Shown here: positions 1 to 64,000 of the stretch, piece after piece | How positions within the stretch are numbered: position 1 is the first letter of the stretch | Layout: every line of letters begins with the position of its first letter | DNA from: a virus | IMG/VR virus record: IMGVR_UViG_3300046660_000403 | Span: 1 to 64,000 of that record | Reading direction: 5' to 3' (one strand) | DNA: 64,000 nt | The notes under the pieces: generated by a model | Told to the model about the DNA's origin: nothing | What the model saw: the letters and a program-made list of their open reading frames with translations, nothing else | The model's database searches: none | Made by a program: the position numbers and the translations under genes

Positions 1-19
1 CGAGAGTTCCAGGCACCAG

Positions 20-289
20 TCACATAGCGGCGGCATGGGGGGCGGGCAAGGGACTGCGGTACGGCTCGGTGCCGAGCACGCGGCGTATGTCGCCGAGATC
101 CATCCCCGCGATGTCATGCAGGCGCAGGACCATGGACGAGCCCACCGGCAGCCCGCCATTGCGGATTTTGCTGATGGTCGGCGCCGCGACGCCCAAGGCG
201 CGCGACAGCGCGGAGTCGGAATTGAGGCCCAGCTTGCCGATGGCGGCGTCCAGCAGGGCGCCGGGGTTGGTGGTGGTCGAAGTCTTCAT
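20..289 (-). CDS. small XRE/Cro-type HTH protein
   Basis: DSALSRALGVAAPTISKIRNG HTH pattern; AAGGA RBS upstream. Confidence 0.75.
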   Translation of the reverse strand: MKTSTTTNPGALLDAAIGKLGLNSDSALSRALGVAAPTISKIRNGGLPVGSSMVLRLHDIAGMDLGDIRRVLGTEPYRSPLPAPHAAAM

Positions 290-303
290 GATTTCCTTGT
301 CAA

Positions 304-1215
304 TTAATTATTGCTGATGCGTTTATAGGTTTTGCTGACGAGCGATTTCAGGTCCAGGCCTTCCGGCTTGACGCGCTTGCCGTCGGACGAGGCTGGAGCA
401 GTTGGCACGGGCAGCGGCGGCAACACGCTCGGCTTCGGCGCTGGAGCCACGCCGCCGTTGTCGATGGCGGCCTGCACGCGACCCTTGAACGCCGGCATGG
501 CCTCGCCCGGATACGGTCGCAGGTTCAACTCCGCACCCTTGGCCAGGATGGAGGTGTCGCTGGCCCACCACATTCCGCCGCCCTGCTTGGCGCCGCCTGC
601 GGCTGGTTGGCGCGCGCTTTCGTTGCGGCACCAGTTGCGCCACGTGGCCAGCCAGTCGGTCTTGTTGGCCCGCTGTCCGGACAAGGCGATCCAGTGGTCC
701 TTGAACTTCTCGCCGATCTCACGGACCTGCTCGACGGTCCATTCGGGACAGTGCTGCATTGCCCAGTCTCCCCAAGCTTTCGGCAGTACCCAGTCGGAGG
801 GTAAGCGCGCAGCGCGCACCACCTGACGCTTCTGTGATGGTTCCTTGACGGTTCTGGGTGCGAGTTTTGCGGGGGTTTTTGGCAAAACCTGCGGGGGTAT
901 CACGCCGTCATCTGCGGGGTGCGGGTCCTGCGGGGGTGCATTATCTGCGGGGGTTTGCGGGAATTGCTCGGCGTGGATGAAGTACCAGGTGCGACGGCCG
1001 GCGCGCATTTCGCGGCTGATGATGCCCTCTTCCTCCAGGGCGCGCAGGTGCTGTTGCACGGTGCGCTCGCCCATCGTGCACTTCTGCGCGATCAGCCCGA
1101 CGGACGGATAGCACATGCCCTGCTCATTGGCGTTGTCGCACAGGGAGAGCAGCACGAACTTTTTGCCCGAGGACATTGTTGAAGCCCATGCCTGTGTCAT
1201 TAATGCAATACTCAT
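304..1215 (-). CDS. phage replication initiator (N-terminal winged HTH, lambda O-like position)
   Basis: KFVLLSLCDNANEQGMCYPSV...ERTVQQHLRALEEEGII N-terminus; iteron-containing linker; FKDHW...DWLATWRNW C-terminal motif. Confidence 0.8.
   Translation of the reverse strand: MSIALMTQAWASTMSSGKKFVLLSLCDNANEQGMCYPSVGLIAQKCTMGERTVQQHLRALEEEGIISREMRAGRRTWYFIHAEQFPQTPADNAPPQDPHPADDGVIPPQVLPKTPAKLAPRTVKEPSQKRQVVRAARLPSDWVLPKAWGDWAMQHCPEWTVEQVREIGEKFKDHWIALSGQRANKTDWLATWRNWCRNESARQPAAGGAKQGGGMWWASDTSILAKGAELNLRPYPGEAMPAFKGRVQAAIDNGGVAPAPKPSVLPPLPVPTAPASSDGKRVKPEGLDLKSLVSKTYKRISNN
868..954. repeat. five TGCGGGG(G)T iterons within the initiator gene; putative lytic origin
   Basis: Copies start at 868, 890, 913, 929 and 946. 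Confidence 0.65.
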
Positions 1216-1285
1216 ACTTCGGTCATTTCCTTGCGTGGTCGTTGTTGCTTGGCGCTTGCGCGCCAGGTCATGTATTCATTGCGGG

Positions 1286-2131
1286 CTATGCGAACAGCCT
1301 TTGCTGCGCCGCCTCGGCCACCAGCGCGGCGCTGCAGGCCGGGTTGATCCAGACCACCTCAGTGCGCAGGGCACAGCCGCGCCCCGCCGATATCTGCGCC
1401 GACGTGTCGAACCGCTCCCACCCGGCCAGCGCCTTGTCGTACAGGTCCGACGGGTAGCCGGACAGCACCACCAGCCCGGACAGCTCGCGCAGGACCGCCA
1501 GCAGCTGCAGGTGATCGTCGTCCGTCATTTCATGGCGGTAATTGGCCCGGCCCGATCGGGTGGCGTGCAGGTAGGGCGGATCCACGAAATGCAGCGTGCC
1601 CGGGGCATCGTGCTGGCGCATCACCTCGATGGCGGGCCGGTTCTCCACCAGCACGCCCGCGAAGCGCACGCCGGCCGCAGCGATGGCCGCCGGGTATTCC
1701 GCCCACAGGTGCTGCGCCGTGCCGTATTCGCGCTTGGTATCGATCCGGAAGCCGGTGGCGCTCTTGCTGGCGCCAGCCGAGCCGAAACCCATTTGCGCGC
1801 GGATGCACAGCCTGCGGGCCGATTCAATGGCGTCATCGGTCGCCTCCCAGGCCTGCTCAAATTCACTGCGCGCATAGGGCGTTAGCACGACGGCGTCGAT
1901 GAGTTGACGCCGCTGCACCGGGTCGCGCAGCACGCGGAAGAAGTTGGCCACGGCCTGGTCCAGATCGTTGTAGACCTCGGCATAGACGCGCTCCTTTTGC
2001 AGCAGGACACCGGCGGCGCCGCCGAATGGCTCGACGTAGCAGGTGTGCGCCGGGAAAAAGGTCTGGATCCAGCCGGCCAAGCGGTACTTGGCGCCGTGGT
2101 AGCGCAAGGCGGGGCGAATGATATTGGTCAT
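1286..2131 (-). CDS. DNA adenine methyltransferase (Dam/D12 class)
   Basis: LRYHGAK, YVEPFGG and DPPY motifs; start MTNIIRP overlaps the upstream stop. Confidence 0.92.
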   Translation of the reverse strand: MTNIIRPALRYHGAKYRLAGWIQTFFPAHTCYVEPFGGAAGVLLQKERVYAEVYNDLDQAVANFFRVLRDPVQRRQLIDAVVLTPYARSEFEQAWEATDDAIESARRLCIRAQMGFGSAGASKSATGFRIDTKREYGTAQHLWAEYPAAIAAAGVRFAGVLVENRPAIEVMRQHDAPGTLHFVDPPYLHATRSGRANYRHEMTDDDHLQLLAVLRELSGLVVLSGYPSDLYDKALAGWERFDTSAQISAGRGCALRTEVVWINPACSAALVAEAAQQRLFA

Positions 2132-2316
2132 GCGGCCGCCTTTTGCGCGCGCAACGCGCCGTCCTTGACGCAGCGCACGCATTTGCCGTACTGGTGCAGC
2201 TGCTTGGCGGTCGATTCCAAGCCGCAGGCGCATTTCTTCCGGCGTAGCACGATGGGCGGCATGGCCGCCGTGCGATCGCGGAACGCTTCGTTGGTACTAC
2301 CAAACCCGACTAGCAT
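2128..2316 (-). CDS. small Cys-containing hypothetical protein
   Basis: CAC...CVRC motif; overlaps both neighbours in operon fashion. Confidence 0.55.
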   Translation of the reverse strand: MLVGFGSTNEAFRDRTAAMPPIVLRRKKCACGLESTAKQLHQYGKCVRCVKDGALRAQKAAA

Positions 2317-2615
2317 GACGCCACCGCCTTCCATATGTTGGAGCTGCCGAAGCGCGGTATGCCCACAATCTCGCCGCGGCGTTTAAGACGCTGCAGGATG
2401 TCGTACAGCGAGGGTGGTTCAACATTGAGCAGCGAGGCGATCTCGCGCACGTCCTGATTCGGATGGTCCTTGATGCACTGGAGCGTGGCGGCCGCCAATT
2501 CTCCGGTTAGCGGCGGCGGTGGCCGGCGGCGGGCGTCAACCCTGGTCGAGGGCGCATCGGCCACCTGGGCGATGAACTGGGCGTGCTGGGATACGAGGTG
2601 GGCGAATGCGCTCAT
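2310..2615 (-). CDS. winged-helix protein
   Basis: VREIASLLNVEPPSLYDILQRLKRRGEI. Confidence 0.65.
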   Translation of the reverse strand: MSAFAHLVSQHAQFIAQVADAPSTRVDARRRPPPPLTGELAAATLQCIKDHPNQDVREIASLLNVEPPSLYDILQRLKRRGEIVGIPRFGSSNIWKAVASC

Positions 2616-4537
2616 GCCGCCCTCGCCATCAGAAGTTCATGCGCGTTGTTCGCCTTGAGGACGGCGACGGCCGGCGGTGGAGACACACTGTTGCCGATCA
2701 TGCGCACCTGGGCGCCCTTGGACAGCCGCTTGCGGACCGTGCGGCCCCTCTTGTCGATCGACGTGTGGAACGGGTCCAGAATGTAATCGGCGGGGAATCC
2801 CTGGGCATTGGCCAGTTCGCGCGGTTGGAGCATGCGCAGGCCGATATCGACCACTTCCATCATTTCGCCGTTGATCTTCACCAGCTCGGGCTGCGCCACG
2901 CCTTTTAGGCTCGGGCAGTACTCCCACAGGAATTCGCGTACTTGCTGGCGACGTTCCAGGTATGCCGGATCGTTCGCCGGCGCACTGGTGAGCGTCGTGC
3001 GTACTTCGCCATGGTGCTGTCCGCCGGCGCTGATGGTGGCCAGCGGCTCGTCGGTGGCAGCAGCATGGCTGGTGCCGCGCAGCTTCACGAGATTGCTGGT
3101 CACGACCGCATGGCGGTTCTCGGTGGTGATGGTCGTCAGCGGGTCCGCAGCGGCCCAGGTCGCGCTGTCGCCATAGCTCTGGTTGTCGATGGCGACGAGG
3201 TGCGCCGTCACCAGCGAATTGTGGTCGACCGTGGTGACGGTGGGCGCTGGTGCGGTCACCGGCGCGCCGACGACGCCCTGGTAGTGTTTCGCCAGGTAGG
3301 CGCAGGTGACGCCCACGCGATCCTTGGTCACGATGGTCGGCATCGGTCCGTTGGCGGCCATGTTCTGCCCGCCACCCTTGTAGTATTGCACCACGGACGC
3401 CGCCACCAGGGCGTGCTTGCCGCCACCGGCGACGATGGTGCCCACCGGGTTATGCAGATCCAGCGCGCGCGGCGCCTGCCCTTCCCGTTCACCATAGCCC
3501 ATCTGGACCATGGTGACGGCCGCGAGCGACATTTCGCCGCGATGCGCACAGGTGATGGTCGGCAGCGGATCGGTCGCAGCACTGGTGCGGTCCGCGCCTT
3601 GGTGCGTCAGCGGCTGGATCAGCGGCGACACTTCGCCGCGTGCGGTCTCCACGATGTAGGGCTGGGCTGCGTCCTTCACATATTTCTCGTAGCCTTTGCC
3701 GACGCGGCGCAGGGTCGCCGGCCGAAGTGGTTTCTTGCGCTCGAAAATGGACGGACACTCGATGGACCAGTCGATGCACTCAGCAGCAGTGCGATATGGC
3801 AGCAGGGTGCCGGCGAGCACCTGGGGCGAATTGCGCGGGCCGTGAGTGGGGGCTGGCCACACGATGGGCATGCCATCGCGGCGCATCACCATGAACAGGC
3901 GCTTGCGGATGGTTGGCGCGCCAAAGTCGCAGGCGTGCAGTGTGCGCCATTCGACCTTGTAACCCAGGCCCCGGATGATTCGCTCGATCGGGAAATCGTC
4001 GCCGAGCGTATCCCTGATCTCCGGCATGTCCGGATGATCTTCGGGCAGGCCGGTGGTCAGCGCCAGGATGAAGGCATTGAACGTGCGGCCCTTGAGTGCT
4101 TTGATGGGCCGGCCGCTTTCATCGAGCGGTCCCCAGCCTAAAAATTCGGCCACATTTTCCAAGAACATCAGGCGCGGGGCGATCTGCACGCCCCACTTGA
4201 GCACCACCCATGCGAGGCCGCGCGTCTTCTGGTTCAGGATGTTGAAGCCCTTCGCCTTCGAGAAATGCGTGCAGGTGGGAGAAAACCACACGGCCCCCAC
4301 CGGGAGGTTGCGGGTGATGAGGCGGGGGTTGGGCAGGAAGACGTCTTCGCGGTAGTGCGCCGTGGTTGGATGATTGGCCGCATGCATGGACAGCGCCTCG
4401 CCGTCATGGTTGATGGCGATGTCGGGCTCCCGTCCGAAGGCCATGCGCAGCGCGGTGCTGGCGCCGCCGCCGCCGGCGAAGTTGTCGGCGATCAGCTCAT
4501 GGCCGAGGTCCAGCGTAAACTGGTCGCGCCCGCTCAT
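2612..4537 (-). CDS. DNA cytosine-C5 methyltransferase
   Basis: DNFAGGGG, SPTCTHFS, ENV, RKR and IGNSV motifs; repeated PLxTIT units in the variable region. Confidence 0.93.
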   Translation of the reverse strand: MSGRDQFTLDLGHELIADNFAGGGGASTALRMAFGREPDIAINHDGEALSMHAANHPTTAHYREDVFLPNPRLITRNLPVGAVWFSPTCTHFSKAKGFNILNQKTRGLAWVVLKWGVQIAPRLMFLENVAEFLGWGPLDESGRPIKALKGRTFNAFILALTTGLPEDHPDMPEIRDTLGDDFPIERIIRGLGYKVEWRTLHACDFGAPTIRKRLFMVMRRDGMPIVWPAPTHGPRNSPQVLAGTLLPYRTAAECIDWSIECPSIFERKKPLRPATLRRVGKGYEKYVKDAAQPYIVETARGEVSPLIQPLTHQGADRTSAATDPLPTITCAHRGEMSLAAVTMVQMGYGEREGQAPRALDLHNPVGTIVAGGGKHALVAASVVQYYKGGGQNMAANGPMPTIVTKDRVGVTCAYLAKHYQGVVGAPVTAPAPTVTTVDHNSLVTAHLVAIDNQSYGDSATWAAADPLTTITTENRHAVVTSNLVKLRGTSHAAATDEPLATISAGGQHHGEVRTTLTSAPANDPAYLERRQQVREFLWEYCPSLKGVAQPELVKINGEMMEVVDIGLRMLQPRELANAQGFPADYILDPFHTSIDKRGRTVRKRLSKGAQVRMIGNSVSPPPAVAVLKANNAHELLMARAA

Positions 4538-4755
4538 ACGGCACCCCGCTGCGACATCGTGGCGGCCGGCAGCTGGATGTTATAGCCGGGGATGACGTGG
4601 GCCACATGGCTGCCGGCCGGCATCGTGCACGGCGCATCCAGCGGGCTCACGAGCAGCGCGTGCACCAGTCCCGAATCCTGCAAGGCGAACGAAAAGTTTG
4701 CATGTGCTTGAAGGATGGAATCGCGGCCGCCCGTCATGTTCGTGGCGCGCCTCAT
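4534..4755 (-). CDS. hypothetical protein
   Basis: ATGA overlaps with both neighbours. Confidence 0.5.
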   Translation of the reverse strand: MRRATNMTGGRDSILQAHANFSFALQDSGLVHALLVSPLDAPCTMPAGSHVAHVIPGYNIQLPAATMSQRGAV

Positions 4756-5084
4756 GCCGCCACCGCCAGCGAGGAAAGCCAGGTACGCGGCGCCATGTGC
4801 AGCGGCGGCACCGATGCGGCCGACACGCGCACAACACGTGGCCGTGGTGGCTGCGTAGGCAGGAAGTAGGTCTTGATGTCGGAGCGGCCCTGCTCATAGT
4901 CGAGCACGCCGTTAGCCTCCAGCTGCTCGACCGCATCGCGCAGATCGCACTGCTTGAGGCGTGGAATAGCGCTCAGCGCCTGTTGCAACTCGCGGATGGT
5001 GAACCCGCTTTTCGCGGTCCGCATTGCATTAATAATAAGTTCCGGGCAAAGCTCCGCCCTCTGTGATACAGTTTCGTTGTTCAT
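4752..5084 (-). CDS. winged-helix hypothetical protein
   Basis: FTIRELQQAL...DAVEQLEANGVL. Confidence 0.6.
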   Translation of the reverse strand: MNNETVSQRAELCPELIINAMRTAKSGFTIRELQQALSAIPRLKQCDLRDAVEQLEANGVLDYEQGRSDIKTYFLPTQPPRPRVVRVSAASVPPLHMAPRTWLSSLAVAA

Positions 5085-5111
5085 AGAACGTCAGTAGTAG
5101 TGGTAAATGGG

Positions 5112-5136
5112 AAGCCCGGTTGCAGCCGGGCTTTTC
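5112..5136. terminator. hairpin AAGCCCGG-N6-CCGGGCTT; terminator-like
   Basis: Perfect 8-bp stem with a T tract on the + strand. Confidence 0.55.
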
Positions 5137-5147
5137 TGCATCCGGCG

Positions 5148-5267
5148 CTATGCCTGGTGGAATAGCTGCCGGTAAGTGGCGCGCTGCCGCGTGACGCGGT
5201 CAGGCTGTTTCGGAATCGCTTCCGAGAGGGGGATGCCCTTCGCCAAAGCTTGGCAAGGGGCGGTCAT
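5148..5267 (-). CDS. 39-aa ORF coupled to the CII-like gene
   Basis: MTAPCQALAKG...; ATGA overlap with the stop at 5264; below the ORF-track size cutoff. Confidence 0.4.
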   Translation of the reverse strand: MTAPCQALAKGIPLSEAIPKQPDRVTRQRATYRQLFHQA

Positions 5268-5584
5268 TTGTATTCGTCGGGCTGGACGTAGACAACGGCG
5301 TCTGCCGGTACGACCTTCAAGCCCAGGCAGGCAAGCAAACGGACGACAAACGCGAGTTGACCGCTGGTTTTCCAGCGCGAGACGGCCGAATCATGCACCC
5401 CCATGCGCTGCGCGACGACCACAGCGGTTACCTCATTCAATCTTTGCAAAATATTACTGTTTATTTTGCGCGTGGCCGTGATGTATTCCTGCGATACTGG
5501 AAACGCTTCAAAGGCCTGCATGCGGGAAAATTCCGCCGCCTGGTCTGCGTCATCATTGCCTGCTGGGGGAACTGCGTCGGTCAT
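5264..5584 (-). CDS. CII-family transcriptional regulator
   Basis: INSNILQRL...VAQRMGVHDSAVSRWK...LLACLGLKVVP resembles lambdoid CII; AGGA RBS. Confidence 0.75.
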   Translation of the reverse strand: MTDAVPPAGNDDADQAAEFSRMQAFEAFPVSQEYITATRKINSNILQRLNEVTAVVVAQRMGVHDSAVSRWKTSGQLAFVVRLLACLGLKVVPADAVVYVQPDEYK

Positions 5585-5740
5585 TACGTGGTCCTGATGG
5601 CGTGGATTGAGTGGGACGTTGATGGGCCTTGCTCTCCGGGGACTTGCCCCATTGCAAGGCCAGCGATGCAGCGCCGGCAATTCAAGTTTCTTCGGATTAA
5701 TATAAATTTAAACTCAATGTTAAAGGAATTGGGCAATTTC

Positions 5741-5782
5741 TACAACTTATTCTTGTAGTGCCGCCTACAACGAAACGTTGTA
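5741..5782. promoter_or_regulatory. two 17-bp operators, TACAAC-N5-GTTGTA
   Basis: 5741-5757 has one mismatch; 5766-5782 has perfect arms; both lie between the divergent CII-like and repressor genes. Confidence 0.75.
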
Positions 5783-5793
5783 ACCTTACGCCC

Positions 5794-6204
5794 ATGACGA
5801 AACTGAAAGATGATGTTGCAGCAGGCTTCCTAGAGAGGCTGACGCAGCTGCTCGACAAGAAAAATAACGGCAACCAGTCAGTGTTAGCCCGCGCCATCAA
5901 AGTGTCGCCGCAAGCGGTCAATCGGTGGTTCTCGGAAGGGCATATTCCGCGCGAAGCCACCCTTAATAAAGTCGCTGCCTACCTGGGCACCACGCCGGCC
6001 TACCTCAAGTACGGCGACGGTCCGGCCGCCGTGCCCGCCACCTATGAACTGATGTACGTCCAGATCGGGCCGGAAACGTCCCTGCTGTCGCATTACAGGG
6101 AAGGCACGGCGTCAGGCAAGGAACAGCTGCTCACCACCGCCGAGCACATCGAAAAACTGCCGGCGGACCAGCTGCCCGCCAATCCCCAGTTAGCCTCGAA
6201 CTAG
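5794..6204 (+). CDS. phage repressor (XRE HTH, no S24 peptidase domain)
   Basis: NQSVLARAIKVSPQAVNRW HTH, AYLKYGDG motif; divergent from the early operon. Confidence 0.85.
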   Translation: MTKLKDDVAAGFLERLTQLLDKKNNGNQSVLARAIKVSPQAVNRWFSEGHIPREATLNKVAAYLGTTPAYLKYGDGPAAVPATYELMYVQIGPETSLLSHYREGTASGKEQLLTTAEHIEKLPADQLPANPQLASN

Positions 6205-6423
6205 GCGTAAAGCCGGTCGCGCCTTGGGCTGCGCCGCGACTGCGCTCGACAGGTACGCCTTCCGCGCAAAGCCCTTGGCCGTACGCAGCAAGAATGCCTG
6301 GTCAACTGGCCGGGCGGTATCGTAGGCGCGCAACAACTCACTGCGCGGGTCGCTTCCCACCTTGACGGCCGATCCATCCCATCCTGTTTTCATTTTTATC
6401 ATACCTCTTGAAATAATTTCCAT
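6190..6423 (-). CDS. small protein, candidate antirepressor (probable start 6393)
   Basis: AGAGGT RBS 9 nt before ATG 6393; similar to the repressor C-terminus; RPALRLVRG tail. Confidence 0.65.
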   Translation of the reverse strand: MEIISRGMIKMKTGWDGSAVKVGSDPRSELLRAYDTARPVDQAFLLRTAKGFARKAYLSSAVAAQPKARPALRLVRG

Positions 6424-6512
6424 ACGGAAAAGAGGTCAATACTTTGCCCTACTAGCAACGTTCGGGCAACCCCCGTTAACTATCATTTAAGCGCAGTGTG
6501 AGATTGTCACAA

Positions 6513-6531
6513 CTGATAGTTTAACTATCAG
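6513..6531. promoter_or_regulatory. 19-bp palindrome CTGATAGTT-T-AACTATCAG
   Basis: Perfect arms in a divergent intergenic region; extra half-site at 6476-6485. Confidence 0.6.
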
Positions 6532-6585
6532 GGCACTTCCTTACCGATAGGAAATGTTTGGAAAGTGGAGTAAACTGGCCCGGCT

Positions 6586-7779
6586 TTGACGCATCCAGAC
6601 CCCAACATGATCGGCCCTCTCACCGCCCCGCCCATTCGCCTCACCCGCGCGGCCCTCACCCAAATCGCACAGCGCCGCCTCACCGTTGAGATTGATGATG
6701 GCTTTCTGGAGCAGATCAAGCGCATCGTCCCCGCCCTGATTGCCGGCTACAGTGAGTGGTCCGGCCCAGCCACGGCGACGTCGGACGCAAGGGTTCGCTG
6801 GCACTGGTACTTCGATGAGGCGCTGCAGCGTTTTGTGGTACCACCGCACGGCGTGCAGTCGAACATCATTCTGGTTGATGGTGATGGCCGCGACGCGCCA
6901 CCCGATGCCCTGGTGCGCCTCATACTGCGCCGCATCCGCCGGCGCCACGACTGGCAGCCCTGGATGCGCCTGGCCACGCTGAACCGCCGAAGCGCCATGC
7001 CCACCGCATCCGTCGCGGCGCCGCGCGGCACCGGCTCACAGATCATGACGCCGGTCGCGCATCGTGACGGCACCTGCCGTTGGGGCAAGCAGGCACTGCG
7101 CGAACTGGAGCAGCTGCCCGACGATCGGAAATTCGCCAGGATCGCCAAGTGGGCGCGCGAATTGTTCGGGTTTCAGCATACGATGGCAGTGGCCCGCTCA
7201 CGCCATGACCCCAACCTGTTCTCTATCGAGGAAAATTTCCAGCTGAAATGGCGTGAAATCTACGAGCGCGAGCATCTGGTGCTGATCGACCCCAGGCTAA
7301 CGTGCGCACATGGCGCCACAACGTGGACGGCGCGTGCGTTGCATGCCCAGAATCCCGCCTTCTGGAACGTCGCCATGGCGCACGGTATTCGCTCGGGTTG
7401 GCTCATGCGGTCCGCCGACGGCAGCGCCGCCCTGGTGCTGTCACGCCCAGATCCGGACATCACCGCCCAAGAGTCCGCCCTGATGACGCCCAACTTGGTG
7501 ATGCTCGCCCATGCGGCTCATGACCTGATGGCGCGCCAGCTGGGCAGCGTGAAGCGGCGCGGCAATGCCCCCTACGAGAGGGCGCTGCCGGAAAATGATC
7601 TGGAGATCATCGCCCACCTGCAGCGGAACAAGCCGCGCAAGGCAATCGCGGCGATGCTTGGCAAAAGCATCGCCACGGTCGACCGCCGGTTACGTGTGAT
7701 CAAGGACAAACTGGGCGTGGACAAAACGACCGACATCGTCGAAGTGGCCGTGCAAATGGGCCTGCTCAAGCCCATCTGA
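6586..7779 (+). CDS. RsaM(DUF4902)-like domain fused to a LuxR-family autoinducer-binding regulator
   Basis: AGYSEW...WHWY...VQSNIILVD...DW at the N-terminus; WREIY...IDP...W...G ligand-pocket residues; C-terminal LuxR HTH. Confidence 0.85.
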   Translation: MTHPDPNMIGPLTAPPIRLTRAALTQIAQRRLTVEIDDGFLEQIKRIVPALIAGYSEWSGPATATSDARVRWHWYFDEALQRFVVPPHGVQSNIILVDGDGRDAPPDALVRLILRRIRRRHDWQPWMRLATLNRRSAMPTASVAAPRGTGSQIMTPVAHRDGTCRWGKQALRELEQLPDDRKFARIAKWARELFGFQHTMAVARSRHDPNLFSIEENFQLKWREIYEREHLVLIDPRLTCAHGATTWTARALHAQNPAFWNVAMAHGIRSGWLMRSADGSAALVLSRPDPDITAQESALMTPNLVMLAHAAHDLMARQLGSVKRRGNAPYERALPENDLEIIAHLQRNKPRKAIAAMLGKSIATVDRRLRVIKDKLGVDKTTDIVEVAVQMGLLKPI

Positions 7780-7780
7780 T

Positions 7781-8770
7781 TCAGCAATCGATTCCAGCGC
7801 CCGTTTTCATGAATTGCGCGTGGGAGAACGGTGTGCGATCACGAAAGCTCGCCGGCACCTCGAATAGCGCCCAGTAGTATTCGCTTTGCCCCAGGCAGTG
7901 CATGGCCGTCCGGCAGTGCTGCATTGGGTCGTCCATCTGGCTTGAATACAGGCCGTCACCGGTGGGGAAGAACGGCACCACGCGGCACTCAAACAGCTCG
8001 CGCAACAGTTCGGCCGGCGCGCCGCGATCACGCGCCCGCTCGAATTGGCGCACCATCATCGCCTCGGTCTGGACCACCATCAGCATCGGCGCGCCATCGG
8101 CGTCGAAAAATAGCAGCCCGATCGGCGTGGCGAACAGGTAGTGCTCGACAAACCCATACCTGTCCATCAGATCCCGCACCAGGGAGTTGAATACGGCATC
8201 GCGGAGAAACCCGTACGCCTCCCCTTCCAGTTTGCGGTGATGCAGCTCGCGCGAGCGGTCGAGAAAGTACGCGTCTTGCAGCCCTTCGATCTCTTCGTTC
8301 AGCCTGCTTAGGCTGGCGTCATCCCCTCGCCGAACAAATCGGTCAATCAGCCCTCGGTTGAAGGCTTCGACTACCTCCTCGTTCGCATCGACGCTGGACA
8401 ACCACACTTTTTTGCAAGGCAAGTGCGAGACGGCTTCGCACGCCTCCATGCCGCTGCCGTTGGGGCGGTTGTACTCCACGACCACGACCGTGGGCGTGCA
8501 AAAGCGGCGCGGGTCTTCGACATAGTTGTAGATGCGCTCCAGATCGCCGGCTTGGGAAAACAGTGCATTGGCTATCTGCACGGGCGCGCCGGCACGCTTG
8601 GCCCGCGAGAAGGAGGACTCCATCCAAGCCACCGCATCCGCCGCGTCGTCAAAACGACGGTGCGCCAGGGCCGGCCGAAAGTGCTCCACGTGCGCTCCTA
8701 GTGGGGCCAGTTCGTCATCGATGAGCACGGTCAGCGTGGGGTGGCGGTAGAGCGGTAACTGAGGGGCCAT
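7781..8770 (-). CDS. LqsR/JqsR-like response regulator with Glu at the phospho-Asp position
   Basis: PTLTVLIDD...PRRF..VVVVEY.RP...KKVWLS...EAFNRGLIDRFV...VEHYL match the LqsR family as I recall it; GGAG RBS. Confidence 0.8.
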   Translation of the reverse strand: MAPQLPLYRHPTLTVLIDDELAPLGAHVEHFRPALAHRRFDDAADAVAWMESSFSRAKRAGAPVQIANALFSQAGDLERIYNYVEDPRRFCTPTVVVVEYNRPNGSGMEACEAVSHLPCKKVWLSSVDANEEVVEAFNRGLIDRFVRRGDDASLSRLNEEIEGLQDAYFLDRSRELHHRKLEGEAYGFLRDAVFNSLVRDLMDRYGFVEHYLFATPIGLLFFDADGAPMLMVVQTEAMMVRQFERARDRGAPAELLRELFECRVVPFFPTGDGLYSSQMDDPMQHCRTAMHCLGQSEYYWALFEVPASFRDRTPFSHAQFMKTGAGIDC

Positions 8771-8867
8771 GCAAATCTCCAGAGCGTGGCCATCAGTATA
8801 TAGCCTTTTATACAACGCACCAAAGTGAAAGTTTCACTCAGGAACTAAACACAGCCAAAACAACAAT

Positions 8868-8924
8868 AAGACATCAATTTAAAGTTGCTATATACTCTGT
8901 AAAAATCAACTTTCAATTGTAATT
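8868..8924 (+). promoter_or_regulatory. promoter AAGACA-N17-TATACT with two operator-like sites
   Basis: ATCAAT-N5-GTTGCT at 8873-8889 and ATCAAC-N5-ATTGTA at 8905-8921. Confidence 0.6.
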
Positions 8925-9097
8925 CGGCGCCACCAGCGGCATCGCAAGAGATAAGGTGACTTTCATTGTAGGGACCGGGCGCCGCCCGTCATCCCTTAAA
9001 CGGTCTGGGGGGACTATGGAAGAAACCTTATCTGTTGCGCCTGCCAGGCGTGCCTCGGCGTGACCGCCAACCGATCACGATCACTCTACCCGGAACC

Positions 9098-9337
9098 ATG
9101 ATCTCTCACCTGAAAACTAGCTTACTCCTGGCCAGCGCGATGCACGCCAATCCGGGCCGCACACGCCAGCCTGGTACGACGATGAGCGCCAACACGGCGG
9201 TCTTGACGCTGCCGCCCTGCATGCAGCCGCTCTCACCCGCCGAAAAGCTCACCTGGCTCGGCATCACCATCATCGTGGTGATCGTCGTGGCCGGCGTCAA
9301 CCAGTGCCCAGGATTGCCACTGCCACCGATTTATTAA
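9098..9337 (+). CDS. small membrane protein (start uncertain)
   Basis: WLGITIIVVIVVAGV hydrophobic segment. Confidence 0.5.
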   Translation: MISHLKTSLLLASAMHANPGRTRQPGTTMSANTAVLTLPPCMQPLSPAEKLTWLGITIIVVIVVAGVNQCPGLPLPPIY

Positions 9338-9352
9338 CCCAGGAGTTCCCGC

Positions 9353-9613
9353 ATGGCCAAAAAGAAGAATGGCGCCATTACGCCCATAGTCGCCTACAAC
9401 ACCAAGATCGCCCCGATTGTGGACCACCTGAACGCGAGTTGTCGGCAGTACGGCATCACCAACTTGACGGCATTCAGCATTCCGGAGACGGCCGATACCG
9501 GGCAGATCGTCGCCAGCGTGCAGCCCGACGCGCAGGGCCGTTTGCCATCTGAGTTCATGGTGATGCTGGCCTACCTCAAGGGCGACACCGGGCTGCCCAC
9601 GCGCACCCAATGA
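9353..9613 (+). CDS. hypothetical protein
   Basis: AGGAG RBS; GC3-rich codon usage. Confidence 0.75.
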   Translation: MAKKKNGAITPIVAYNTKIAPIVDHLNASCRQYGITNLTAFSIPETADTGQIVASVQPDAQGRLPSEFMVMLAYLKGDTGLPTRTQ

Positions 9614-10368
9614 TGCACCGCGGCGCCGTGACTTGCTTTGCGGCGCCGAACCCTCCCTGGAATATGACTCCGACGCAAGCCCTCAAGGAGGTGCGCGCAC
9701 TGGTGGCCAGCGAAGGCTATGCCATCACCGCCCTCACCCTCGCCAATTATCGTAGCGACCTCCTGCGCACCATAGACCTCTATCAACAACAAATCGCTCA
9801 CCCCATGACAGACCACGCCTTGCAAGACAAAGCGGCCGCCGCCGGCCCCAATCCAGACACCACCATCGCGCAGCTGAACGCCACCATCGCGGACCAGCAG
9901 GCCATCATGGACAAAGCCGCATCCATCATCGCCGAAGGGCTGCACTCCGAAGATGGCATCGATGAGGAGGCTGGGAATCAATGCATCGAGGCCATCCGCG
10001 ACCACTTCAAGAGCATCGAGAAGACCACAGTCGAATCAATGGTCGAGACATTATTCGAGCGTATCGGCGCGGCCGCCGGCTTCCCGTCCGGCACGGAATT
10101 CAACCCCCTGCACGTCATCGATCAGATGCGCATCACGATCGTGGCTCAGGCGAAGATCGGCAAGTACCTGGAACGGGCCTTGAAGGGCATTTGGCGCCCA
10201 GGCGAAGGCGACACCCCTGCCGCCTTGACCCTTTCCGAAGCCGGCGCACCGCCCGACGTCCAATACTTCCCCCCGGAAACGACTTGGCTGCAGGCGCTGG
10301 ATGCGACCGCGCCGCCAGTACCGCCGGAGAACGCGGCGCCCGCGCCCTCCCCGGACGCCGGGAAATAA
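9610..10368 (+). CDS. hypothetical phage protein (start uncertain)
   Basis: Coupled to neighbours; coiled-coil stretch. Confidence 0.65.
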   Translation: MMHRGAVTCFAAPNPPWNMTPTQALKEVRALVASEGYAITALTLANYRSDLLRTIDLYQQQIAHPMTDHALQDKAAAAGPNPDTTIAQLNATIADQQAIMDKAASIIAEGLHSEDGIDEEAGNQCIEAIRDHFKSIEKTTVESMVETLFERIGAAAGFPSGTEFNPLHVIDQMRITIVAQAKIGKYLERALKGIWRPGEGDTPAALTLSEAGAPPDVQYFPPETTWLQALDATAPPVPPENAAPAPSPDAGK

Positions 10369-10871
10369 TGGTTCGCTGCCCGGCATACGAATTGGCACGC
10401 ATGCGTGCCGGCTACTGGCATCAGCCGGCGCTAGGCATCGTTACACCCGGCTGTGTGTACTCCCTGCTCACCGAGGACGATTTCTACGCCCCTCGCCGCC
10501 TGCAACGCTTCATCGGCCGTGCCTGCAATGTGCCGGCGCCGATACGCCACCTGGCGGGCTTCGCGCTGGAAGCTGAACACCGAGCGCGGCCCATCACACG
10601 CCTGTACCAGCTCAAGCAGGCGCAGCTGCGCATCGCCGCGCCCGGCTATGACTTCAGCGCGGCCGCCATCGAGCACGCCGCATACTTGGCCGCCGAAGCC
10701 GCCGCGCGCATCGAGCGGCAACAGGCGCATGCCGCCGCCGAGCGACGCGCGCTGGCCAGCTGCGCTAGCCGGCGCATTGCGCACGAGATCGCCGGGAAAT
10801 GCCTCCCAACAGGGGCCGCCGCAAACTTGGCCATGATGCGCCGCTTATTGAACACTGCGGCCGCAGCATGA
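10368..10871 (+). CDS. hypothetical protein
   Basis: TAATG coupling; begins MVRCPAYELARM. Confidence 0.6.
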   Translation: MVRCPAYELARMRAGYWHQPALGIVTPGCVYSLLTEDDFYAPRRLQRFIGRACNVPAPIRHLAGFALEAEHRARPITRLYQLKQAQLRIAAPGYDFSAAAIEHAAYLAAEAAARIERQQAHAAAERRALASCASRRIAHEIAGKCLPTGAAANLAMMRRLLNTAAAA

Positions 10872-11071
10872 AGGCCAAGCGGGCGAAGTGCGCCGCTGCC
10901 GTTCCTGAGCTGACGGATGCGCAACGGCTGGATCACCTGGGTACTGCAGGTGGCTTCCTGCGTGGCACGGCCGATGGTGCAATTGCCTATAGGATTCTAG
11001 GCAGCGATGTATGGCTCGCCGATCTCCGAGAAGCCATCGACGCGCACGCCATGGCGGCCAAACAATCCTAG
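10868..11071 (+). CDS. hypothetical phage protein
   Basis: ATGA coupling; DAQRLD...DLREAID motif typical of phage small proteins. Confidence 0.6.
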   Translation: MKAKRAKCAAAVPELTDAQRLDHLGTAGGFLRGTADGAIAYRILGSDVWLADLREAIDAHAMAAKQS

Positions 11072-11142
11072 TAGCGCCCCTTTTGTTACTGATTTCCCTT
11101 TATTTTTCAAAAACCATATTGAAAAGAACCTTGAGGAAAGAT

Positions 11143-12231
11143 ATGATAGGCAACATTAATTTTGAACCAAGGCAAATTATGCGATCTTTTGATGGGGTGA
11201 AGGCGAAACTCGCCATGGAGCTGACCGGCTTCACTGGCACGCCGAAGACGTTCCGCGCTCGCTATCGCGATTCGACCGATAACTCTCATAAGCTTTATTC
11301 AGCGCAAGAAATTCGGCATATCCGCATGGATTTACTGGGCATCCCCCAAGATACCACGCGTTCGCGCAGCCTCCCACCAATCATCGACACGCGCATGGCC
11401 AAGGGCGGCGTCGGAAAGACGACCATTACTGGCAACGTTGCCAGTTGCCTTGCCCTGTCTGGCTACAAAGTGCTGCTGATCGATGGCGACCCGCAGGCAT
11501 CATTGACATCCCTGTTCGGCATCAACTGGCTGGAAGAAGAAATCACTCATGTTTCCAAGCTGATGCAGCGCGCTGCACGTAACGAACCTGCCAATCCAGA
11601 GCAGGCGGTACGCTCGGTCTACCCAGGCGGCATGCTGGATCTGATCCCAAGCGATATCACGATGGTGGATGACACGTGGCTGATGGGGATAATGAACCGC
11701 GAATTTGCATTCCAACGCCTGCTGGAGCAGGAACTGGAATTCTTTAGCAAATATGACGTCATAGTCATCGACTCTGCTCCGGGTGCCTCCCTGCTTTCCA
11801 CCACCTTTATGGTGGCCAGCAAAACTCTATTAACCGTAGTATCGCCGGAGGGCCAGGCTATCGCAGCCCTGGACGTGCTGGCGTCGAATGTTCAGGAGAT
11901 CAACGCGGCCTTCAACCGCCAGGGCATCAACTTGGATGTGCATATCGTTGTGAATCAATACAACCAGACGAAAAAACCGCACAATTTTTCCCTCTCCAAG
12001 CTACTGGCGAAGTATCCGGACAAGATTAACGACACCATCGTGCGTGACTTCGTCGGTTTCTTGCGCGAGACCGACCCGGATAGCATCCATACCAATGGTC
12101 CCGTGCTGGAAAAGGAGCCCAATAGCGGCGGCGCACGCGACATTATCGACCTGACCAAGTCCCTTACGCGTCTCTACAGTATTCGCTTGGCCGGCGCTGG
12201 CCCGGCCGCCCAGCTGGAGGAAGCCGCGTGA
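11143..12231 (+). CDS. parA: ParA partition ATPase with N-terminal extension (type Ia-like)
   Basis: KGGVGKTT, LLIDGDPQAS and IVIDSAP motifs; GAGGA RBS. Confidence 0.93.
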   Translation: MIGNINFEPRQIMRSFDGVKAKLAMELTGFTGTPKTFRARYRDSTDNSHKLYSAQEIRHIRMDLLGIPQDTTRSRSLPPIIDTRMAKGGVGKTTITGNVASCLALSGYKVLLIDGDPQASLTSLFGINWLEEEITHVSKLMQRAARNEPANPEQAVRSVYPGGMLDLIPSDITMVDDTWLMGIMNREFAFQRLLEQELEFFSKYDVIVIDSAPGASLLSTTFMVASKTLLTVVSPEGQAIAALDVLASNVQEINAAFNRQGINLDVHIVVNQYNQTKKPHNFSLSKLLAKYPDKINDTIVRDFVGFLRETDPDSIHTNGPVLEKEPNSGGARDIIDLTKSLTRLYSIRLAGAGPAAQLEEAA

Positions 12232-13163
12232 GCAAGCCAGGATTCAAGGTATCCGGATTAATCCAATCCGGGCGTGTCGTGCCGGCCACCGGCATCACTC
12301 CATCTGCGGCATTCTCGCCACAGGACGCACCGAGCGGCCCAGAAGCTCCGACCCCTGGAACCGAAATGATGATGCGGCTGGACCTGCTGGATGATAGCCC
12401 CTATCAGACGCGCCTCAAGATTGATCCACTGCGCGTGGACGCCATTGGCCAGTCCATGCTGGCCACGCGCCAGGTTGATCCCATTGAGGTGCGGATTGTC
12501 AAACCGGGGCGCGCAGAAGTCGTCAAAGGGCATACCCGCAAGTACTCGGCCCTGAGCATTGGATGGGAAGAGGCGCGCGTGCTGATTGTTGCCCTGTCCG
12601 ACAAGGAAGCCGCTGCCGCCGTCCTGATCGACAACACCGGCACCCCGCCGCACGACTACGAGTACGGCCGCAGCTTCCGCCGCCGACTGGATGAGAAGCT
12701 GGCGACTACCCAGTCCGAGCTGGCAGTACAAGTCGGCAAGTCTCAGGGCTTCGTGTCCAAATGCCTGTCGATGTTGGAACTGCCCTCGCCTATTCTTGCG
12801 CTGCTGGATGACGAGCCCGGCCTATTTGGTGTGTCTGCCGCCGCCAATATCCAGGCTCTGTGGAAGGCCTACCCGGAACACACGGCGATCATCGTAGAGG
12901 GCGTCAAGCGGTTCAAGGAAGGCGCCGATCAAAATGGCCTGAAGGCCTGGGTGGTTCAGCAGATTTCTAGGCTGGACACTGAGAAGAAAGATGTGAGTAA
13001 TCGCATCATTCCAAATTCTTCCGGCAATACTGCATACGTTACAATAGTGAAGAAGCGCGATATTACTATTCGCTTGGCAGACCGCAATTTGGATCTGGAA
13101 GCGCATCGCGACAAAATAGAATCGTTCCTGCGGACGTTAATTCAGCAGGAGAAAAATAGTTAA
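12228..13163 (+). CDS. parB: ParB partition protein
   Basis: SPYQTR, QVDPI, GHTR motifs and HTH TQSELAVQVGKSQGFVS; follows parA. Confidence 0.92.
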   Translation: MSKPGFKVSGLIQSGRVVPATGITPSAAFSPQDAPSGPEAPTPGTEMMMRLDLLDDSPYQTRLKIDPLRVDAIGQSMLATRQVDPIEVRIVKPGRAEVVKGHTRKYSALSIGWEEARVLIVALSDKEAAAAVLIDNTGTPPHDYEYGRSFRRRLDEKLATTQSELAVQVGKSQGFVSKCLSMLELPSPILALLDDEPGLFGVSAAANIQALWKAYPEHTAIIVEGVKRFKEGADQNGLKAWVVQQISRLDTEKKDVSNRIIPNSSGNTAYVTIVKKRDITIRLADRNLDLEAHRDKIESFLRTLIQQEKNS

Positions 13164-13171
13164 TGTTAATA

Positions 13172-13210
13172 AAATCAATGACTTACGGATTATTCAAATT
13201 GAATAATCGC
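13172..13210. repeat. 39-bp direct repeat, copy 1 (IHF-like site plus palindrome)
   Basis: AAATCAATGACTTACGGATTATTCAAATTGAATAATCGC. Confidence 0.85.
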
Positions 13211-13231
13211 GTTTTGAACAACTATTAATTG

Positions 13232-13256
13232 AAAACCCGGCCTCGGCTGGGTTTTT
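13232..13256 (+). terminator. parAB intrinsic terminator
   Basis: AAAACCCGGC...GCTGGGTTTTT. Confidence 0.75.
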
Positions 13257-13299
13257 GTCATTTCTACTGGGATGAATATGGGCCACTGATACCCACCAT

Positions 13300-13389
13300 A
13301 GAAAGCAAAACGCCCCGATTTGGCGATCGAGGCGTTTTCAAACAATTAGATGCTGCACCAAGGGGGACGAGAGACCCCGAGGCCTGAGA
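13300..13389 (-). ncRNA. putative antisense copy-control RNA against the rep leader (ends approximate)
   Basis: Minus-strand TTGACA(13424-13419)-N17-TAAGAT(13401-13396); terminator hairpin at 13307-13338. Confidence 0.65.
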
Positions 13390-13451
13390 AACTTCATCTT
13401 AGTCCCCCTTGGTATGGCTGTCAATAACTTTACCCCCTCCAGGGGGCAAGG

Positions 13452-14645
13452 ATGGCTATGCACGTTCCAAAATCGGAAGAGGCTCGCTTCTTCCAGGCAG
13501 GGACGGCGCTTAACCGCATTCTGCGGGAGGCGCCTTACCTACCCCGATGCAGCGACGATAAAACGGCGACGCGGGTGAGACCGCGTGAGTACGCGATACG
13601 CTACCCGTATATGCAGGTGAATCGCCCGGGCTTTGTGAGCTGGTTGATTTTCGACCTAGACCACACTGACGCTTGGCGCTGGGAGGATGCTGGCTTGCCG
13701 GCGCCGAACCTGATCGTGCGCAACCGCAAGAACGGGCACAGCCATCTTTACTATGCCATTACGCCGGTATGCACGACGGCTGCAGCGCGTGGCGGACCAA
13801 TTGCCTATATGAAGGCGATCTACGAGGCATTCGCCGCCAAGCTGTCAGCAGACCCGGAATACCATTCGGGGCCTGTGGCGAAAACCCCAGGCCATCCATG
13901 GTGGCTGACGCACGAGCTGCACAGCACCGTATACGAACTAGGCGATCTAGCTGACTACGTGGATCTGGTAACGACGAGCCCATGGAGCAAAGGCGTCCAG
14001 CTGGATGATGTTGCGCATTCCCGCCACTGCACGCTGTTCGAACACCTTCGTCACTATGCCTACTCGATTGTGGGCCGCGAGCGCTCCAGTGGCACCCTCG
14101 CCTCTTTCACGCGACTTGTCGATGCGTATGCGCACAGCAAGAACCAATTCCTGCACCTGGGATTCGCCGCGAATCTGGCGCTGTCATCAGTCCGCGCCAC
14201 TGTGAAATCGGTCGCTAGGTGGACATGGGAGCATTACACCGGCTCTCGTCGCGCAAACCGCGGCGTGATGCAGCTTGACGCCGAGCTGCCGCTGGCCGAG
14301 CGCCAAAAGCGCGCTGCGACCCGCACGCACCAAGAGCGCCAATCTGCCACGGAAGCGAAGATCCGCGCCGCATGTCGTTTATTGCAGGCACGTGGCGAGA
14401 CACTGACTCAAGCAGCTATCGGGCGGGTCGCTGGCCTGGCCAGGCAGACCATAGCCAAATACAAGCATGTCGTTGCCTCCCCTCCCCCACCGACCATCAG
14501 TCTGGTGCCGCCTCCCGCCGCAAACCACGATGTTAAGTATGCTGCACATCAGGTAACTGGGGCCTTGTCATTTGTTGAGCCGGGGGCAAAGATCCTACCC
14601 TCTTTAGCTGGTATTGCTAGATTGCCGAATATTCATGATGGATGA
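13452..14645 (+). CDS. repA: plasmid replicase (ColE2/pAL5000-like Replicase + PriCT + HTH)
   Basis: IFDLD, PAPN, NGHSHLYY and SRHCTLF motifs; C-terminal HTH. Confidence 0.9.
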   Translation: MAMHVPKSEEARFFQAGTALNRILREAPYLPRCSDDKTATRVRPREYAIRYPYMQVNRPGFVSWLIFDLDHTDAWRWEDAGLPAPNLIVRNRKNGHSHLYYAITPVCTTAAARGGPIAYMKAIYEAFAAKLSADPEYHSGPVAKTPGHPWWLTHELHSTVYELGDLADYVDLVTTSPWSKGVQLDDVAHSRHCTLFEHLRHYAYSIVGRERSSGTLASFTRLVDAYAHSKNQFLHLGFAANLALSSVRATVKSVARWTWEHYTGSRRANRGVMQLDAELPLAERQKRAATRTHQERQSATEAKIRAACRLLQARGETLTQAAIGRVAGLARQTIAKYKHVVASPPPPTISLVPPPAANHDVKYAAHQVTGALSFVEPGAKILPSLAGIARLPNIHDG

Positions 14646-14771
14646 TTTTATGAGGAACCCCAAGAAACCGCCCCGGCTTCGACAGCGCGATAGCGCTGCT
14701 TGATTTGCGAAGCAAATTCGACGGGCGACAAACGAAGTGCGTCAGCGGATGTTCCGCCATCACTCCCTTAT

Positions 14772-14810
14772 AAATCAATGACTTACGAGTTATTCAATTT
14801 GAATAATCGC
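14772..14810. repeat. 39-bp direct repeat, copy 2
   Basis: AAATCAATGACTTACGAGTTATTCAATTTGAATAATCGC; 3 mismatches to copy 1. Confidence 0.85.
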
Positions 14811-15945
14811 CTTCAGTGTGAAGTTTTGCCCATGCGTCCTGGGTTTCATTGTGGCGCGCGGCGTCTTCTTTATGTAGGTAACGTCCGGTGGTTTTGATGT
14901 GCGTGTGGCGTGCGTTGCGCTGCACGGTGGGCAGCGGCATCCCGGCGTCAAGCTGGTGCGTGAGCGACGAATGCCGTAACCAGTGCGTGGAAGCTTGCTC
15001 GATTCGCCGTGCGAGTTCGGGGTTTCCATCGGCGTTGGCCAGCGCGGCGGCGTGTTTCATGACGAGCTTGATCGCGCGGGCAACCGTGTAGTGGCTGGCG
15101 CGGCGCTGTGGTCCGCGAGAGGCAAGCAATAGCGGCAACGCTTCATCATGGTGGGGCAGGGCGGTCAAACCGAGGGCTTGCCGGTAGCTCTGATATTCCG
15201 CCAGCAGCTGGTCTGTAACGGGCACCTTGCCCCTCTTCCTCCCCTTCCCGATAACGTGCAGCCACCAGCGGCCATCGCGTTCGCGCGCGATGCTGCGCAT
15301 GTTCGCCTGCACCAGCTCGTTCAATCGGGCGGCGGAATGGTAGTAGGCCAGGATGATGAAGCGGGCGCGCGCCTTGCGGATCGCTTCGCCTGGACGATCG
15401 GACGGCAGCTGCTCGACGGCCGCCAGCAGCAACGGGATGGCGGGGGAGGGCAGGAAGCGCGACACGGCTTCCTCGCCCGACAGCGCCAGGTTGCCCAGCA
15501 GCTTTGCCGGGTTGTGCGCCAGGTAGCCCGCCGCGCGCGCCCAGCCGAATAGGCCTTTAAGGATCACCAGCGCTTGCCGTTGCGACGGCTCGGACAGCGG
15601 ACCGAGGAAGGGGCGCCAGCGCGGATCGGTGCGCGGGTACTTCGCCGCCGCTACCCACTGGTCCGCCGGCGCCGGCTGGTTGATGAAGTTGGCGTAGGCC
15701 AGCAGGTGTTCATAGTAGACCGTGCGCAGCTGCAGGCCGTGGCTACCGCACCAGAGCAGGAAGCGGTGGGCTTCCTTGTCGGCGGCGCGGATGGTGCGGG
15801 GCGAGAGGTTGGGGCGTTGCAGCCATAGCCGCACCAGGCGCGCGTCTGTGTCGGCATGCGTGAGCGTACCAGGGGGCAGGGGAGGGCTGGCCAGCGTGGC
15901 GGCCGGCTGGAAGCGCGCCGGCGGGCGCGACTGATCGTTGTCCAT
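14794..15945 (-). CDS. tyrosine recombinase (probable dimer resolvase)
   Basis: ARLNEL, GKG, HWLRH, ARH and RYLH catalytic motifs. Confidence 0.92.
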   Translation of the reverse strand: MDNDQSRPPARFQPAATLASPPLPPGTLTHADTDARLVRLWLQRPNLSPRTIRAADKEAHRFLLWCGSHGLQLRTVYYEHLLAYANFINQPAPADQWVAAAKYPRTDPRWRPFLGPLSEPSQRQALVILKGLFGWARAAGYLAHNPAKLLGNLALSGEEAVSRFLPSPAIPLLLAAVEQLPSDRPGEAIRKARARFIILAYYHSAARLNELVQANMRSIARERDGRWWLHVIGKGRKRGKVPVTDQLLAEYQSYRQALGLTALPHHDEALPLLLASRGPQRRASHYTVARAIKLVMKHAAALANADGNPELARRIEQASTHWLRHSSLTHQLDAGMPLPTVQRNARHTHIKTTGRYLHKEDAARHNETQDAWAKLHTEGDYSN

Positions 15946-15957
15946 TGGACGTCCAGG

Positions 15958-16275
15958 CTATTGCAGGCGGGCCGGCGCCTCTTGGAAACTGGCGATACTG
16001 GCAAGCGCTGCGGCCTTTTTCTCGGCGGTGATCTGCTCGGCCACCGGATCGGCGGCGCCGCCCAGTTCGCGGTGCATGCGGTACCACGCCGAGATCAAGC
16101 TGGCCAGGTTGGCCTCGGCGGTCTGCCGGAAGGCAACCGGGTCGATGCCGGAGGCGGTGCAAATGGCCTCGATGGGCGCCCATTCAAATTCCATATCGCC
16201 GCTCTCAAGGTGGCGGCGCAATTTCAGGGCGGAGAAATCGAGGCCAGCGGGGATGCGCAGTTTCGTGGCGGGCAT
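15958..16275 (-). CDS. hypothetical protein
   Basis: AGGAG RBS before MPATKLRIP. Confidence 0.75.
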   Translation of the reverse strand: MPATKLRIPAGLDFSALKLRRHLESGDMEFEWAPIEAICTASGIDPVAFRQTAEANLASLISAWYRMHRELGGAADPVAEQITAEKKAAALASIASFQEAPARLQ

Positions 16276-16297
16276 GGCGGCTCCTATGCGCAGTGCG

Positions 16298-16561
16298 CTA
16301 TTGCGGGTTGGCAGGGGCTTCTGGAGTGCGGACGTACTCGATGGCTTGCTCCAGGCGCAGCGCATCGCCGTCGCGCTGTTGGCCGTGCGTGATGCGTTCC
16401 CACAGGCGAAAGGCGCTCCACAAGGAATCGGCGAGCGTATCCGCATGATCCAGCTTGCCCTCGGCGCGATAGCTGCGCACCAGCCCGGCGACGAATTCAA
16501 TGTGGCCGAGCATGTCGCCGGTGATCTGATTGTAGGTGAAGGACGGATTGTCGTTGCTCAT
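16298..16561 (-). CDS. hypothetical protein
   Basis: Begins MSNDNPSF; in operon with the recombinase. Confidence 0.65.
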   Translation of the reverse strand: MSNDNPSFTYNQITGDMLGHIEFVAGLVRSYRAEGKLDHADTLADSLWSAFRLWERITHGQQRDGDALRLEQAIEYVRTPEAPANPQ

Positions 16562-16618
16562 GATGGCCTGGGGATAGATTGGCAATTGGGTAATTCTACG
16601 CCGAAAAAGTTGGCAAAT

Positions 16619-16656
16619 GGTGAATGCGTGAGTACGGTAGTAATCACGCATTCACC
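16619..16656. promoter_or_regulatory. inverted repeat with loxP-like geometry
   Basis: GG-TGAATGCGTGAGT-ACGGTAGT-AATCACGCATTCA-CC. Confidence 0.6.
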
Positions 16657-16768
16657 TCTGAAAGGAGGTGCTTGCGGTCCCTTCAAATGTTTAATGGTCA
16701 ACGCCTCTTGATTATTGGAAAATCAATGCCATAAAGTATTGACCAACACTCAACCCCCGAGGCCGGCC

Positions 16769-17350
16769 ATGCAAGTAAACCTGAAGCGTCTTCACGGAAA
16801 TTTCAACGCGGGCTATGCGCTCGATAAACATACCCTGAGCAGCACTCCCATCGGCCACAACGAACAGGGGCACATGCAATTCGACACCAAGCGCCCGCCC
16901 GCCGGCGAGGCGCTTTACCAGCTCAAGTACAACAACAAGGATTTCGGCCAGGTCGAGCCACTGGCCCAGGCCGTGGTGGAGCATATCGTGCCGTTGCTGC
17001 CGAAAATTGCGATGGTCGTCCCGATGCCCCCCAGCCGGGCGCGCCCGCAGCAGCCCGTCACGGAACTGGCGCGCGCGATTGCGCGCAAACTGAACGTGAA
17101 GATGTTCGAACTGCTGCGCAAGGCCCCGAACGGGCCGTCGCTGAAGGATTTGCCGACACGCGCGGAGAAGGTGGCCGCGTTGCAAGGCATGATCACGCTC
17201 AATCCCGGCATTACCAATGAGGGCCGCTGGACCGCCCTGCTGGTCGATGACCTGTTCGACAGCGGCGCCACCGTCGATGCCGCGTGCCACGTGCTGCGCA
17301 CCTATGAGAAAATAGGCGATATATACGTTGCTACGATCACTTGGAAATAA
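16769..17350 (+). CDS. ComF-like phosphoribosyltransferase
   Basis: LYQLKY, VPMPPS and LLVDDLFDSGAT PRPP-binding loop. Confidence 0.88.
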   Translation: MQVNLKRLHGNFNAGYALDKHTLSSTPIGHNEQGHMQFDTKRPPAGEALYQLKYNNKDFGQVEPLAQAVVEHIVPLLPKIAMVVPMPPSRARPQQPVTELARAIARKLNVKMFELLRKAPNGPSLKDLPTRAEKVAALQGMITLNPGITNEGRWTALLVDDLFDSGATVDAACHVLRTYEKIGDIYVATITWK

Positions 17351-17354
17351 TGAA

Positions 17355-18002
17355 ATGACGACCGTTTTTGTCGCGGGCTCCATCACCATCAAGCACCTCG
17401 ATCTGTTGGTCCAGCAAAAGCTGGTCAACATGATGGAACTCGGCCATCACATCATCGTCGGCGATGCCGACGGCGCTGACTCGGCCATCCAGCAGTTTTT
17501 GTATGAGGGTGGCGCCGAGAACGTGACGATCTTCTGCACCGGCGACAAGCCGCGCAACAACCTGGGCAACTGGCCCATCAATGGCATCACGACATACCAT
17601 CCAAAGGGCACGCGCGCCTACTTCACGGCCAAGGACGTGGCGATGGCGGAAGCGGCCGATGTCGGCCTGATGATCTGGGATGCCAAGAGTACCGGCACCT
17701 TGACCAATGTCATCGAGCTGCTGACCCGCAGGAAGAACGCGATGGTGTTCATCAACAAGGATAAGGCGTTGCAGAAGGTCGTCACCGTGGATGATCTTGG
17801 AGCGCTGGTGGCGCGCATGGCCGAGACCTCGCGCTTGAAAGCTGACACGAAAATGGGGCTGTTCGACCGCATCGCATCGCTGCGCTCACGGAAGCAGCAG
17901 ATGGCCATTCTAGAGCGCAAGGCGGGCTCAGCATCGACGCCCGATGACACTGCCCAGACACTTCCCACGCATGACCTCGACACGCCAGCCGAGGCGCACT
18001 GA
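17355..18002 (+). CDS. SLOG/DprA-like fold protein
   Basis: VFVAGS, IVGDADGAD, KDVAM...IWDAKSTGT. Confidence 0.75.
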   Translation: MTTVFVAGSITIKHLDLLVQQKLVNMMELGHHIIVGDADGADSAIQQFLYEGGAENVTIFCTGDKPRNNLGNWPINGITTYHPKGTRAYFTAKDVAMAEAADVGLMIWDAKSTGTLTNVIELLTRRKNAMVFINKDKALQKVVTVDDLGALVARMAETSRLKADTKMGLFDRIASLRSRKQQMAILERKAGSASTPDDTAQTLPTHDLDTPAEAH

Positions 18003-18054
18003 ATCGTTCGGTCGCCTGGCTTTATCCCACGTAATCTCATCTCCACGAAAGTCT

Positions 18055-18507
18055 ATGTCCATTTTCCAAAGCATTTTGCAAAGCCACCAAGAAGAGCAGC
18101 AAGCGGCGTCACATGCCGCCCAACGTGCCGCCGAGGAGCGGAAACGTGCCCAAGCCGAGTTCGTCATCCAGTTTGATGCGATGGTGAAGAGCATCATTAA
18201 TCCCGCTTTTCACAAGTTCGCTAGCGCGGTGGCGGAGTTCGGCCACGAAGCCCAAGTATATGAAGACGACACATCGACGGACCGGATTGTTTACATCACA
18301 TTTCTCCCGCATACCGTGCCGACGTCAAGGCCCCTGGATTTCAAGGTTGTTAGCGATGAAATGCGCCGGTGCCTTACCATCACTAGCAGCACAAAAAGCC
18401 ATACAAACTACCCCATGGCCAGCGCCATCAGTCTGCAAGATCTGACGGAAGCGAAGCTGGAGAACTTCCTGGGGCAATGGCTCAAACAGCTCTTGGGCAT
18501 GAAGTAG
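18055..18507 (+). CDS. hypothetical protein
   Basis: 150-aa lower-GC ORF. Confidence 0.6.
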   Translation: MSIFQSILQSHQEEQQAASHAAQRAAEERKRAQAEFVIQFDAMVKSIINPAFHKFASAVAEFGHEAQVYEDDTSTDRIVYITFLPHTVPTSRPLDFKVVSDEMRRCLTITSSTKSHTNYPMASAISLQDLTEAKLENFLGQWLKQLLGMK

Positions 18508-18551
18508 TCGATTGGCTCGCAGGCGCGCCGCACCTTCATTGACCTGGCGCG

Positions 18552-18587
18552 CTAATTTCCAAGTTTTTTTCAGTACGGACTGAAAAT
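18552..18587 (+). promoter_or_regulatory. phage-specific promoter motif, copy 1
   Basis: CTAATTTCCAAGT-N17-GAAAAT. Confidence 0.6.
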
Positions 18588-18614
18588 GGCCCTCCATTCA
18601 CCACTGGAGTCACC

Positions 18615-19178
18615 ATGAAAAAGTCCCTCTTGATACTCGGTATCACCAACGTGCTGCTGTCGTTGTCCGCCTGCAGCGACCCGCACCCGCCGCCGGCGGC
18701 AACAGCGCCGGCCACCATCGTTACCTCTGCCACGCCCGCCACAGCGGCGCCGATCATCATCAACAACACGCCGGCGCATGGTTCCGGTCTGTCGGATATG
18801 CTGGTCGGCGGCGCCATGGGTTATATGCTGGCCAGCTCGGCCAACAGCACCGCGCCGCGCGCCGCGCCCGACAGCGGGCACACCACCGTCAACAAGACCG
18901 TCATCAACAAGACCGTCGTGGTGCAGCAGCTGGCCGCGCCACCCAGTCCGGGCGCGAAGGCGCCGCCGACTGCGCCACCACCGGCGCCCGCCATGGCCAG
19001 CGTAGCGCACCCCGTCAAACCGGACTACACGATAAAGACGGCGTATGCGGCGCCGGTGGCCAGCCCGGCCTATCGTGCGGCCGCATCGCCGGTGCGCATC
19101 GCCTCCACCTATAGCGCGCCGGCGCGCAGTTACGCGGCGCCGCCGTCCTACTCGTCGTTCTCGTCCGCGCGGCGCTGA
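18615..19178 (+). CDS. Pro/Ala-rich lipoprotein
   Basis: Signal peptide with LSAC lipobox; GGAG RBS. Confidence 0.8.
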   Translation: MKKSLLILGITNVLLSLSACSDPHPPPAATAPATIVTSATPATAAPIIINNTPAHGSGLSDMLVGGAMGYMLASSANSTAPRAAPDSGHTTVNKTVINKTVVVQQLAAPPSPGAKAPPTAPPPAPAMASVAHPVKPDYTIKTAYAAPVASPAYRAAASPVRIASTYSAPARSYAAPPSYSSFSSARR

Positions 19179-19221
19179 TCGTCCACCCAGCCTGGCGCAA
19201 CCGCGCGCCAGGCTGCCTCGC

Positions 19222-19257
19222 CTAAATTCCAAGTTTTACTTCAACCGCCAGCACAAT
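19222..19257 (+). promoter_or_regulatory. phage-specific promoter motif, copy 2
   Basis: CTAAATTCCAAGT-N17-CACAAT. Confidence 0.6.
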
Positions 19258-19439
19258 CCGGGCTTCTCTATTCTTTGGAGGTTCCCGTGCACGCCTGCTC
19301 AACCTACCCCGGCATCGCTGCCGGTATCGCGCGCCGCGCTGAGGCCGCGATCCGCAACCGACACAAGGATCTTTTTTTATTCCGTAAGCATTTGACGGCC
19401 CCGGTTCGCCTGCCCACCAGCTATTGGCTCACGCCGAGT

Positions 19440-19970
19440 ATGAGCGATGCCACCCAACAGCGCCCATCCGCGCCTGCCACGCTCGACGCATCCAGGGCGC
19501 CGGTGGTACGCGTGGAGATCGCACCGCATCCGCATGACAGCAATCTGGAGGTGGCGAATCTGCCTGGCGCGCGCGTAGTGGTGCCGCGCGGCTTCCTGCG
19601 GCAGGATGATCTGGCCGTGTTCCTCGCCGCCGGCACCGAGCTGCCGGAATGGCTGCTGCGTGCGCTGGGCCGCTGGGATCCGCTGAGCGGCTATGGCACG
19701 CTGCGCGGCCCGGAGCACAACCGCGTGCGCATCGAGCGCGTGCGCGGCGTCGTCTCCCACGGCCTGCTGCTTAAGGGGGCGCTATTGCGCGGGGGGCTGG
19801 ATGGAGAGCCATGCTTTGTGGTGCGCAGCGAGCGGGAAGGATTCGCTTTATCGAAGGAGTTCCGCGAGGGCGATTACACCGCCGGCTGGCTGGGCATCCC
19901 GTACCAGGAGAACCGCGTCGACCTCATTTCCAAGTTTTTCGCCATGCTCTTGCACACTAGCGACTTCTGA
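19440..19970 (+). CDS. stand-alone domain resembling the N-terminal OB-like region of DRB0094-type RNA ligases
   Basis: IAPHPHDSNLEVA...VVVPRG...DLAVF...LPEWLL...RVRGVVSHGLL. Confidence 0.6.
   Translation: MSDATQQRPSAPATLDASRAPVVRVEIAPHPHDSNLEVANLPGARVVVPRGFLRQDDLAVFLAAGTELPEWLLRALGRWDPLSGYGTLRGPEHNRVRIERVRGVVSHGLLLKGALLRGGLDGEPCFVVRSEREGFALSKEFREGDYTAGWLGIPYQENRVDLISKFFAMLLHTSDF
19923..19958 (+). promoter_or_regulatory. phage-specific promoter motif, copy 3
   Basis: CTCATTTCCAAGT-N17-CACACT. Confidence 0.6.
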
Positions 19971-19986
19971 TCCTACGGACCCGCTC

Positions 19987-20499
19987 ATGCACCATTTCAT
20001 CACCGAACAAGCGCGCGCGTGGTTGCGCGAAGCCCACCACCAGCCGAATACCATGGCGATGGTGGACCAGATCCATGGCAAGACCTATTTGACCTACGAC
20101 CACGTGACGCTGGAGCACCAGTCCGGCTGTCTGCGGGTGGTCTTCTGGTGGGGCGGCACGGTTGTCTCGTACGCGAATATCATCGACGAAAAAACGGGAC
20201 GCCGCTCCGCCTTGTCCCTCCCAGGTATTCGCGGCCGCATCCAGATATTCGACGTCGGTGACAATCACCAGGCGCCGCCGCTGCGCACGTGTCAATTTGC
20301 GGCGGAAGAGATACCACGCCCACCCACCTGGCGCGAGCGCGTGCAGGCGTCCCTGCTGCCGCATGCCGCGTATGCAGCCTGCGGTTACGCACTGGTGGCC
20401 GCAGTGGTCGGCAGGTTTCCGCCTGTCAGCGGTGCACTGGCGGTGTTTTCGTTGTTCGCCTTGGCGGCGTCCCTCCTGGGCAAGGTAAGCGCGCCATGA
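19987..20499 (+). CDS. hypothetical membrane protein
   Basis: Two C-terminal hydrophobic helices. Confidence 0.6.
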   Translation: MHHFITEQARAWLREAHHQPNTMAMVDQIHGKTYLTYDHVTLEHQSGCLRVVFWWGGTVVSYANIIDEKTGRRSALSLPGIRGRIQIFDVGDNHQAPPLRTCQFAAEEIPRPPTWRERVQASLLPHAAYAACGYALVAAVVGRFPPVSGALAVFSLFALAASLLGKVSAP

Positions 20500-20873
20500 T
20501 CGACCTGGCCATCATCGTGCACGAGATCGCCGTCGATGGCTTGCCGGCCTGGGATCGCAACTTCAACCTGGCACGGCACCTGCGCGGCCGCGTGGCCTTC
20601 CTGTTCAAGGACGCGATCTATGCGGGCGAGCCGCTGGCTGCCGAGCGCTATCCCGAGATCTACCCGCCCGGCAGCTTGGCGGCGGCATGGCGCGCCACCG
20701 GCGCCGGCGCGCCAACTGAACTTTTCTGGGGCGTGACGCACTGGATCGCGTTGGCGATGCCGCCCGCCGTTCTGGCGAAACTGCGCCCTAAACCGCTGCT
20801 TCATCCTGGCCGCCTCGCCAACCTGCCGGCACAGGCCATGCCGCGTAATGGCGTGCTAATGGTGGCGCACTGA
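20496..20873 (+). CDS. hypothetical protein
   Basis: ATGA coupling; GVTHWIA phage-type motif. Confidence 0.6.
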   Translation: MIDLAIIVHEIAVDGLPAWDRNFNLARHLRGRVAFLFKDAIYAGEPLAAERYPEIYPPGSLAAAWRATGAGAPTELFWGVTHWIALAMPPAVLAKLRPKPLLHPGRLANLPAQAMPRNGVLMVAH

Positions 20874-20962
20874 TGGTCTGGTTGCGTCAGGCGCGCGTCC
20901 GTCTTGCGCAATGGGCGCAGGCAATTATTTTCGTTGTTCACTTAACCATTGGAGTATTTCGC

Positions 20963-21148
20963 ATGATCGATATCAACAGTATCAAAAAAGAAGCCCAGGC
21001 AACCATCGCCAAGGAGCAGGCAGAGAAAGCGAAGACCGCCCTGGTGGCGGCGCTGCGCAAGCGCGCGGCTGCGGCGCAAGTGGTGCGCAACATCGACGCG
21101 GAAATCGCAGATCTGGAAGCGAGCATCGCCGATGGCTCGTTTAACTGA
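20963..21148 (+). CDS. small coiled-coil protein
   Basis: GGAG RBS; begins MIDINSIKKEAQ. Confidence 0.75.
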   Translation: MIDINSIKKEAQATIAKEQAEKAKTALVAALRKRAAAAQVVRNIDAEIADLEASIADGSFN

Positions 21149-21797
21149 CTGCAGGCCAGTCCTCCAGTCCGAGCCGCTGCCGGTCATCTTCACCGGCTTC
21201 TACTCGAACACGCACGAACTGGGCCGCTGGGGGTGGCGCCTGGCCCTTGATGAAGGCTTCCGCCGGGATGATCCATTTCACCGAGCGCGCAACGCGCTCC
21301 TGCACCACGACAAGCTGGGAGTGACGCTGGTGGGCGACCTGTACGGCGAGGACGATCTGCTGCGTGGGCGGCGTGAATACCATCATCCGTATGGCGGCTC
21401 CGGCTATCGTGAGAACGAAGAAAGCTTCCACCGCCGCCGGTATGAAGACGGGCCGCGCATCGAGATCCGCTCGGCCGGCAAGGTAGGGCAGATGCCGATC
21501 ATGATGGCGCCAAGTGGATTGAACGCGCTGAGCTGGCGCAGCACGGAAAGCACACATACCGACATCGCCCATCCGCGCGAGCTGCACGAGCTGCCCTTGT
21601 TCGCCCAGCTGTATCCGGATACCCAAGAGCTGATTGTGGAACCGCAGAGCGTGCAGGCCTTGCTGGACCAGATCCTTGCCCAGCAGGGGCCGATGCGCAA
21701 GGAGATCCGTGCACGCGATGCCCGCCGCGATCGCGCGTCCGGTGCCAAGGAGGCGCGCCAGGTGCACGCGCAAATCGTCTCCCTGGCTGCTGCCTAA
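21132..21797 (+). CDS. hypothetical phage protein
   Basis: Overlaps the previous gene; consistent codon usage. Confidence 0.7.
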   Translation: MARLTDCRPVLQSEPLPVIFTGFYSNTHELGRWGWRLALDEGFRRDDPFHRARNALLHHDKLGVTLVGDLYGEDDLLRGRREYHHPYGGSGYRENEESFHRRRYEDGPRIEIRSAGKVGQMPIMMAPSGLNALSWRSTESTHTDIAHPRELHELPLFAQLYPDTQELIVEPQSVQALLDQILAQQGPMRKEIRARDARRDRASGAKEARQVHAQIVSLAAA

Positions 21798-22209
21798 GTT
21801 TCGCCCTCACGGTGCGGGTGGGCCTTGCCGCCCGCGCGCGCCCCATACACAGATCCCGACGAGAGCAATGAGCTGAGCGCCACCGATCGGGTTCTGCTGC
21901 AACACCTGCACCAGCGGCAACGCGGCCACGCCCAACACAGCGCTGAGTAATTTGTCCATCTATTTCTCCATGTAACGGCTGAACCATTTCAGCCGGCTGG
22001 CTCGCGCCATGACGGCCAGTGTCGTGTCACGACGGCCGTACACGAAGTATTTTGCATGAGGCGCAATTCGACTTTCCCGCCTGTTTTCCTAAGCGCGAAA
22101 CCGCCTGGCGCGGCGCATTTCAAGTGGCCCATGCCCCCGGATTTAAAGCCGTGCGCCAGCCGATTTAAAGGCATATTTAAACTAAAAATTGAAATTATTT
22201 AAAAAGTCT

Positions 22210-22260
22210 TTGACTGCTCTCCTTTGCAAGTCATAAAATTACAACTGTAAGTTGATTTTT
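22210..22260 (+). promoter_or_regulatory. promoter TTGACT-N18-TAAAAT followed by operator TACAAC-N5-GTTGAT
   Basis: 22237-22260 matches the reverse complement of 8901-8924 at 22 of 24 positions. Confidence 0.7.
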
Positions 22261-22282
22261 CTAAACCACACATGGAGCACAC

Positions 22283-22627
22283 ATGGACCTGAATACCCTG
22301 ACCACCCCAGAATTGAAACAATTGCGCAAGGATGTTGAAGTGGCGCTGATCGCCCGCGAGGCGCTTGACAAGAAAGAGGCCATTGCCAAAGTGCACGCGG
22401 TCGCGGCGGAGGTGAATATGCCCGTGGCGGAACTGGTGGCCATGCTCGGCGGCAAAGCGAAGAAGGATCGCGCAACGGTGCCCATGAAATATTACAATCC
22501 CGCCGACAATTCCCAGCAATGGACCGGGCGCGGCCGGGCTCCAGTGTGGGCGCAGGCGCTCAAGGATAAGGGCTTGCTCGATACCGCCTTGCCAGCCCGC
22601 ACCAATGAGCAGGAACCCAAGGCATGA
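22283..22627 (+). CDS. hns: H-NS family nucleoid protein
   Basis: KYYNP...QWTGRGRAPVW signature. Confidence 0.9.
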   Translation: MDLNTLTTPELKQLRKDVEVALIAREALDKKEAIAKVHAVAAEVNMPVAELVAMLGGKAKKDRATVPMKYYNPADNSQQWTGRGRAPVWAQALKDKGLLDTALPARTNEQEPKA

Positions 22628-23709
22628 GCATGACAATCGGGCGCATCGAGCGCACCGGCCGCATCGCGTTTAGTGATGCAAGCCTTAATGTGTGGGAGGA
22701 AGGAATTTCCGCAGCCCGCGCCGTGGGCGGTTATCAGGGCGCAAAGGACTGGGAACGCCAGTTTAAGCGCGACGTGTTCGCGCGCATCATGCAGACGCTT
22801 AATCGGCTGGGCTGGACTTGCGTCATTCCGCCAGACAAAATCGAACAATATGGCATGGACTTCGCCAGTAACCGGCGCTATTGCCGTAAGGGCGATCTGC
22901 AGGCGGATCTGGAGATCACTGGACGCTGCATTAATTTCAACATGTTCCAGAACGTGAATGCGCCGGACCGTCCAGACCATGACGGACGCTACCAGAGCAA
23001 CAAGGAGCGGCACATGCCCTATCCGATGCGCTTGGAAATGGAGCGCACGCGCCGCCGGATCCGCACCTATCTGCTCAATGTCTTCACTGGTTATGAGTTC
23101 AAGCCTTCCGACCCAGTGCTGGGCTTCAACGGCTTCACGGCGCTTGAATATGCCGCCCACGACCGCCGCACCAGCGGGCATTATGTCGCTGAGCTGGACC
23201 GCGCCCGATTCAGCAATGGGAACGAAGGCTTTTCGGCCGATGGCCACCCACTGGAGAATGGCACCCGAGTCTATGCAAGGGACCATTACGGTCGCATCAT
23301 CTGCGGCGCGGCGTTCTACAGCCTGGGTGGAAACTGGAAAATAATCACCGGCCGCTACGACGTGTCCAACGTCTGGCACACCGATATCTGGGTGCGCTGC
23401 CCCGGCGATCCGCGCGTAAAGCGCAATGCCGACCAGCGCCGCAAGCGCCTGGAAGGCGAAATGAGCAAGGCCATTGCGGCGATGAAATTCGAGCGTGCGG
23501 CCGTGTTGCGTGACATCCTGTTCCCTGGCAATCCGGACGTGTTCACCATTTTTAATACCGAGCATCAGCTGTATCACCGCCCTGGCTGTCGCGGTTACAC
23601 GACCGACCTGGCGCAAGCGGGTAAGTTCACGGCGGACGAGGTGCGCGGCTGGGATTGTGCGCCCAACAAGGTCATTCAGCTTGTTGAAGGAGCGCCCGCG
23701 CATGGATAA
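22624..23709 (+). CDS. hypothetical phage protein with a UVR-like motif
   Basis: LEGEMSKAIAAMKFERAAVLRD. Confidence 0.75.
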   Translation: MSMTIGRIERTGRIAFSDASLNVWEEGISAARAVGGYQGAKDWERQFKRDVFARIMQTLNRLGWTCVIPPDKIEQYGMDFASNRRYCRKGDLQADLEITGRCINFNMFQNVNAPDRPDHDGRYQSNKERHMPYPMRLEMERTRRRIRTYLLNVFTGYEFKPSDPVLGFNGFTALEYAAHDRRTSGHYVAELDRARFSNGNEGFSADGHPLENGTRVYARDHYGRIICGAAFYSLGGNWKIITGRYDVSNVWHTDIWVRCPGDPRVKRNADQRRKRLEGEMSKAIAAMKFERAAVLRDILFPGNPDVFTIFNTEHQLYHRPGCRGYTTDLAQAGKFTADEVRGWDCAPNKVIQLVEGAPAHG

Positions 23710-24403
23710 GGACACGGCGCTGCGGCGCATCCGCAAATGCCTGGCGCTGTCGGCATCGAACGAGCCGGAAGAGGCCGCCGCTGCGATGCGCCAAGCGCAG
23801 AAGCTCATGGAGCAGTTCAACATCGAACACCCGGAGTTGCAGGCGTCCACCGCATCGCATCAATGGGTCAAAAGCCGCGCCAAGGCACGGCCGCCCCTCT
23901 ATGAGGTGCACATGGCCAACGTACTGGCCAAGGGCTTTGGTTGCGACCTGATTTTTAGCCAGGAGTGGCTGAGCGCCGATCTGCACGGGGGCTACAATTT
24001 CATTGGTGTTGCGCCGGCGCCGGAGATCGCCAGCTACACCTTCACGGTGCTGCGGCGCAAGCTGTTGCAGGCGCGCGCCGATTACACGGCCATCGCCTTG
24101 AAGCGCTACCGCAAGAACAAAGTGGCAGCCGCCGATGCGTTTTGCACTGGCTGGGCGGTGTCGGCGTGCGGCAAGGTGCTGCCAGCGGCGCCTGTGCCCG
24201 AGCAGGTGCGGGCGATTGCCGCCTATCGCGCACGTGAATTTGGCGCGACCAGCGTCACCAAGGGAAACGACAGGGCGGTTGCCGTCAAGTCGCTTCCAGA
24301 CCATCACAAGATGCGGGGCTACATCGCTGGCGATAAGGTCACGGTGCAGCCGGGCGTGGGTGGCGCGGCCGCCCCAGCACAGCTCGGCTTCACTGGATTG
24401 TAA
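23702..24403 (+). CDS. DUF2786-like protein
   Basis: RIRKCLALSASNEPEEAAAAMRQAQKLM. Confidence 0.8.
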   Translation: MDKDTALRRIRKCLALSASNEPEEAAAAMRQAQKLMEQFNIEHPELQASTASHQWVKSRAKARPPLYEVHMANVLAKGFGCDLIFSQEWLSADLHGGYNFIGVAPAPEIASYTFTVLRRKLLQARADYTAIALKRYRKNKVAAADAFCTGWAVSACGKVLPAAPVPEQVRAIAAYRAREFGATSVTKGNDRAVAVKSLPDHHKMRGYIAGDKVTVQPGVGGAAAPAQLGFTGL

Positions 24404-24537
24404 GCCTGGACGAACCGCGCTGACGTTCCATCGACGCCAGAAATATGCAATGCTACACTGACAATAGAATCCGCTTCGGCGGGTAACCCGGCGCTCGCGC
24501 CCCGCATCTGGCCGGTTGCCAGGATAGGATAGCAACC

Positions 24538-24975
24538 ATGGAATCACCCTTCGTTACGCACCGCGACAAGGTACTGGGACACTACAGCACTGCTAAATGG
24601 CTCCGCAAGCTCGTGCTGGCCATGTGGAATGGCCATGATTACCCGGTTGGCTTGTCGCCGCTTGCTGGCCTGGATGAGAATCACGCAAAGGCCGCTGCCG
24701 ATATGATGTTGTCCTACAGTCGGCGCGGCGAGGGGGATCTGGCGTTTATGGCGCTGGCAGAAGAATGCTTGGCCCGGCAAGATGCCGAGTTGGCTGCGGC
24801 CGGGCGCGCCAAGGAGCTGGAACGGTGGATGGCGGAGACCGAGAGGTGCGCACGGTCGCTCGGCCTGCCCCGTGGTATCACGGATGATCGCTATAACTGG
24901 TTCGAGGAACGCTTCGGTGCGGGAATGGGGCCTGACGCGGCCGCGCATGAGGCCAAGACCGCCAATTTGCAATGA
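24538..24975 (+). CDS. hypothetical protein, related to the next gene
   Basis: LVLAMWNG.DYPV.L..L..LD. Confidence 0.7.
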   Translation: MESPFVTHRDKVLGHYSTAKWLRKLVLAMWNGHDYPVGLSPLAGLDENHAKAAADMMLSYSRRGEGDLAFMALAEECLARQDAELAAAGRAKELERWMAETERCARSLGLPRGITDDRYNWFEERFGAGMGPDAAAHEAKTANLQ

Positions 24976-25010
24976 CCAATCAGATACGGACGAATTAGGA
25001 GAAAGCACTA

Positions 25011-25430
25011 ATGGACCACAAACCAAGCCCGCTACGCCAGCCTGACCCCGAAGCGCAAGCGCGTGCGCGCACGCACATGCTCCTGCGCCGCCAAGTCATC
25101 GAGGCGCGTGATGCGATGCTGCCGCAAGTGAGGGCCGAAGGCGTTGCGGCGCTACAGCGGCTCCTTCCGATCGCCCGGAGCGACACGGGGCAGTCATCCG
25201 TCGTCGCCCGGTTCCTGCTGAACCTGTACAACGGCGAGCGCTTCCCGTTCGATATGACCGATCTGCGCCGGCTGGACTACGAGGTGTTCGACGATTGCAT
25301 GGCTGTGTTGAAAATGGATTTCCAGCCCTTGATGGAAGTACACCGCTACTTCGAGAACGGCGGCGCCATTTGGGAAGCGCTGGCCAGCGATTGGGGCTTC
25401 ACGGATTACGCCGGGAAGACCTGGCGCTAA
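25011..25430 (+). CDS. hypothetical protein
   Basis: DTGQSSVVARFLLNLYNGERFPFDMTDLRRLD; AGGAG RBS. Confidence 0.8.
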   Translation: MDHKPSPLRQPDPEAQARARTHMLLRRQVIEARDAMLPQVRAEGVAALQRLLPIARSDTGQSSVVARFLLNLYNGERFPFDMTDLRRLDYEVFDDCMAVLKMDFQPLMEVHRYFENGGAIWEALASDWGFTDYAGKTWR

Positions 25431-25446
25431 CTGCACGCCATTGACG

Positions 25447-25475
25447 AAAAAGCCCCGGACAATCCGGGGCTTTTT
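25447..25475. terminator. bidirectional intrinsic terminator
   Basis: AAAAAGCCCCGGA-CAA-TCCGGGGCTTTTT between convergent operons. Confidence 0.9.
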
Positions 25476-25487
25476 GCGTTTCAGGGC

Positions 25488-28400
25488 TTAGCCGCGTGTT
25501 TCGGCCAGTTCGCGGCTGACCGTCGCCTTGAGCGCCACCGGCGCGCTCTTCTGGGTCCGGTTCGCCGCGTCCTGGCGCATCGACCGCACCCGTTTCAGCA
25601 CGCCCGGCATGCTGACCTTGACGGGCGCCTCCGGGTTCTTCGCGTTCCAGTCGTCGCGCCAGTCACGCGCGGCCTGCACCATGCCCGCATCGTTCTGGGC
25701 GATGCCCTGCGCCCAGTGCTCGGCGATTTCCGCCTGGCGCATGCGCGTCTGCGCCAGCATGTTGAGCGCTTGCCCCTTGGCATCCTGAATATCGGCCGTG
25801 CTGTTGGGCTGGAAGCCGATGATCTTCATGATGCCCTCGGTGGTGCTGGTGTCGTTGACGCGGTAGCCGCGGGCGTCGTTGTAGCTGCCGCTGGCCAGCA
25901 TGTCGGCGCCCTTGATGACGTTGCGCACGGACGCCGGCGACACATCGAGCGCCGCGCCGGCGATATCGCCACCGAGCAGCTTGCCAGCGCCGGAGAACGC
26001 GCGCGCCGCCAAGTCACCAGCCGGGCCTGCCAGCTCGCCCAGATCGCGCGTGTAGCTCTCCTTCTTCTGCAACAGGCCGGTACCGGGAATCAGGTTACCC
26101 ATGCCGAAGCGGCCGGCCACGTCCACCGGCATGCCTGGCAGGCTCGAAATGCCCTTCAAGGCAAAGTCGGCGCCGCCTTGGCCCAGCACGTTCGTCAGGA
26201 AGGCCTGCTTGGCGCGCTTGGTGGCGAAGTTGTAACCCAGGCGTTGCATAATGCCGTCCAGCGCATCCTCCAGATCCTGCTCGAACGGCAGGCCGTCGGC
26301 GCCGGACATCAGGAACAGCACGGCCACCATGTACAGCGCGGCGCGGCGACCGGCCGCACGCTCCTTGGAGCCTGGTTCGCCAGCCATGGCCATGCGCGTG
26401 AGCAGCTCCAGATAGCCGATCGAATACTGCTTGAACGTCAGCAGCAGCGAACCGATGGTGCCACGCGCCCAGCGCGGCTTGTTGCCTGAGTTGTAGGTGC
26501 CCTGCGTTTGCGAAACCGCCTCCTGGGCGAACTTGGCCGGGTTGCCCATGCCCTGCGCGATGGCAGTGCGGTAGGCCGCGATGAAGGTGATGCGGCGGTT
26601 GGCCAACTCGGCCATGGCGAACAGCTTGCCCCAGCCCAGCGAGACCTTGGCCATGGCGTTGTTCAGGTGCGCGCGGGTGTTCCCGGCCAGCGTGCCGTCG
26701 CCGGTACGCAGCGAGCCCTTGCCCGACGCCTGCGCCTGCAGGTAATGCACCTCCTGTGGCGCCACGATGCCCTCGTCCTCGGCCCACTTGAGCGCCGCGT
26801 CCAGATCCGCATCGCCAGTGCTGTCCTTACCGGCCAGTTTCACCGCGTCGGCCAGCGCCTTACCGGCCTTGGCCAAGCCGCCCCACTGGCTCAGGTACGG
26901 CAGCGTCATGGTGAAGGGCTGCGTCAGGTTGACCATGGCTGATGCGACCGAACCGCCCAGGAACTGCGCGAACATCAGCCCGCCCAGTTGGTGGCCGCCG
27001 CCCTCCGGGTTGCGGATGTGCTCGCGCAGCTGCATGGCCGCGTCCGTCAGTTCCCCCTCCTGCTTGGGGATGGCGGTGACGGCCTCGTCGATCTCGCCCA
27101 GGTGGGCGTTGCCGGCGGTCAGGCGGGCATTGCTGTAGATGAAACCGGCCAGCACGCGCCCCGCATCCTCCGAGAAACCGGCGATGCCCTTGCGCTGGAT
27201 CATGCGCTTCATGGCGCTGCGGTTGTTCTTGGCCAGCTTCAGATACGCCTGGTAGACTTCGGTGCTGGCGGCATCGGCCTGGCTGTCCAGGCCCACCATG
27301 GAGCCGAACAGTTCGATCGTCTCGGGCGATACGCCGGCGAACAGTTTATAGGCGTCCTCCGACACCGTGCCCTGTGTCACCAGGGCGCCGGCGTGCGCCT
27401 CGCGCATGTCGCGCGCCATCTTCGCGGCCTCGTGCTGCGACTCGAACATGCCGAAATACACCTGTTCTTCGCCGTCCTGCACGTAGACCGTGTACTTGCC
27501 GAAGCGCGACAGCGGCGCGTAGCCGCGATCCATCAAGCCTTGTCCCTTGTCGGCCAGGTTCATGATCTGGCTGGCCGTGTCGAGGTGCATGTCGGTCTGC
27601 TCCGGATGCAGCTTGGCCAGCGCGATGAAGTGGTCGCGCAGCAGGTTCGCCGCCTGTGCCAGGCTTGGCTCGGCCACGGCCTGCTCTTGCAGGCTCTTGG
27701 CGTCCTTGCCGCCCAGTTTCACCATTTCGCTGATGGTAAGATTGGTCAGGCTCTTGTCGAGCGCGGCGCGGAACTCGCGGTACAGCGCGATCTGCGCATC
27801 GGAGAGGCTGAACTTGTCGCGCAGCTCGGCATCGCTCCACACCACGCCTCCCTGCAGCTGCGTGGCCGTGTAGCGACTGTTGATGCTCGCATCGTAGATG
27901 CCCAATGGGCTGGCCAGCCACGCCTGGTGCTGCTGGTGGTCGATGATGCCCTTGGCCAGCAGGATGCGCGCCTTGTCGGCAGTGCTCATCTGCTCGGCCT
28001 GCGCCTCCAGATCGGCCATGCTGATCGGCGCGCCGTTGGCATCGCGCGCCCAGCTCAGCGTGCCCTCGAAGATCGGCGCGGCGATCGCCTTGCTGTCCTC
28101 GGCGGTCAACGGCTTCTTGCGGTTCTTGCCGATGATGTCGGCGATGTTCTCCAGCTTGGGCAGCAGCGTGGGGGCCATGTCGGCCGCCACCACCGCATAG
28201 CGCGACACGTCGCCCAGGAAGCGCTGCACAGCCTCGTAGACCGGTGCGAAAATCGGGCGGCGCTTGGCCAGGTTGTCCATGGTGCCCAGCGTCTTGTGCC
28301 ACCAGTTGAGCTTGCCGGAGCTGTTGAACAGATCGCCCAGGCGGTAGCCGGCCGGCAGGCGCAGATCCTCGATGCTGTTGGCCGCGCCCGCCAGGCGCTC

Positions 28401-31400
28401 GCCCAGGCCGGTGCGGCTGTATGCGGCCGCATCACCCGCCTCGTTGACCAGCGTATGCACGGTCGGGCTATGGGCGAGGAAGTCCGTGCCCCACGTCGCG
28501 CCGTTCACGCGCGCGGTCTGGGCGTCAGCCGAAACCACGTCCGTGATCACGCCCGCCTCCACCCACGGCGCGAACGCGTCAACGTCGGCGCCTTCGGGCA
28601 GCGCCAGGAAGCGGTGTCCGCCGCTGCCGGTCTCGCGCACCATGCGGCGCAGCACGCCCTTGCCCTTGGCCAAGCCGCGTTTGCTGGTGTCGGTCAGCGC
28701 GCCCATCGGCACGTCCACCAGCAGCTGTACGGCGCCGTGAATGTCGGTCAGCACCAGCGCCGCGTGCCCGGCCGGGATTTGCAAAGCCTTGGCCAGCTGC
28801 GCCACATAGCCCGGTCCCTTGATGGCCACGCCCAGCAGTTGGTGCTCCAGCTCGGGCGCGCCGGTGAAATCGACGCCGTTCAATTCCGGCGCGGCCACCA
28901 GATCATGCGCGCCGGCGGCGTCGATGATGGCGTATTCATTGTGATCGATGACGACGTGCCCGCGCATGCCGGATACGGCAGCGGCGGTGCCGGTGGTCAG
29001 GTCGACGTCAGCGTCGGATGGCGTGGCGCGGCCCGACGGGTGGTTATGCAGCAGGTAGTAGCCATCGGCGCCGAAGCGGGCCTTGTCGGCCGCCACTTGC
29101 GCGTTCAGGTTGTTCGGCGTGCCCACCGATGCCGGCAGGCGCGAGGTGTAGCCGGCCTCGCCGACGATCTGGTCGCCAGCGGTGTAGAGCACGCGGAAGG
29201 TCTCGAAACGGGGATCGCGGTAAACCTGCGCCAGGGCGGCCAGGTCGGCCGGCGTGTGGACTACTTGCCCGACAAGCTCGTTGGGCTGTCCGGCAACGAA
29301 CCCGGCGAGCAACCGGCTACCGAGTACGGTAGCTGCGCCTCGACCAGCTGGATTGCCTTCGCCGATACGATCAACGCCGAGCCGTCGGGAAAGTGCTTCG
29401 ACGGCAGCGCGTCCGGTTCGCAGTTGGGCGTCGGTACTGCCTGGGCGGGTGTCGGTGTGTTCATAGGCGTCATTATAACCGGACGGTCCGGGCTCATGCA
29501 GCGTGCGCGGGGCGCTGCCCTGCCCTTGCGCCGCGGCGTGCTCGGCCCAGGTATCGACCAAGATGGCGCGCACCGCTTCCACGTCGCGCACCAGGTTGGC
29601 GGCGTCCCAGCGCGACCCGCGCAGCGCGCCGATCAGCTTGGCCGCCACTTCCATGAATTTATAGGCCACCTGGCGGAACAGGGAACGGTCGGCCTTGGCC
29701 AGGTCGGACCAGAACACCGGTTCGAGCCACATGGCGCCGTTGATGTCGGCGATCACCTCGGCCTCGGCCTGCTCCATGGGCACGTCCTGCAAGCCGGCGG
29801 CGACGTACTCGCGCAGCTGGCGATCGGCCACCACGCCATCCTTCAGGTGGGCGCGGATGCGCTCGCGCAGCTTGGCCCCGAGTGCCGGGTTCGATTGCTC
29901 CAGGGCGTGCAGCGTCTCGTGGCCGGCGATGGCCAGCACGGGATTGTGCAGGCTTTCCGCCAGGTAGGCGGTGCCGCGATAGGCCACACCCTCGAAGTCG
30001 CCATTGGCGGAGACGAAATTGACGTCGATGCCCAGCGCCTTGCCGGCCTGGCGCGCCAGCGCGAAGCCGGCATTGGGCGCCGTGCGCAGCGCGCGCACCG
30101 GCGCCATGCCTTCCTTGGCCAGCACGCGGTTCAGCTGTTCGGTGGTCTTCTTCGCTGCCAGCAGCTCGGCGCCGGTCAGCACCAGGGGCGCCGCGGTGCC
30201 CGCGTCATGTCCGGCAGGAACGGGCGGCAGGAAGGCGCGCGCCTCATCGCGGAAGTATTCGGCGTCGCGGCTGTACAGCACGCCCGCCAGCGGCGTGCTT
30301 ACACGTTGTAAGAGCCGGTCTGCAACGTGATCCAGTACGTCTCGCCCGCCGTCGCGTCCTTCTTCGCGTAAAACGGCTGCGACAAGTGCCGCTCTCTTAA
30401 GATCAGACACCCCAATCGGAGGCGTATACGCTCCTCGGTGGGATGGAAAGAGTGCGTCATAAGCCCGGCGAAGCGATCCTGCAGCAGCTGCAAAATCCGC
30501 GTCTGTGAAAGGTACTGCATCCACTCGTGCGAGCTGCCCTTCTGCTTCATCAGGGCCAGCAGCGCCTCGTCCGGCAGTGCTTCGATCTCCTCCTGATCCC
30601 AGTCCATCCGCATCAGCTTGTTCTCCTGCAGCGGATTGGTCAGCCAATAGTGCGCCGGAAGATGCCCGAACGGGTGCGGCGTCGCGTTCAAAGCGGGCAC
30701 GGGAGAAGTTGTAATGGACATCGGCGATCTCAGGGAAGACATGCAGGATGTTAGTGTAGGACGAAAGCAGCAGCTCGCGCAAGTTGTGCGCGTCGTCACC
30801 GGTGCGCCAGGCGACCGGGCGCACCGGCACGCCGGTGGCCGTTTGGATCGCTTCCACCTGGCGCGCGTGCGGCGCCAGGTGGGCGGTGGTGCCGTGGCGC
30901 AGCGCCGACGAGATCATCTGCTCGGTGCGGCGGTACAGCGCCTTGTCGGACAGCCCTTGCGGGTCGCCGATGAATACCTGCTTCGTGTTGTGCGCGAAAG
31001 TGGCCACCGCCTGGTAGACCTGGGCGCCCAGCTTGCCCTCCTTCCAGTTGGAGATATCGAGCCAGACTTCCTTGTTCTTGTTGTTTTTGTACACCCAGGC
31101 CAGCTCGCCGTCGGGAGACGTAATCTGCCAGACGCGGTCCACCGGCGTGGCGGCGTCCTCTTCCTCACCCTGGCTGTAGAACTCGTCCACGGTCATGCTC
31201 GGCCCCACTTCGGCCAGCACACCGGCCAGCGTCTTGGCTTCGCTACCAGGCAGGCGGAATGCGTCGTCATCGCTGGCCAGCTGCGAGAAGATATTGACCA
31301 GCTGATCGTCCGTGTCGATGCGCGCACGGCTGAATTGCGCCTCCGCCGGCGCCTGGCGCATGTAGCTGCCGTCCGCGCGGCGCAGCGGGTTGCTGCGCGC

Positions 31401-34400
31401 GACAATGGCGCGGGCGGGCGTGGAGGGGCCGCTCGACAGTTCGCGGATCACGGTTTCCAGACGCGCGTGCTTGGCATCCAGCTCGCCCTGCTGGGCGAAC
31501 GGGCCACCCTGGCGCGCGCGCAGATCCGGCAGCGAAGCCTCGGCGGCGGCCAGGCGGCGCGTAAAGTTGCCGATCGCCGAGGTCAGTCCGGATGGGTTGA
31601 GCGTCTTTTCCAGATCCTCCACGGCCGTGCGCATGGCCGACGTGGTGTACTCCGGGTTTTCGCGCCAATTGGTGTCACCGGTGGCCAGCGTGGAGCCATC
31701 CCAGCGCAGCACCGCCAGCGAGGTCCAGTAGCCGGCATTGCTGTCGTGCTCCATGGTCGCCTGCAGCGGCAAGCCGCGGAACTGGCCGATATCGACCGTT
31801 TTCGCCGCGTTCTCGCCCAGTTCGCCCGATACCTCGGCGGCAATCTCGGCGATGGCGCGCGCGGCGTCGGTGCGCGCGCCGAGATCCTGCCCGTTCACCG
31901 TCATGTGGAACGGCTGCTGGTCACCCAGGGCCGCACCCACGGCCGCCATGGCGCCATCGAGCGAGGCCAGGCGGCGGCCGTTGACCTTGACCGATACCTT
32001 GGCCTTGTCGTCGCCACCCTGCTGGGCGGTGACGGCTTCCATCACGGCGCGGCGCGCGGCGGCGCCGTCGTTGAAGTGCTCGCCCTCCACGCTCACGCTG
32101 CGCGCCGACACGGCCTGCTCCTGGGCCGACAGGCCCGCGTGCACGTCGGCCAGGTCGGATTCAGCCATCTTGATGCGCGCCGGCAGTTTGGCGACGCTGC
32201 TTTCGGCGTCCTCGATCTGGCTGGTGATGCCCCACTGTTTGCGGGCGTGCTGACGCTTGAGCAGCTCCAGCTTGTCGATTTCCGAGACCAGCTTGACGCG
32301 CTCCAGCAGCAGCGGGTCGCCGGAAGCCAGCGCGGCCAGTTCGGCCATGCTGACCGATTCCTCGTCCTCGAAGTCCATCGAGAACGCGCCGTCGTACTTG
32401 CGGATGGCGTTGATGGTTTTCAGCTTGGACGAGTTCAAGGCCCACATCTTCGCGTCGATGGTGCGCTCGGTCGCGTAGGCCAGGATTTCCAGCTCGAAGG
32501 CGTCGATGCCGTACTTGGCCAGCAGCTTGTTGCCCTGGCGGACGCCGCGGCCTTCACGCTGCTCGATGTCGGACGGCTTCCACGTCACGTCGGCGTGGTG
32601 GACGGCCACGATGCGCTGCTGCACGTTGGTGCCGGCGCCCATGCGTGGCGTCGAGCCGAGCAACACGCGCACGGTGCCGTCGTTGACGGCATCGAACAGC
32701 GCTTGCTTCTGGGCGTCGGTGTTCGCCTCCTGAACGAAGCGGATCTCGGCTGCCGGGATGCCGCGCGCAATCAGATTGTCCTTGATCTGCTGGTAGGCAT
32801 TCCAGCCGCCGGCCTGGGCATTGCGCAGTTCCTCCATTTCGTTCGGGTCGAAGCGCTCCAGCTTCTCGCCGGCGGCGCGCATGGCGCCCTCGTTCTGGTC
32901 CTTCAAGGCCTGGCGCTGCGCGGCCAGCAGCGCGTCGTACTCTTTGAGCACGGCGTCGTCGCCCTTGGCCTTGGGCACGGAGCGGTCGAGGAAAATGAGC
33001 TGCGTACCGCGATCGGCATGCCACTTGTCGTAGATGCGCTTGACGTTGTCAGCGATCACGTCCAGCTTGCCGCCCTCTTCGCGGCTGGTGGAATGCGGGT
33101 TGGCCGCGCGCACGTCCAGCGAGACCTTGCGGGCGCGGTCCATCAGGCGCAGGCGCGCCTTGTTGCGCTCGTACGGGTCCACGATGTTCGGCAGGCCGTC
33201 GAAGCCTTCCAGCACCTCATCGAGCAAGTTGATCTGCGCCTTGGTTGGCGCCATCACCACCGATTGGCGGTCACCGCCAGCTACGCGCGGGATCGGAAAG
33301 GCCTCGCCGCCGTTGTCCTCGGCATAGGCGCGCTTGATATCGTCGTTGTCCACGGAGTCGGTGAACGAGTAGTACAGGTCCATCAGCGAGCGCATGTTCG
33401 ACCACGTGCGGCCCAGGCGATTGACCTCCTTCAGGCGGCCGGTCTCGGTCGGCTCCCAGCCGGCGTCGGTGCTGACGAACTGGGCGCGCCAGGCGTCGAA
33501 GTGCTCCAGGCCCAGCTCCTTGAGTTCGTCGGCGGCCAGGTAGCGCATCATGTTGTACATTTCCACGGCCGAATTGGAGATCGGCGTGCCGGTCAGGAAC
33601 GTGACGGTGCCGGTTGGCGACTCGCGCAGCACGCGCACCTTGTTGTACAGGTCGAAGGCCTTTTGCGAGCCGGTCTTGTTGCCCATGCCCTTCACGCCGG
33701 TCAGGCGCGAGCTGTAGAACAGGTTTTTGAATTCGTGCGCCTCATCCACCGTCAAGTCATCGATGCCCATCTGCTCGAACGTCAGCAGGCGGTCCTTGTT
33801 CTTGTCGCCCTTGACCTTCTCCATGCGCGCGGTCAGCTTGTCCACCAGGCGCTCGGCCTCCTTCACGCCGAACGGCTTGCGGAAACCGGCTTGGCCGCTG
33901 TCCTCGGCCTCCTCTTCGGCCTCGGCCACGGCCGCGACGGCCGCGTCGAGTTCCTGCTGCAGGAAGCGCTCCTCGGTTTCGGGCGCGATGCCGATGAAGC
34001 CGAACGACGAGTGCGGCAGGATCACGATGTCATAGTCGCCGGTGGCGATCTTGGCGAACAGCTGGCGGCGGCGGCTCTTTTCAAAGTCCTTCTTGCCGGC
34101 CGCCAGCACCTTGGCGGCCGGGTATAGGCGGTACACGTCGGAGGTGAACTGCTCCACCATATGATTCGGCACCACCATCGTCGGCTTCTTCGACAGGCCC
34201 ATGCGGCGCCGTTCCATCGCCCGCGCGATCGCCGTGTAGGTCTTGCCAGCCCCGACCGTATGGTCGACCAGCATGAAACGCTCGCTGATGCCGCGCCAGA
34301 TCGTGTTCTTCTGGTGGCGGCGCATGGCGATCACGGCGTCCGGCACTTTCCCGGGCAGGAACAGGTGCGAGCCATCGTGCTGGCGCATCACGCGGGTGTT

Positions 34401-37400
34401 GAACTTCTCGTTGAAGATCTCCACCAGCTGGTTGCGGCGCGCGCCATCCTTGTACACCCAGTCGGAAAACTCGGTGCTGATCGCCTTGGCCTTGAGCAGC
34501 GCCAGGGCGGTTTTCTCCTGGTCCACGTGCGCGCCGCCGTCCTTGTCGTAGTACACCACCTTGATCGCGCTGTTGTTGAGCAGCGCGGCGATCAGCTCGA
34601 CGGAGGTGTAGCCGGGCGAGCCCCACTCTTCCTCGCTGGCGCGGTTGGTCGCAGCGCCGGTGACGCTGTAGCTGTTGGTGACGGCGGAATACGCCACGCG
34701 CGCGATGGCGGTGCCGGCGATGTGCTGCACGAAGTCGGCGTACACCGACGGCGGCACCCACGACGAGCCCAGCAAGGCGGTCACATTTTCGGCGCCCCAC
34801 GGCTCGGGCTGCACTTCTTCCAGGGCGTTGATGTTCTGCACCAGGCGTGCGGCGCGCGCGGCGTTGAGCTTGCGCTTGACCTGTCCGGACAGGTAGCTGT
34901 TGCGGGTCTCCCACAGGCCCGACTCAGGATCCTTGAACAGCAGCGGCTTGTCGGCCGCCGCCAGTTCCGCCTCGACGGCGGCCACGTCCTTGCCCAGCAG
35001 GGCGGCAATGCGCTCCAGATCCACGCGGCCGGCTTCGGCCATGTTGATGGCCACCGCGTCGGCCAGGGAGTCGGCCGTGGTTGGTGCCTCGTACGGCACG
35101 ATCACGCGTTTCGACAGGATCGGCGCCGGCTCGGCGGCCGCCGGGCGCACCTTCTCGCCGATGCGCGCGGCGCGCGCGGCCGTGATCGCTGGACGGTAGC
35201 CCGATTCGAGCGCCTGCACCAGCGCGCCGTCCGGCATGTTCGTCACCAGGGACGAGTTGGCCGGTTCGGAGACCAGGCCGTGCTCTTTCACGAATGCCTG
35301 GTAGGCCGCCGCCAGACTGGCGCGGTTGGCCTCGATCGCGGCCGTCTTGGCGTCCTCCGCCTCCAGCGACAGCTGCTCCTTGAGCAGATCGCGCAGCGCG
35401 ACGAGCTGGCGCAGGCGCTCGTAGCGGGTTTTCCCCAGTAGCATGGCCGATGGAATATCCGCCTCGCTGGTGAACACCTTGCGGTCGTACACGTTCAGGT
35501 TGGTGGTTTTGCCGTTCTTGACCTGTTTGACCGGCTTGCCGTGCTCGTCCATCTGCGCCTCGATGGTGTACCACTTGCCGTCGCGGTCCATATATAACGC
35601 GTCGGACCAGGGCGATTCCGGCGCCAGGATGCGGCGCGTCAGTTCAAAGGCGCCTTCGGGCGTCTCGCGCTCAACGACTTGGTGCAGTACGCCGCCGGCC
35701 TCCAGCTTGATCGAGCCGTTTTCGTGGCCGGCCAGGGCGATGCGCAGCGCATCGCTCATGTCCTTGTGGCGCGCGATGGCCGCGCTGATGCCGTCCGGCG
35801 TCTGCGTCATGACCGACTGGGGCAGGTGCTTGATGGCGCCGGCCAAGCGTTGCGCCAGGCTGTCCGGATCGTCCAGGCGCACCGTGATGTCGTTTCCATA
35901 GGCCATACTGCCCGAGCGCTCCAGCACGCCCATGACCATATGCGGGTGCTTGGCGAAATAGGTGTTCACGCGCATCGTGTCGCCGCCCAGCGGGTCGGCC
36001 AGCTCGGTGGTCTGCACCCATTCAGGCACTTGCGCGGCGAGCGCCTGGCGCTCGTCCTCGGCTTGGCGGCTGGTTTCCGGCTTCTGGGCCGCCGCGGCGA
36101 ATGCCGCCTCCATGGTCGCTTCCTCGGCTGGCGTGAGGCGCTGCAGGAATACCATATCGGTGACCACGGAGGTGCGCGCGTTTTCCTTGAATGCCGTGTC
36201 CGGCAGGCGGATGGCGCCCAGCAGGCGCGCCTTCTTGGCCAGTTGCACGCGCGAGGATTTATCCAGCTTGTCCAGCAGGTAGCGCGAGACCACCTGCACC
36301 TGCAGGCCGCCCGGCTTCAATGCGTCCAGCGAGGCCAGGAAGAACTGGTTGTGGATCGAATGGCCGTTGATCTCGGGCTTGAACTGGAAGCGCAGCGACT
36401 GGTCGCCGAATGGCGGATTGCCGATCGCCAGGTCGAATGCGCCATCGGCCAGCGGCACGCTCTGGAAGCCGCTGTTGAGCACGGTTTCGTTCGGGTACAG
36501 CAGCGCGGCGATGCGCGCGGTCAGGTTGTCGTACTCGACGCCGATGAACTTGGTGCGTGCGCCTACGTCTTCCGGCATCAGGCCGATGAAGTTGCCGGCA
36601 CCCATGGACGACTCCAGCGCCATGCCGCCCTGATAGCCCAGGCGGCGCGCGGCGGCCCACATGCTTTGCACGACAGTTTGCGATGTGTAATGCGAGTCCA
36701 GCGTGGAGCGGCGCGCCAGCGCGTACTCTTTCGGGCTCAGCAGCTCGGCCAGGTCGGCGCCGCGCTGGCGCCATGCGTCCTTGAACTGGCCCGTTTCAGG
36801 CGACGGGAAGGCGTTGGCCAAGCCGCCCCAGCCCACGTAACGGGCCATGATGGCCTGTTCCTGGGGCGTGGCGTGGCGATTTTCGGCCTCGACCGCGCGC
36901 ATGGTGCGGATCGCGGACAGGTTGTCGTTGAATTTCTGGACTTCGCCGCCCTGCCCCAGGCGCACGTCGTCGGTGATGTGGAAATTGAAGGCGGGCACCG
37001 ATGGCGCCGCCGCAGGGGCGATCGCGCTTACGTCGGATTCGGCTCGCGCATCTTGTCCTGGTACGCGTTCTCCATCTCGGCCAGCTCCTGGGCTTCCCAG
37101 TCCGTCTCTGGCGCTGGTTCCGCCGTCAGCAGGATATACCGGCTCAAGGCCACTTCTTCCGCTTCGTGCTGCTGATACCCGCTTTGCTGCAGGTTGGCGA
37201 TCAGCCGATGCGCCGCCACTGCGGCCGCCTCCGTCGCTTCGCTCCACTCGCCCTGCGCTTTCAGCACTTCCGTCTTGTGCGGCAGCCAGGTCTCCCAGTG
37301 ATGGCGCGCCTTCGCCGCCAGCGTTGCTATGTCCATGATCTTCCTTCTCTTTCGTATTGGGGGTCAGTGTATCGGATTTTTCGCGCGATGCAACATCGGC

Positions 37401-40400
37401 AACGATGCCGTGCAGCTTGGCGGCCAGCTGGCCAGCGCTCATGGCCGGGTCTTGCCACAGGTTTTGGCCCGTGCGGGATGGGTTGCCCGGCTCGGTGACG
37501 CGCGCCACGACGGCCACGCCGCTGGCGGTGATGGGCAGCATCGGGCCGCGGACGGCGCTGCCGCTCACGTCGATATGGATGCCCTTGCCCAGGCTCTCGT
37601 TGACCATGGACAGCGTGACCTCGCCCGACACGGCCGGACCTGCCTCATTGACGGAAACAGCCTTGCCGGGCTTGCCGTTGCGCTGGGGGCCAGGGGCATA
37701 GCCCTGCGAAGCCAGCACGCCGGCCACGTCTTTCAAGTAACGCTGACCATCGGACAGGAAGGCGGCTTTGACGCCGCCGGCAGGCAGATCGCCACCGCGC
37801 TCGACCGGGAATTCGTCGGTGTGCTCGTAACCGTCGATGAATTCCACTCCGTAATCGCCGCGCAGCGTGGCCTCGCCGAGCGCCGCTTTGCCCTTCTTCG
37901 GCGATTTCGCGGCGCTCGGTGCAGCCGCAGCTGATGCTGCCGGGCCCGGGTCGGCTTTCGCGACTGCTTGCAAATTGTCGCGCAGGGCAGCGACTTCTTT
38001 CTTGTATTCCTTGTTGCCTTCGTTGAACAGTTTGACGATGCGCACAGTGTCGGCTGCCAGATGCGCCAGCGGCGCCAGGTCGGGATGGGTGCGGCGCATG
38101 GCCTCTGCCAGGTCGAACAGGGCATTTTCGGCGTGCGCCACCTGCTCCCAGGTCGTGATGCTCCCCAGGCTGGCCAGCACTTGCGCGGCCGTATTGCCGT
38201 GCTGGGCGGCCGCCGGGGCGGCGGGCGCTTTTTCCTGCACTGGCGTGGCGGCGCTCTCCAGCGAGCGGGCGGCGATCTCCTTGCCGATCTTGGCCACGCG
38301 CGGGCTGTCGGCCAACAGCGTTTTTGCCTCCAGCAGCTCGGCATCGCTCATGTCTTTGACGGTGCGGCGGTTGAGCGCCTGTCGGCGCGGGGCTGGCGCG
38401 GGTTCGGCTTGGCTGGCGTCCTGCGGCACGCTGTCCGCTGGAGCATGGGCAGGGCGAGCTGTGTCAGCTTCACGCGGGGTAGCGTCAGCGACGGCGCCGC
38501 TCGTCTGGTCAGTGTCCGTCGTCGTGGCCGGGCTGCTCTGTGCTTGGCTCGGCACGGAACTCGCCTTCATATGTGCCGCGCGGACCACGCCGTACTGGGA
38601 GCCGACCGGGAAGCGCTTGCGCGTCTGCCCATTCGCCAGCCAGTCTTTGAAGCCGTTAACGTTGGTCTCGATGATAGTGTCGCCACCGCTCCAACCTGGC
38701 GCATAGTTGCCATGGTAGGCAGCGCTGGCCGCGTCGAGCGAGTCGAAGCCCAGCATGACCTTGTGCTCATCGAACTTGCGACTGTCCGGATGCACCTGAT
38801 TGACCACGAATACCTTGTCGCTGTCCGGCTGCGGTCCGATGAACGTGTCGATATGGTCCTTGTCGGCGCCCACCGTGCCGCGGATATAGCCATAGTGGTG
38901 CGCCATGGTGTTTTCCCATGGCGTGCCGTCCTTGTCCTCGCCCTTGCGGGTCGATCCGGCTGGATTTTCAATCGACAGGTCCATGCCGTGCAGGCGCACG
39001 CGGCCCAGCTTGTAGTTGCTGGCCTCCTTTTGCGCCTGGGTAGGCTCGGGCAATGCGTTGTGCGGCGAAGTGGCAGCCTCGTGGGCCGCCAGGTCCAGAG
39101 CGTTTGGGATCGCCTCGGATTCGGGCACGGTGTTCGCAGCTGGCGCGACGATAGGTTCGTTTTCCGGGGCTTTTTCCCGTGAAACCGCATCATTTTCCCG
39201 CGAAACTGCATTATTTTGACCATTTTCCGCAACAACGGGCGCATTCTGCTGCCCCAGGGCGGCGATGGCCGCCGTGTAGTGCGCCTTTTGTGCGGTGCTC
39301 AGTCGGAAGATTTTCGACGAGCCGGGCTTGTGCAGCACGGTGCCATTGGCCGTTTTCAGGCGCATGCCGGAGGCGATCGCGGCATCGACGGCGGCCGTAT
39401 TGGTGCCGGCCGGCGCGGGCACCGCCTGCTTGCGCTCGGGGACCGCATCGACCAGCTCATTGGGCAGGCTGGGCACGGGTTCGGCGGCGGCCGCGAACTC
39501 GGCGTGGTCCTCGTCGGTCACTTCGGGATTGACGTAGCCACCGCGCTTGAGCGCGGCCTGGAAGGCGGCAGGCTTGTTGGCCACGGCCGGGTCGGCAATG
39601 ATCTGCTCGCGCAGCGCTGCGCGGTTTGCCTGCGCGCGCTGTTGGCGCTCATGTTCGACAATGGCGTTGGTGGTGGCGATCTGCTCCTGTTCGCGCTGGG
39701 CGGCGGCTTCGCGCGCCTGGCGCGCATCCTCGTCCAGCAAGGCCTGGATCTGCGCTTCCTCCTGCGCGCTGCGGGACTTGGCCGCCGCGGCGATGGCTGG
39801 AGCGGTCTTGGCGTCGTGCGCCGCCTGCTCCTGGGCCAGCAAGGCCTGGTACTCGGCCTGCTGGTCCTGCGGAATGGCCACGCGCGCAGCGCGCGCCTGT
39901 TTGAGTGCGTCGTATTCGGATTTTTCCTCGGCGGTGAGTGGGCGGCCATCCACGGCAGGCACCTTCACCTTGTTGCCGGTGGCATCTAGCGCCGATTGTG
40001 CCAGCTGGCCACGGCCGATGGCCACCAGCTGGTCCATGCGCGCGTCGATCTCGCGCAGGGACGGCAGCGCGTCGCCAGCTGCCGGAGCTGCAGGCGCGGG
40101 AGTGCCTTGCGGCGCCGTGGCGTTGGCGGTGGCTGCGGCCGCCGTGGCGGCTGCGGCGGCTTGGCCTGCATTGGCGGCCTGCGACAGCGGACCGGAATTG
40201 GGCAGGACAACGGGGGATGGCGGTGCTGCGTCGTGGCGCTGGGCGCCGCCCAGGCCTGCGCCCATGACACCGCCCGTCACCAGGCCGGTACCGGCGGCGT
40301 TGGCCACGCCTTTCATGCGGTCCTGCTCGCCTTGGGCGATGTTGGTGAAATACTGTTCCTGCGCCGACTGCGGCATTTCTTCCAGCACGCCCTCGCTCAG

Positions 40401-41306
40401 GAACTCCTTGCCCACGCGCGTGGCCAGCTTGCCGCGCACGCCTGCCGAGTGCGCGCCGGTGGCGATCGAGGTGGCCGAGTCGCCCAACAGTTTGCCGGCG
40501 CCCAGGCCGATCGCGGCGGTTCCCACGCCAGCCGCCAGCGAGGGCAGCGCATAATCGCTGTACTCGCGCCCGGCTGCCTGCGCGTCGTCGGCGATCTGAC
40601 CAGCGCTTTGCGCACCTTCGGTGGCCGCGCCCAGCGCCACCAGCTTACCGCCGGCAGCTTCCACCGCCGCACTGGCGGCTTGCCCGCCTGCCTTGGTGGC
40701 CAGCGCCGCCTTGGTGGCCTGCGCTGCGCCGCGTCCGGCGGCCAGCTCGGCGGCGCTTGCCGCCGCCCCTTCTGCCGTTGCCAGCGCCGCCTTGGTGGCC
40801 ACGCCGCGCGCCACAGCGCCGGTCACGCCCATGCCGGCGAGCATGCCAGGCGCGGACTGCGCCACGCTGCCCAGAATGCTGCGCGGGTTCTGTACCGATG
40901 CCACTACGGAGTCGGTAAAGCCGTCGGCGTTCGCCACCTTGTCATCGGACGCCTTCTGGCTGTCGCTCAGGTACTCGCCCAGGATCTCATTGGTGCGTTT
41001 CGGATCGTAGCCCAGTGCACGCGCGCCCTTGCCCACCAGCCCGCCGGTGGCCAAGCTGCCCAGACCGACAATCGACGAGCCCACATCAACCACGCCCTGC
41101 GCGGCCTTGATGCCCACGTCGCCGACGGTGCGCAGCACACCGGCCTGTTGCGGGGCGGGCTGCGGCGCCTGGTAGCCCAGCTTGGCCTCCAGCGCGGCCT
41201 TGTCCATGGTCGGGTAGTACAGCTGGTGCAGTGCATCGACGAAACTTGCGTCATCGAGGCCGGCCAGGTTGGGGAGATTCTTGCGTGCTTCGGCTAAACC
41301 AGACAT
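25488..41306 (-). CDS. 5272-aa DarB-like polyvalent virion protein (PPase-like, N6-MTase, SNF2 helicase, HExxH peptidase-like, JAB, PLxRFG)
   Basis: IENP..S.R.G/HYGYI/DEHKVMLGF; ESSMGAGNF and GNPPFG; GAGKT and DEAH; HETLH; HNHPSG..PS.AD; PLSRFG. Confidence 0.93.
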   Translation of the reverse strand: MSGLAEARKNLPNLAGLDDASFVDALHQLYYPTMDKAALEAKLGYQAPQPAPQQAGVLRTVGDVGIKAAQGVVDVGSSIVGLGSLATGGLVGKGARALGYDPKRTNEILGEYLSDSQKASDDKVANADGFTDSVVASVQNPRSILGSVAQSAPGMLAGMGVTGAVARGVATKAALATAEGAAASAAELAAGRGAAQATKAALATKAGGQAASAAVEAAGGKLVALGAATEGAQSAGQIADDAQAAGREYSDYALPSLAAGVGTAAIGLGAGKLLGDSATSIATGAHSAGVRGKLATRVGKEFLSEGVLEEMPQSAQEQYFTNIAQGEQDRMKGVANAAGTGLVTGGVMGAGLGGAQRHDAAPPSPVVLPNSGPLSQAANAGQAAAAATAAAATANATAPQGTPAPAAPAAGDALPSLREIDARMDQLVAIGRGQLAQSALDATGNKVKVPAVDGRPLTAEEKSEYDALKQARAARVAIPQDQQAEYQALLAQEQAAHDAKTAPAIAAAAKSRSAQEEAQIQALLDEDARQAREAAAQREQEQIATTNAIVEHERQQRAQANRAALREQIIADPAVANKPAAFQAALKRGGYVNPEVTDEDHAEFAAAAEPVPSLPNELVDAVPERKQAVPAPAGTNTAAVDAAIASGMRLKTANGTVLHKPGSSKIFRLSTAQKAHYTAAIAALGQQNAPVVAENGQNNAVSRENDAVSREKAPENEPIVAPAANTVPESEAIPNALDLAAHEAATSPHNALPEPTQAQKEASNYKLGRVRLHGMDLSIENPAGSTRKGEDKDGTPWENTMAHHYGYIRGTVGADKDHIDTFIGPQPDSDKVFVVNQVHPDSRKFDEHKVMLGFDSLDAASAAYHGNYAPGWSGGDTIIETNVNGFKDWLANGQTRKRFPVGSQYGVVRAAHMKASSVPSQAQSSPATTTDTDQTSGAVADATPREADTARPAHAPADSVPQDASQAEPAPAPRRQALNRRTVKDMSDAELLEAKTLLADSPRVAKIGKEIAARSLESAATPVQEKAPAAPAAAQHGNTAAQVLASLGSITTWEQVAHAENALFDLAEAMRRTHPDLAPLAHLAADTVRIVKLFNEGNKEYKKEVAALRDNLQAVAKADPGPAASAAAAPSAAKSPKKGKAALGEATLRGDYGVEFIDGYEHTDEFPVERGGDLPAGGVKAAFLSDGQRYLKDVAGVLASQGYAPGPQRNGKPGKAVSVNEAGPAVSGEVTLSMVNESLGKGIHIDVSGSAVRGPMLPITASGVAVVARVTEPGNPSRTGQNLWQDPAMSAGQLAAKLHGIVADVASREKSDTLTPNTKEKEDHGHSNAGGEGAPSLGDLAAAQDGSAESAGRVERSDGGGRSGGASADRQPAAKRVSAARSGRSGLEPVYPADGGTSARDGLGSPGAGRDGERVPGQDARAESDVSAIAPAAAPSVPAFNFHITDDVRLGQGGEVQKFNDNLSAIRTMRAVEAENRHATPQEQAIMARYVGWGGLANAFPSPETGQFKDAWRQRGADLAELLSPKEYALARRSTLDSHYTSQTVVQSMWAAARRLGYQGGMALESSMGAGNFIGLMPEDVGARTKFIGVEYDNLTARIAALLYPNETVLNSGFQSVPLADGAFDLAIGNPPFGDQSLRFQFKPEINGHSIHNQFFLASLDALKPGGLQVQVVSRYLLDKLDKSSRVQLAKKARLLGAIRLPDTAFKENARTSVVTDMVFLQRLTPAEEATMEAAFAAAAQKPETSRQAEDERQALAAQVPEWVQTTELADPLGGDTMRVNTYFAKHPHMVMGVLERSGSMAYGNDITVRLDDPDSLAQRLAGAIKHLPQSVMTQTPDGISAAIARHKDMSDALRIALAGHENGSIKLEAGGVLHQVVERETPEGAFELTRRILAPESPWSDALYMDRDGKWYTIEAQMDEHGKPVKQVKNGKTTNLNVYDRKVFTSEADIPSAMLLGKTRYERLRQLVALRDLLKEQLSLEAEDAKTAAIEANRASLAAAYQAFVKEHGLVSEPANSSLVTNMPDGALVQALESGYRPAITAARAARIGEKVRPAAAEPAPILSKRVIVPYEAPTTADSLADAVAINMAEAGRVDLERIAALLGKDVAAVEAELAAADKPLLFKDPESGLWETRNSYLSGQVKRKLNAARAARLVQNINALEEVQPEPWGAENVTALLGSSWVPPSVYADFVQHIAGTAIARVAYSAVTNSYSVTGAATNRASEEEWGSPGYTSVELIAALLNNSAIKVVYYDKDGGAHVDQEKTALALLKAKAISTEFSDWVYKDGARRNQLVEIFNEKFNTRVMRQHDGSHLFLPGKVPDAVIAMRRHQKNTIWRGISERFMLVDHTVGAGKTYTAIARAMERRRMGLSKKPTMVVPNHMVEQFTSDVYRLYPAAKVLAAGKKDFEKSRRRQLFAKIATGDYDIVILPHSSFGFIGIAPETEERFLQQELDAAVAAVAEAEEEAEDSGQAGFRKPFGVKEAERLVDKLTARMEKVKGDKNKDRLLTFEQMGIDDLTVDEAHEFKNLFYSSRLTGVKGMGNKTGSQKAFDLYNKVRVLRESPTGTVTFLTGTPISNSAVEMYNMMRYLAADELKELGLEHFDAWRAQFVSTDAGWEPTETGRLKEVNRLGRTWSNMRSLMDLYYSFTDSVDNDDIKRAYAEDNGGEAFPIPRVAGGDRQSVVMAPTKAQINLLDEVLEGFDGLPNIVDPYERNKARLRLMDRARKVSLDVRAANPHSTSREEGGKLDVIADNVKRIYDKWHADRGTQLIFLDRSVPKAKGDDAVLKEYDALLAAQRQALKDQNEGAMRAAGEKLERFDPNEMEELRNAQAGGWNAYQQIKDNLIARGIPAAEIRFVQEANTDAQKQALFDAVNDGTVRVLLGSTPRMGAGTNVQQRIVAVHHADVTWKPSDIEQREGRGVRQGNKLLAKYGIDAFELEILAYATERTIDAKMWALNSSKLKTINAIRKYDGAFSMDFEDEESVSMAELAALASGDPLLLERVKLVSEIDKLELLKRQHARKQWGITSQIEDAESSVAKLPARIKMAESDLADVHAGLSAQEQAVSARSVSVEGEHFNDGAAARRAVMEAVTAQQGGDDKAKVSVKVNGRRLASLDGAMAAVGAALGDQQPFHMTVNGQDLGARTDAARAIAEIAAEVSGELGENAAKTVDIGQFRGLPLQATMEHDSNAGYWTSLAVLRWDGSTLATGDTNWRENPEYTTSAMRTAVEDLEKTLNPSGLTSAIGNFTRRLAAAEASLPDLRARQGGPFAQQGELDAKHARLETVIRELSSGPSTPARAIVARSNPLRRADGSYMRQAPAEAQFSRARIDTDDQLVNIFSQLASDDDAFRLPGSEAKTLAGVLAEVGPSMTVDEFYSQGEEEDAATPVDRVWQITSPDGELAWVYKNNKNKEVWLDISNWKEGKLGAQVYQAVATFAHNTKQVFIGDPQGLSDKALYRRTEQMISSALRHGTTAHLAPHARQVEAIQTATGVPVRPVAWRTGDDAHNLRELLLSSYTNILHVFPEIADVHYNFSRARFERDAAPVRASSGALLADQSAAGEQADADGLGSGGDRSTAGRGAAGPDEAEGQLARVDAVPFTDADFAAAAGSLRRAYDALFPSHRGAYTPPIGVSDLKRAALVAAVLREEGRDGGRDVLDHVADRLLQRVSTPLAGVLYSRDAEYFRDEARAFLPPVPAGHDAGTAAPLVLTGAELLAAKKTTEQLNRVLAKEGMAPVRALRTAPNAGFALARQAGKALGIDVNFVSANGDFEGVAYRGTAYLAESLHNPVLAIAGHETLHALEQSNPALGAKLRERIRAHLKDGVVADRQLREYVAAGLQDVPMEQAEAEVIADINGAMWLEPVFWSDLAKADRSLFRQVAYKFMEVAAKLIGALRGSRWDAANLVRDVEAVRAILVDTWAEHAAAQGQGSAPRTLHEPGPSGYNDAYEHTDTRPGSTDAQLRTGRAAVEALSRRLGVDRIGEGNPAGRGAATVLGSRLLAGFVAGQPNELVGQVVHTPADLAALAQVYRDPRFETFRVLYTAGDQIVGEAGYTSRLPASVGTPNNLNAQVAADKARFGADGYYLLHNHPSGRATPSDADVDLTTGTAAAVSGMRGHVVIDHNEYAIIDAAGAHDLVAAPELNGVDFTGAPELEHQLLGVAIKGPGYVAQLAKALQIPAGHAALVLTDIHGAVQLLVDVPMGALTDTSKRGLAKGKGVLRRMVRETGSGGHRFLALPEGADVDAFAPWVEAGVITDVVSADAQTARVNGATWGTDFLAHSPTVHTLVNEAGDAAAYSRTGLGERLAGAANSIEDLRLPAGYRLGDLFNSSGKLNWWHKTLGTMDNLAKRRPIFAPVYEAVQRFLGDVSRYAVVAADMAPTLLPKLENIADIIGKNRKKPLTAEDSKAIAAPIFEGTLSWARDANGAPISMADLEAQAEQMSTADKARILLAKGIIDHQQHQAWLASPLGIYDASINSRYTATQLQGGVVWSDAELRDKFSLSDAQIALYREFRAALDKSLTNLTISEMVKLGGKDAKSLQEQAVAEPSLAQAANLLRDHFIALAKLHPEQTDMHLDTASQIMNLADKGQGLMDRGYAPLSRFGKYTVYVQDGEEQVYFGMFESQHEAAKMARDMREAHAGALVTQGTVSEDAYKLFAGVSPETIELFGSMVGLDSQADAASTEVYQAYLKLAKNNRSAMKRMIQRKGIAGFSEDAGRVLAGFIYSNARLTAGNAHLGEIDEAVTAIPKQEGELTDAAMQLREHIRNPEGGGHQLGGLMFAQFLGGSVASAMVNLTQPFTMTLPYLSQWGGLAKAGKALADAVKLAGKDSTGDADLDAALKWAEDEGIVAPQEVHYLQAQASGKGSLRTGDGTLAGNTRAHLNNAMAKVSLGWGKLFAMAELANRRITFIAAYRTAIAQGMGNPAKFAQEAVSQTQGTYNSGNKPRWARGTIGSLLLTFKQYSIGYLELLTRMAMAGEPGSKERAAGRRAALYMVAVLFLMSGADGLPFEQDLEDALDGIMQRLGYNFATKRAKQAFLTNVLGQGGADFALKGISSLPGMPVDVAGRFGMGNLIPGTGLLQKKESYTRDLGELAGPAGDLAARAFSGAGKLLGGDIAGAALDVSPASVRNVIKGADMLASGSYNDARGYRVNDTSTTEGIMKIIGFQPNSTADIQDAKGQALNMLAQTRMRQAEIAEHWAQGIAQNDAGMVQAARDWRDDWNAKNPEAPVKVSMPGVLKRVRSMRQDAANRTQKSAPVALKATVSRELAETRG
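29261..29464 (-). CDS. candidate nested alternative-frame gene C (67 aa)
   Basis: TATAAT 7 nt upstream of the ATG (leaderless geometry); low-complexity host-frame linker. Confidence 0.45.
   Translation of the reverse strand: MNTPTPAQAVPTPNCEPDALPSKHFPDGSALIVSAKAIQLVEAQLPYSVAGCSPGSLPDSPTSLSGK
30299..30613 (-). CDS. candidate nested alternative-frame gene B (104 aa)
   Basis: AGGAG RBS; TTGCGC-N18-TACACT upstream; protein-like composition. Confidence 0.6.
   Translation of the reverse strand: MRMDWDQEEIEALPDEALLALMKQKGSSHEWMQYLSQTRILQLLQDRFAGLMTHSFHPTEERIRLRLGCLILRERHLSQPFYAKKDATAGETYWITLQTGSYNV
37028..37336 (-). CDS. candidate nested alternative-frame gene A (102 aa, helical, loosely TnpV-like)
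   Basis: GAGAAGGAAG RBS; TTGCAT-N16-TACACT promoter; natural codon usage in this frame. Confidence 0.75.
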   Translation of the reverse strand: MDIATLAAKARHHWETWLPHKTEVLKAQGEWSEATEAAAVAAHRLIANLQQSGYQQHEAEEVALSRYILLTAEPAPETDWEAQELAEMENAYQDKMREPNPT

Positions 41307-41332
41307 TGCGTTCCTTATATATAGGGGAGGTG

Positions 41333-43117
41333 TTACAGGCCAACCGCGGCGCGCACGGCGTCCTGGCGATTGCCGGTGGAGGCGATCAGGGCATTGGCGG
41401 TGTCGCGCGCGCTCTCCATCTGCTTCTGGTAGGTGGCGGTGGCGGCGGCGTCACCCGACTGCGCCACGGCGGCGTAGACCTTCATGGCGTCCTTGAGCGC
41501 CTGCGCGGCGTTCTCGATACCGCGCGCCTTGTCCAGCGTCAGGCTGTTCAACGCCGTATCGCTGGTCAGGCCAAGTGCCTGTGCAACAGGACTGGCTGCG
41601 GGTACTGGCGCGGCTTGCACGCCACCGGGCGCCTGCAGGCTGACTGCCGGACGCGCCGGCGCGGCTGCTGGAAGCACCGACGGCGCCGGTTCGGAAGGAG
41701 CGGCAACGGGATTGGGCACCCGCTGCACGCCAGGTGCGGGAGCGGGCGCACCGGCACCGCCATTAATATTGGCCGGATCGGCGGCAGCCGGACCGCGCTT
41801 GCCGGGGCGCAGCAGGTCGGCCACCTGCTGGTTCAGCACCGCCGAGCGCACCATCATCTGCTTGCCGCCGGGCGAATCGGGCTGCCAGGATCCTTCGGCT
41901 TGCGCTTTGTTGAGCGCCTGGCCGATCTGGTCCTGTTCCTTGAGCAGGCTGTTCAGCTGTGCGCGGCTTGCCGCTGGCAGGGCGTCCACGCCGAGAATGT
42001 TGGCCTTCTGGTCGACCGTCAACGGCGCGCCCAGTGCTTTTTCCTTGGCGGCAATCTGCCCAAACGGCGTGGTGGCATCGAATTGCTGCTGCTGCAGGCG
42101 CAGGTGCTGGGCTTGCAGGGCGCGGCCGGCGGCCGCATCGCGCGCGGCCTGATCACGCGCAGCCTTATTGTCTTCGCGCACACCGGCATAGTGCTCGCGC
42201 TGCATGGAGGTCTGGGTGGCGCGGTCCAGGTGGGCCAACTTGGTATTCAAGTCCATCATCTGGTACTGGGCCTTGGTGGCGTCGATCGTCACGCGCGAAC
42301 CGTCCCCATTGGCCAGCGTGACGAAATGGGTAGGTACGTCTTCGCCGTTGATCTTCGTCGTACCCTGCGTGCCGCTGACCACCTTGGCGCCCTGATTTTT
42401 CCCGATGCGATTGAACGCCGCCACGCCGCCCTCGTAGTCGCCGCTGGCGAAGGCCGACAGCGCCTCATGCACGCCCTCGTTACGGGCGTTGGTGATAAAC
42501 GACATTTGCTGGGCGTAGTCCTGCGGCGTGAGGTCGCTGCGCGCGGCCTTGCGGCGCAGCAGCTCGGCCTGCCGCTCCAGCACGTCGTTGAAGTTGCGGG
42601 GCTGCGGCAATCCGGCTGGCCCGCGCAGCTCCTGCACTTTTGCCGCGACTTCCGGGGCCAATTTTGGCGAATTGGGATCCGGCTGCGGTACGCCAGCGGC
42701 ATCGGTCAGCTTGAAGGGCGCCTTGCCTGCCATGGGATCGGCTGCGGCGGCACTTCCCGGTTCGCCCATCAAGGAAGTGGGAACGGCATTGGCCTTGTCG
42801 ATTTCGGCTTGCATCTTGCCCTGCTCGACCATTTGCTCGGCCTGCGATTTTTCTGCCTGGCCCGAATCTGCGGCCGCATCAACCTGCCGGGCGGCGAACT
42901 GCGCATCGACCGCGGCGGCATCGGCCTTGTCGGCCGCCTTGACGCGATCCTGCTCCTGCCAGTCTTTGCGCTGACGGCCGCGTGTTTCCTCGGCAAAGGC
43001 GCCATCCTGCTCGGCGCGCTGCGCGGCCTTCTGACGGCGCTCGTCGTCGCCCAGGCGGCGCTGCTCATCGGTAAATCCTTGGTAGCCTGCTGCGGCTCCG
43101 GCTAAACTGAAATTCAT
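41333..43117 (-). CDS. putative internal virion (ejection) protein
   Basis: AAGGA RBS; Ala/Gln-rich helical sequence; located before the giant protein. Confidence 0.7.
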   Translation of the reverse strand: MNFSLAGAAAGYQGFTDEQRRLGDDERRQKAAQRAEQDGAFAEETRGRQRKDWQEQDRVKAADKADAAAVDAQFAARQVDAAADSGQAEKSQAEQMVEQGKMQAEIDKANAVPTSLMGEPGSAAAADPMAGKAPFKLTDAAGVPQPDPNSPKLAPEVAAKVQELRGPAGLPQPRNFNDVLERQAELLRRKAARSDLTPQDYAQQMSFITNARNEGVHEALSAFASGDYEGGVAAFNRIGKNQGAKVVSGTQGTTKINGEDVPTHFVTLANGDGSRVTIDATKAQYQMMDLNTKLAHLDRATQTSMQREHYAGVREDNKAARDQAARDAAAGRALQAQHLRLQQQQFDATTPFGQIAAKEKALGAPLTVDQKANILGVDALPAASRAQLNSLLKEQDQIGQALNKAQAEGSWQPDSPGGKQMMVRSAVLNQQVADLLRPGKRGPAAADPANINGGAGAPAPAPGVQRVPNPVAAPSEPAPSVLPAAAPARPAVSLQAPGGVQAAPVPAASPVAQALGLTSDTALNSLTLDKARGIENAAQALKDAMKVYAAVAQSGDAAATATYQKQMESARDTANALIASTGNRQDAVRAAVGL

Positions 43118-43131
43118 GTGCTGTTCCTTTA

Positions 43132-43839
43132 TCAGACTGGGCCGTAGGCGGCGCCCATCGATCCCCAATCCATATTTGCCGGAGCTTGCGGGACGCTTGC
43201 CAGCTGCCCGCCCGATCCACCACCGGCGCCAAAGTTCATTTTGCTCAAGCCGTTGACTACGCCGCTAAACAAGGCGCCCGCTCCGGCACCCTCTTGGCCT
43301 GCGCGCAGCGCCGCGCTTTGCGCCTGGGCATTGGCGCCGGCCGCCGCGCTGGCGAGGCCGGCGGCGGCACTGGAGGCCATGCCCTTCCCCATCGCCACGG
43401 CATCCTGCTTCTTGGCATAAGCCATGTCCTTGACCTGCTGGCGGGCCTTGTTCTGCTCCGTTGCACCAAGCGCGGCGCCCTTTAGCTCCATCGTCGCGGC
43501 GGCTGCCTGCGCCGCCGGGCTGGACGGGTCCAGGCCTGGCGTACGGGACAGGCGTTCGCGCGCCAGGCCCAGCTGGGTCGATACCGACGACTGCGCCGCG
43601 CTGGCCGCATTCTGGTAGGCTTCCGGGCTGTCGGCGTTCTGAGCATCCTTGATGAACTGGTGTTCCAGCGGACGGTAATACTGTTTGTAATCGTCGTACT
43701 GGTCGGTGGCGATCTCGCCCTGATAGGCGTTTTGATCGGCAGCGCGATCGGCGGCGGCCGCGGCGGCTTTCTGCCCTTTGCTGGCGACGACGCCACCGAT
43801 GACAGCCGAACCGATCACTGCGGTTGCAATGCCTGACAT
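43132..43839 (-). CDS. putative DNA transfer/ejection protein
   Basis: MSGIATAVIGSAVIGGVVAS Gly/Ala-rich N-terminus typical of pilot proteins. Confidence 0.7.
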   Translation of the reverse strand: MSGIATAVIGSAVIGGVVASKGQKAAAAAADRAADQNAYQGEIATDQYDDYKQYYRPLEHQFIKDAQNADSPEAYQNAASAAQSSVSTQLGLARERLSRTPGLDPSSPAAQAAAATMELKGAALGATEQNKARQQVKDMAYAKKQDAVAMGKGMASSAAAGLASAAAGANAQAQSAALRAGQEGAGAGALFSGVVNGLSKMNFGAGGGSGGQLASVPQAPANMDWGSMGAAYGPV

Positions 43840-43841
43840 GT

Positions 43842-44762
43842 TTAGTTCCCTTCGTTGATGCGGCGGGCTTCGGCCACCGATTGCCGGTAATCCACCGTGA
43901 TTTCCTCGCCGTCCCGACCTCCCATGCAGCCGGAGATCGGTCGCAGCGCGATCAGGTGAATGTTTCCTTGGTCGTCGCCTGCCATGCGCGCATTGGGTTG
44001 TTTTGCGTGATTGGTGTAGCGCCCTGCCGGCGTGCGTAGACCGTTGATGCGGGCCGGCGCGATGTGCTCGCCCTGGGCGATATCGGCCGTGGCGAACAGC
44101 CCGCGGCCTTCGATGGGTGACGCGCCCACTTTGATCCGACAGCTGATGTCATGCGGCATTTCGCACTGGTCTGCCTCGTTGACCGATTGCGCGTGCACCG
44201 TGTCGGCGCTGATACCCAGTTCCGACAGCGCAGCCATGAAATCGTTGCGGTCCGGCTGATGGCGCAGTTCGGCGTGCGCCAGGGCCGCATCGGCATGGGT
44301 CAGCCAGCCGTCGCTCTTGCTTAAAAAGTGGGCTTCGAGTTTGCCAATATCGGTTTCGTTGGTGGCGTAGGCGTTGATCCATACCACGTCTTCGTGCACA
44401 TAGCCGATCTTGCGGCCCGGCTTACCTATGAAGAACATCGGTGCGCGCAGCTCTTGCTGCGTACCGTCATCGAGCAGTACCGTGACACGGCCCTGCAGGA
44501 AGATATTGACGTGCTCGAAGTTCTGGATATGGCCGATAGCTAGGATGCCGGCTGGCATCCGCACTTCGCGGAAGTAGATGCCAGGGCCGAAACGGTGATG
44601 AACCGGGCATGGCGCTTGTGGGTAGGCCAGCATGGCCTGTTCGGCGTCCCCTACGACGGCCTCGGTGATGGCTGCGCCGGACAGTAGCTCCATCACAGCC
44701 GCAGTTGGTAACGTCTGCGATGCGGTGGCATCCACGTCGGATTTGATGATTGTCTGCTGCAT
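43842..44762 (-). CDS. cupin-like domain + SET-domain protein
   Basis: HRFGPGIYFRE...GHI...H; GRGLFA, RYTNH..PN, GEEITVDY. Confidence 0.85.
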   Translation of the reverse strand: MQQTIIKSDVDATASQTLPTAAVMELLSGAAITEAVVGDAEQAMLAYPQAPCPVHHRFGPGIYFREVRMPAGILAIGHIQNFEHVNIFLQGRVTVLLDDGTQQELRAPMFFIGKPGRKIGYVHEDVVWINAYATNETDIGKLEAHFLSKSDGWLTHADAALAHAELRHQPDRNDFMAALSELGISADTVHAQSVNEADQCEMPHDISCRIKVGASPIEGRGLFATADIAQGEHIAPARINGLRTPAGRYTNHAKQPNARMAGDDQGNIHLIALRPISGCMGGRDGEEITVDYRQSVAEARRINEGN

Positions 44763-44790
44763 AGCCCGCCCTCCTAGTTACGATGCGGCG

Positions 44791-44826
44791 ATTCTATGAG
44801 CGGTTGTTCAAATACTTGGAATTTAG
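44791..44826 (-). promoter_or_regulatory. phage-specific promoter motif, copy 4
   Basis: CTAAATTCCAAGT-N17-TAGAAT upstream of the SET/ejection genes. Confidence 0.65.
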
Positions 44827-45017
44827 CCTGTGTCGCTCTCCCCTGTTACGTCCCCTTTGGGGAATTGCGCCTTGATAGCGGCAACGGCCGCGATGTACCT
44901 GTCCATCTTCGAGCTGTCGCCTTGTGACTGCCAGTAGATGGCGTCCGCCAGGTCGGCAACGGGAGGGTATGCGTCACGGCGTAGTTTTGCCACGTCCTCG
45001 GTGTGCGTGATTTTCAA
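44823..45017 (-). CDS. small tail-associated protein
   Basis: RRDAYPPVADLADAIY...IKAQFPK phage motif. Confidence 0.75.
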   Translation of the reverse strand: MKITHTEDVAKLRRDAYPPVADLADAIYWQSQGDSSKMDRYIAAVAAIKAQFPKGDVTGESDTG

Positions 45018-45361
45018 ATGACCACCTCAAAGTCGGCATCCAGGCACGGGAAGGCGATTACCTTGATCTGGTAGACGCCGGGATAGGTGAAGTCCAGCTC
45101 GGCCGTGGTATCGGCGCACAGGTAGGACTTCCCATTGATGACGATCTCGCACGGGACCGGCAGCTGCTGCAGCAGATTTTCCGTCCGACTGGCCGGGTTG
45201 ACCGGCCGTTGACATGCCTGGCCATCCTTGACGTACTGCGTGTCGCCATCGATCTCGCCGACAAACACGTTGGCACCCTGTAGCTCTATCATTGATTCGG
45301 GAACCGCCCCTACAGACAATACTTTCCCTGATTCAGGGTCATATCTGGTAAAACTTTTCAT
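45014..45361 (-). CDS. tail-associated hypothetical protein
   Basis: AGGAG RBS; ATGA coupling. Confidence 0.7.
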   Translation of the reverse strand: MKSFTRYDPESGKVLSVGAVPESMIELQGANVFVGEIDGDTQYVKDGQACQRPVNPASRTENLLQQLPVPCEIVINGKSYLCADTTAELDFTYPGVYQIKVIAFPCLDADFEVVI

Positions 45362-47559
45362 CGCATCACTCCTAAGATTGTCATAGACCAATTGCCAATA
45401 GTCCAAGGATCTTCATGCCAATCGTTGCCCGCCAACAGAGCAAATGTATAGGTGCCGGACCCGACGCTCACCACAGCCGAGGCGACGTGCGAGGTGTGGT
45501 GATCGGTGATGTTACTGTCGCTCTGGTCAAGCACGATCGAGCCGTTCATCGAAATCTGCATTCGACTATTAGAGCCACTACCCTGCTGCAGCGACTGCCA
45601 AGTCAACAGGATATCCACCGACGTTGGTTGAGGATAGGTGACGGTTACGGACGCTCCCGAAACCGGCACACCGACCGCCCCCGGCAAAATATTTGAGGCG
45701 CCACCGTATCCGCTCACCGATGCCGGCACCGTGACGGAGTTTTTTCCGATCTTGAGCGTGTCCACCTCGGCATCCCCGATCATGGCCTTTTTGATCTGCG
45801 CAATGCCGATGTTCGCCGTGGTGGCAAACAGCTCATTGAGAAAAACGCCCGGCGGATGAACGTAACCGTTCGCATCGGTCCAGTAGTCGGTTTGGACGAT
45901 GAACGGCACCTTGGCGGGAGGGGCACCGGAGCCTGACGCATCGCCCGGCGCGGCGATCCAGAAACTGTCGGCGCGCACGCCGAACGAATAGGTGGGGCCG
46001 TTCGGCGAACTGGATCCCGCGATGCCGAAACCGGCTTGACGGAAGCCGGTGGCGGCCCCGCCGGCGTCGAGCTGCACCAGCCACTTGGCCTCCACCTTGC
46101 CACTGCGGTCCACCAGCGCATCGGTGGTCTGCTTGATCGTGGCAGACGAGATCAGATTGCCGTTGCCGTCCTTCATGGCGGCCTGCACCTGCTCGAACTT
46201 GCTGGCCGCCGCGCCGGCGGTATTGACCGTGACAGATTGGCCACCCTGGATCAGGCCGGCATTGCCGCCAATCGCCGCCCAGACTGTGGATATCGCGCTC
46301 ACCAGTGCGTTGTCTTGGCTCAGGCGGACGGTCTTTTCAGTATCGACCAAGCCAGCTGCCGCCGCCGCGCGCGCATCGGAGGCGTCCACCCAGGCGGTGC
46401 CGGACCAGCGGCGGGCCTTGTTGTTGTCCGAACTGTCATACCAGACATCGCCAGGTAGTGGGCTGGCCTCTTTGGGCGCGACCGCGGGTTTGGCCGGTGC
46501 GCCAGTCGTCGCCGGTACATAGGCGCTGCCGGGAACCGCTGCCACCGGCGACGGCGGCGTGCTGGAAAAGAAGGTCCGATTCTTGGTACCCAGCGCCGCA
46601 TACACCTGCTGGTCCTGCTGGGCCAGCGCCGTGAAGTTGGTCAGGTTGATGGCGCGGTCATCGGCGATCATAGCGTCCGAATAGGGCAGTTGCGTGTCCG
46701 GATCGATGACGGCTGCGTAGAGCGCATTGAGCGCACTGGCGACGGCCGAGCGTGCAGTTGCCTCCAAGGAGAGGCGGTTCACGTAGTCCGCGCGCGATGC
46801 CGCCAGTCCGGTTTGCGGGTCGTTGACCGCGGCCTGCAGCAGTTCGGTCATGTCACCTACCGCCTTGCGGAGAGTGGCCTCGATGTTGATCAGCTTCACG
46901 TAATCGGCGCGCGAGGCTGCCAGGCCGGTCTGCGGGTCGTTGAATGCCGCTGTCAGCCCTGCCAGCTTGGATGCGTTGGCCGACTTGGAATCCACGCTGA
47001 CGTTGTTGATGTCCAAAATGGCGGCGCTGGCCAGCGGTAGCGCGCCCGATGCGTCGTACAGGGTTTGCTTGATGGCGCGCGTCTGTTTGATGCTGCCGTC
47101 GAACAGCGCCGCCACGTCGGTGACGCCGTTGCCAAGATCGCTATTCTCCTTGTCGAACTCCGCCAGCGCCTTGCTGGCGGCGGCCAGCAGCTTGATTTTG
47201 GTTTCCTCCACCTTCCCCAGCGGCGCGTCGAGTAATGCCAGGCGGCGGCCCAGATCCTTGAACAGCTTGGATTCGAGCACTTGCGCTTGCAGGTTGGCGA
47301 CGATCTGACCGACGTCATCGCGTCGGATGCCGGCGTCCGCGCCAGTGGCGCCACCTTGACCAGCAGCGCCGCCGCCTGCCCGGCCGCTCACCAAGCCAGC
47401 TTCCCGTGCAGTGATGAACCGTTCATCGCCGGTACCGGCCTGGCCGTTGCGCACGTGATGGCTATCGACCAGCGCGCGCAACACGTCGCGGGTATTCGGG
47501 TCGCTGATGGCATCGAGCGCCGCCAGCGGAATGCCTGGAACGGCTTTTTTTACTTCCAT
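45358..47559 (-). CDS. tail protein with a J-like C-terminal region
   Basis: AGFGI...FGVRADSFWI...PFIV...AQIKKAMIGDAEVDTLKI. Confidence 0.75.
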   Translation of the reverse strand: MEVKKAVPGIPLAALDAISDPNTRDVLRALVDSHHVRNGQAGTGDERFITAREAGLVSGRAGGGAAGQGGATGADAGIRRDDVGQIVANLQAQVLESKLFKDLGRRLALLDAPLGKVEETKIKLLAAASKALAEFDKENSDLGNGVTDVAALFDGSIKQTRAIKQTLYDASGALPLASAAILDINNVSVDSKSANASKLAGLTAAFNDPQTGLAASRADYVKLINIEATLRKAVGDMTELLQAAVNDPQTGLAASRADYVNRLSLEATARSAVASALNALYAAVIDPDTQLPYSDAMIADDRAINLTNFTALAQQDQQVYAALGTKNRTFFSSTPPSPVAAVPGSAYVPATTGAPAKPAVAPKEASPLPGDVWYDSSDNNKARRWSGTAWVDASDARAAAAAGLVDTEKTVRLSQDNALVSAISTVWAAIGGNAGLIQGGQSVTVNTAGAAASKFEQVQAAMKDGNGNLISSATIKQTTDALVDRSGKVEAKWLVQLDAGGAATGFRQAGFGIAGSSSPNGPTYSFGVRADSFWIAAPGDASGSGAPPAKVPFIVQTDYWTDANGYVHPPGVFLNELFATTANIGIAQIKKAMIGDAEVDTLKIGKNSVTVPASVSGYGGASNILPGAVGVPVSGASVTVTYPQPTSVDILLTWQSLQQGSGSNSRMQISMNGSIVLDQSDSNITDHHTSHVASAVVSVGSGTYTFALLAGNDWHEDPWTIGNWSMTILGVMR

Positions 47560-49550
47560 TACATTTTCTCCAATTCTCGCATCGTGGTGGCCAACAGCAG
47601 CTTTTTGAAGCGGCCGGTGCCTTCCACGCGGATTTGCCAGTCTTCCTCGGTGTCGCCGTCGGGGAGTCGGAACACGCTTTCGCCGGTGATGGCGGGCTCG
47701 ACCCAGCGCAGCGTGCCCCCGGCGTAGAAGCGCACTGTCCAGCTGCCACTGCACTTGGCCTTGGCCACGCCGAAGCTCACCGACCTGGCCTGGTTGATCT
47801 CACGCGAGGTCCATCCCGCAGTCGCTTCGGCGCCGCCGGCGAACTGCAGCAGGGCGCTGCCGTTGACCAGATAGCACTGGTCCGACAGTGGCGAGGTGAA
47901 GGAGCATGCAGCGACGAGGTCGGGCAGCTCGGTCATGGCGCCGCCCGCTTCGTCCAGCGACAGCATGAAGGGGACGAATTTGCGCGCCGACGAGTACACG
48001 ATCAGGCGCCCGTCCCATAGGGCAAAGCGCATGGTGTCGAGGCCGGTGGCGTACTTGTCCTTCCATACCTGCCGGGTGAAGTAGCGGCCCGAAAAGTCGG
48101 CCACTGGCTGTAGCCCGCTGATGGCGATCAAACCGTCGTTGCTGGCGTAGACGACCATGCCGCCGGCCGTGGCCATGGACCACTTGGACACGCCGGCCTG
48201 CTCAATGTTGATGTTGGAGGCCGTCATGGTGTCCGGGGTGATGCCAGCAATGGCGAATGGCTTGCCGGTGGTCGTGACCAGGGCGCCCGAGCCGATCGGG
48301 ATGGCGCCGACGATGTTGTTATCCCCGAATGGCTGTTCGTACTGTGGCGGCCAGGACCAGGGGCGGTAGGCGTCGGAAAAGCACAGCTTATTGCCCTTCC
48401 AGGCCATCAAGATGCCGTTGGGCAGCGCGATCAATCCAACCAGCAGAGGATCTGGCGGGTAGCTGTTGAGCGAGACCAGTGTCTCGTTGAGGGAGTCGGC
48501 CGGGGTTTTGTCCTGCAGGATGAAGCTGCCCGGATTCTGCCCCAGCACCTGCACCGCGCCGGTATAGAAATAGTCGTCGCCGGCCTGGCTATCGGCGGTG
48601 CGGTAAATGCGGATCTCCTTGATCGGTGCGTAGTCCGCCGCGGGGGGATCGAGTTCCACCACCACGTCGGCGTGTAGCGCGCTGTTCAGGGTGAGCGTCG
48701 CGGCCGGGCTGGGCGGCCCTTCCTCGCCGTAGGTGTTCACCAATGTATACGCATAAGTGCGCGCGACCAGCGCCACCTCGCTGGCGGTGGGCGCCAGGTC
48801 GATGGTGTAGGCGCCGGCGTTGCCGGTCTTGGTGCTGGAGAGGGTCCAGCCGGTCTCGCCTTGCAGATAGGAGTTGGCGGTATACACGTCCAGCAGGACG
48901 CTGCCGTCCGTGTTCTTGGCCTTCAGGCGCACCACGGGCACCGCTTGCGTCGGCGTTTCGTCCGGTTTGGGTTCGGACGATTGGCCGGAATCGGGATCCA
49001 CCGTCGGCGGGGTGTACTTGATCGCCGGGGGCGTGTAGGTCCACTGGGCAAGTGGCGTCAGCACGGTCAGCGCGATCGCCTGTTCCTGGTACTTCGTGCC
49101 GTTGTACTCGTAGTGGAAGGTGGCCGTGAGCGTGGCATCGGACAAGGGGCTGAGCGCTGAAATGCTCAGCTTGGGCGCCTTTGTCGGGCGCGGCACGCCC
49201 ACGCGGTAGCTGGCGGCCGGCGCGCCGCCGCCGGCGCCCATTCCCGATCGGGTGGTCACGCGGAAGTCCGTGGGCGTGGTGTAGTACAGGCGGTCGTATG
49301 GATCCACTGCCTGCGGCGAGCGCACCGCGTTCACGTCTTCCGGCCACGAATAGAACGTCAGCCCGTTATCCGTGTAGACACTGGCCGCCGTGTTGGCCAG
49401 ATTCTTGATGAACAGGTCGCTGCGCGTCGGGCGCAGCTCGCCGTAAGCGAAGTCGCAGTTGGTCGCTTCGGTCGCGTGGGACGGTGGCAGCAGCGCGGCC
49501 GGGATGCGCGGAATCAGCCCGTCGAAGCGGTCGAGTATAAGGCCTGCCAT
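47559..49550 (-). CDS. tail nozzle/stabilisation-like protein
   Basis: FDGLIPR, YTLVNTYGEEGPPSP, FSDAYRPWSWP. Confidence 0.7.
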   Translation of the reverse strand: MAGLILDRFDGLIPRIPAALLPPSHATEATNCDFAYGELRPTRSDLFIKNLANTAASVYTDNGLTFYSWPEDVNAVRSPQAVDPYDRLYYTTPTDFRVTTRSGMGAGGGAPAASYRVGVPRPTKAPKLSISALSPLSDATLTATFHYEYNGTKYQEQAIALTVLTPLAQWTYTPPAIKYTPPTVDPDSGQSSEPKPDETPTQAVPVVRLKAKNTDGSVLLDVYTANSYLQGETGWTLSSTKTGNAGAYTIDLAPTASEVALVARTYAYTLVNTYGEEGPPSPAATLTLNSALHADVVVELDPPAADYAPIKEIRIYRTADSQAGDDYFYTGAVQVLGQNPGSFILQDKTPADSLNETLVSLNSYPPDPLLVGLIALPNGILMAWKGNKLCFSDAYRPWSWPPQYEQPFGDNNIVGAIPIGSGALVTTTGKPFAIAGITPDTMTASNINIEQAGVSKWSMATAGGMVVYASNDGLIAISGLQPVADFSGRYFTRQVWKDKYATGLDTMRFALWDGRLIVYSSARKFVPFMLSLDEAGGAMTELPDLVAACSFTSPLSDQCYLVNGSALLQFAGGAEATAGWTSREINQARSVSFGVAKAKCSGSWTVRFYAGGTLRWVEPAITGESVFRLPDGDTEEDWQIRVEGTGRFKKLLLATTMRELEKM

Positions 49551-50083
49551 TATTCGTTCCCGTTGATGATGCCTTGCAGGCGTTGATAGTTCTCCCTCAA
49601 GCCGAGGGCTTTTTCGCGCCAGGCTCGGCAACTGATGGCGTTGTGGGCGTCGGCCGAGGCGACGTCAGCGAGCGAAACGGCGGCGGGTTCTCGGTCAGTG
49701 TCGGCGGGAGGTCCGGTAGGCGAACCTTCCCAGGCGGCGTCGTACAGGCGCACGAAGCCAGCATTAACGCCAAACACAAGGGTGTCAGCAGGCGTAACCA
49801 GTACCGGGATTTGTTTTTCAATTTCAGCTCCTTGAACATAGACCGTCTGAACGCGGTCGCGGTATTTTGTCTCTGTTTGGACAACAACTTGGATTTCTTT
49901 CTGGGCCAGCGCGGTACCCGCGGCCGCCTGGGCTACGAGGTAATCCGTGTGCACCTGCCCGGCGATGCGCTCGCCGCGCAGCTGACCAAACAGGAACAGG
50001 CAGGCGCCAGCGGCAGCGAGCACGAGGCAGCGCGCCCACAGCGGCAGCACCGCCGAGAGCAGCATGACGAACCGCGCTTTCAT
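49550..50083 (-). CDS. inner-membrane spanin (Rz-like)
   Basis: N-terminal TM helix; follows the endolysin; GFVRLYDAA motif. Confidence 0.7.
   Translation of the reverse strand: MKARFVMLLSAVLPLWARCLVLAAAGACLFLFGQLRGERIAGQVHTDYLVAQAAAGTALAQKEIQVVVQTETKYRDRVQTVYVQGAEIEKQIPVLVTPADTLVFGVNAGFVRLYDAAWEGSPTGPPADTDREPAAVSLADVASADAHNAISCRAWREKALGLRENYQRLQGIINGNE
49597..49839 (-). CDS. embedded outer-membrane spanin (Rz1-like lipoprotein)
   Basis: LMLASC lipobox and Pro-rich tail in an alternative frame inside the Rz-like gene. Confidence 0.65.
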   Translation of the reverse strand: MFKELKLKNKSRYWLRLLTPLCLALMLASCACTTPPGKVRLPDLPPTLTENPPPFRSLTSPRPTPTTPSVAEPGAKKPSA

Positions 50084-50610
50084 GCCAGCACCCGGATGGC
50101 GACATTGAACAGCGCCAGGCGGGCGGCCAGCCCGTTGATGCCGCCGTTGACGCCTCGCGTAACCGCCACTTGATCCCCGCTGTCGGCCAGTTGGTTCAGC
50201 CCGTGCGTCGACCAGAACCAGCCGGCGCTGCGGCACGCGCCTTCCGGCGTCGTCAGCCACGCCACAATGCCATCCAGCGGCAGGCCGAAGTAGGCGGCGC
50301 ATGCGCGGTGATTGGCCGCTCCCGTCACCTGCAGCAGGCCGTGGCCTTTCCAGCGCTGGCCGTCGCCATCGGCTTCCGGCGTATTGCCCAGGCGCGCAGC
50401 GAGCTGCCCGGTGTCGTATGCCTGGCCGCTGGCCAGCTCCACGGTGTACGCCAGTGATCCTGATTCATGCCCCACCTGGGCGATGAACGCGGCTTGCCGC
50501 ACTGGCGTGTTGATGTTGAATTCCGCCATGGTGGCGTTGAGCCATGGCAGGTACTTGGCCGCATGCGGCCGCGAGTATGGCAGCATGCGGATCAGTTGGT
50601 CGAGCGTCAT
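50080..50610 (-). CDS. endolysin, glycoside hydrolase family 19
   Basis: FIAQVGHESG, WKGHGLLQVTG..N, SAGWFW, VNGGING. Confidence 0.92.
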   Translation of the reverse strand: MTLDQLIRMLPYSRPHAAKYLPWLNATMAEFNINTPVRQAAFIAQVGHESGSLAYTVELASGQAYDTGQLAARLGNTPEADGDGQRWKGHGLLQVTGAANHRACAAYFGLPLDGIVAWLTTPEGACRSAGWFWSTHGLNQLADSGDQVAVTRGVNGGINGLAARLALFNVAIRVLA

Positions 50611-51035
50611 GCCTGTCCCTTCACTTGCTTGGCCAGTTCGCGGAAGTCGGCGGCCAACTCGCCGATATCCTTGTTCTTGCGCTTATCCAGCCAGCGTACG
50701 ATGGCGCCCACTACCCACCATGCCGGCAGGCCCGCGGCCACCATCAGCGGGGCCGCGACGAACAGGAAGGCCTGCGCGGGGTCGGTGCCGTACATCAGCG
50801 CGGTTTCGCGGGCGCCGGTGAACAGACTAGGCCAGGCCGAGTGCATCACGCTTACCAGCGCCGGGCCGCAGATCGCGGACGACAGGATCGTGGAGCCGAT
50901 GCGCACGGCCGCTTCCTTGGGGCTGTTCGGCCACAGGAACATGAAACCCAAGGCGGTGGCGGCGCTGCCGGTGATGACCGGCACGCCGAACAGTTTGATG
51001 AGGGCGCCGGTAGCGGCGGTGGTTCCTGCTTCCAT
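50607..51035 (-). CDS. putative holin
   Basis: Three hydrophobic segments and a charged C-terminus; precedes the endolysin. Confidence 0.75.
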   Translation of the reverse strand: MEAGTTAATGALIKLFGVPVITGSAATALGFMFLWPNSPKEAAVRIGSTILSSAICGPALVSVMHSAWPSLFTGARETALMYGTDPAQAFLFVAAPLMVAAGLPAWWVVGAIVRWLDKRKNKDIGELAADFRELAKQVKGQA

Positions 51036-51044
51036 GAATGCTCC

Positions 51045-51070
51045 AAAAAGAAAAACCCGCCGAAGCGGGT
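51045..51070 (-). terminator. terminator-like hairpin
   Basis: ACCCGC-TTCG-GCGGGT followed by a T tract on the minus strand. Confidence 0.65.
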
Positions 51071-51080
51071 CAAGGGGGGA

Positions 51081-51386
51081 TTAGGTGCCAGCCGCTCTGC
51101 GGCAGTGGTCTTTGTCGATGTGGTCCAGTAGTCGGCATAGCCGGCAGCCCCAGCGCTTTCCTTTTAATCGGGCGCGATTGGCGCGGCTGCTGATGGTTTC
51201 GTCTTCGCTGCCGCCGGTTGCGGCATTGGCGAGCTGGTCATAGGATATTGCCTGGCGCCAGGCGCGATCATGGTTGAAGATGATCGCACGCAGCATCAGG
51301 GCGGAAGAAAGCGCCGATGCCGCGACACAGACGGGCCACAACAAAAGCAAAACGGCAAAACGTTTGAGCCAAGTAAATGCGATCAA
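51081..51386 (-). CDS. conserved phage small protein
   Basis: DQLANA..GG..DETISSRA...CRLL..IDKDHC; TAAGGAG RBS before a TTG start. Confidence 0.7.
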   Translation of the reverse strand: MIAFTWLKRFAVLLLLWPVCVAASALSSALMLRAIIFNHDRAWRQAISYDQLANAATGGSEDETISSRANRARLKGKRWGCRLCRLLDHIDKDHCRRAAGT

Positions 51387-51396
51387 GCCATACTCC

Positions 51397-51879
51397 TTAC
51401 ATGCTGCTGCTCCAACTGAGTACAGCGGAAATGTTATATACCGTAACGGTGTGCCCCCCGGTGTCGGACACGGTGCATTGGAGAATGCAAGTGCCACTAC
51501 CGCCGGAGTTTCTGCCCACGTTCTTTTGCACCGTGCAAGACTGTGAGGTCGTGTTGCTCACGGTTGCTGACATATTGTTGGAATTGACAGCCCACGAGTA
51601 GGTGTACGACCCGGTGCCGCCAACTGGTGTTACCGAAGGGAAGCAGGTGACGTAGCCGCCACTACCAGACGTATCCATGTCAGCCGATGCGTTGTTGCCC
51701 CACGCTGAGAACGAACTTTTGCCGTAGAAATCGGAAACCGCAATGTAATTCCCTGAGCCAGGGCGGCCGGCAAGGGTACGCATTGTGGCATGGTCGAGCC
51801 AGATATTTTGCCCGCCTGAGAAGCCAGCCTCCACCTCGATATCCCACATGCCAATCGCGCCGGATGATGGCAGGCTCAC
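51397..51879 (-). CDS. putative fibre-tip adhesin
   Basis: LPSSGAI...MRTLAG...SDFYGKS N-terminal attachment-like motif, then an Ig-like beta domain. Confidence 0.55.
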   Translation of the reverse strand: MSLPSSGAIGMWDIEVEAGFSGGQNIWLDHATMRTLAGRPGSGNYIAVSDFYGKSSFSAWGNNASADMDTSGSGGYVTCFPSVTPVGGTGSYTYSWAVNSNNMSATVSNTTSQSCTVQKNVGRNSGGSGTCILQCTVSDTGGHTVTVYNISAVLSWSSSM

Positions 51880-52535
51880 GGCAGACTCCTTGCAATCACT
51901 GCTACGTCAGCCATGACCGTGCCGAACTCACTTTGCGCGTCTTCTGCGGTGGCGGCGTTATACACCTTGTATTTGTACATGCGCTGGATGCCAAGGCTCT
52001 TGATGGCGTCCCGCAGCGCATTGGCTTGCGACAGCACCAGCTCCGCGCATGTTGGGTAGGATATGCCCGTAGTGTCTGCGAACGCAGTCAGCCACGGCGT
52101 CGGATCGGACGTGTAGTCGGACGCCTTGTACTCCAGCGCGGCTTTCTCACGCTCCTCGTATTCCATTTGGAAGCGCGTGTATAGGCTGTAGACCCGCGCA
52201 ATGTTGGCGTCGATCTGCGCCATGAGCGTCGCCTTTACCTGATCCAGCGACGGTGGCGGCGGCGGTGACGGCGCGACATACACTGGAGTCTGCTGGGCTA
52301 ACTTGGCTAAAAGCATACTGTCCATCTGCTCAATGACACCCTGATCCTTTGCGATGTTGAGGCACATGGCTTGCAGCGCATCATCCGAAGGGATTGGGAC
52401 GCCGCCGCCGTCGCCTTGAACATGACGGCTTGCGGTATTGCCCTTGAAGTCCGTTGCGGTGAGGTCAAAATCCACTTTGACCATGACGCCATCTTCCACT
52501 TCGGGCGCTACATTGGTGATTTCGTATGTGTTCAT
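51876..52535 (-). CDS. tail fibre assembly-like protein
   Basis: Directly downstream of the fibre gene; EYEEREKAALEYKA motif. Confidence 0.65.
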   Translation of the reverse strand: MNTYEITNVAPEVEDGVMVKVDFDLTATDFKGNTASRHVQGDGGGVPIPSDDALQAMCLNIAKDQGVIEQMDSMLLAKLAQQTPVYVAPSPPPPPSLDQVKATLMAQIDANIARVYSLYTRFQMEYEEREKAALEYKASDYTSDPTPWLTAFADTTGISYPTCAELVLSQANALRDAIKSLGIQRMYKYKVYNAATAEDAQSEFGTVMADVAVIARSLP

Positions 52536-55500
52536 TACAGCCCCACCTTTTCCATCAAAATATCAATGAGCTTCGCTTGCTTGTTCACTTGGGCGCGCAG
52601 CAGCAGCACCTCCTGCGAGAGCTGAATCGTCGCCACAACCGCCGCCGCGCCGTAGTTGACCGCGAGGTAGCCATCGGCTTGCTGCGACACGGCAAACGGC
52701 AGCACTTTTTGCGCGCCCTGAGCGGAAACGCCAACTTGAGTTTGCCCGCCGTCGATGCGGTCATACACGCCATGCTTTACCTGCGCCCACTCTGCGATGA
52801 ACGTGGGTTGCAGGCTGCGCCAGTTGGTTTTCAGCCGCTCGTCAGAGTAGGCGACGACGTTGCCAGCGGCCGTGAGGTTTCCTGACATATCGAGCTGGAG
52901 CCTGTTGGCGGCAGCGGAATAACCGCCGATACGGAACACGTTGTCAGGGTCAAGCCCGATATTGACGGCGTATTGACCTGAGCGAACGAAGGTCATGCCA
53001 GCAGCCCCTCCATCATTGGCTAGTGCTTGAAGGCAGTAATCATTCTGCGATCCGGTGTACGTGTTATTGCCCTTGTTCATGCGGAACTGTTGAAAGCCAT
53101 CCCAAAGCTGGTTGTTACCCAGCAAGGCAATTGTTCCCCATCCAGTCCATGAGTTCCCGCCATTTACATCGAAGTTACCAAAGCGGATTTTCAGGTTGGC
53201 GCCGCCATTGGTAGGCGAGTACGGCACGTACATCTGGAGGGAGCCGCCGCCGCCGCTATACGTTTTCATCGTCATGACCGAGCCATAGGCCGGGTAGCCA
53301 TCTGCCCCTTGGACAAAGCTCGACTGAATACCGAGCGGGTAGGAGGCGGGCAACGTCGCAGCGTTCCAGGCATAGTTAGCCAGCGCCGAAGCCAGCGGCG
53401 CAGACCCCGACACGCCAGTCACATTGATAGGCCAGAAATCGCCGAAGTTGGTCCCATCAATCTGCACACCTATAGTGGAAGATTTCCATCCGATGTACAC
53501 CTTGTTGGTGCCTTGTCCGGTTCCCCCACCTTGCTGAACAGGTGTATAGCCGAGTGAGGCTTGTTTCGTCGCTAGGCCAGCATCAACGTAGGCCGTGCTG
53601 GCGGCAGATGTGGTGTTGTTGCCTTGGGCCTTGGTCGCCACCGTCACATTGCCAGCAGCAGTAAGGTCAAGCGCTGCGGCTAAGACAGACAAAGTACCCT
53701 GACCTGGAGTACCTGATCCACCAGAGGCACCTATACGAACGTCATAATCGCTACCTGCTGTGGATGAGTGAAAGTCAATGAAAGGAGAACCAGAAACACC
53801 CTGGGTTCCTAATTCAAGCGCTCCACCATTCATATTAACAATGCCCGTGAATGTAGGGCTGGCGGTGGGAGCCTTCAACGCGATAGCTGTCTGTTGCGGC
53901 GTGCTGACGGGCTTGTTCACGTCACTGGTGTTATCGACGTTGCCCAGCCCGACATCGGCCTTTGCGCCTGACGTGGCGACGGCGGCAAGGCCAAGATTCG
54001 TCGCGGCGTTGGCCTTCTGGCCTGCGGTCAAGCCCTGCGTTGCCACGTCCACGCGCAGCCGATTGCCCAGCGAGGTCGCGGTGGTCGTTGCAAAATTCGC
54101 GTCGTTGCCCAGCGCGGCGGCAAACTCGTTCAGCGTGTCCAGCGCTGCCGGGGCTGAGCCAAGAATGTCTGCTTTACCCTGCGCGACCGCAGCCGTCACA
54201 AATGCCGTGTTTGCGGCCAGCGACGTATTGTTGCCAGCGGCGACGTTCGGCACGTTGACCGTACCGGTGAAGGTAGGACCGGCCAAATCAGCTTTCAGCC
54301 CAATGGCAGTGGCCTGCGGGCCGCTCACTGGTTTGTTTGCATCGCTGACGTTGTCCACGTTGCCCAGGCCTACGTCGCCTTTACTTAGCGCGATGTTTGC
54401 CGTGCCGTCAAAAGCGATGCCGTTGATGGTGCGCGCAGTTGCGAGTTTGGTGGCCGTGGATGCATTGCCAGTCACGTTGCCGGCAGCGTCGATATTGAGT
54501 GCGATGATTTTGGCAAGAACGCCACTGGCGGGAATGCCATTGCCGACCAACACCTGCGTGATCGCGCCGGCCGCGCCCCGGTAGTTCATGTACAACTGAC
54601 CGCCCGTAAATCCATTCGCCAGCGTCATCTCGTTCGTGTTGTCGACGTTTTTGTAGCCCGTCAGATTGCCCGCGAAGTTCGACGCGGTGGCAGTGCCGGT
54701 GAAAGTCGGGCTGGATTTATCAGCTTTCAGCGACGCGATCGCGTCGGCGTAGGCGGTCGTAGCCAGCTGAGTGCTATTGGTTCCCGGTGCGGCAGTTGCC
54801 GAGGTGACCGCACCAGCATGGTTGATCACCAACGCACCATTACCCAACGTGACGTTGCCATTTGCCGGATTGACATACATCGGGCGCAGCGTGTTGTACG
54901 TACCGTCGGCGTCGTTGTTATTGGTCAGCATCAGGTACAGATTCACGCCATCGTTACGCCAGAAGGAGGCGTAACCGCTTGCATCTGCGGCAGGCTTCAT
55001 CCGGTAGCCGTTAAAGCTCGTGGATACGAAGCCCGGTGCCGTCGCGGTGCCGGTGAAGGTCGGACTGGCTTTATCAGCTTTCAACGCAATCGCGGTAGCT
55101 TGCGGAGCGCTGACGGGTTTGTTCGCATCCGGCGTGTTGTCAACGTTGCCCAGGCCAACGTCCGACTTGGCGCCGGAGGTGGCCACAGCCGCCAGTGCCG
55201 GCTTGTTTTTGATGTAACCCTTGTTGGCCGTGTCGGTGACGGTCCAGTCGGCTTGAACCTGCTGCTGGGTAGCTTGTTGCGCGCTCGTGGCGGCCGCATC
55301 GGCGGAACTTTGGGCGGCGGTGGCGGAGGACGCGGCAGCGTTCTTGCTTGCCAGGGCATTCGCTTCACTGGTAGATGCTGCCGTCGCCTTGGTCGTCGCC
55401 GTCGTGGCACTGGCTGCCGCGTTGGTTTCGGAAGTGACAGCATTGTTTCTGCTGGTCAGGGCCGCCGCGGCGCTGGCAGTCGCGCTGGTTTCCGATGTGG

Positions 55501-56938
55501 CCGCGTTCGTGGCTTTTGTCGTTGCGGTAGCGGCGCTGGTTGCCGCGCTAGTAGCGCTGGCTGCAGCGTTGGTCTCGGACGTAGCGGCATTGGTGGCCTT
55601 GGTCGTTGCCGTGGTGGCACTGGCCGCCGCAGCGGTCGCGCTAGCGGCTGCCGCAGTTGCGCTGGCAGCGGCATTCGTTTCGGACGTAGCTGCGTTTGTT
55701 GCCTTGGTCGTCGCTGTCGTTGCGCTTGCCGCAGCATTGGTCTCGGACGTGGCAGCATTCGTCGCCTTGGTCGTCGCGGTGGTTGCGCTGCCGGCGGCAG
55801 CGGTCGCGCTGGTGGTAGCATTCGTGGCGCTGGTCGCGGCGGCGGTAGCGGAGCCAGAAGCGGCGGTAGCGGAGCCTGTAGCAGTAGTAGCCGAGGACGC
55901 GGCGCTGGTAGCGAATCCAGAAGAAGAGGTTGCCGACGCGGCGGCGCCAGTTGCCGACGCGGCGGCATCAGTGGCGTATTTCTTCGCACTATAGCCCTGC
56001 CCCACCACAACTTCGGCAGCGGTCTTCGTCGCCCAGTCCTGCGCGAGAGTCTTGGAGGTTGACGCATTGGTTTCGCTCGTCGCCGCGTTGGTGGCCGAGG
56101 TTGCGGCCGCATTTTTGCTTGCCAGCGCGTTGGTCTCGCTGGTAGCGGCATTGGTAGCCGACGTCGCGGCCGCATTCTTACTTGAGAGGGCGTTAATTTC
56201 GCTGGTGCCGGCTGCATTCTTGCTGGCCAGCGCGCTCGTGGCGCTGATCGCAGCATTGGTAGCGCTGGTGGACGCGTCGCTGGCGTATTTCTTCGCCCCG
56301 TAGCCCTGGCCGGCGACAACTTCCGCTGAGGTCTTGGTTGCCCAATCCTGCGCTGCCGTTTTGGAACTCGCGGCGTTCGCTTCGCTGGTCGCTGCATTAC
56401 TTTCCGATGTCGCGGCAGCGTCCTTTGAAGCCAGCGCGATCGCTGCCGCAGAGGTGGCAGTGCTTACTTGGGCGTAGGTGGTGGCGAGCGTATCGGCTGC
56501 GAACTGGGCCGAATCAGCCGCGGCTGTCGCGCTCTGTGCCGCTTGCGCGGCCTGTTCCTGTGCTTCGATGGATGCTTGTACCGCGCGATCGACGGCGATC
56601 TGTCCATCGGTCTTGCCGGGGAAAGGTGGCAAGTTGGCGATTTCCTGCAAGGTACAGTTGCCGTTGGGGACCGTCGCCTGGACCTTGACCGATTTTCCCG
56701 TGGACGGGTTGGTGATCTTGATCTCATAGTAGCTCTCGGTCGCACCAAGGGCATTTGGCCACAGGTGCAGAATAGCTTTGCCCTGACTGTCGGCGATTTC
56801 CGACACGGTTTTCGGCAGGATATAGCCATCAGCTGAGTCGATGTCGGCGAAGGACAGCTTGGCGCTGATCTGCGCGCCGCTGATTGGCAGGCCATCGGGA
56901 TCGCTTGCCACGCACGTGAGCTGTACGGTATGTACCAA
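52535..56938 (-). CDS. tail fibre with C-terminal S74 intramolecular chaperone
   Basis: Ala/Thr/Ser repeats, VGLGNVDN repeats, YSDERLK...AQ...P.AV motif. Confidence 0.9.
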   Translation of the reverse strand: MVHTVQLTCVASDPDGLPISGAQISAKLSFADIDSADGYILPKTVSEIADSQGKAILHLWPNALGATESYYEIKITNPSTGKSVKVQATVPNGNCTLQEIANLPPFPGKTDGQIAVDRAVQASIEAQEQAAQAAQSATAAADSAQFAADTLATTYAQVSTATSAAAIALASKDAAATSESNAATSEANAASSKTAAQDWATKTSAEVVAGQGYGAKKYASDASTSATNAAISATSALASKNAAGTSEINALSSKNAAATSATNAATSETNALASKNAAATSATNAATSETNASTSKTLAQDWATKTAAEVVVGQGYSAKKYATDAAASATGAAASATSSSGFATSAASSATTATGSATAASGSATAAATSATNATTSATAAAGSATTATTKATNAATSETNAAASATTATTKATNAATSETNAAASATAAAASATAAAASATTATTKATNAATSETNAAASATSAATSAATATTKATNAATSETSATASAAAALTSRNNAVTSETNAAASATTATTKATAASTSEANALASKNAAASSATAAQSSADAAATSAQQATQQQVQADWTVTDTANKGYIKNKPALAAVATSGAKSDVGLGNVDNTPDANKPVSAPQATAIALKADKASPTFTGTATAPGFVSTSFNGYRMKPAADASGYASFWRNDGVNLYLMLTNNNDADGTYNTLRPMYVNPANGNVTLGNGALVINHAGAVTSATAAPGTNSTQLATTAYADAIASLKADKSSPTFTGTATASNFAGNLTGYKNVDNTNEMTLANGFTGGQLYMNYRGAAGAITQVLVGNGIPASGVLAKIIALNIDAAGNVTGNASTATKLATARTINGIAFDGTANIALSKGDVGLGNVDNVSDANKPVSGPQATAIGLKADLAGPTFTGTVNVPNVAAGNNTSLAANTAFVTAAVAQGKADILGSAPAALDTLNEFAAALGNDANFATTTATSLGNRLRVDVATQGLTAGQKANAATNLGLAAVATSGAKADVGLGNVDNTSDVNKPVSTPQQTAIALKAPTASPTFTGIVNMNGGALELGTQGVSGSPFIDFHSSTAGSDYDVRIGASGGSGTPGQGTLSVLAAALDLTAAGNVTVATKAQGNNTTSAASTAYVDAGLATKQASLGYTPVQQGGGTGQGTNKVYIGWKSSTIGVQIDGTNFGDFWPINVTGVSGSAPLASALANYAWNAATLPASYPLGIQSSFVQGADGYPAYGSVMTMKTYSGGGGSLQMYVPYSPTNGGANLKIRFGNFDVNGGNSWTGWGTIALLGNNQLWDGFQQFRMNKGNNTYTGSQNDYCLQALANDGGAAGMTFVRSGQYAVNIGLDPDNVFRIGGYSAAANRLQLDMSGNLTAAGNVVAYSDERLKTNWRSLQPTFIAEWAQVKHGVYDRIDGGQTQVGVSAQGAQKVLPFAVSQQADGYLAVNYGAAAVVATIQLSQEVLLLRAQVNKQAKLIDILMEKVGL
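55290..56450 (-). repeat. coding repeats (ATNAATSETNA.AS units; WATKT.AEVV.GQGY.AKKYA twice)
   Basis: Visible in the translation; boundaries approximate. Confidence 0.8.
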
Positions 56939-57001
56939 TTAAGACCTCATTGTGTTGAATAGGTGATGCCGTGGCAGGATGGCTGCCGGCGGAGTGGGCG
57001 C

Positions 57002-57661
57002 TTAGCGGGTGGCAAGCGTGGAATTGCTGCGGGCGCCTGTGCGTGGACTGTTGCCCGCTTCGACGCGCACCTGGCCGCCCAGGGCGTTGTCGAACGCCGT
57101 GAAATGCATGGCCGCCCGGGTAGGGTCAGCGGTGTATTCGCTGTCTTTGCTATAGGCTCGACCCATGATGAAGTCGAGCAGCACCGGCTCGTAGATATCG
57201 TCCAGCGTGATCGTGCCGTTCAGCGCGGCGTCGGCCGGCGCAACGCAATAGACCAGTTCGATAGAGCCCTTGCCGGTGTTCGGGGGGTAGACGTAGTAGT
57301 TCTTCAGATCCCGGTCGTTGTGGCAGTAATGCTGTACCTTGTCGTTGGCGGACGCGGTGTGCCAGGTGGGCATCTGGGAGTCGAGAATGGCGCGCTCGAC
57401 AATGGTGATGACGGCGCCCGACTCGTTGCGCACCACGTCGAGCAGCTGCACGCCGTCGGGCGGGATGGACTGCTTGGTCCCTGCTACCAGGGCGACGTTG
57501 ATGTTCTTGACCGATGCGTTCGGCTTGCGCAAGACGATGGCGCGCTGGCCGTCGTTGAACCAGTTCAGTAGCTCGCTCAACGTCCAGCGGCGATTGCTCT
57601 GGTCCTGCAACATGGTCGCGGCGCGACGTAGAATCGCATCGACGGTAATGGTCGCTGCCAT
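57002..57661 (-). CDS. head-tail adaptor-like protein
   Basis: RWTLSELLNWFNDGQRAI...RAYSKDSEY; position after the capsid genes. Confidence 0.7.
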   Translation of the reverse strand: MAATITVDAILRRAATMLQDQSNRRWTLSELLNWFNDGQRAIVLRKPNASVKNINVALVAGTKQSIPPDGVQLLDVVRNESGAVITIVERAILDSQMPTWHTASANDKVQHYCHNDRDLKNYYVYPPNTGKGSIELVYCVAPADAALNGTITLDDIYEPVLLDFIMGRAYSKDSEYTADPTRAAMHFTAFDNALGGQVRVEAGNSPRTGARSNSTLATR

Positions 57662-57703
57662 GGGACTCCTTGAATGGAAATGCGCAGGCCGCCGGGGCCT
57701 GCG

Positions 57704-58333
57704 TTACGCGAATCGACGTGGTCGTACGCGGGACTCGCCGCTACCGAACGACATATCCGCCCGGATGCGCGCCTCGGATCGGGTCGCGTTGTACTGCGCC
57801 GTGTAGACGGCCGCATCGCGTGGATTGGAAAATGGTTGGCCGGGGATCAGCATCAACCGTCCGACGACACCCAGGCCGATCTGGTAGCCGTAGTCATTGA
57901 GCAGAATGTCTGCAATGATCTTGGCGTTCAGCATCGGCTTGGTGGCCACCAGTAGATTGATCGCCTTCGATTCCGTGCTGATGGGCGCGAAGTCGAAGGT
58001 GATCAGGTTGTCCGCCGACTGGCGGTAGCTGGTCGGCGTGCCAGGGTGGGCCGTCATCGACGCGCCGCTGTAATCGCCGGTTTTCACGCAAGGCAGCTCG
58101 CGGCCCTGGTAGGTTGCTTCCAGCACCAGCGTGAGGTCGGTGCCGTTCGGTAGGTCCAGTTCGTACTCGGCCTGCCCTTGGATAGCATCCATCGCATCAA
58201 GCCGCTCCTGCACAATGGGCGCATGGCCGCAGAAGTCGCGGCAAATGCCCAGGATGTGCTGTTCAGCCAGGGGGACCGAGCAACCAGTCACATACGGCAG
58301 TACGTACGGATAAAAGGCCGCGATGCTGGCCAT
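57704..58333 (-). CDS. putative virion structural protein
   Basis: FYPYVLPYVTGC...DFC...PGQPFSNP motif; position. Confidence 0.65.
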   Translation of the reverse strand: MASIAAFYPYVLPYVTGCSVPLAEQHILGICRDFCGHAPIVQERLDAMDAIQGQAEYELDLPNGTDLTLVLEATYQGRELPCVKTGDYSGASMTAHPGTPTSYRQSADNLITFDFAPISTESKAINLLVATKPMLNAKIIADILLNDYGYQIGLGVVGRLMLIPGQPFSNPRDAAVYTAQYNATRSEARIRADMSFGSGESRVRPRRFA

Positions 58334-58336
58334 GGC

Positions 58337-58705
58337 TTATTGCGCCTTGGCCGACTTGATAGGCTTGGCGGTGTAGTTGAAGCGCTGCACCTGACGCTCC
58401 ACGGTCTTGCCGCCCACGTCCTCGTAGCGGGTCATGGTGGCGTTGTCCAGCACTTCGATCGCCTCGACCGGCAGTTCGACGGGCACGCCACGCGGAATAT
58501 TGAAGCCATGACCGTTGATGGCCAGGAAGACGGCGTGGCTGCCCAGCTCGCCCTCGGCGGCCGCGATGGTCACCTGCATGCGTTCGCCGGACATGTGGCC
58601 GTCGTCGCGCACGTGAACCTTGGTCACTTTTGGGGCCACGACTACCGGCGCCTCGTCGTCGATGCTGGTACTGGTGATGTCTTTGTTGGTGGTATCTTTA
58701 GCCAT
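58337..58705 (-). CDS. phage hypothetical protein
   Basis: AGGAG RBS; VFLAING..FNIPRG..V.LP. Confidence 0.75.
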   Translation of the reverse strand: MAKDTTNKDITSTSIDDEAPVVVAPKVTKVHVRDDGHMSGERMQVTIAAAEGELGSHAVFLAINGHGFNIPRGVPVELPVEAIEVLDNATMTRYEDVGGKTVERQVQRFNYTAKPIKSAKAQ

Positions 58706-58782
58706 GATGATGTTCTCCTGCGCATTCGGCGCAAATGACAACGCCCACCGAAGTGGGCGCTGTGCTGGTTGATTAGTTGGGG

Positions 58783-59784
58783 TTAGGCGGTGACGGCGAA
58801 CTCGCCGCGGCACATGAATTGGTCATTCAGGATGACCGCGCCTTGCATGGCCTTCCATGCCACGCGGCCGCGCTGGGCCAGCGGGTCGGAGTCCGATGGC
58901 TTCGGATTGACCACCATCGGCGTCAGCGCGTACATGCCTTTCAGCGCCACGATGGCGTAGGCGTTGGCCGCGATGAACAGGGCTGGGTACACGTCCGCAG
59001 CGGCGCCGCTGGTCGACGTCATGGTGCCTTTCACGCCGCCGGCATCCGGGAATGGGGTGAAGATGGTGGACGACAGGTAGCGTACGTCTTCGACCTTGCC
59101 GATTTCGTTTTCGTACGGCGTCATCGAACCGTAGCGTTCCACCGGCACGAAGCAGCTCTTGCCGGCGGCATCGAGCATGTTGCGCACGTCCGATTCCATG
59201 TCCGGGTGGATCAGACCGATATAGGCCTTGCCGACGGCCTCGGTACCGAAAGCCGGGGTGGACTTGACCACCTTGGTGATCTGCTCGGCGTTCTGGCGTT
59301 TCAGCGCCTTGACGATCTTGCGCTGACCAGCCAGGCTGATCGGGGTGTTGACGGCCGCGCGGGTGGCGCCGTTACCGTACACCACGTTGGTGCCGGCGCG
59401 CAGGATGCCGTAGCGCATGCGCTCGATCATCTGGGCAGCCTGCTCGCCCAGCAGATCGATCGCCTCGTTCAGGACGTTGTCCTCGTGGGTATCCAGCACC
59501 ACGTCGCTGATGGTGATCATCGAGCCGTACTGGGTCAGAGTGACCGGCACGTCAATGGACGCCATGGTCAGCGAACCCGGGGTGACGCCCTCGGTCAGCG
59601 CGGAAGGCGTGGTATCCAGCGCGGTGTACTTACGGAACACCATGGTTTTGGAGTTGTTGGCCGGCAGCTGCTTGGCCTGGCCGAACTTCTCCAGGCACAG
59701 GAACGGGATGGCGCGTTTGATCAGTTCTTTTTCTGCGTACGCGGCGGTGCGCGGCGAGATATCGCCGTAATTGGTGTTTGCCAT
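58783..59784 (-). CDS. major capsid protein (N4-gp56 family-like)
   Basis: ALTEGVTP, LTQYG, ENEIGKVEDVRY, SDPLAQRG.VAWK. Confidence 0.92.
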   Translation of the reverse strand: MANTNYGDISPRTAAYAEKELIKRAIPFLCLEKFGQAKQLPANNSKTMVFRKYTALDTTPSALTEGVTPGSLTMASIDVPVTLTQYGSMITISDVVLDTHEDNVLNEAIDLLGEQAAQMIERMRYGILRAGTNVVYGNGATRAAVNTPISLAGQRKIVKALKRQNAEQITKVVKSTPAFGTEAVGKAYIGLIHPDMESDVRNMLDAAGKSCFVPVERYGSMTPYENEIGKVEDVRYLSSTIFTPFPDAGGVKGTMTSTSGAAADVYPALFIAANAYAIVALKGMYALTPMVVNPKPSDSDPLAQRGRVAWKAMQGAVILNDQFMCRGEFAVTA

Positions 59785-59936
59785 TGAAGTTTCCTAATAA
59801 AGAAGAGAGGAACAGCCGGACCGGACGCGCGCGGCCATACCGGCCTGCTGCCGGCCGATGGCCGTGGTTTGAGATCTGTTGATAAGCCAACAGCAACGCT
59901 CGCCAGTGGGACCGCACTGGCACGGGTACTGCTGGA

Positions 59937-60815
59937 TTAGTGCTCGTTCCACGAATCCTCGAAGCTGCCGCCGGCGGCCTGCTTGGGCGGCAGGCGCAGG
60001 CCGCTGGAGCGCACGCCCTCGGCGGCGTCCATGGCGTGCTGGTCGGCGCCATCATTGGCGCCACCGTCGCCGGCATCGGCCGACTGCTTGAACTTGGTCA
60101 GCATGTCGATGATTTCCTGGGCGGAGCCGGAGGCCACCACGCGGTCGATTTCGGCCTGTTCGGCGGGCGCTTGCGCTGCCTTGTAGGACATGAATTCCGG
60201 GGAGGCGATCACCTCCTGGAAGTCGGCGTGCGCGGTTTTGATGGCCTTGAAGTGTTCTTGCTGGCCCTGGTTGTTCAGGTGCTCAATGACCGACTGCACG
60301 GTTTCCTGTACGCCGGACAGGCCTGCGCCTACGTGTTTCTTGCATACCTGCTCGATGAACTTCTCCAGCAGCACGACGAATTCCGGGCCGAAGTCTTCAG
60401 CCAGCGCTTTGGCCGGGTCGGCGGCCTCGGCTTCCTCGTTGTCGCCGCCGCCGCCATCGGCATTTCCGCCAGGCGCGGTAGAGGTCTGTTTTTCGTCCGC
60501 GTTGGTGGTCTGGGTTTCAGCCGCGCGCGCGTCCAGCTCCTTCTGCTGCTGTTTGAGCTTGTCTTCCCATTCGCGCAGGCGTTGCTCTTCGGCGGCGGCC
60601 TTGTCCGCGCCTGGTGCGGCCGCTTGCGCGTCGGCATCGGTGCCACCCGCGGCATCACCGCCTGCACCGCCAGCGTCGGGAGCATCAGCCTTGTCAGGCG
60701 CCAGGCCGAACGCCTCGTCTTCGGTCTGTTCCGGCTTTGTCACATCGTCCGCATTGAACTGCGCCGCGAAGTCGGCATTGTCTTGGTCTTGCTGTTGCTG
60801 ATTGGTTTTTGCCAT
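59937..60815 (-). CDS. scaffolding-like protein
   Basis: Acidic, low complexity; precedes the capsid gene; AGGAG RBS. Confidence 0.75.
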   Translation of the reverse strand: MAKTNQQQQDQDNADFAAQFNADDVTKPEQTEDEAFGLAPDKADAPDAGGAGGDAAGGTDADAQAAAPGADKAAAEEQRLREWEDKLKQQQKELDARAAETQTTNADEKQTSTAPGGNADGGGGDNEEAEAADPAKALAEDFGPEFVVLLEKFIEQVCKKHVGAGLSGVQETVQSVIEHLNNQGQQEHFKAIKTAHADFQEVIASPEFMSYKAAQAPAEQAEIDRVVASGSAQEIIDMLTKFKQSADAGDGGANDGADQHAMDAAEGVRSSGLRLPPKQAAGGSFEDSWNEH

Positions 60816-60850
60816 GGTGGCTCTCCTGTGGGGTGCCGAAACATCGGCGA

Positions 60851-60874
60851 AAAAAAACCCGCTGATGGCGGGTT
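60851..60874 (-). terminator. terminator-like hairpin
   Basis: AACCCGC...GCGGGTT followed by a T tract on the minus strand. Confidence 0.6.
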
Positions 60875-60888
60875 GATGGGGGAATGGA

Positions 60889-61134
60889 TCAGGCTTTCGG
60901 GGAGGCGTGATCGCCGGGATCGACAATCGAACGGCGCAAAGCCATGAGCTGCGCCAGGGCGCCCTGCTTGCGTTGCAGGTTCGCCGGATCCACGAATGCC
61001 AGGTCGGCCAGCGTGTCCTCGATCAGGGCGTCCAGCAGGCGCACCAGCTGGCGCACCGAGTCGCTACCGCGAAATAGCAGCAGCTCGCTCAACTCTTGGA
61101 TGATCGCGCCACGGCGCGCTTCGTCGGTCTTCAT
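60889..61134 (-). CDS. small head-module protein
   Basis: Between portal and scaffold; helical with a QG motif. Confidence 0.7.
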   Translation of the reverse strand: MKTDEARRGAIIQELSELLLFRGSDSVRQLVRLLDALIEDTLADLAFVDPANLQRKQGALAQLMALRRSIVDPGDHASPKA

Positions 61135-61137
61135 CGG

Positions 61138-63402
61138 TCAGCCCTCAATCCGGGCGGTCTCGATGCCGGCGTGCTCGCCCAGCTGCTCGCCCACTTGCGC
61201 CCCGACAGTGCCGCCCTGGGGATCCCGGCCCGCCTGATCCTCACCCTGTGGCGGCGCCATGGCCATGTCTTGGCCGCTTGGCGTGCCTTGGTCCGGGGTC
61301 TGGTCCACAAAGCCAGCCGATTTGAGGATGGCATCGCCGGCCGGCGCGACTTGCGGCCGCTCGGTGGCAACGCCGCCCGCCTGCATACCGGCGTACGCCG
61401 CGTCCACATTGGTTTTGGTGCTGATGGCGCGCAGTCGGGACGTATCGGCTTGGATGCGGGCAATTTCCGCTTGCTCCTTGGCCACTTCCAGCTGCTCGCG
61501 CTGCAGGGCAAGTTGCTGCATCTGTTGCTGCAACGCCGCCTGCTGCTTGGCCGCGCCGTCGTCCTGCTCGTCCAACACTTCCTCCTCGGACTTGACCACG
61601 CTGACCAGATCGTGCGCCTCGGCGCGTTGGCGCAGCAGCTCCGCGCGCTTGATGTACGGCGCGTCCATCGGGTTGGCGGTGGTGTTGGCGAAGCCGTCCA
61701 ATTGCTGGGCGCGGATCTCCTTGGCCATCAGGGAGGCGGTGCCGCGTGCCTTGATGTCGAAGTCGCCCTTGCACGAGTCGTCGGGGTTGAACTGCATATT
61801 CCAGCGGTACAGCGCTTCGATGAAGGTGCGGGTGACGCCCTCGTCGTAGTTGGTGATCAGATCCTTCATCACGATGGAGGCGTTGGCCATCAGCATCGAC
61901 ATGCCCGACGCGGTGCCCGCAGCGCCGCTGGTGGCGTTCTCGCCCTGCATGTAGCGCGGGATGGCGGTCACGTCGTCGGCGTTCTCCTTGAACATGTTGA
62001 CGATCGGGAACAGCTCTTCCAGGCCCGTGTTGATGCTGATGACACGGATCGCCGGCGCGCCGGGCTCGTTGCCATTGCGGCGCCAGATCTTGAAGGGATA
62101 CATTTCGTCGGCCTTCTCGCTCGGCGACAGCAGGTCCATGTTCGCTTCGATTTGCGGCCCGGCGGTGATGGCCGCGTGGTCGAGCACCATGCGCGTGCCC
62201 GCGTTGATCATGGTCTGGTCGTCGCGCATGATGGACGGGAAGCCATCGCCGAAGATGGACGTTTCATCCTTGTCGGCGTAGTACAGGTGGTATGGCCACG
62301 TCACGCCCTGGACGGGCTGCAGGACGATCTTGATTACTTCCCCCGTGGGCAGCAGCCATACGTTGCTGAAGAAGGTCTCATGCATCCGGTCTTCCGGCAC
62401 GTTCACGCCGGCCGACGCCAGCAGCTCGCCGTCCACATAGCCCCAGCGCTCCAGCACCTCGTATTGGCCGTCGTCCTTGATGTTGGTCGCGGTGCGGCCG
62501 CCAATGTCGCGGATGTCGTTGTCAAACGAACGGTTCTTGCGCAGGCCCTTCGGGTTGGCCAGGATGTGGGCGCGGATGGCATCGCCCTTGAACGATCGGT
62601 TGGATGCCAGGTTGCCCAGCTGCGCGCGCGACAGCAGGTGTACTTCAAAGATGTAGCGGCAGTGCTCTAGCTCCGTGGCGGACATGTCCGGGTAGAAGCG
62701 CCACAGTGGCACCCAGTCCACGAACGGCACGACATACGACTGGGTCTTGATCACCCATTTTCCGTGCTCGCGCACGTACTTCTGGCGGGTCTTACGCTCC
62801 ACCAGGGGCGCTTTCAGCACGCCGGTGCCGTACAGGTGGCCGGAATGCAGGACGTGGCGCGCGATGGTCTTGTAGCGGGATTCGGCCAGCTGGTCGTCCA
62901 TCACCTGCGTCATGCGCTTGGCGGCGTCATCGACCAGTTTCTTGCAGGCGGCCTCGATCTCCTTCTGGTTGGGCGAACGTTGCAGCGCCTCGGAGAGCTG
63001 CTTGCTGATTTCGCCCTTGGTTTCCCGGTCCAGCGACGGCGCCGGCGATGGCTCTGCGGTCCAGTTGCGGTCGGAATTGGTCGGGAACAGCAGATCGGCC
63101 ACGCGCGCATCAACCGTCTTTACCTTGACACGCGTGGCGCGGACGAAGGCCTTGGAGCGGTTTTTGCCGATGGCGGCCAACACTTCGGGCTCATATTCGC
63201 CGCGATACTGGCGCAAGTCCTTGAGCCAGCGTTGCTCTGTATCACGGCGCGCTACTTCGGCCTGGCTGAACTCTGACAGCAGAACCGTGCCCAGGGCATC
63301 AACCGCGACGTAGGCGCTGTTGTCCTCGCGCGCCATGCCTTCGGCGGCCGCTGCCTCGTATTCGGCCTGCGCTTGATCCTGTGCAGTCATTGCGTTGTCC
63401 AT
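61138..63402 (-). CDS. portal protein
   Basis: LYGTGVLK, FYPD, EVLERWG, GTASGMSML; follows the terminase. Confidence 0.9.
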   Translation of the reverse strand: MDNAMTAQDQAQAEYEAAAAEGMAREDNSAYVAVDALGTVLLSEFSQAEVARRDTEQRWLKDLRQYRGEYEPEVLAAIGKNRSKAFVRATRVKVKTVDARVADLLFPTNSDRNWTAEPSPAPSLDRETKGEISKQLSEALQRSPNQKEIEAACKKLVDDAAKRMTQVMDDQLAESRYKTIARHVLHSGHLYGTGVLKAPLVERKTRQKYVREHGKWVIKTQSYVVPFVDWVPLWRFYPDMSATELEHCRYIFEVHLLSRAQLGNLASNRSFKGDAIRAHILANPKGLRKNRSFDNDIRDIGGRTATNIKDDGQYEVLERWGYVDGELLASAGVNVPEDRMHETFFSNVWLLPTGEVIKIVLQPVQGVTWPYHLYYADKDETSIFGDGFPSIMRDDQTMINAGTRMVLDHAAITAGPQIEANMDLLSPSEKADEMYPFKIWRRNGNEPGAPAIRVISINTGLEELFPIVNMFKENADDVTAIPRYMQGENATSGAAGTASGMSMLMANASIVMKDLITNYDEGVTRTFIEALYRWNMQFNPDDSCKGDFDIKARGTASLMAKEIRAQQLDGFANTTANPMDAPYIKRAELLRQRAEAHDLVSVVKSEEEVLDEQDDGAAKQQAALQQQMQQLALQREQLEVAKEQAEIARIQADTSRLRAISTKTNVDAAYAGMQAGGVATERPQVAPAGDAILKSAGFVDQTPDQGTPSGQDMAMAPPQGEDQAGRDPQGGTVGAQVGEQLGEHAGIETARIEG

Positions 63403-63403
63403 A

Positions 63404-63426
63404 AAAAAAGCCCGCTCGGGGCGGGC
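63404..63426 (-). terminator. terminator-like hairpin
   Basis: GCCCGC-CCCGA-GCGGGC followed by T7 on the minus strand. Confidence 0.6.
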
Positions 63427-63447
63427 CTGGTGATGTGGTGGGGAGGG

Positions 63448-64000
63448 TCAATACCCGGCGCTGCTAGCGGCCTGGTGTCCTCCTGATGCGCTGCCCCGCT
63501 CCTGCTCTTCACGCAGGGCGCGCGGGATGATGTTCTCGGCGAACGTCATGGCGATCGCGTCTGCGCCGTCGGGCGAGCGCACGCCGCGTTTCTTCATGTC
63601 GTCCTTCGCCTCGATCAGACGGGCGCCGTTCGATGAGGTCTTGTAGCTGGGCGCCGATGTGTCGGCGATCAGCGCCGCATCATTGGGCAGCCGGTTGGGG
63701 GTGTCTTCCAGCCATTCCTTGTAGCGGTACCAGATCTCGGCGCGCTTGTTGGCGTAGCGCTCGGCATCCTCAGCGCGGGAGGCCGAATTGACGCCGATAA
63801 CCGGCACGTTCAGCTCCTTGAGCCGGTCCACGATGCCGCTGCCGATGCCGATCTTGTCCACGAATATGGCGTCCGGCCGCATCTCGCGCCACATGATGGC
63901 CAGCAAGCCGGCCACCTCCATCGGCCCCTTTTTTTCAAGGTAGTCGATGCGGAAGACGGTCCGCCCGTGACGGAAGGCGATCGCGGTTCGGTCCGGCCCG
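63448..64000 (-). CDS. terminase large subunit, C-terminal nuclease domain (truncated by window edge)
   Basis: VDKIGIGSGIVDRL, NKRAEIW, SPDGADA. Confidence 0.92.
   Translation of the reverse strand, partial: GPDRTAIAFRHGRTVFRIDYLEKKGPMEVAGLLAIMWREMRPDAIFVDKIGIGSGIVDRLKELNVPVIGVNSASRAEDAERYANKRAEIWYRYKEWLEDTPNRLPNDAALIADTSAPSYKTSSNGARLIEAKDDMKKRGVRSPDGADAIAMTFAENIIPRALREEQERGSASGGHQAASSAGY

Follow-up and report, generated by a model that had tools for sequence, protein, structure and literature searches.

The region at positions 5794-8770 appears to be the immunity and induction region of a circular phage-plasmid of Massilia (Oxalobacteraceae) of about 77 kb, in which a cI-type repressor, a small open reading frame (smORF), an RsaM-LuxR chimera and an LqsR/JqsR-like regulator lie side by side. 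Judged from the sequence, this layout probably lets the phage time its outbreak by the cell-to-cell signals of its host. We assign a probability of about 0.5 to the whole account proposed here, a quorum-sensing (QS) variant of the transcription factor-smORF induction module in which acyl-homoserine lactone (AHL) would act through the chimera, and the chimera through the smORF, to bring about derepression. A sequence-only reading of the window (the whole stretch of DNA that was analysed, 64,000 nucleotides) had described the four genes as contiguous and alternating in strand (+, -, +, -), and this was confirmed:

5264-5680, minus strand: CII-like regulator, first gene of the leftward early operon (phrog_725, 3e-16; Pfam Phage_CII, 4e-6)
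5740-5758 and 5765-5783: two palindromic operators, CTACAAC-N5-GTTGTAG, just upstream of the repressor gene
5794-6204, plus strand: cI-type repressor, 136 aa (HTH_3, 2e-8; repressor families phrog_4 and phrog_8; start set by alignment)
6160-6182, minus strand: terminator-like hairpin with T-run, directly past the smORF stop codon
6190-6423, minus strand: smORF, 77 aa (67 aa from the ATG at 6393), candidate antirepressor with syntenic homologues
6607-7779 (ORF from 6586), plus strand: RsaM-LuxR chimera, 390 aa (Pfam, PDB, model and Foldseek)
7781-8770 (ORF to 8815), minus strand: LqsR/JqsR-family regulator, 329 aa (PDB 6sy9, 1.1e-21)
8868-8903: overlapping divergent promoter-like sites (consensus matches only)
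11011-13163, plus strand: parA-parB partition genes (ParA with 71% nucleotide identity to Janthinobacterium and Massilia plasmids; same genes in relatives)

The IMG/VR record is a complete viral genome of 76,831 bp with direct terminal repeats, and phage structural genes, parAB and an O-like initiator are all encoded in it. The parA-parB genes mark the element as a plasmid-prophage. No LuxI, no JqsA homologue and no histidine kinase were found in the whole 76,831-bp record, the control of the kinase search being positive in 14 of 14 genomes; the absence of an autoinducer synthase and a sensor kinase, claimed earlier for the window, extends to the entire genome. Comparison by blastn with phage records gave no match for this DNA, and Rfam gave none on 4500-11500. 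A search of sequencing runs listed no RNA dataset, and its only full match was a rhizosphere metagenome, possibly the one from which the record came.

The repressor consists of an N-terminal HTH, related to the 434 and P22 C2 repressors (PDB matches), and a C-terminal domain of about 50 aa. While a Lambda-type CI combines an HTH with a C-terminal S24 autocleavage domain, only the HTH is present here, and no S24 peptidase domain was found in the 136 residues by Pfam or PDB comparison. For such a repressor, some antirepressor route would therefore be needed. The operator palindrome has two close matches at the left region versus 0.75 expected in 64 kb, and TTACAA..TTGTAA palindromes also occur upstream of cI in four related genomes (L001, L002, L004 and L053). 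Further left in the early operon, methyltransferases and an O-like replication initiator are encoded. Of the two operator-bearing promoters described earlier, the left one stands, with its two palindromes conserved in relatives, while at the right-hand promoter (8868-8903) no second cI-type operator was found. This site consists of promoter-like hexamers and an inverted repeat unlike the left operators, directed leftward to the LqsR-like gene and rightward to small genes preceding parAB.

The smORF is convergent with the repressor gene and has promoter-like and terminator-like signals of its own, and AAGAGG lies about 9 nt upstream of the ATG at 6393. Its homologue in M. violaceinigra has been annotated by PGAP, and the family (six elements, this one included) shares A(S/D)(Q/K)A(F/Y)LL.VA and a C-terminal L(R/Q)LV. 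The coding signal is modest (GC3 above GC1 and GC2; dN/dS 0.56 from 16 substitutions) and no family was found in PDB, Pfam or PHROGs; both points were counted against the induction account. The predicted model has two helices and a flexible C-terminal tail, ...KARPALRLVRG. As newly noted here, this conserved tail seems to resemble the ClpX tether of SspB, whose XB peptide RGGRPALRVVK binds ClpX (PMC3983244, PMC8808172). In the smORF the motif follows a Pro/Ala-rich flexible stretch, and L(R/Q)LV is C-terminal in six of six smORF family members. The smORF differs from SspB in that the match covers just 6-7 residues (RPALRLV vs RPALRVV), that the SspB substrate-binding domain is missing, and that in three relatives LRLV is followed by 6-9 more residues instead of being terminal. 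This non-terminal position was also counted against the account, as was the lack of similarity between the smORF and repressor profiles. A candidate role of the smORF as mimic of the repressor C-terminus is unsupported (hhalign probability 0.07%, E 0.72), because the top hhalign alignment is the same short stretch. Prediction of a complex of cI and smORF scored 0.11 against a mark of 0.32, which speaks neither for nor against interaction.

In Aeromonas phages, lysis is set off by LuxR-smORF modules located next to par genes, and in the published modules the smORF inactivates cI (Silpe et al. 2023, PMC10432266). The phages in which the characterised modules were looked for have cI repressors with RecA-dependent autoproteolysis (same study), and the lack of an autoproteolytic domain in the present cI was counted against the induction account. 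The XRE-LuxR/smORF modules of the Aeromonas phages ARM81ld and Apop are alike in having, on a plasmid-prophage and adjacent to par genes, an AHL receptor about 150-200 bp from a counter-oriented smORF. They have an XRE partner gene, whereas the receptor of the Massilia element carries a fused RsaM domain instead; they are telomere (telN) phages, whereas this element forms a circle and has a capsid gene of the N4 type. The Massilia element further adds an LqsR-family gene, its cI has no autoproteolytic domain and its host is different. In vibriophage VP882, a host-derived QS receptor, VqmA(Phage), reportedly drives the small antirepressor Qtip. There too the receptor is copied from host QS and no synthase is phage-encoded, but VqmA is a PAS-type protein sensing DPO and not a LuxR, and there is presumably no relation between Qtip and this smORF. 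So far, QS-controlled induction has been elucidated in plasmid-like phages of Vibrio and Aeromonas; with the account given here, soil and freshwater Betaproteobacteria and another type of virion would be added.

The receptor gene encodes the following domains, all on the plus strand:

6607-6966: RsaM/DUF4902 domain
6967-7050: disordered linker
about 7054-7566: AHL-binding domain
about 7591-7761: LuxR-type HTH

Pfam detected DUF4902 (PF16245) at 1.4e-13 and Autoind_bind (PF03472) at 8.3e-12 (45 bits vs a cut-off of 23). The N-terminal domain matches the RsaM homologue of PDB 4o2h (1.8e-9 by sequence; TM 0.65 by Foldseek) and its tryptophans W51, W67 and W116 do not vary across the family; the related regulators RsaM, TofM and BcRsaM have the same DUF4902 fold. 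RsaM is typically a free-standing small protein beside luxI/luxR; here it is fused to the receptor, in a genome without luxI. Similarity to RhlR (5.8e-7) spans the ligand-binding domain and the HTH, and QscR, TraR, RhlR and SdiA were matched by Foldseek. Residues Trp222, Tyr226, Asp235, Pro236, Trp247 and Gly267/271 (ORF numbering) are family-invariant and aligned with RhlR and host LuxR; presumably they correspond to TraR W57, Y61, D70, P71, W85 and G113. With the AHL-pocket residues apparently kept, the chimera is a candidate AHL receptor. The HTH stays below the Pfam GerE cut-off, which was counted against the induction account; the RhlR alignment reaches it, relatives attain the cut-off, and its model shows four helices at a pLDDT of about 90. 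The AF2 model of the whole chimera has confident domains joined by a disordered linker; its pTM of 0.45 is uninformative on docking of RsaM to the ligand-binding domain.

An RsaM-LuxR chimera in two Massilia species has already been noted as 'type 8' (Venturi et al. 2023, PMC10710839), and the M. frigida and M. violaceinigra proteins described below are evidently these chimeras. They are alike in the DUF4902 fold (PDB 4o2h) and in the order RsaM at the N-terminus, autoinducer-binding domain, HTH. That study treats the chimera as a bacterial LuxR solo, whereas here it is found on phage-plasmids, in the immunity region and paired with a JqsR-like gene, so that the only known RsaM-LuxR chimeras are evidently phage-borne. 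A search for the chimera gave none in the genome-contig collection and only one distant LuxR in the metagenome-contig collection. The earlier statement that this combination had not been described was too strong, given the chimera in PMC10710839 and the LuxR-smORF phage modules in PMC10432266; new here are the phage context, the Asp-less JqsR-like phage clade, the reduced relative L058 and the SspB-like smORF tail.

A synteny check, proposed with the sequence-only reading, found the four-gene block conserved in at least five elements. The order cI, smORF, chimera and regulator, with parAB alongside, recurs in two IMG/VR genomes (L001 and L002), on a contig of Massilia frigida and on plasmid NZ_CP024609.1 of Massilia violaceinigra B2. 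This plasmid is circular, measures 87 kb and has genes for an N4-gp56 capsid protein and a PLxRFG protein of 5,555 aa. Identities among the chimeras are only 38-55%. The relative L058 keeps cI, the smORF and an RsaM-HTH factor, without the AHL-binding domain and without the regulator. The transcription factor-smORF core is therefore the constant part, and such a factor with a counter-oriented smORF in a plasmid-prophage is conserved in six elements, this one included. The absence of AHL domain and regulator from the switch core of L058 was itself counted against the induction account. On the host side, luxI, luxR and jqsA/S/R are present in the M. frigida genome and luxI in M. violaceinigra; LuxI enrichment in hosts is uninformative, because the gene is common in the genus (29 of 36 genomes). 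M. violaceinigra B2 is a cultured host with a finished genome, which makes these ideas testable.

The divergent gap between smORF and receptor measures 183 bp (6424-6606) and contains:

6478-6485: AACTATCA motif, conserved cis-element of the intergenic region
-10 ending at 6482 and -35 at 6505-6510, minus strand: promoter-like site facing the smORF (promoter scan; weak promoter)
6514-6530: palindrome TGATAGTTTAACTATCA, of the TGATAG..CTATCA type, abutting the -35 of that site

Three of the four copies of AACTATCA in 64 kb fall in this intergenic region, versus 0.43 expected, and the arrangement at 6478-6530 is also found in L001, L002 and L004. The only other TGATAG-type palindrome, at 12392-12406, is present in L058 as well, whose factor has no matching upstream motifs, so that this copy probably belongs with par and is no site for the receptor.

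In the proposed switch, AHL of the host would bind the chimera at high host density, and the AHL-bound chimera would turn on the smORF promoter from the TGATAG..CTATCA palindrome beside its -35. The smORF protein would then inactivate the repressor, either by sequestration or by tethering it to ClpX through the SspB-like L(R/Q)LV tail, by which the leftward cII/replication operon would be derepressed. A ClpX adaptor would be an antirepressor mechanism not described for transcription factor-smORF modules. The fused RsaM domain may serve as a built-in brake or as a second input on the receptor. The architecture, the AHL-pocket residues, the luxI genes of hosts and the conservation all favour the idea, raised from the sequence, of a QS-controlled switch that monitors AHL-like signals; its wiring is what we infer.

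The regulator gene is convergent with the chimera gene and encodes two domains on the minus strand:

8770-8276: degenerate receiver domain, in which a Glu codon (8476-8474) replaces the acceptor Asp
8275-7784: well-conserved output domain, motifs kept (alignment)

Residues 21-319 match both domains of PDB 6sy9, a 361-aa 'Response regulator' which we take to be LqsR. LqsR of Legionella, JqsR of Janthinobacterium and Massilia and PhcX of Ralstonia are homologous to the phage protein in receiver and output domains; they differ in that the phage regulator has no adjacent synthase or kinase and no acceptor Asp. Its 76.8-kb genome holds no linked synthase (LqsA/JqsA) or sensor kinase, whereas the host locus has all three genes. 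Pfam Response_reg was not detected in the regulator, whose active site has Glu at the acceptor position, Ser for Thr and Arg for Lys, while 102 of 102 chromosomal homologues retain D-D-D-T-K. In the tree, the phage proteins, with E, A or K at the acceptor site, form one well-supported clade that nests among, and derives from, Massilia-type chromosomal JqsR. With the acceptor replaced throughout this clade, canonical phosphotransfer cannot be the route by which this phage monitors the alpha-hydroxyketone circuit. The JqsR-like protein may instead work without phosphorylation, either by partnering the receptor or by serving as mimic of, or decoy for, the alpha-hydroxyketone regulator of the host. 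No published description of a phage-encoded LqsR/JqsR-family regulator was found, and the single loss of the phospho-acceptor in these proteins offers a clean natural experiment on viral uncoupling of a host signalling protein from its kinase.

These features also bear on a rather unlikely reading, that of lysogenic conversion: the genes for the chimera and the JqsR-like protein would benefit the lysogen by reprogramming the AHL and alpha-hydroxyketone regulons of the host (e.g. genes for violacein, biofilm or defence), would play no role in induction and would be unrelated to the smORF. Descent of the regulator clade from chromosomal JqsR would fit such cargo. A conserved output domain beside a decaying receiver (41.7% vs 32.9% identity to host proteins) is consistent with a constitutive mimic of, or decoy for, host JqsR. 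RsaM proteins, moreover, have been described as acting globally to repress AHL systems (PMC10710839). In a tally covering 401 genomes, one of them unpublished and used for no claim here, a 298-kb contig (G315) was found to carry the chimera-regulator pair without cI or smORF, so the pair can exist apart from the switch, an observation counted against the induction account. Against cargo, however, the two genes always lie inside the immunity region, between cI and par, rather than where cargo or morons would sit; receptor and smORF are divergent in every case, the gap between them contains conserved cis-motifs, and this geometry is that of the published induction modules (PMC10432266).

Control of plasmid maintenance is a decidedly improbable alternative, in which the chimera would adjust the copy number or the partition of the phage-plasmid, and not lysis, to host density. 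Ti plasmids offer a parallel, their repABC being activated by TraR-AHL; here the cassette adjoins parAB, and the promoter region of the regulator overlaps a divergent promoter-like site toward the par-side genes; Silpe et al. 2023 (PMC10432266) also report such modules near par genes. The conserved motif cluster, however, lies between smORF and receptor and not at the par-side promoter, and the 12392-12406 palindrome, shared with L058, probably belongs to par. Very improbable is that chimera and pseudo-regulator are non-functional relics of a captured host locus, as the eroded receiver active site, the frameshift in the L002 chimera (also counted against the induction account) and the losses of ligand-binding domain and regulator in L058 might suggest, since chimera frames are intact in many elements at 38-55% identity with at least 80 invariant columns, pocket and HTH residues included, the regulator output-domain motifs are conserved, and the Asp-lacking proteins persist and have diversified as one well-supported clade.

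The mechanism by which RsaM represses AHL systems has yet to be explained (PMC10710839). An unlikely joint reading would have the cassette link two QS families physically, making RsaM a protein-interaction module gating LuxR-type factors, the JqsR-like protein its partner and the smORF a ClpXP adaptor for the repressor; if true, the phage chimera would be a natural 'Rosetta stone' for the RsaM mechanism. Forms of RsaM-HTH without an AHL domain also exist, and the natural fusion together with this shorter form argues for direct action of RsaM on LuxR-type factors.

The sequence-only reading had proposed that four contiguous genes of the window form a quorum-sensing-controlled lysis-lysogeny switch. 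The block is indeed syntenic in relatives: cI(+), a small ORF (smORF, -), an RsaM-LuxR chimera (+) and an LqsR/JqsR-like regulator (-), with small genes and parAB beyond it. This order was found again in two further IMG/VR genomes (76,960 and 72,364 bp), on a 45.9-kb contig of M. frigida CCM 8695 and on a plasmid of Massilia violaceinigra, where all four genes are annotated by PGAP. More chimeras and regulators were retrieved by protein searches from contigs of 76.5-79.7 kb and from M. scottii, M. antarctica and other cold-habitat Massilia isolates.

Features of the window
5794-6204 (+): cI-type repressor, 136 aa, HTH_3/434-P22-type, without a peptidase domain
6190-6423 (-): smORF, candidate antirepressor
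6514-6530: palindrome TGATAGTTTAACTATCA, formed by two AACTATCA octamers
6607-7779 (+): chimera, 390 aa; DUF4902/RsaM domain, disordered linker of about 28 residues, LuxR-type ligand-binding domain and predicted HTH
7781-8770 (-): regulator, 329 aa, homologous over its full length to the solved LqsR-type regulator 6sy9 (1e-21)
8943-8969 and 9013-9039: 27-nt inverted repeat, 81% complementary, arms 43 nt apart
12392-12406: palindrome TGATAGCCCCTATCA
25488-41306 (-): single ORF of 5,272 aa

The IMG/VR record behind the window is 76,831 bp long, carries direct terminal repeats and is rated complete; the window is its first 64 kb. Among its gene products are an O-like replication initiator, DNA methyltransferases, a tyrosine recombinase, and tail-fibre, internal-virion and portal proteins, together with ParA and ParB (65-72% DNA identity to plasmids of Janthinobacterium and Massilia). 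Of the finished relatives, the closest is a circular 87,120-bp 'unnamed plasmid' of M. violaceinigra B2, with genes for an N4-gp56-type capsid, a tail fibre, a GH19 lysin and a 5,555-aa PLxRFG protein. These features identify the element as a phage-plasmid of Massilia-type Oxalobacteraceae. The 5,272-aa ORF of the window, whose place is equivalent to that of the 5,555-aa 'PLxRFG domain-containing protein', probably codes for a giant protein that is part of the virion or is ejected. Genes for histidine kinases and response regulators, an H-NS gene and IS66 insertions are extras of the M. violaceinigra phage-plasmid that are absent from the window (L055, NZ_CP024609.1 83296-86421; L056, 14686-15075 and 49003-49311). 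No LuxI, histidine kinase or JqsA homologue was found in the complete 76,831-bp genome.

Both halves of the chimera were recognized by profile and structure searches, the DUF4902/RsaM part by Pfam (1.4e-13) and PDB 4o2h (1.8e-9), the LuxR part by Autoind_bind (8e-12) and RhlR (5.8e-7). The AHL-contacting residues of LuxR-family proteins are invariant across the chimera family. Although chimeras of different elements share no more than 38-55% identity, about 80 alignment columns never vary, which makes this an old fusion under selection. The fused form occurs in only 4 of 401 genomes of the bacterial family, the others having separate LuxR and RsaM genes; as a LuxR solo it had already been described in two Massilia species, without phage context (PMC10710839). 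On the M. frigida chromosome there are a luxR-luxI pair, which lacks an rsaM gene, and a jqsA-jqsS-jqsR cluster; M. violaceinigra and 29 of 36 genomes of the genus encode LuxI. Since M. frigida LuxR and the phage receptor share only 22% identity, the chimera is no recent copy. A frameshift near 10275, within the part for the RsaM domain, interrupts the chimera gene of the 72-kb relative (L002:9941-11172); it may be genuine or may stem from the assembly.

Two motifs are common to the 73-87-aa proteins encoded at the smORF position in six elements: A(S/D)(Q/K)A(F/Y)LL.VA in the middle and L(R/Q)LV at the C-terminus. That the gene codes for protein is modestly supported by GC at the codon positions and by dN/dS, which at 0.56 is lower than in the other five frames. 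It has its own promoter-like site and terminator-like hairpin, and a low-confidence structural model shows two helices in a hairpin, flanked by flexible ends. The tail sequence of the protein, KARPALRLVRG, is similar to the E. coli SspB ClpX-binding peptide RGGRPALRVVK. In the M. frigida draft (L004:12532-12800) a 1-nt deletion relative to M. violaceinigra puts the conserved ...ERQLRLVRS tail out of frame.

Upstream of cI are two palindromes CTACAAC-N5-GTTGTAG, which recur at this place in four relatives; a CII-like gene divergent from the repressor heads the replication operon. The octamer AACTATCA occurs four times in the 64 kb, and three of these copies fall within the 183-bp gap between smORF and chimera, where 0.43 would be expected. 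The palindrome TGATAGTTTAACTATCA abuts the -35 of a leftward promoter-like site, the position expected for a class II LuxR-type activator, and is a putative site of this kind. The arrangement of half-site, spacer and palindrome is also present in L001 and L002, two of the IMG/VR genomes with the cassette, and in L004, the M. frigida contig.

The cassette is best read as a quorum-sensing variant of the transcription factor-small ORF (TF-smORF) induction module that Silpe et al. described (PMC10432266). On this reading the chimera would turn on the smORF once AHL is bound, and the smORF product would inactivate a repressor incapable of self-cleavage. Rival readings are that the cassette genes reprogram the host, that the cassette controls plasmid maintenance, or that the genes are inert cargo.

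The regulator of the window has Glu at the position of the LqsR acceptor Asp. In a tree of 53 homologues with SH-aLRT branch support, all phage-borne regulators form a single clade (99), nested among chromosomal JqsR and nearest to Massilia-type proteins. Asp is kept in one subclade (M. frigida, M. violaceinigra); the second, which includes the window (SH-aLRT 99), has E (seven sequences), A or K. Asp-Asp-Asp-Thr-Lys is kept in 102/102 remaining homologues, M. frigida chromosomal jqsR among them. Identity of the Asp-less clade to host proteins is 32.9% in the receiver and 41.7% in the output domain, the reverse of the host pattern. This greater divergence of the receiver suggests that the Asp-less regulators are uncoupled from phosphotransfer, with the output kept. 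A literature search yielded no account of LqsR/JqsR proteins carried by phages.

Variant elements
L058:9203-10633 (IMG/VR contig of 49,000 bp): cI, smORF and an RsaM-HTH factor of 210 aa
L054:7490-13246 (G315, 298-kb contig): chimera and Asp-type regulator as a convergent pair, without cI or smORF
L057:9944-12641 (unrelated viral contig of 81,265 bp, GC 57%): RsaM-LuxR chimera

L058, a relative of the phage, keeps cII/cro, cI, smORF and parAB. Its factor consists of RsaM and HTH without the AHL (autoinducer-binding) domain, and no JqsR-like gene is present before parA; similar 221-aa proteins exist elsewhere. The G315 pair adjoins a homologue of the phage methyltransferase (38% identity), no LuxI match was obtained in that genome, and the locus is probably an integrated or decayed relative. 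The L057 chimera is more canonical (Autoind_bind 1e-36, DUF4902 7e-22) and adjoins an HTH_17 excisionase-like gene and a tyrosine integrase. Across these variants the constant core consists of cI, smORF and RsaM-HTH factor, AHL domain and regulator travel as a pair, and fusions of RsaM to LuxR recur among viruses.

The palindrome TGATAGCCCCTATCA (TGACAGCCCCTATCA in L058:14169-14183), found at the parB start in two relatives, may serve in partition rather than in receptor binding. The 27-nt inverted repeat, located downstream of a rightward promoter-like site and ahead of the small par-side genes, may form an RNA structure or attenuator.

Follow-up and report, generated by a model that had tools for sequence, protein, structure and literature searches.

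A conserved small ORF between the repressor gene and a LuxR-type receptor gene of a plasmid-like temperate phage: a candidate quorum-sensing-driven antirepressor with an invariant LRLV tail that may dock on ClpX

The known routes from lysogeny to lysis are autocleavage of the repressor, its sequestration by an antirepressor, and dedicated proteases. Phages may also carry TF-smORF modules, including LuxR-driven ones, in which a counter-oriented smORF located about 150 nt upstream inactivates cI without cleaving it (PMC10432266). For instance, such modules are found in phage VP882 (VqmA-Phage and Qtip) and in the Aeromonas phages ARM81ld and Apop (XRE-LuxR and smORF), where an unannotated smORF is placed 150–200 nt upstream of, and in the opposite orientation to, the gene of a quorum-sensing receptor (PMC10432266). 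The smORFs that have been characterised, as well as Qtip, act without proteolysis of cI (PMC10432266). These modules belong to temperate, plasmid-like phages that carry par genes, and their smORFs do not fall into any detectable family.

The stretch of DNA analysed here (the window) comprises 64,000 nucleotides of a viral record that is 76,831 bp long, has direct terminal repeats and comes from a rhizosphere metagenome assembly. At trace depth, the same phage also occurs in two other metagenomes from soil or rhizosphere, and no diverged relative was found there. Judging by its gene content, the region around the small ORF is the lysis–lysogeny control region of a temperate, plasmid-like phage (Table 1). 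The locus resembles the TF-smORF modules in its layout, as the start of the small ORF at 6393 faces that of the LuxR fusion gene at 6586, and also in the unannotated state of the small ORF, in its lack of a detectable family and in the par genes of the phage. The known smORFs of these modules inactivate the phage repressor, and the same role is putative here. By contrast, the receptor is an RsaM(DUF4902)–LuxR fusion that has no partner XRE gene, the repressor has no autoproteolytic domain, and the small ORF, which is convergent with the repressor gene and overlaps it, bears a conserved tail that is similar to that of SspB. Overall, the best reading of the small ORF is as a small antirepressor of the TF-smORF type already described, driven by quorum sensing; its product would have three parts, namely a helical hairpin, then a linker, then a docking peptide.

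Table 1. Position, strand and basis of the features of the locus and of other genes in the window.
Feature	Position	Strand	Basis
Small ORF, 67 aa plus stop (likely true extent)	6190–6393	−	ORF list; homologues in three loci
77-aa reading of the small ORF	6190–6423	−	ORF list
LRLV codons TTA CGC CTA GTT (proposed docking motif)	6199–6210	−	Alignment; codon comparison
Convergent overlap of small ORF and repressor gene, 15 nt	6190–6204		Sequence and codon mapping
Shine-Dalgarno-like AAGAGGT	6403–6409	−	Read from the sequence
Sigma-70-like promoter candidate (GTGACA, 17 nt, AATGAT)	6482–6510	−	Consensus scan alone
Perfect 19-bp palindrome CTGATAGTT-T-AACTATCAG, candidate LuxR-type receptor site	6513–6531		Unique in the window
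Third half-site copy TTAACTATCA, overlapping the −10 region	6476–6485		Kept in all four loci
HTH_3 repressor-like protein, 136 aa (presumed target)	5794–6204	+	Pfam, PHROG
Two TACAAC-N5-GTTGTA palindromes, directly upstream of the repressor gene	5741–5782		
DUF4902 (RsaM-like), autoinducer-binding and HTH fusion (presumed activator of the small ORF)	6586–7779	+	Pfam, NCBIfam
Terminator-like hairpin and U-run of the small-ORF transcript	6150–6182	−	Consensus scan; weak evidence
O-like (lambda-O-like) replication initiator	304–1215		
DNA methyltransferases	Same region as the O-like initiator and the small ORF		
cII-like gene		−	
Response-regulator-like gene	Beyond the RsaM–LuxR fusion gene		
ParA, ParB and integrase-type recombinase	Further along the window		

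An earlier note on this DNA had described the small ORF in its 77-aa reading and quoted its C-terminal residues, and both are found in the sequence as described. The ATG at 6393 is probably the start that is used, which would give a protein of 67 aa. A GAGG sequence (6404–6407) is found 10 nt upstream of this ATG, the same start was picked by one public gene call, and the N-termini of the three relatives described below all align to it in a four-sequence alignment. Among the six frames, that of the small ORF has the best codon score, and this score is weak (0.05–0.10, versus 0.2–0.35 for the adjoining genes). The same note had stated that the small protein lacks an HTH and that the 3′ end of its gene overlaps the repressor gene in antisense, and both statements hold. 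In effect, searches of Pfam, PHROG and NCBIfam detected neither an HTH nor any family in the small ORF, and the overlap is present in the window and is kept in the relatives, where it extends over 30, 39 and 33 nt. In the window, the second Leu codon of LRLV lies opposite the stop codon of the repressor gene (TAG, 6202–6204).

Searches with the small protein found only the protein itself, both in a word index of 5.8 billion proteins and among viral and metagenome loci. An exhaustive HMMER search over 1.8 billion representatives likewise gave no credible relative beyond it; the sole other match was to a protein of 3,832 aa, which showed no aligned stretch and was taken as spurious. In the ESM Atlas, nothing scored above 0.83. 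Searches with the repressor protein also matched only itself. Relatives were found through synteny. A tblastn search of the LuxR fusion against plasmids led to an 87-kb plasmid of Massilia violaceinigra B2 (NZ_CP024609.1; 39% identity over 96% of the protein), on which an HTH regulator, a convergent and overlapping hypothetical protein of 82 aa, a DUF4902 protein, a response regulator, ParA, ParB and an integrase follow one another in this order. Genes for an N4-gp56-type capsid and a tail fibre, as well as a 16.7-kb PLxRFG gene, are also present on this plasmid, which is therefore a phage-plasmid. When the small protein of Massilia was itself compared with plasmids by tblastn, it matched only itself. 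Through alignments of the neighbouring genes, L114 and L120 were reached, two genomes of uncultured viruses in which this layout recurs. The hosts of these phages are likely Oxalobacteraceae-like Burkholderiales, judging by the one relative that is found in Massilia.

The four loci share the repressor, the convergent and overlapping small ORF, the palindrome, the divergent RsaM–LuxR gene, the response regulator and ParAB. The small proteins are 18–33% identical among the four members, and the pairwise BLASTP comparison of the window protein with that of Massilia gives E = 3e-6. The repressor of the window is 39–47% identical to those of the three relatives, and its LuxR fusion is 39–51% identical to the proteins found at the same position. 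A frameshift that may be an assembly error interrupts the LuxR fusion of L114, in which the repressor and the small ORF are both intact. Three further loci, L115, L117 and L118, were considered as relatives and rejected, as they share the repressor HTH alone, have S24-type repressors and have no small ORF with such a tail. On this comparative evidence, the small ORF is a genuine and conserved gene of a new and previously unrecognised family, because its homologues share its position and layout in three relatives.

AlphaFold2 predicts two helices in the small protein, followed by a low-confidence coil that carries LRLV. The models are modest (mean pLDDT of 60 and 64), and the two-helix fold, a helical hairpin, is weakly shown by them. 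Pro, Ala and Ser abound in the linker, in which insertions and deletions distinguish the four members. In effect, the only invariant columns of the four-sequence alignment are the start Met and LRLV. The complete tail of the window protein is RPALRLVRG, and the residues that precede LRLV differ in every member: RPA in the window, ERQ in Massilia, RGR in L114 and PVR in L120, where the Pro is one place further away. The residues that follow it are RG, RSRTFCR, QGGGRQSR and QASGGLRG, in the same order.

The codons of LRLV are informative in this regard. They are TTA CGC CTA GTT in the window and TTG CGG CTA GTC, TTA CGC TTG GTT and TTG CGC CTA GTG in the relatives; thus, 5 of the 12 nt vary, with at least 6 substitutions, and all of these are synonymous (P of about 0.0012 under random change). 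Read on the other strand, these substitutions change the final residue of the repressor (N, D, N, H); in L114, Gln replaces its stop codon and the stop moves two codons downstream. It is therefore the small protein, rather than the repressor, that selection acts on, since the changes in LRLV are synonymous and yet modify the end or the stop of the repressor. As judged by this codon pattern, LRLV is under purifying selection in the frame of the small ORF and is demonstrably a functional motif; the resemblances discussed below suggest what its partner may be.

The region between the small ORF and the LuxR fusion gene contains promoter-like and palindromic elements. The fusion itself is recognised in Pfam as DUF4902 (1.4e-13) and Autoind_bind (8.3e-12), and an SdiA-type alignment in NCBIfam extends over its residues 212–393. 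The 19-bp palindrome, of which 0.02 copies are expected in the window, abuts the −35 element of the promoter candidate of the small ORF. Related inverted repeats are located at the same place in the three relatives (L113, L114 and L120), and in the Massilia locus both half-sites change together (GACAG versus GATAG). Thus placed, the palindrome is a candidate binding site for the LuxR-type receptor. The region of the promoter candidate is partly conserved in L114, and the small-ORF promoter region contains no copy of the repressor operator TACAAC-N5-GTTGTA. When viral contigs were scanned with a DNA pattern of the conserved intergenic element, built on the third half-site, nothing emerged beyond the two viral relatives already known and chance hits. 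A 5′ hairpin that would sequester the RBS folds no better than shuffled sequences, and the same is observed for the terminator-like hairpin (z = −0.03), which lies inside the 3′ coding end of the repressor gene.

The presumed target is assigned to HTH_3 in Pfam (2.2e-8) and to transcriptional repressor families in PHROG. No S24 peptidase domain was detected by Pfam in the repressors of this family, and such a repressor would therefore need an antirepressor or a protease. We put forward the hypothesis that a non-cleavable repressor is inactivated here by a small protein devoid of any DNA-binding domain, and that this may occur via ClpXP. In prophage induction in S. aureus, for instance, ClpX is required for the removal of CI (PMC10584840).

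The suggestion of ClpXP comes from the tail. The earlier note had read it as an SspB-like tether to ClpX and had cited the E. coli SspB tail as RPALRVVK, which is correct (PMC8808172; sampled sequences). The reading itself is strengthened as a possibility by the LRLV core, which is invariant and fits the core of SspB, and not by the Pro and the terminal Lys, which are not conserved in the family. For this comparison, 30 diverse genomes provided SspB tails; all belong to the GTDB class in which Burkholderiales are placed. Of 300 genomes sampled from this class, 272 have SspB, a count in which three unpublished genomes (G297, G040 and G142) are included; none of the three contributes to the 30 tails. 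Leu (position L) is present in all 30 tails and is preceded by a basic residue at L-3 and by Pro at L-2, each in 27 of them. It is followed by K (18), R (9) or T (3) at L+1, by V (13), I (10), L (5) or R (2) at L+2 and by V (24) or I (6) at L+3, and the last residue is K in 27 of the 30. The resulting core, L-[KRT]-[VILR]-[VI], is matched by LRLV at its four positions in all members of the family. LKLV is the core of 4 of the 30 SspB tails, and exact LRLV is absent from these 30 cores. Outside the core, the basic residue at L-3 and the Pro at L-2 are found together in the window alone (one of the four members), and no member ends in Lys as SspB does: R or Q follows LRLV, and then 1–7 more residues. 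Perhaps the extreme C-terminal position is not essential, because the XB peptide is bound wherever it is placed in the chain (PMC12373786).

In the window, the tail fits [RK]P.L[KRT][VILR][VI] over seven consecutive positions, followed by Arg where SspB has Lys. The SspB-type pattern, with its last position widened to R as well as K as was needed to fit the small protein, occurs once in the six frames (128,000 residues), at this very C-terminus, versus 0.09 occurrences expected anywhere and 0.0016 at ORF ends. At the level of the window, the match to SspB is more than chance, and these statistics overstate the support, because the hypothesis arose from the resemblance itself. Moreover, a four-residue pattern of this sort is expected by chance in the last 16 residues of roughly 1 in 150 proteins, as estimated from composition. 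Since the conserved core is only four residues long and has low information, the resemblance identifies ClpX weakly as the partner, and ClpX is the leading but unproven candidate. SspB's substrate-binding domain (PF04386) has no Pfam hit in the small ORF or its relatives and no match anywhere in the phage, and a search of the phage proteins found no SspB, ClpX zinc-binding domain or ClpP.

From these observations, the following sequence of events can be proposed. The RsaM–LuxR receptor would sense a signal of the acyl-homoserine-lactone type, bind the palindrome and activate the divergent promoter. The 67-aa product would then consist of the putative helical hairpin, a flexible linker rich in Pro and Ala, and LRLV, whose invariance and selection were described above. 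The position of its gene, together with the need of the repressor for an antirepressor, suggests that the hairpin binds the non-cleavable HTH repressor. By its resemblance to SspB, the LRLV tail may tether the resulting complex to the N-domain of the host ClpX, and the bound repressor would then be unfolded and degraded, releasing the lytic genes. In addition, through the conserved antisense overlap of their 3′ ends, the repressor gene and the small ORF may interfere with each other's transcription. Taken as a whole, this chain, from the quorum-sensing receptor to the degradation of the tethered repressor, is possible and stays on the doubtful side. We are rather sceptical about its most specific form, in which the phage encodes a natural degrader, that is, a quorum-sensing-induced protein of 67 aa that binds its own non-cleavable repressor and recruits the host ClpXP through an LRLV similar to those of SspB and UmuD, so that induction needs neither RecA-stimulated autocleavage nor sequestration. 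The target could also be the LuxR fusion instead of the repressor.

There are other ways to explain this locus. The small protein may be a LuxR-driven antirepressor that acts by sequestration or by blocking DNA binding, with LRLV contacting a partner other than ClpX, for instance the repressor, and with a coincidental likeness to SspB. This is a tentative possibility that agrees with the TF-smORF architecture, whose smORFs inactivate cI without cleavage (PMC10432266), and with the conservation of the four-residue core without the Pro and the terminal Lys that are typical of SspB; nevertheless, it leaves unexplained why LRLV is placed at the end of a variable linker predicted to be disordered, and not in the folded part, and why it fits the four positions of the SspB core. 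It is also conceivable that the tail binds the N-domain of ClpX and does not deliver the repressor, acting instead as a self-degron timer or as a block of the N-domain that protects proteins such as the lambda-O-like initiator. In effect, the free XB peptide inhibits the degradation of lambda O, FtsZ and MqsA by ClpXP (PMC3983244; PMC8808172), and this phage does encode an O-like initiator. Such a function would, however, give no role to the conserved helical hairpin and would not account for the tight and conserved linkage to the repressor and LuxR genes, and we regard it as unlikely. About as improbable is a role as an anti-activator of the adjoining LuxR-type receptor, similar to that of TraM or QslA, which would damp or time quorum sensing and possibly promote proteolysis of the receptor. 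TraM, a small helical protein, antagonises TraR, whose TraM-mediated proteolysis has been reported. The protein of this locus is likewise small and predicted to be helical, and its gene is the divergent neighbour of a LuxR-type gene in the four loci. By contrast, no known family, those of anti-activators included, is matched in Pfam, NCBIfam or PHROG, the gene that the small ORF overlaps is that of the repressor and not luxR, and in L114 the LuxR fusion is frameshifted while neither the small ORF nor the repressor is broken, with the reservation made above about the assembly.

The remaining alternatives are far less probable. The earlier note had proposed that the small protein mimics the C-terminus of the repressor, as a SinI-like decoy that heterodimerises with it through homologous helices, and had based this on a gapless match of 8 of 24 residues. 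The match exists, is the best 24-residue window and falls on segments that are predicted or likely to be helical, and a match of 7 of 24 is found in the same register in L114. Nevertheless, at least 8 identities were reached in 63 of 500 composition-preserving shuffles, so the match is not above chance, and BLASTP aligns the two proteins on another segment (E = 4.5). The cognate pairs of Massilia and L120 have 1 and 2 identities out of 24 in this register, non-cognate pairs score no worse than cognate ones, and hhalign of the two family profiles gives a probability of 0.12% (E = 0.47). Homology to the oligomerisation helices of the repressor was therefore rejected; the mimicry is largely refuted at the sequence level, and a decoy of this type is very improbable. 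Finally, the region might not code for a protein at all and act solely in antisense to the repressor gene or as an element of its 3′ UTR, as the weak codon score could suggest. Given a frame that is open in four diverged loci, similarity at the protein level and purely synonymous variation in LRLV, this is hardly credible.

If the reading as an adaptor is correct, a phage that hands its own repressor over to the host ClpXP in response to a quorum-sensing cue would add a further route to those known for leaving lysogeny. Even if ClpX is not involved, the locus would extend the LuxR-controlled TF-smORF modules from the linear plasmid phages of Vibrio and Aeromonas to phage-plasmids of the N4-capsid type in soil Burkholderiales, and it provides a new family of small proteins with a clear short linear motif under selection. 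In addition, Massilia violaceinigra B2 and its 87-kb plasmid offer a culturable system in which these proposals can be tested.

Besides the TF-smORF modules, some well-described systems share part of the features of this locus. SinI and SinR of Bacillus subtilis are similar in that here, too, an HTH repressor would be antagonised by a small protein that has no DNA-binding domain, and differ in the homology of the antagonist to the oligomerisation helices of the repressor, which was tested here and is absent. The closest likeness of the tail is to the XB peptide of SspB (…RGGRPALRVVK in E. coli), which docks on ClpX at its N-terminal zinc-binding domain. In both cases, a short peptide has an invariant L, a basic L+1, a hydrophobic L+2 and V at L+3, to which the copy in the window adds RPA; in SspB the peptide ends a flexible linker, and the linker that precedes it in the small protein may be flexible too. 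Unlike SspB, the small protein lacks a substrate-binding domain, a Pro at L-2 throughout the family and a terminal Lys, and its motif is not at the extreme C-terminus. A further parallel is given by UmuD of E. coli, which has near its N-terminus the sequence KPADLREIV, similar to RPALRLV; this N-terminal segment is said to have been described as a ClpX tether by Neher et al. in 2003. In the trans-targeting of UmuD/UmuD′ to ClpXP, a subunit that bears the tether delivers its bound partner for degradation, as is proposed here; by contrast, UmuD and UmuD′ are forms of one protein and the tether is N-terminal, whereas the partners proposed for this phage are unrelated. Finally, an XB peptide fused to a binder is sufficient to send a target that lacks a degron to ClpXP, and it may be anywhere in the chain (PMC12373786). 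The synthetic degraders built in this manner, CLIPPERs, have the same order of parts as that proposed for the small protein, namely a bait, a flexible linker and a peptide that anchors to ClpX (PMC12373786). These peptides are engineered, and if the adaptor reading is correct, the phage protein would be the natural counterpart of such ClpXP-recruiting degraders.

The repressor gene of the window ends in TAG GCG TAA, that is, in two in-frame stop codons separated by a GCG. These two stops lie antisense to both leucine codons (CTA and TTA) of LRLV, the candidate ClpX-docking peptide in the tail of the small ORF. CTA and TTA are the two rarest leucine codons of the phage, with frequencies of 1.8% and 1.4%, respectively. 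In L114 (3300049052_000033), an uncultured viral genome with the same gene layout, the first repressor stop is replaced by CAA, and the repressor reads through to the second stop. In addition, a conserved C-terminal segment, K-x-P-x3-LPA, is common to the repressors of the window and its relatives, with its K preceded by E in three of the four. The ends that follow this segment are variable and rich in Ala and Ser (LASN, AASD, LNQA, and ASLH). The segment may serve as a site for partner binding or as a signal for degradation.

The gene for the RsaM-LuxR fusion, which joins an RsaM-like domain to an autoinducer-binding region and a helix-turn-helix, is broken in L114 by a frameshift near 4275. 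The small ORF and the repressor of L114 are intact. Either the gene is a true pseudogene or the frameshift arose during assembly.

Coordinates of the features discussed
Feature	Position	Remark
Repressor gene	window 5794-6204
Codons of LRLV	window 6199-6210	Leu codons antisense to repressor stops
Repressor 3′ end	window 6202-6210	two stops
Predicted 5′ leader of small ORF	window 6394-6440
TGTGA-N5-TCACA inverted repeat	window 6497-6511	between palindrome and -10 region, overlapping -35 element
Palindrome	window 6513-6531
Massilia inverted repeat	L113:6738-6755
Broken RsaM-LuxR fusion	L114:3941-5172	overlapping ORFs 3941-4627 and 4276-5172

In the window, each arm of the palindrome contains CTGATAG, while the arms of the Massilia inverted repeat contain CTGACAG and TTGACAG, with a spacer that is one base shorter. 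The half-sites of the palindrome covary, which suggests that the palindrome is co-evolving with the DNA-binding domain of its cognate regulator.

The Massilia sequence belongs to NZ_CP024609.1 (L113 and L121), an 87-kb 'plasmid' of Massilia violaceinigra B2 that is a phage-plasmid; it is related to the phage of the window and can be cultured. It carries genes for an N4-gp56-family capsid, a tail fibre, and a GH19 lysin, as well as a 16.7-kb PLxRFG-domain gene, and also encodes ParAB and an integrase. The window's phage itself is not confined to one sample, since individual contigs of 151 nt that match it exactly or almost exactly (window 4500-9000) occur at trace depth in two further soil or rhizosphere metagenomes, which come from other studies (runs X2 and X3).

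Upstream of the small ORF, the predicted leader contains ACCUCUU, which is able to pair with the Shine-Dalgarno sequence AAGAGGU; the leader fold showed no significant gain over shuffled sequences (z = -1.4). The TGTGA-N5-TCACA repeat is partially conserved in L114 and is not kept in L113 or in L120, another uncultured viral genome. In the window, this repeat resembles a CRP site, but its spacing is wrong for CRP.

Follow-up and report, generated by a model that had tools for sequence, protein, structure and literature searches.

What does a phage do with a fusion of RsaM to a LuxR-type protein? The mechanism of RsaM has been open since its discovery, and only naturally occurring fusions hint at an action via LuxR-type proteins. 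Stand-alone RsaM proteins are negative regulators of acyl-homoserine lactone (AHL) production with a unique fold, in which a conserved tryptophan quartet occupies the hydrophobic core, and BcRsaM is dimeric and binds neither AHL nor DNA, the idea having been floated that RsaMs are sensors (PMC10710839); the RsaM of P. fuscovaginae was described as a post-activation modulator (10.64898/2026.07.23.740290). The window analysed here, 64,000 nucleotides of IMG/VR record IMGVR_UViG_3300046660_000403, had been described from its letters alone as encoding an RsaM domain, a linker, an AHL-binding domain and a divergent HTH in one phage protein, together with the remark that RsaM usually stands alone near luxI/luxR and works by an unclear mechanism, on which the 2023 review agrees (PMC10710839).

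The window contains an intact ORF on the + strand (6586..7779), which encodes 397 aa if counted from TTG 6586. This start codon was dropped in favour of ATG 6607, the likely start of a 390-aa protein, because the homologues and the database gene call (390 aa) begin there and because the relative L004 has an in-frame stop after the equivalent upstream TTG. Pfam and a family profile place a DUF4902/RsaM domain first, an autoinducer-binding domain second and a divergent GerE-type HTH last, with a linker behind the first domain that is disordered in an AF2 model, and, together with Foldseek, bear out the architecture first proposed, while the phage structural genes and the IMG/VR record do the same for the phage setting. 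The match to DUF4902 (PF16245; residues 17-124 in the 397-aa numbering, E 1.4e-13, 51.2 bits) and that to Autoind_bind (PF03472; residues 185-313 in the same numbering, E 8.3e-12, 45.3 bits) lie well above the respective cut-offs of 25 and 23 bits; the expected GerE match, however, stayed sub-threshold, the C-terminal HTH of the window's protein giving only Pfam matches of this kind, and passes in eight out of 14 relatives.

For the N-terminal part, the family profile aligns residues 4-121 with BcRsaM (PDB 4o2h; E 1.8e-16), and the motifs AGYSEW, RWHWY, SNIILVD and DW, on which the preliminary description had relied, align with AGYTEW, GWDWY, SNVMAID and DW of 4o2h. The four tryptophans of that structure have their counterparts in W51, W65, W67 and W116 (390-aa numbering), with W67 invariant and W51 nearly invariant in alignment A2, W116 invariant in alignment A1, and W65 a Trp in most rows. 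An AF2 model of the fusion (mean pLDDT 84; about 90 for the RsaM domain) recovered 4o2h_A by Foldseek (E 1.9e-6, TM 0.64) as well as RhlR, QscR and TraR, and the RsaM fold, a five-stranded antiparallel sheet around two helices, is predicted on these grounds. The domain is not a separate unit of 140-170 aa beside luxI/luxR; it forms the N-terminus of a 390-aa protein on an element without luxI. In the model residues 123-148 are disordered, and the domains are confident, whereas their arrangement and packing in the AF2 monomer carry no confidence (pTM 0.49); a predicted complex of the RsaM domain (1-122) with the LuxR part (150-390), both supplied as alignments, scored 0.00 and weighs neither way.

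The remainder of the protein is collinear with complete LuxR-type receptors, residues 154-383 aligning with RhlR (E 2e-45), QscR, SdiA, LasR and TraR over the full length of these receptors, and this alignment runs unbroken through their DNA-binding domains. The signature residues of the ligand-binding domain are, in TraR numbering, W57, Y61, D70, P71, W85 and G113. The preliminary description had listed W, Y, DP, W and G as retained, and all six canonical residues are indeed present with an intact W-x3-Y-x8-DP spacing; W215, Y219, D228, W240 and G264 are invariant and P229 is nearly so among 14 sequences (the window's protein and 13 relatives), and the equivalent of TraR Tyr53 is Phe or His. 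In the HTH, the equivalents of TraR E178, L182 and G188, read off the profile alignment, are D331, I335 and N341, the last being Gly in most relatives. The six ligand-domain residues speak for an AHL-sensing LuxR-type receptor, which the fusion may be, and the replacements at Tyr53 and at Gly188 (Asn in the window's protein) speak against it. The features of the locus are collected in Table 1.

Table 1. Features of the fusion gene and of its surroundings, in window positions.
Feature	Position	Strand	Remarks
Two TACAAC-N5-GTTGTA sites, repressor/cII-like switch	5741..5782		Motif distinct from TGATAG palindrome
cI-like HTH_3 repressor, 136 aa	5794..6204	+	Longest ORF from 5758; no Peptidase_S24 match
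Divergent small ORF, candidate antirepressor/adaptor	6190..6423	-	77 aa, or 67 aa from third Met
Candidate operator	6475..6531		Half-site GTTAACTATCA (6475-6485) and perfect palindrome CTGATAGTT-T-AACTATCAG (6513-6531)
RsaM-LuxR fusion CDS	6607..7779	+	390 aa from ATG 6607; longest ORF from TTG 6586
DUF4902/RsaM domain	6634..6957	+	Pfam; alignment to PDB 4o2h; Foldseek
Linker, disordered and poorly conserved	6973..7050	+	Residues 123-148; pLDDT <50; mean pairwise identity 0.17
Autoinducer-binding domain	7135..7524	+	W215, Y219, D228, P229, W240, G264; Pfam, profile, Foldseek
Divergent GerE/LuxR-type HTH	7582..7767	+	Pfam sub-threshold here; family profile aligns to known LuxR DNA-binding domains
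Convergent LqsR/JqsR-family response-regulator homologue	7781..8770	-	329 aa from ATG; Glu in place of phospho-acceptor Asp

That the fusion stems from faulty assembly, is a pseudogene or results from read-through across two genes is so improbable as to be negligible. A frameshift inside the RsaM part of L005, which leads to a truncated gene call (P0008), would fit decay, but DUF4902 and the autoinducer-binding domain are both present in 14 out of 14 relatives, and the collinear architecture was found in 14 sequences from independent assemblies, including one finished circular plasmid and several Massilia isolates. Furthermore, a 71.8-kb contig from a second assembler, probably of the same rhizosphere run, is identical to the window over 6300-8900, so that an assembly artefact is effectively refuted and the fusion is confirmed as the preliminary description had it. 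All three domains are conserved: in the relatives' alignment, pairwise identity is 0.51 for RsaM, 0.62 and 0.66 for the two LuxR domains and 0.17 for the linker, RsaM being roughly on a par with the LuxR domains and the ligand-binding domain the second-best conserved part of the fusion. This rank, together with its (near-)invariant pocket and fold residues, argues that the ligand-binding domain is under selection. The fusion proteins of Massilia group with P0011, the M. violaceinigra protein being 39% identical over 96% of the query, and a second fusion lineage (L017) is located on an unrelated phage contig.

Three distinct proteins lack the ligand-binding domain (P0015, P0016 and L028:6001-6633) and consist of DUF4902 and a GerE HTH only. 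They are 53-73% identical across the RsaM part, one of their genes occupies the equivalent locus in a syntenic 49-kb phage contig, and they form a single clade (SH-aLRT 96) nested in the fused clade (99), which points to a loss of the ligand domain followed by maintenance and divergence. These relatives suggest that the partner of RsaM is the DNA-binding domain, or else dimerisation, and not the ligand domain alone. They also show that whatever RsaM and the HTH do together can do without AHL sensing, which counts against the AHL-sensing reading preferred below.

By its gene content, the carrier is a temperate phage living as a plasmid, complete at 76.8 kb and equipped with plasmid partition genes. 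The IMG/VR record has direct terminal repeats and is rated 100% complete, and the element combines genes for major head, portal and tail proteins with those for a RepO-like initiator, ParA, ParB and a recombinase. Carriers of the fusion are phage-plasmids of about 72-87 kb that encode an N4-gp56-type capsid along with ParAB and a cI-like repressor; the capsid protein of the window's element shares 85% identity with an 'N4-gp56 family major capsid protein' on a circular 87-kb plasmid of a Massilia violaceinigra isolate, which also bears the fusion in synteny. No luxI was found on the five elements searched, among them that of the window. A search of genome contigs with alignment A1 gave no match, and a scan of genome contigs with the Massilia protein recovered M. 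frigida and M. mucilaginosa, in both of which luxR-luxI is chromosomal. The sole DUF4902 match in these two genomes was the fusion in M. frigida, with no stand-alone RsaM, and between the fusion and the LuxR of its host the identity is as low as 22%. On visual inspection, a 132-aa ORF on the opposite strand between the luxR and luxI genes of the host resembled RsaL; it has no NCBIfam match and is not claimed as such. Among sequencing runs, a single DNA data set matched, a rhizosphere metagenome that is probably the source, and no RNA run was listed. In the literature searched, no paper connects RsaM with phages, or Massilia with these phage-plasmids.

The genomic context of the fusion might give a hint to its role. 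It is part of a module of repressor, divergent small ORF, fusion and convergent LqsR-like gene that recurs in the window, L001, L004, L005 and L006. A self-cleaving peptidase domain is missing from the repressor, which matches HTH_3 only, and its induction would therefore depend on an antirepressor protein. The small ORF recurs at the equivalent position in five related loci, its C-terminal LRLV motif being invariant, and it is flanked by a promoter-like site (6510-6482; a weak match, 9/12) and a terminator-like hairpin (6182-6160). Its start codon and that of the fusion are 183 nt apart in divergent orientation, so that a transcription factor with an adjacent counter-oriented small ORF lies on a plasmid-like temperate phage, as in the modules of Silpe et al. 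Between the two genes is the candidate operator TGATAG-N5-CTATCA, conserved in L001, L004, L005 and L006 although the fusion proteins of those loci share only 39-54% identity; AACTATCA occurs in three copies at the candidate operator and once elsewhere in the 76.8-kb genome. The promoter geometry fits either activation (palindrome centre near -47) or repression (half-site over the -10), and the palindrome departs from the canonical 20-bp lux box.

The cI-like repressor is an unlikely binder of this palindrome, as the switch region uses TACAAC-N5-GTTGTA and the TGATAG palindrome was not found there. The LqsR-like protein could bind in those loci that have its gene; L028, however, lacks the LqsR-like gene and still has a palindrome of similar style, which makes the HTH of the fusion the likelier binder. 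The LqsR-like neighbour is assigned to its family on the basis of a host cluster of jqsA-like, kinase and regulator genes. PDB entry 6sy9, deposited under the title 'Response regulator' only, is presumably Legionella LqsR.

Taken together, we propose, with roughly even chances of being right, that the fusion is an AHL-sensing phage transcription factor that controls a small-ORF antirepressor and in which RsaM works in cis. It would be a phage LuxR 'solo' that eavesdrops on host AHLs; its dimer would bind the TGATAG-N5-CTATCA palindrome in the 183-bp region common to it and the small ORF and thereby control the latter, probably along with its own gene. The small protein may then inactivate the adjoining cI-like repressor, which would make the choice between lysis and lysogeny depend on the density of host cells, as in the Aeromonas phages ARM81ld and Apop. 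The RsaM domain could be a built-in cis brake, or a second dimerisation or regulatory interface on the LuxR module, and might set the threshold or gain of the response. That the target is the phage's own lysis-lysogeny switch is suggested by the position of the gene beside a repressor and a divergent small ORF, with a conserved operator of its own. There is precedent in xre-luxR operons whose counter-oriented smORF antirepressor, near par genes, leads to AHL-dependent lysis (10.1101/2022.09.16.508337). The response could nevertheless run towards lysis or towards lysogeny; lysogeny-promoting phage LuxI/R systems have been reported as well (10.64898/2026.07.02.736140).

The preliminary description had instead considered a phage that dampens host quorum sensing (QS) while sensing it, which is possible, yet the genomic position points to the phage's own switch. 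We regard as unlikely the view that the fusion chiefly damps or rewires the host AHL circuit, e.g., so as to silence phage defences or public goods under QS control. Inactive heteromers with host LuxR, occupation of the lux boxes of the host, or RsaM-type repression brought to a host circuit without RsaM would be the means. This view would suit the negative regulation of AHL production by stand-alone RsaM, the two Massilia host genomes with luxR-luxI and without a stand-alone RsaM, and the existence of phage anti-activators of LuxR proteins, such as Aqs1 against LasR (PMC13043044), and the convergent homologue of a second host QS regulator would fit a manipulation cassette. However, the low identity to the same host's LuxR makes heterodimers less likely, the recognition helix and the candidate operator are non-canonical and phage-specific, and the gene sits in an immunity region with a divergent small ORF, like known lysis-control modules. 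Little probability also goes to a regulator whose core is RsaM and the HTH, with RsaM dimerising or sensing a non-AHL cue or a protein partner, and with the AHL-binding domain as an accessory that can be lost. The nested clade of three proteins without this domain speaks for it, as do the dimeric BcRsaM that binds neither AHL nor DNA and the sensor idea of the review (PMC10710839), but the six AHL-pocket and fold residues are (near-)invariant in the window's protein and 13 relatives, and the second-best conservation of the domain indicates selection.

A bolder reading is doubtful: RsaM may be an interaction or dimerisation domain physically coupled to LuxR-type DNA-binding proteins, which Oxalobacteraceae phage-plasmids would have hard-wired, with or without the AHL-binding domain, and supplemented by a phosphorylation-independent copy of LqsR/JqsR, the alpha-hydroxyketone regulator of the host, so that the switch would read two host QS languages when choosing lysogeny or lysis. 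The argument that a fusion implies direct action of RsaM on LuxR proteins, also made in the preliminary description, is reasonable Rosetta-stone logic from gene architecture, and it had already been put forward for the Massilia 'type 8' chimera (PMC10710839). Additionally, the fusions belong to phages, within a tractable module for which a candidate operator and a candidate target are defined, cultured lysogens exist in M. violaceinigra B2 (where the element is a finished plasmid) and M. scottii CCM 9210, and the natural RsaM-HTH proteins help to pinpoint the part of the LuxR module that is coupled to RsaM. Eavesdropping on QS by phages would then include a new phage type as well as hosts among the soil Betaproteobacteria, and perhaps the simultaneous reading of two signal classes.

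Among known systems, LuxR_ARM81ld and LuxR_Apop (Silpe & Bassler 2019, PMC6456758; 10.1101/2022.09.16.508337) share with our locus the plasmid-like temperate phage, a LuxR receptor without luxI, an XRE-family neighbour, a counter-oriented small ORF at a distance of about 150-180 nt and close par genes, and by analogy the proposed logic in which host AHL would switch on the small ORF and the repressor would be inactivated. Sequence kinship is limited to the LuxR fold. In contrast to theirs, our element is circular, encodes an N4-gp56-type capsid and lacks a telomerase locus. Its receptor bears RsaM as an additional domain, its repressor has no cleavable domain, the small ORF is placed between the genes for the XRE-type repressor and the receptor, and an LqsR-like gene is attached. 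From RhlR, QscR, SdiA, LasR and TraR, with which it shares full-length collinearity and signature residues, the LuxR part differs by its identity of only about 20-25%, a 150-residue N-terminal extension and a divergent recognition helix, and the candidate operator is a 17-19-bp TGATAG-type palindrome in place of the CTG-N10-CAG lux box. TraM, QslA, QteE and phage Aqs1 (PMC13043044) restrain a LuxR-type receptor by contact, as is proposed for the RsaM domain, but they act in trans and not in cis and have folds unrelated to RsaM. With stand-alone RsaM, TofM and AbaM (BcRsaM, BCAM1869, PDB 4O2H), the domain has the Pfam family DUF4902, the Trp quartet and the predicted fold in common, yet those are 140-170-aa proteins encoded next to luxI/luxR, whereas here it heads a 390-aa phage transcription factor.

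The closest system is the RsaM-LuxR chimera described in two Massilia species as 'type 8' (Venturi et al. 2023, Microbiology 169:001417, PMC10710839), which belongs to the same protein family, has the same order of DUF4902, autoinducer-binding and DNA-binding domains and, having no luxI nearby, has been interpreted as a LuxR solo. In the review it figures as a gene of bacteria, with no mention of phages, whereas we find phage-plasmid carriers and a conserved repressor-proximal module, and add further lineages (L017) and derivatives without the ligand-binding domain (L028), the window's protein being a new, diverged member from a rhizosphere metagenome. Overall, the fusion is real and conserved and was already known from Massilia; what is new is its place in the lysis-lysogeny control region of a phage.

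We confirmed that the ORF described earlier as a fusion of RsaM to a LuxR-type regulator is such a fusion. In the translation of the longest ORF, Pfam places DUF4902 at residues 17-124 (E 1.4e-13, 51 bits; cut-off 25 bits), which bears out the proposed N-terminus, and Autoind_bind at residues 185-313 (E 8.3e-12, 45 bits; cut-off 23 bits). Because ATG 6607, seven codons inside the longest ORF, is the start used in homologues and in the database gene call, and the related locus L004 carries an in-frame stop after the TTG equivalent to the upstream start, a 390-aa numbering is used below. A family profile built from 14 members aligns positions 4-121 to BcRsaM, a stand-alone RsaM (PDB 4o2h, E 1.8e-16), with all four core tryptophans matching their counterparts and the previously quoted motifs falling on the corresponding motifs of the structure. 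The C-terminal HTH, rightly called divergent, gave only matches below threshold in Pfam, yet positions 154-383 of the profile align without a break, end to end, to full-length RhlR (E 2e-45), QscR, SdiA, LasR and TraR. In the AF2 model the domains are well defined (pLDDT ~90) and the linker 123-148 is disordered; Foldseek with this model retrieves RhlR, QscR and TraR as well as 4o2h_A. The signature residues claimed for the autoinducer domain are also kept, with W215, Y219, D228, W240 and G264 invariant and P229 nearly invariant in the 14 fusion sequences, a set that is the classical signature of the LuxR ligand domain.

A word-indexed search retrieved six proteins of 380-391 aa with the same architecture (46-54% identity), most of them on contigs of 72-77 kb, as well as a 298-aa truncated gene call. 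The truncated call P0008 is explained by a frameshift in the RsaM domain of a 72-kb relative (L005:5926-7157), directly behind the SNITL motif; the gene may be a pseudogene or the shift a sequencing error. Fused clusters are rare, only ~10 being found among 1.84 billion cluster representatives in an exhaustive HMMER search. DUF4902 and Autoind_bind are present in all 14 aligned members, and GerE is above threshold in eight. Compared in pairs, the members are 0.51 identical in RsaM, 0.62 in the ligand-binding domain (LBD) and 0.66 in the DNA-binding domain versus 0.17 in the linker, so that all three domains are under constraint. An independent Logan assembly of the one run found to contain the element, a rhizosphere metagenome and probably the source of the window, showed no difference over 6300-8900; given this identity and the same architecture across relatives, an assembly artefact was rejected.

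The full IMG/VR record comprises 76,831 bp with direct terminal repeats and is rated 100% complete. The window, covering 64 kb of it, encodes virion proteins (major head, portal/adaptor, internal virion and tail-fibre), a lambda-O-like initiator, two DNA methyltransferases, ParA, ParB, a tyrosine recombinase, and cII-like and HTH_3 repressor-like regulators. Its capsid shares 85% identity with a protein annotated as 'N4-gp56 family major capsid protein' that is encoded on an 87-kb circular plasmid in Massilia violaceinigra B2, and 79-82% with the capsids of two more IMG/VR records. The same plasmid has, in syntenic position, a gene for a 'DUF4902 domain-containing protein' with 39% identity to the fusion. 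M. scottii CCM 9210 (on a contig of 77.4 kb), M. frigida, M. antarctica and related strains encode members of the fusion cluster, and M. mucilaginosa carries a fragment. Based on the virion and ParAB genes, the plasmid-borne capsid and syntenic fusion, and these cluster members, the carriers are phage-plasmids of Massilia-like Oxalobacteraceae. Divergence is much faster in the regulator (39-54% identity) than in the capsid (79-85%). The element combines an N4-gp56-type capsid with a cI/cII-like switch and ParAB, and a Massilia isolate has a homologue of it as a plasmid. This would make it a temperate phage, borne on a plasmid, whose capsid is of N4 type.

Features of the window and of the regulatory module (gene lengths as ranges across loci)
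Feature	Position	Strand	Remark
cII-like gene		-	first gene of module
HTH_3 repressor-like gene, 136-148 aa		+	second gene
Small ORF, 73-86 aa	6190-6423	-	third gene; position kept in five related loci
Fusion gene	6586-7779	+	fourth gene; intact, longest-ORF reading
330-358-aa gene		-	fifth gene; stop abuts or overlaps fusion stop
LqsR/JqsR-family response-regulator homologue	7781-8770	-	the fifth gene as found in the window; convergent with fusion, abutting
TACAAC-N5-GTTGTA, two sites	5741-5782		repressor/cII-like switch
TACAAC-N5-GTTGTA, one weaker site	22240-22256
Half-site GTTAACTATCA	6475-6485		between small ORF and fusion
Perfect palindrome CTGATAGTT-T-AACTATCAG	6513-6531		between small ORF and fusion
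Sigma70-like match	-35 6510-6505, -10 6487-6482	leftward	between half-site and palindrome
Palindrome AGTGAAA-G-TTTCACT	8824-8838		upstream of LqsR-like gene
Polyvalent protein, giant ORF, 5272 aa	25488-41306	-	LPD37, RadC-like JAB, SNF2/helicase, InPase domains
N4-gp56-family major capsid protein	58783-59784	-

The order of the five module genes is common to the window and the related loci L001, L004, L005 and L006, and the 3' ends of the small ORF and the repressor gene overlap in the window, L004 and L005. HTH_3 is the sole domain match of the repressor, and no peptidase domain was found in the domain search; the TACAAC-N5-GTTGTA sites are probably operators of this cI-like repressor. The small proteins are merely 18-30% identical across loci but share a central (D/S)(Q/K/R)A(Y/F)LL-like motif and an invariant C-terminal LRLV. 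The window's small ORF has no PHROG match, a hairpin and then a T-run directly past its stop, and a product with the tail RPALRLVRG, whose RPALRLV presumably resembles the ClpX-tethering/binding tail of E. coli SspB. The 8-mer AACTATCA has three copies between the small ORF and the fusion versus one in the remaining genome, and the half-site plus a TGA(T/C)AG-type palindrome are found again in all four related loci.

Over 300 residues the convergent neighbour matches PDB 6sy9 (E 1e-21), an entry titled 'Response regulator' that we take to be Legionella LqsR. The neighbour shares 40-44% identity with response regulators encoded on the chromosomes of Duganella, Janthinobacterium, Rugamonas and Massilia. 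The M. frigida chromosomal copy adjoins a histidine kinase and a class I/II aminotransferase in divergent orientation, which is the lqs/jqs layout. Glu occupies the phospho-acceptor Asp position in the window and several related phage copies (VVVVEY versus VLVVDY), Asp being kept in two phage relatives and the host chromosomal copies; no kinase gene was seen near the window copy. luxI was absent from all five elements searched. In both M. frigida and M. mucilaginosa a luxR-luxI pair lies on the chromosome, and there is no DUF4902 beyond that of the fusion. With only 22% identity to the host LuxR of the same strain, the fusion was not recently captured from it. The M. frigida chromosome holds an AHL system (luxR, luxI) as well as an lqs/jqs-type cluster (aminotransferase, histidine kinase, LqsR-like regulator), and the phage-plasmid has one regulator homologue for each.

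A more canonical fusion, P0273 (DUF4902 1e-26, Autoind_bind 1e-36, GerE 2e-14), is encoded at L017:6001-7122 on an unrelated 81-kb IMG/VR contig of temperate-phage type, where its neighbours are an integrase, an HTH_17 protein and, upstream, a small ORF (ribbon-helix-helix-like by eye); this contig has no N4-type capsid. In the RsaM-domain tree the Massilia-type fusions form one clade (SH-aLRT 99) and P0273 and the homologue P0019 are placed among stand-alone RsaMs, so that two separate fusion events may have occurred, a reading which the tree does not force. Three further proteins (P0015, P0016 and L028:6001-6633) lack the LBD and consist of RsaM, linker and GerE HTH. The last is encoded at the same locus of a 49-kb IMG/VR phage contig that has the same repressor/small-ORF synteny but no LqsR-like gene; its corresponding intergenic region contains a GTGATG-N6-CATCAC palindrome. 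The three proteins form one clade (96) nested in the fused clade (99), which indicates that the LBD was lost once, in frame, and that the LBD-less form was then maintained and diverged.

Our data show the architecture of the fusion, its conservation, its genomic context and the conservation of the candidate operator, whereas we infer the ligand, the DNA target, the direction of response and the part played by RsaM. The most likely reading, to which we give about even chances, is a phage LuxR solo that would sense host AHL, bind the TGATAG palindrome and control the divergent small ORF and its own gene; the small protein would then remove the non-cleavable repressor. The RsaM domain is conserved, hangs on a flexible linker and persists where the LBD has been lost; it would most plausibly work in cis, through the state of DNA binding or of dimerisation, which fits the description of RsaM as a modulator, not a switch (10.64898/2026.07.23.740290). 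The proposed control of small ORF and repressor follows the logic demonstrated for the xre-luxR-smORF modules of Aeromonas phage-plasmids (10.1101/2022.09.16.508337). An RsaM-LuxR fusion is already on record from two Massilia species (PMC10710839), and phage LuxR receptors were already published (PMC6456758). Our literature search returned no paper that connects RsaM with phages, and none on these Massilia phage-plasmids; as far as the literature searched shows, the phage-plasmid setting, the module, the second fusion lineage and the LBD-less derivatives are new context, and they make the RsaM question more tractable.

Follow-up and report, generated by a model that had tools for sequence, protein, structure and literature searches.

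What can a quorum-sensing response regulator do on a virus when its phosphate-accepting aspartate has been replaced and no kinase is encoded beside it? This question was raised by a minus-strand gene, here designated LqsR-phi, in the 64,000-nucleotide stretch of viral DNA analysed (the window; positions 1 to 64,000 of its IMG/VR record). A sequence-only reading had described its product as an orphan LqsR/JqsR-like regulator that may be a signal-independent or dominant-negative copy overriding host quorum sensing.

The record behind the window was found to be 76,831 bp in length, with terminal repeats and 100% completeness, and to carry ParA, ParB, Rep, an integrase, tail fibres and a portal protein, the last with counterparts of 68-75% identity on two other viral contigs and on an 87-kb plasmid of Massilia violaceinigra B2. 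The element is a complete temperate phage-plasmid of Massilia-type Oxalobacteraceae (soil Massilia). Its partition genes and the two genes that together mark its immunity region were located as follows.

5264..5680, minus strand: Phage_CII-like gene, divergent
5758..6204, plus strand: HTH_3 (cI/Cro-type) repressor-like gene, a short way upstream of an RsaM-LuxR fusion gene
11011-13163: ParAB

Two small open reading frames, at 6190-6423 (minus strand) and 9353-9613 (plus strand), had no family match. A search for TACAAC-N5-GTTGTA with at most two mismatches returned positions 5741, 5766 and 22240 together with two likely chance sites, and none at 8873 or 8905. The GenBank phage collection gave neither a nucleotide nor a protein match to the window and thus no catalogued relative; among viral contigs, a single-protein scan detected zero relatives and an alignment-based scan detected two. 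Among the sequencing data sets listed as matching, none was of RNA, and a rhizosphere metagenome that is possibly the source gave the sole full-length DNA match. Scans for HATPase_c, JqsS, Aminotran_1_2 and Response_reg gave zero matches across the whole 76,831-bp record, and linkage to lqsA/lqsS was missing throughout, in agreement with the earlier statements that the gene is an orphan and that no kinase lies nearby. The phage-plasmid is thus without a kinase and without an aminotransferase-type autoinducer synthase. A scan for LuxI synthase (PF00765) likewise found no match on the phage, with a profile that matched no control genome either.

The minus-strand open reading frame at the locus (7781..8815, 344 residues) begins at a TTG codon. 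The true coding sequence was assigned to 7781-8770 because the homologues all start with M-x2-3-LPLYRHPT and because a GGAG precedes the corresponding ATG. The gene and its upstream region comprise the following.

7781..8770, minus strand: LqsR-phi coding sequence, LqsR/JqsR-family paralogue of 329 residues, ATG at 8770, stop at 7783-7781
8777..8780, minus strand: GGAG ribosome-binding site, read from the sequence, 6 nt 5' of the ATG
8795..8804, minus strand: GCTATATACT, -10-like box of a putative promoter, some 25 nt 5' of the start codon
8818-8823, minus strand: TTGGTG, putative weak -35, 17 nt farther upstream
8824..8838: AGTGAAAGTTTCACT, perfect 7-1-7 palindrome abutting the putative -35, centre at about -43

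The -10-like box was kept in the window and in relatives L001, L003, L004 and L005, and neither putative promoter element was called by a consensus promoter scan. The palindrome, to which the sequence-only reading had drawn attention, is present and occurs once in the window, but it was missing upstream of all five related genes checked (L001, L003, L004, L005 and L085). Moreover, 47 perfect palindromes with 7-nt arms (loop 0-3) were counted in the window, and shuffling the 582-bp intergenic segment yielded such a palindrome in 11% of trials. A conserved operator was ruled out by its absence in the five relatives and by its frequency by chance; the palindrome appears to be lineage-specific, of doubtful significance, and could be due to chance.

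The LqsR-phi product is a two-domain protein of the LqsR/JqsR/PhcX family. When compared by phmmer to PDB chains, residues 21-319 matched 6sy9, the LqsR of Legionella pneumophila (E 1.1e-21). Foldseek likewise returned 6sy9 (E 4.4e-24, TM 0.76/0.81, 323 columns), and the matches ranked after it spanned the receiver domain only, with receiver structures at E of about 1e-5. Both domains were thus matched by both methods, and the proposed LqsR/JqsR homology was upheld. The protein shares 40-43% identity with chromosomal JqsR and consists of a receiver-like half (about residues 1-150) and an LqsR-type output half (about 151-329), with neither a ligand-binding nor a DNA-binding domain. The AF2 model (pLDDT 92, pTM 0.90) kept the canonical (alpha/beta)5 receiver fold, with strands at 13-18, 36-40, 93-99, 120-125 and 144-147 and helices between, and placed D18/D19, E99, S125 and R148 at the ends of beta1, beta3, beta4 and beta5, the arrangement typical of receivers. 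PHROGs, Pfam and NCBIfam assigned no family to LqsR-phi, the Pfam Response_reg signature being gone, and BFVD gave receiver-domain matches with no two-domain LqsR-like viral protein.

Three positions of the receiver pocket bear on whether this protein can accept phosphate.

8474..8476, minus strand: GAG codon of Glu99 (Glu114 counted from the TTG), at the phospho-acceptor site where beta3 ends
8714..8719, minus strand: Asp18-Asp19 acidic pair (LIDDEL), end of beta1
8327..8329, minus strand: Arg148, replacing the pocket Lys

In the phmmer alignment, the Glu of VVVVEYNRP stood opposite the Asp of VVVVDYAMP in 6sy9, and the published phospho-acceptor of LqsR is Asp108 (PMC5289986). The reported Asp-to-Glu change was therefore real, as was the retention of the DD pair. 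The acceptor Asp was present in 141 of 150 family representatives (the pocket Lys in 145 of 150), and 120 homologues had 111 Asp, 7 Glu, 1 Ala and 1 Lys at this position. Among the cellular loci retrieved, all 126 copies linked to jqsA-jqsS and all 32 orphans (158 in total) had the residues DD-D-T-K. LqsR-phi is the least degenerate member of its clade, with DD kept (DE or EG in the remaining members), Ser125 and Arg148; some metal or phosphate chemistry may therefore remain, or the Glu may be modified in a different way.

The element-borne copies form a clade (SH-aLRT 100) that falls inside the LqsR/JqsR/PhcX family and is sister to chromosomal JqsR-type sequences, in a tree from a quick IQ-TREE search with a midpoint root and with LqsR-phi on a long branch (0.61). 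Within it, the sequences without the acceptor Asp were monophyletic (SH-aLRT 99; nine rows, of which seven have Glu, one Ala and one Lys, so that most members carry Glu), and their sister subclade of seven rows (SH-aLRT 96), found on Massilia plasmids, has the Asp. The clade thus derives from host jqsR-like genes, and one branch lost the acceptor. The Asp was replaced by Glu and later by Ala or Lys; then the second acidic residue, helix alpha1, the beta3-alpha3 loop and the pocket Lys were lost. Positions invariant elsewhere but lost in the Glu clade lie in alpha1, in the beta3-alpha3 loop, in beta4 and at the pocket Lys. Mean identity of receiver and output halves was 0.46 and 0.58 in the Glu clade, 0.69 and 0.64 in the Asp clade, and 0.83 and 0.70 in JqsR. 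Rough dN/dS estimates were 0.36-0.44 for the receiver and 0.18-0.25 for the output half, compared to 0.17-0.24 for Asp-type pairs; by these estimates, the Glu-clade output domain is under the same purifying selection as that of Asp-bearing copies.

The gene that converges on LqsR-phi, and the LqsR-phi motif predicted to contact its product, are as follows.

6607..7779, plus strand: fusion of DUF4902 (RsaM-like), autoinducer-binding and HTH LuxR domains, 390 residues, convergent with LqsR-phi
8156..8164, minus strand: Asp203-Arg204-Tyr205 (DRY) in output-domain helix 192-205, centre of the predicted interface

The two genes lie tail-to-tail with stop codons 1 nt apart. A convergent RsaM-LuxR fusion was found at 7 of 7 independent element loci, and 7 of 9 Glu-clade proteins share the size of their longest contig with a fusion, identical contig size being the basis of this co-occurrence for P0002, P0004, P0007, P0009, P0010 and P0014. 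The fusion retains W215, Y219, D228, W240 and G264, the equivalents of LuxR pocket residues, and of the pair it alone has a DNA-binding domain, as well as a ligand-binding domain. When LqsR-phi and the fusion were modelled together, an ipSAE of 0.76 was obtained (0.74-0.77 in three runs; 0.00 for the best of three controls), a measure of model confidence drawn from shallow 9-row alignments; in a benchmark with its own alignments, the mark was reached by 58 of 80 solved complexes and by 2 of 110 mismatched pairs. The runs shared at least 46% of their contacts, the partner pLDDT was at least 74, and the predicted contact on the fusion is the first helix of its ligand-binding domain. D203 and Y205 are invariant in 16 of 16 element copies and R204 is found in 15 (Thr in L085), whereas all three positions are variable among 126 chromosomal JqsR. 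The model thus supports binding of LqsR-phi to the neighbouring fusion through the DRY motif. Partnership with the fusion does not by itself explain the loss of the Asp, since Asp-type copies share the motif. The phage's own fusion is the best-supported partner of LqsR-phi, a link that the sequence-only reading had not made.

On the host side, the corresponding system was found to be the Janthinobacterium-type jqsA-jqsS-jqsR cluster, linked at 126 cellular loci. JqsS was detected in 32 of 36 Massilia genomes, and in Massilia frigida an element copy is present alongside jqsA and jqsR on the chromosome and a LuxI synthase. Linkage to lqsA/lqsS is not obligatory for PhcX of Ralstonia (PMC10653808).

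Taken together, we favour, with somewhat better than even confidence, an aspartate-less and kinase-uncoupled LqsR-phi that forms a regulatory unit with the RsaM-LuxR fusion on the phage-plasmid. Since the acceptor, the pocket, alpha1 and the Lys are decayed and a kinase is absent, LqsR-phi probably acts independently of phosphotransfer and of the host kinase. To this extent the notion of a signal-independent copy was well supported by sequence comparison, with the pocket and the kinase-docking alpha1 both decayed. LqsR-phi would no longer receive phosphate from host JqsS, and its activity would be set by the amount made and not by alpha-hydroxyketone signalling. Its output domain (helix 192-205, DRY) is predicted to dock on the ligand-binding domain of the fusion, and the two proteins would together form a single regulatory unit, encoded next to the cI/CII immunity genes, that may decide whether the phage-plasmid is maintained or induced, or may govern group behaviours of the host. 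Signals from host JqsS could still reach this unit in the sister elements with the Asp; in the Glu lineage the input would be hard-wired. A broader proposal, which we hold as tentative, is that LqsR-family output domains in general act by docking on LuxR-type receptors and that the element reads two host quorum-sensing systems, an alpha-hydroxyketone regulator and an RsaM-fused acyl-homoserine-lactone receptor forming a heteromeric switch by the immunity genes.

Other explanations give the Glu or the altered receiver a different role. Glu99 might mimic aspartyl-phosphate, such that an always-active dimer drives the host JqsR regulon at any cell density, which is the override suggested earlier. 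Asp-to-Glu works as a phosphomimetic in LuxO D61E (PMC11315295) and in NtrC (cited in PMC4395418), seven of nine clade members carry Glu, the output domains of Glu-type and Asp-type copies are equally close to that of host JqsR (0.41 versus 0.40), and nearly all Massilia hosts possess a Jqs system. We nevertheless consider it unlikely, as a Glu in the acceptor position activates some regulators, inactivates others or has no effect, and often fails to activate by itself (PMC4395418), the clade has lost the second Asp, the Lys and the beta3-alpha3 loop of the pocket that would hold the mimic in place, and the element-specific DRY surface points to a phage partner and away from host targets. Ala and Lys members inside the Glu clade disfavour a strict need for phosphomimetic charge. 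Were the receiver half re-purposed for a new input, be it a small ligand, a nucleotide acting on the GGDEF-like output domain or a different modification, the fixation of clade-specific residues in this half (Trp123 in 8 of 9) and its dN/dS of less than 0.5 would be accounted for, and these fit new constraint and not mere decay. A degenerate diguanylate cyclase is what the LqsR output domain resembles, but no such activity was found for LqsR (PMC10653808), the present analysis revealed neither a pocket nor a ligand, and we regard a new input as improbable.

LqsR binds its kinases and is dimerised upon phosphorylation (PMC5289986), steps that an unphosphorylatable paralogue could block, and host and element copies do occur side by side in M. 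frigida. A decoy that titrates JqsS or forms dead JqsR heterodimers, thereby silencing alpha-hydroxyketone signalling during lysogeny, can be envisaged on these grounds. Alpha1, the usual kinase-docking surface, is kept in JqsR and Asp-type copies but scrambled in the Glu clade, and conservation is lowest in the receiver half (0.33 identity to JqsR). The divergence of alpha1 speaks against kinase titration and hence against the dominant-negative role suggested earlier, to which we assign a slightly lower probability than to a new input. Least probable of all, and disfavoured, is a decaying, functionless relic of a captured jqsR: catalytic residues and the Pfam receiver signature are lost and branches within the clade are long, but nine intact full-length cluster representatives (46-52% identity) share 75 invariant columns, both halves have a dN/dS far lower than 1, the fold is confidently predicted by AF2, and partner-gene synteny, the ribosome-binding site and the -10-like box are conserved.

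To our knowledge, phages that tap bacterial quorum sensing use ligand-binding receptors. The family described here captured a downstream response regulator of the alpha-hydroxyketone pathway, and one lineage was then probably cut off from the kinase. Massilia isolates that can be cultured carry the Asp-bearing sister elements, so that the two lineages provide a matched before-and-after pair for acceptor loss. We know of no biochemical activity for the LqsR output domain, nor of a mechanism for the output domains of LqsR, JqsR and PhcX or for RsaM. The conserved gene pair, the clade-specific surface and the modelled complex open the output-domain mechanism to a direct binding experiment. Should docking hold, it would provide the first molecular output for LqsR-type regulators, the first partner of an RsaM-containing protein and the first phage to capture a quorum-sensing response regulator instead of a receptor.

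Compared to known systems, LqsR-phi shares with LqsR (6sy9), JqsR (Janthinobacterium/Duganella) and PhcX a receiver joined to an LqsR-type output domain and the lack of a DNA-binding domain. It differs by Glu at the position of LqsR Asp108, by Arg in place of the pocket Lys, by its phage-plasmid location, by its lack of linked lqsA/lqsS and by its DRY surface. PhcX is also uncoupled from lqsA/S, yet all cellular orphans examined keep the Asp. LqsR-phi is an aspartate-less (pseudo-receiver) LqsR paralogue, comparable to ChxR of Chlamydia (with Glu), RitR, FrzS and plant pseudo-response regulators, which keep the receiver fold with the Asp replaced and presumably act without phosphorylation. Among aspartate-less receivers Glu is the commonest replacement (26%), with acidic residue 1 mostly kept and acidic residue 2 frequently lost (PMC4395418). 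In the literature searched, none was described for the LqsR family, and here, by contrast to the others, the loss is found on one phage-plasmid branch with an Asp-bearing sister lineage. An RsaM-LuxR chimera of type 8 topology was found in two Massilia species and treated as a LuxR solo (Venturi et al. 2023, PMC10710839); the fusion has the same DUF4902, autoinducer-binding and HTH architecture with no nearby luxI, and differs in its invariable tail-to-tail arrangement with an LqsR-like phage-plasmid gene and in its predicted binding of LqsR-phi. VqmA-Phi of vibriophage VP882 and the LuxR of Aeromonas phage ARM81ld are likewise host-derived regulators carried on plasmid-like prophages near the genes for immunity and partition. 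The fusion is a candidate autoinducer receiver of their type, whereas LqsR-phi is a response regulator homologue with lost input and not a ligand-binding receptor. QslA, TraM and Aqs1 of phage DMS3 are anti-activators that bind the LuxR-type receptors LasR, TraR and LasR, respectively; LqsR-phi, of unrelated fold, resembles them in its lack of a DNA-binding domain and in its predicted direct contact with, and putative modulation of, a LuxR-type protein.

An open reading frame extends over 7781-8815 on the minus strand, within the region flagged by the sequence-only reading (7781-8838), and encodes a paralogue of the LqsR/JqsR family of regulators (LqsR-phi). The following features of this region are used below.

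5264-6204, divergent: CII-like and HTH_3 repressor-like gene pair, from family matches
6607-7779, plus strand: RsaM-LuxR fusion of 390 aa, with DUF4902 (RsaM-like), autoinducer-binding and HTH domains
7781-8770, minus strand: LqsR-phi coding sequence, 329 aa
8770, minus strand: ATG of LqsR-phi, with GGAG 6 nt before it, read from the sequence

The start was set at 8770 because the N-termini of homologues all read M-x2-3-LPLYRHPT and the GGAG precedes this ATG. Comparison of LqsR-phi to all PDB chains by phmmer revealed a single real match, Legionella pneumophila LqsR (6sy9; E 1.1e-21, query residues 21-319), which bears out the proposed homology. In this alignment Glu99 of the motif VVVVEYNRP (GAG codon at 8476-8474) was opposite the Asp of VVVVDYAMP, in agreement with the suggested Asp-to-Glu change, and the DD pair (D18/D19) was present as claimed. 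Asp108 is the published acceptor of LqsR (PMC5289986). In an AlphaFold2 model generated from a 70-row alignment (pLDDT 92, pTM 0.90), strands beta1, beta3, beta4 and beta5 had D18/D19, E99, S125 and R148, respectively, at their C-terminal ends. The top Foldseek match of this model was again 6sy9, over both domains (E 4.4e-24, TM 0.76/0.81); the remaining matches covered the receiver domain only, and no two-domain relative was found in BFVD. LqsR-phi had no family in Pfam, NCBIfam or PHROGs, and the Pfam receiver model gave no match even at E 0.1.

A word-indexed protein search detected 166 homologues of LqsR-phi, and Asp occupied the acceptor position in 111 of 120 among the matches listed. 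The nine closest were on contigs of 72-78 kb (where contig size is informative) and had Glu (seven), Ala (one) or Lys (one) at this position, so that Glu is largely conserved among the phage homologues. With HMMER run in full over 1.84 billion representatives, the family grew to 1793 members (E up to 0.001). The best 150 of these had 141 Asp, five Glu (four from the clade of nine element-borne non-Asp proteins, hereafter the Glu clade, and one from Massilia MAGs), one Thr and one Asn, with two truncated rows lacking the position; thus, acceptor loss is rare in the LqsR family yet not unique to the Glu clade. Representatives P0133 (Glu, from Massilia MAGs and with a pocket that is degenerate too), P0153 (Thr) and P0194 (Asn) lie outside the Glu clade and look like independent losses.

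Viral, genome and metagenome contigs were also scanned, and the 162 loci obtained fell into three groups. The arrangement of a divergent jqsA (synthase) with jqsS (kinase) and jqsR (regulator), identified by Pfam check on one Janthinobacterium fluminis locus, was found at 126 loci; 32 were orphan or short-contig loci; and six, including that of the window, had a convergent DUF4902-LuxR gene, usually with ParAB. A seventh locus with this pairing came from a genus scan. The five receiver positions were DD-D-T-K in 158/158 cellular copies. Contigs of 77-87 kb in many Massilia isolates carried the Asp-type protein cluster, and Glu-type proteins are known from metagenomes only. In Massilia scottii CCM 9210 (cluster P0008) there were two copies of Asp type, one on a contig of 77,402 bp and one on a contig of 78,052 bp, which suggests two related phage-plasmids within one strain. 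At L178 (G036:C82) a more distant pair was present, in which an Asp-type LqsR-like gene accompanies an RsaM-LuxR fusion (37% and 34% identity); the JqsS query had no match in this genome. A literature search found no paper linking LqsR-type proteins to phages.

In a quick IQ-TREE analysis of 65 rows, the element-borne copies formed one clade (SH-aLRT 100) that was divided into an Asp subclade (7 rows, support 96) and a non-Asp subclade (9 rows, support 99), with the Ala and Lys members nested among the Glu members. The simplest reading of this tree is a single replacement of Asp by Glu, with later changes of Glu to Ala and to Lys, each of these steps needing one base. Of the positions that are conserved to at least 95% in JqsR and that the Asp subclade retains, the Glu clade has lost the second of the acidic residues, the pocket Lys, five helix alpha1 positions, the M-P-x-M-N/D loop that follows beta3, and beta4 together with its loop. 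The window protein was the least degenerate member: it keeps DD and has Ser in place of Thr and Arg in place of Lys. In the Glu clade the output half was more conserved than the receiver half, the inverse of the usual pattern.

Identity within the receiver and output halves
JqsR (chromosomal): receiver 0.83, output 0.70
Asp subclade: receiver 0.69, output 0.64
Glu clade: receiver 0.46, output 0.58

Approximate ratios by the Nei-Gojobori method (dS close to saturation) were, in Glu-type pairs, 0.36-0.44 (receiver half) and 0.18-0.25 (output half) and, in Asp-type pairs, 0.17-0.24 (both halves); thus, the gene is maintained. From these comparisons, the output half of the Glu-type gene is under the same constraint as before, and the receiver half has been freed from phosphotransfer and kinase-docking constraints, which lends support to the earlier proposal of signal independence.

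The window covers the initial 64 kb of an IMG/VR record of 76,831 bp, which has terminal repeats and is rated 100% complete. The record encodes ParA, ParB, a Replicase/PriCT initiator, a tyrosine recombinase, two DNA methyltransferases, tail fibres and a portal, and this content, together with the repressor-like pair, identifies a temperate phage-plasmid. No histidine kinase, JqsS homologue or aminotransferase-type synthase was detected in the 76,831 bp, extending the observation of no kinase nearby to the whole record. The LuxI scan of the record was blank, a result that is uninformative since the LuxI family was unmatched in every control genome. The portal was 68-75% identical to those of two viral contigs and a circular 87-kb 'plasmid' of Massilia violaceinigra B2; these and the window are one phage-plasmid family with a Massilia host. 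The full DNA of the window was present in one run only, a rhizosphere metagenome. A single ORF of 5272 aa occupies 25488-41306 (minus strand) in the virion-gene region, and near-identical palindromes (TATTCAAATTGAATA and TATTCAATTTGAATA, at 13191-13205 and 14791-14805) flank the Replicase/PriCT gene. TACAAC-N5-GTTGTA with 0-2 mismatches had five matches (0.63 expected), including 5741-5757 and 5766-5782 between the CII-like and repressor-like genes and 22240-22256; ATCAACTTTCAATTGTA at 8905-8921 resembles it with more than two mismatches.

The tail-to-tail arrangement of the fusion and LqsR-phi was conserved at seven independent loci, with 1 nt from stop to stop in the window, 0 nt in relative L001 and a 4-nt overlap in L004. 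Fusion relatives were on the same contigs as Glu-clade proteins; the gene call at L003 (P0127, 298 aa) was without the RsaM part. Trp215, Tyr219, Asp228, Trp240 and Gly264, the equivalents of LuxR acyl-homoserine-lactone pocket residues, were invariant. A review has described this chimera, from two Massilia species, as a LuxR solo (PMC10710839). Complex prediction for LqsR-phi with the fusion gave 0.76 (runs 0.74-0.77; contact agreement at least 46%, partner pLDDT at least 74) versus 0.00 for the best of three controls. Among solved complexes 58 of 80 attained this mark, and among mismatched pairs 2 of 110, though the present prediction was run with own alignments. The prediction supports, as a model, binding of LqsR-phi to the fusion, which would involve output-domain helix 192-205, residue 229 and residues 302-304 on one side and, on the other, residues 173-184 (first helix of the ligand-binding domain) and 210-214 (the segment before Trp215). 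This interface was checked independently: Asp203 and Tyr205 were invariant in 16/16 element-borne copies and Arg204 in 15/16; all three positions were variable in 126 chromosomal JqsR. Since Asp-type copies also have the Asp203-Arg204-Tyr205 motif, the partnership is older than the acceptor loss.

The perfect palindrome noted at 8824-8838 does exist, and the window has no second copy of it, but it carries little weight: 47 perfect palindromes with 7-nt arms occur in the window, 11% of shuffles of the intergenic segment yielded one, and it was absent in 5/5 relatives examined. GCTATATACT (8795-8804, minus strand), approximately 25 nt upstream of the ATG, was conserved upstream of the gene in four relatives and recurs on the opposite strand (8888-8897, plus strand) inside a promoter-like site for the divergent operon, which suggests a pair of divergent promoters that share an extended -10 in the 8771-9352 intergenic region. 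If 8795-8800 were the -10 box, the palindrome would abut a weak -35 with its centre near -43, a position that would suit an activator. An AT-rich perfect palindrome (GATAGTTTAACTATC, 6515-6529) lies approximately 80 nt upstream of the fusion start; each quorum-sensing-like gene has its own upstream 7-1-7 palindrome.

An Asp-type element is carried by Massilia frigida, a species that also has a LuxI-type synthase and, on its chromosome, jqsA, jqsS and jqsR. JqsS was found in 32 of 36 genomes of this genus; thus, known hosts make both signals to which the pair could relate. LqsR-phi, as an aspartate-less LqsR paralogue, probably no longer receives phosphate and works through its conserved output domain, its likely target being the neighbouring RsaM-LuxR fusion, close to the immunity genes. 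That it acts instead as an always-on JqsR through a phosphomimetic Glu, which would override host quorum sensing as the sequence-only reading proposed, is unlikely; the decay of the pocket and the existence of Ala and Lys members weaken this reading. We regard a re-purposed sensor as quite improbable. A decoy for host JqsS or JqsR, weakened by the scrambled alpha1, is very improbable, and a relic, contradicted by the conservation of the gene, is extremely so.

The pattern of the Glu clade fits the described class of aspartate-less receivers, in which Glu is the commonest replacement (26%), acidic residue one is usually kept and two usually lost, and Asp-to-Glu by itself gives no reliable activation (PMC4395418). 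LqsR-phi is an aspartate-less LqsR paralogue, a new variety of an already described kind of protein, and its partnership is concrete and testable.
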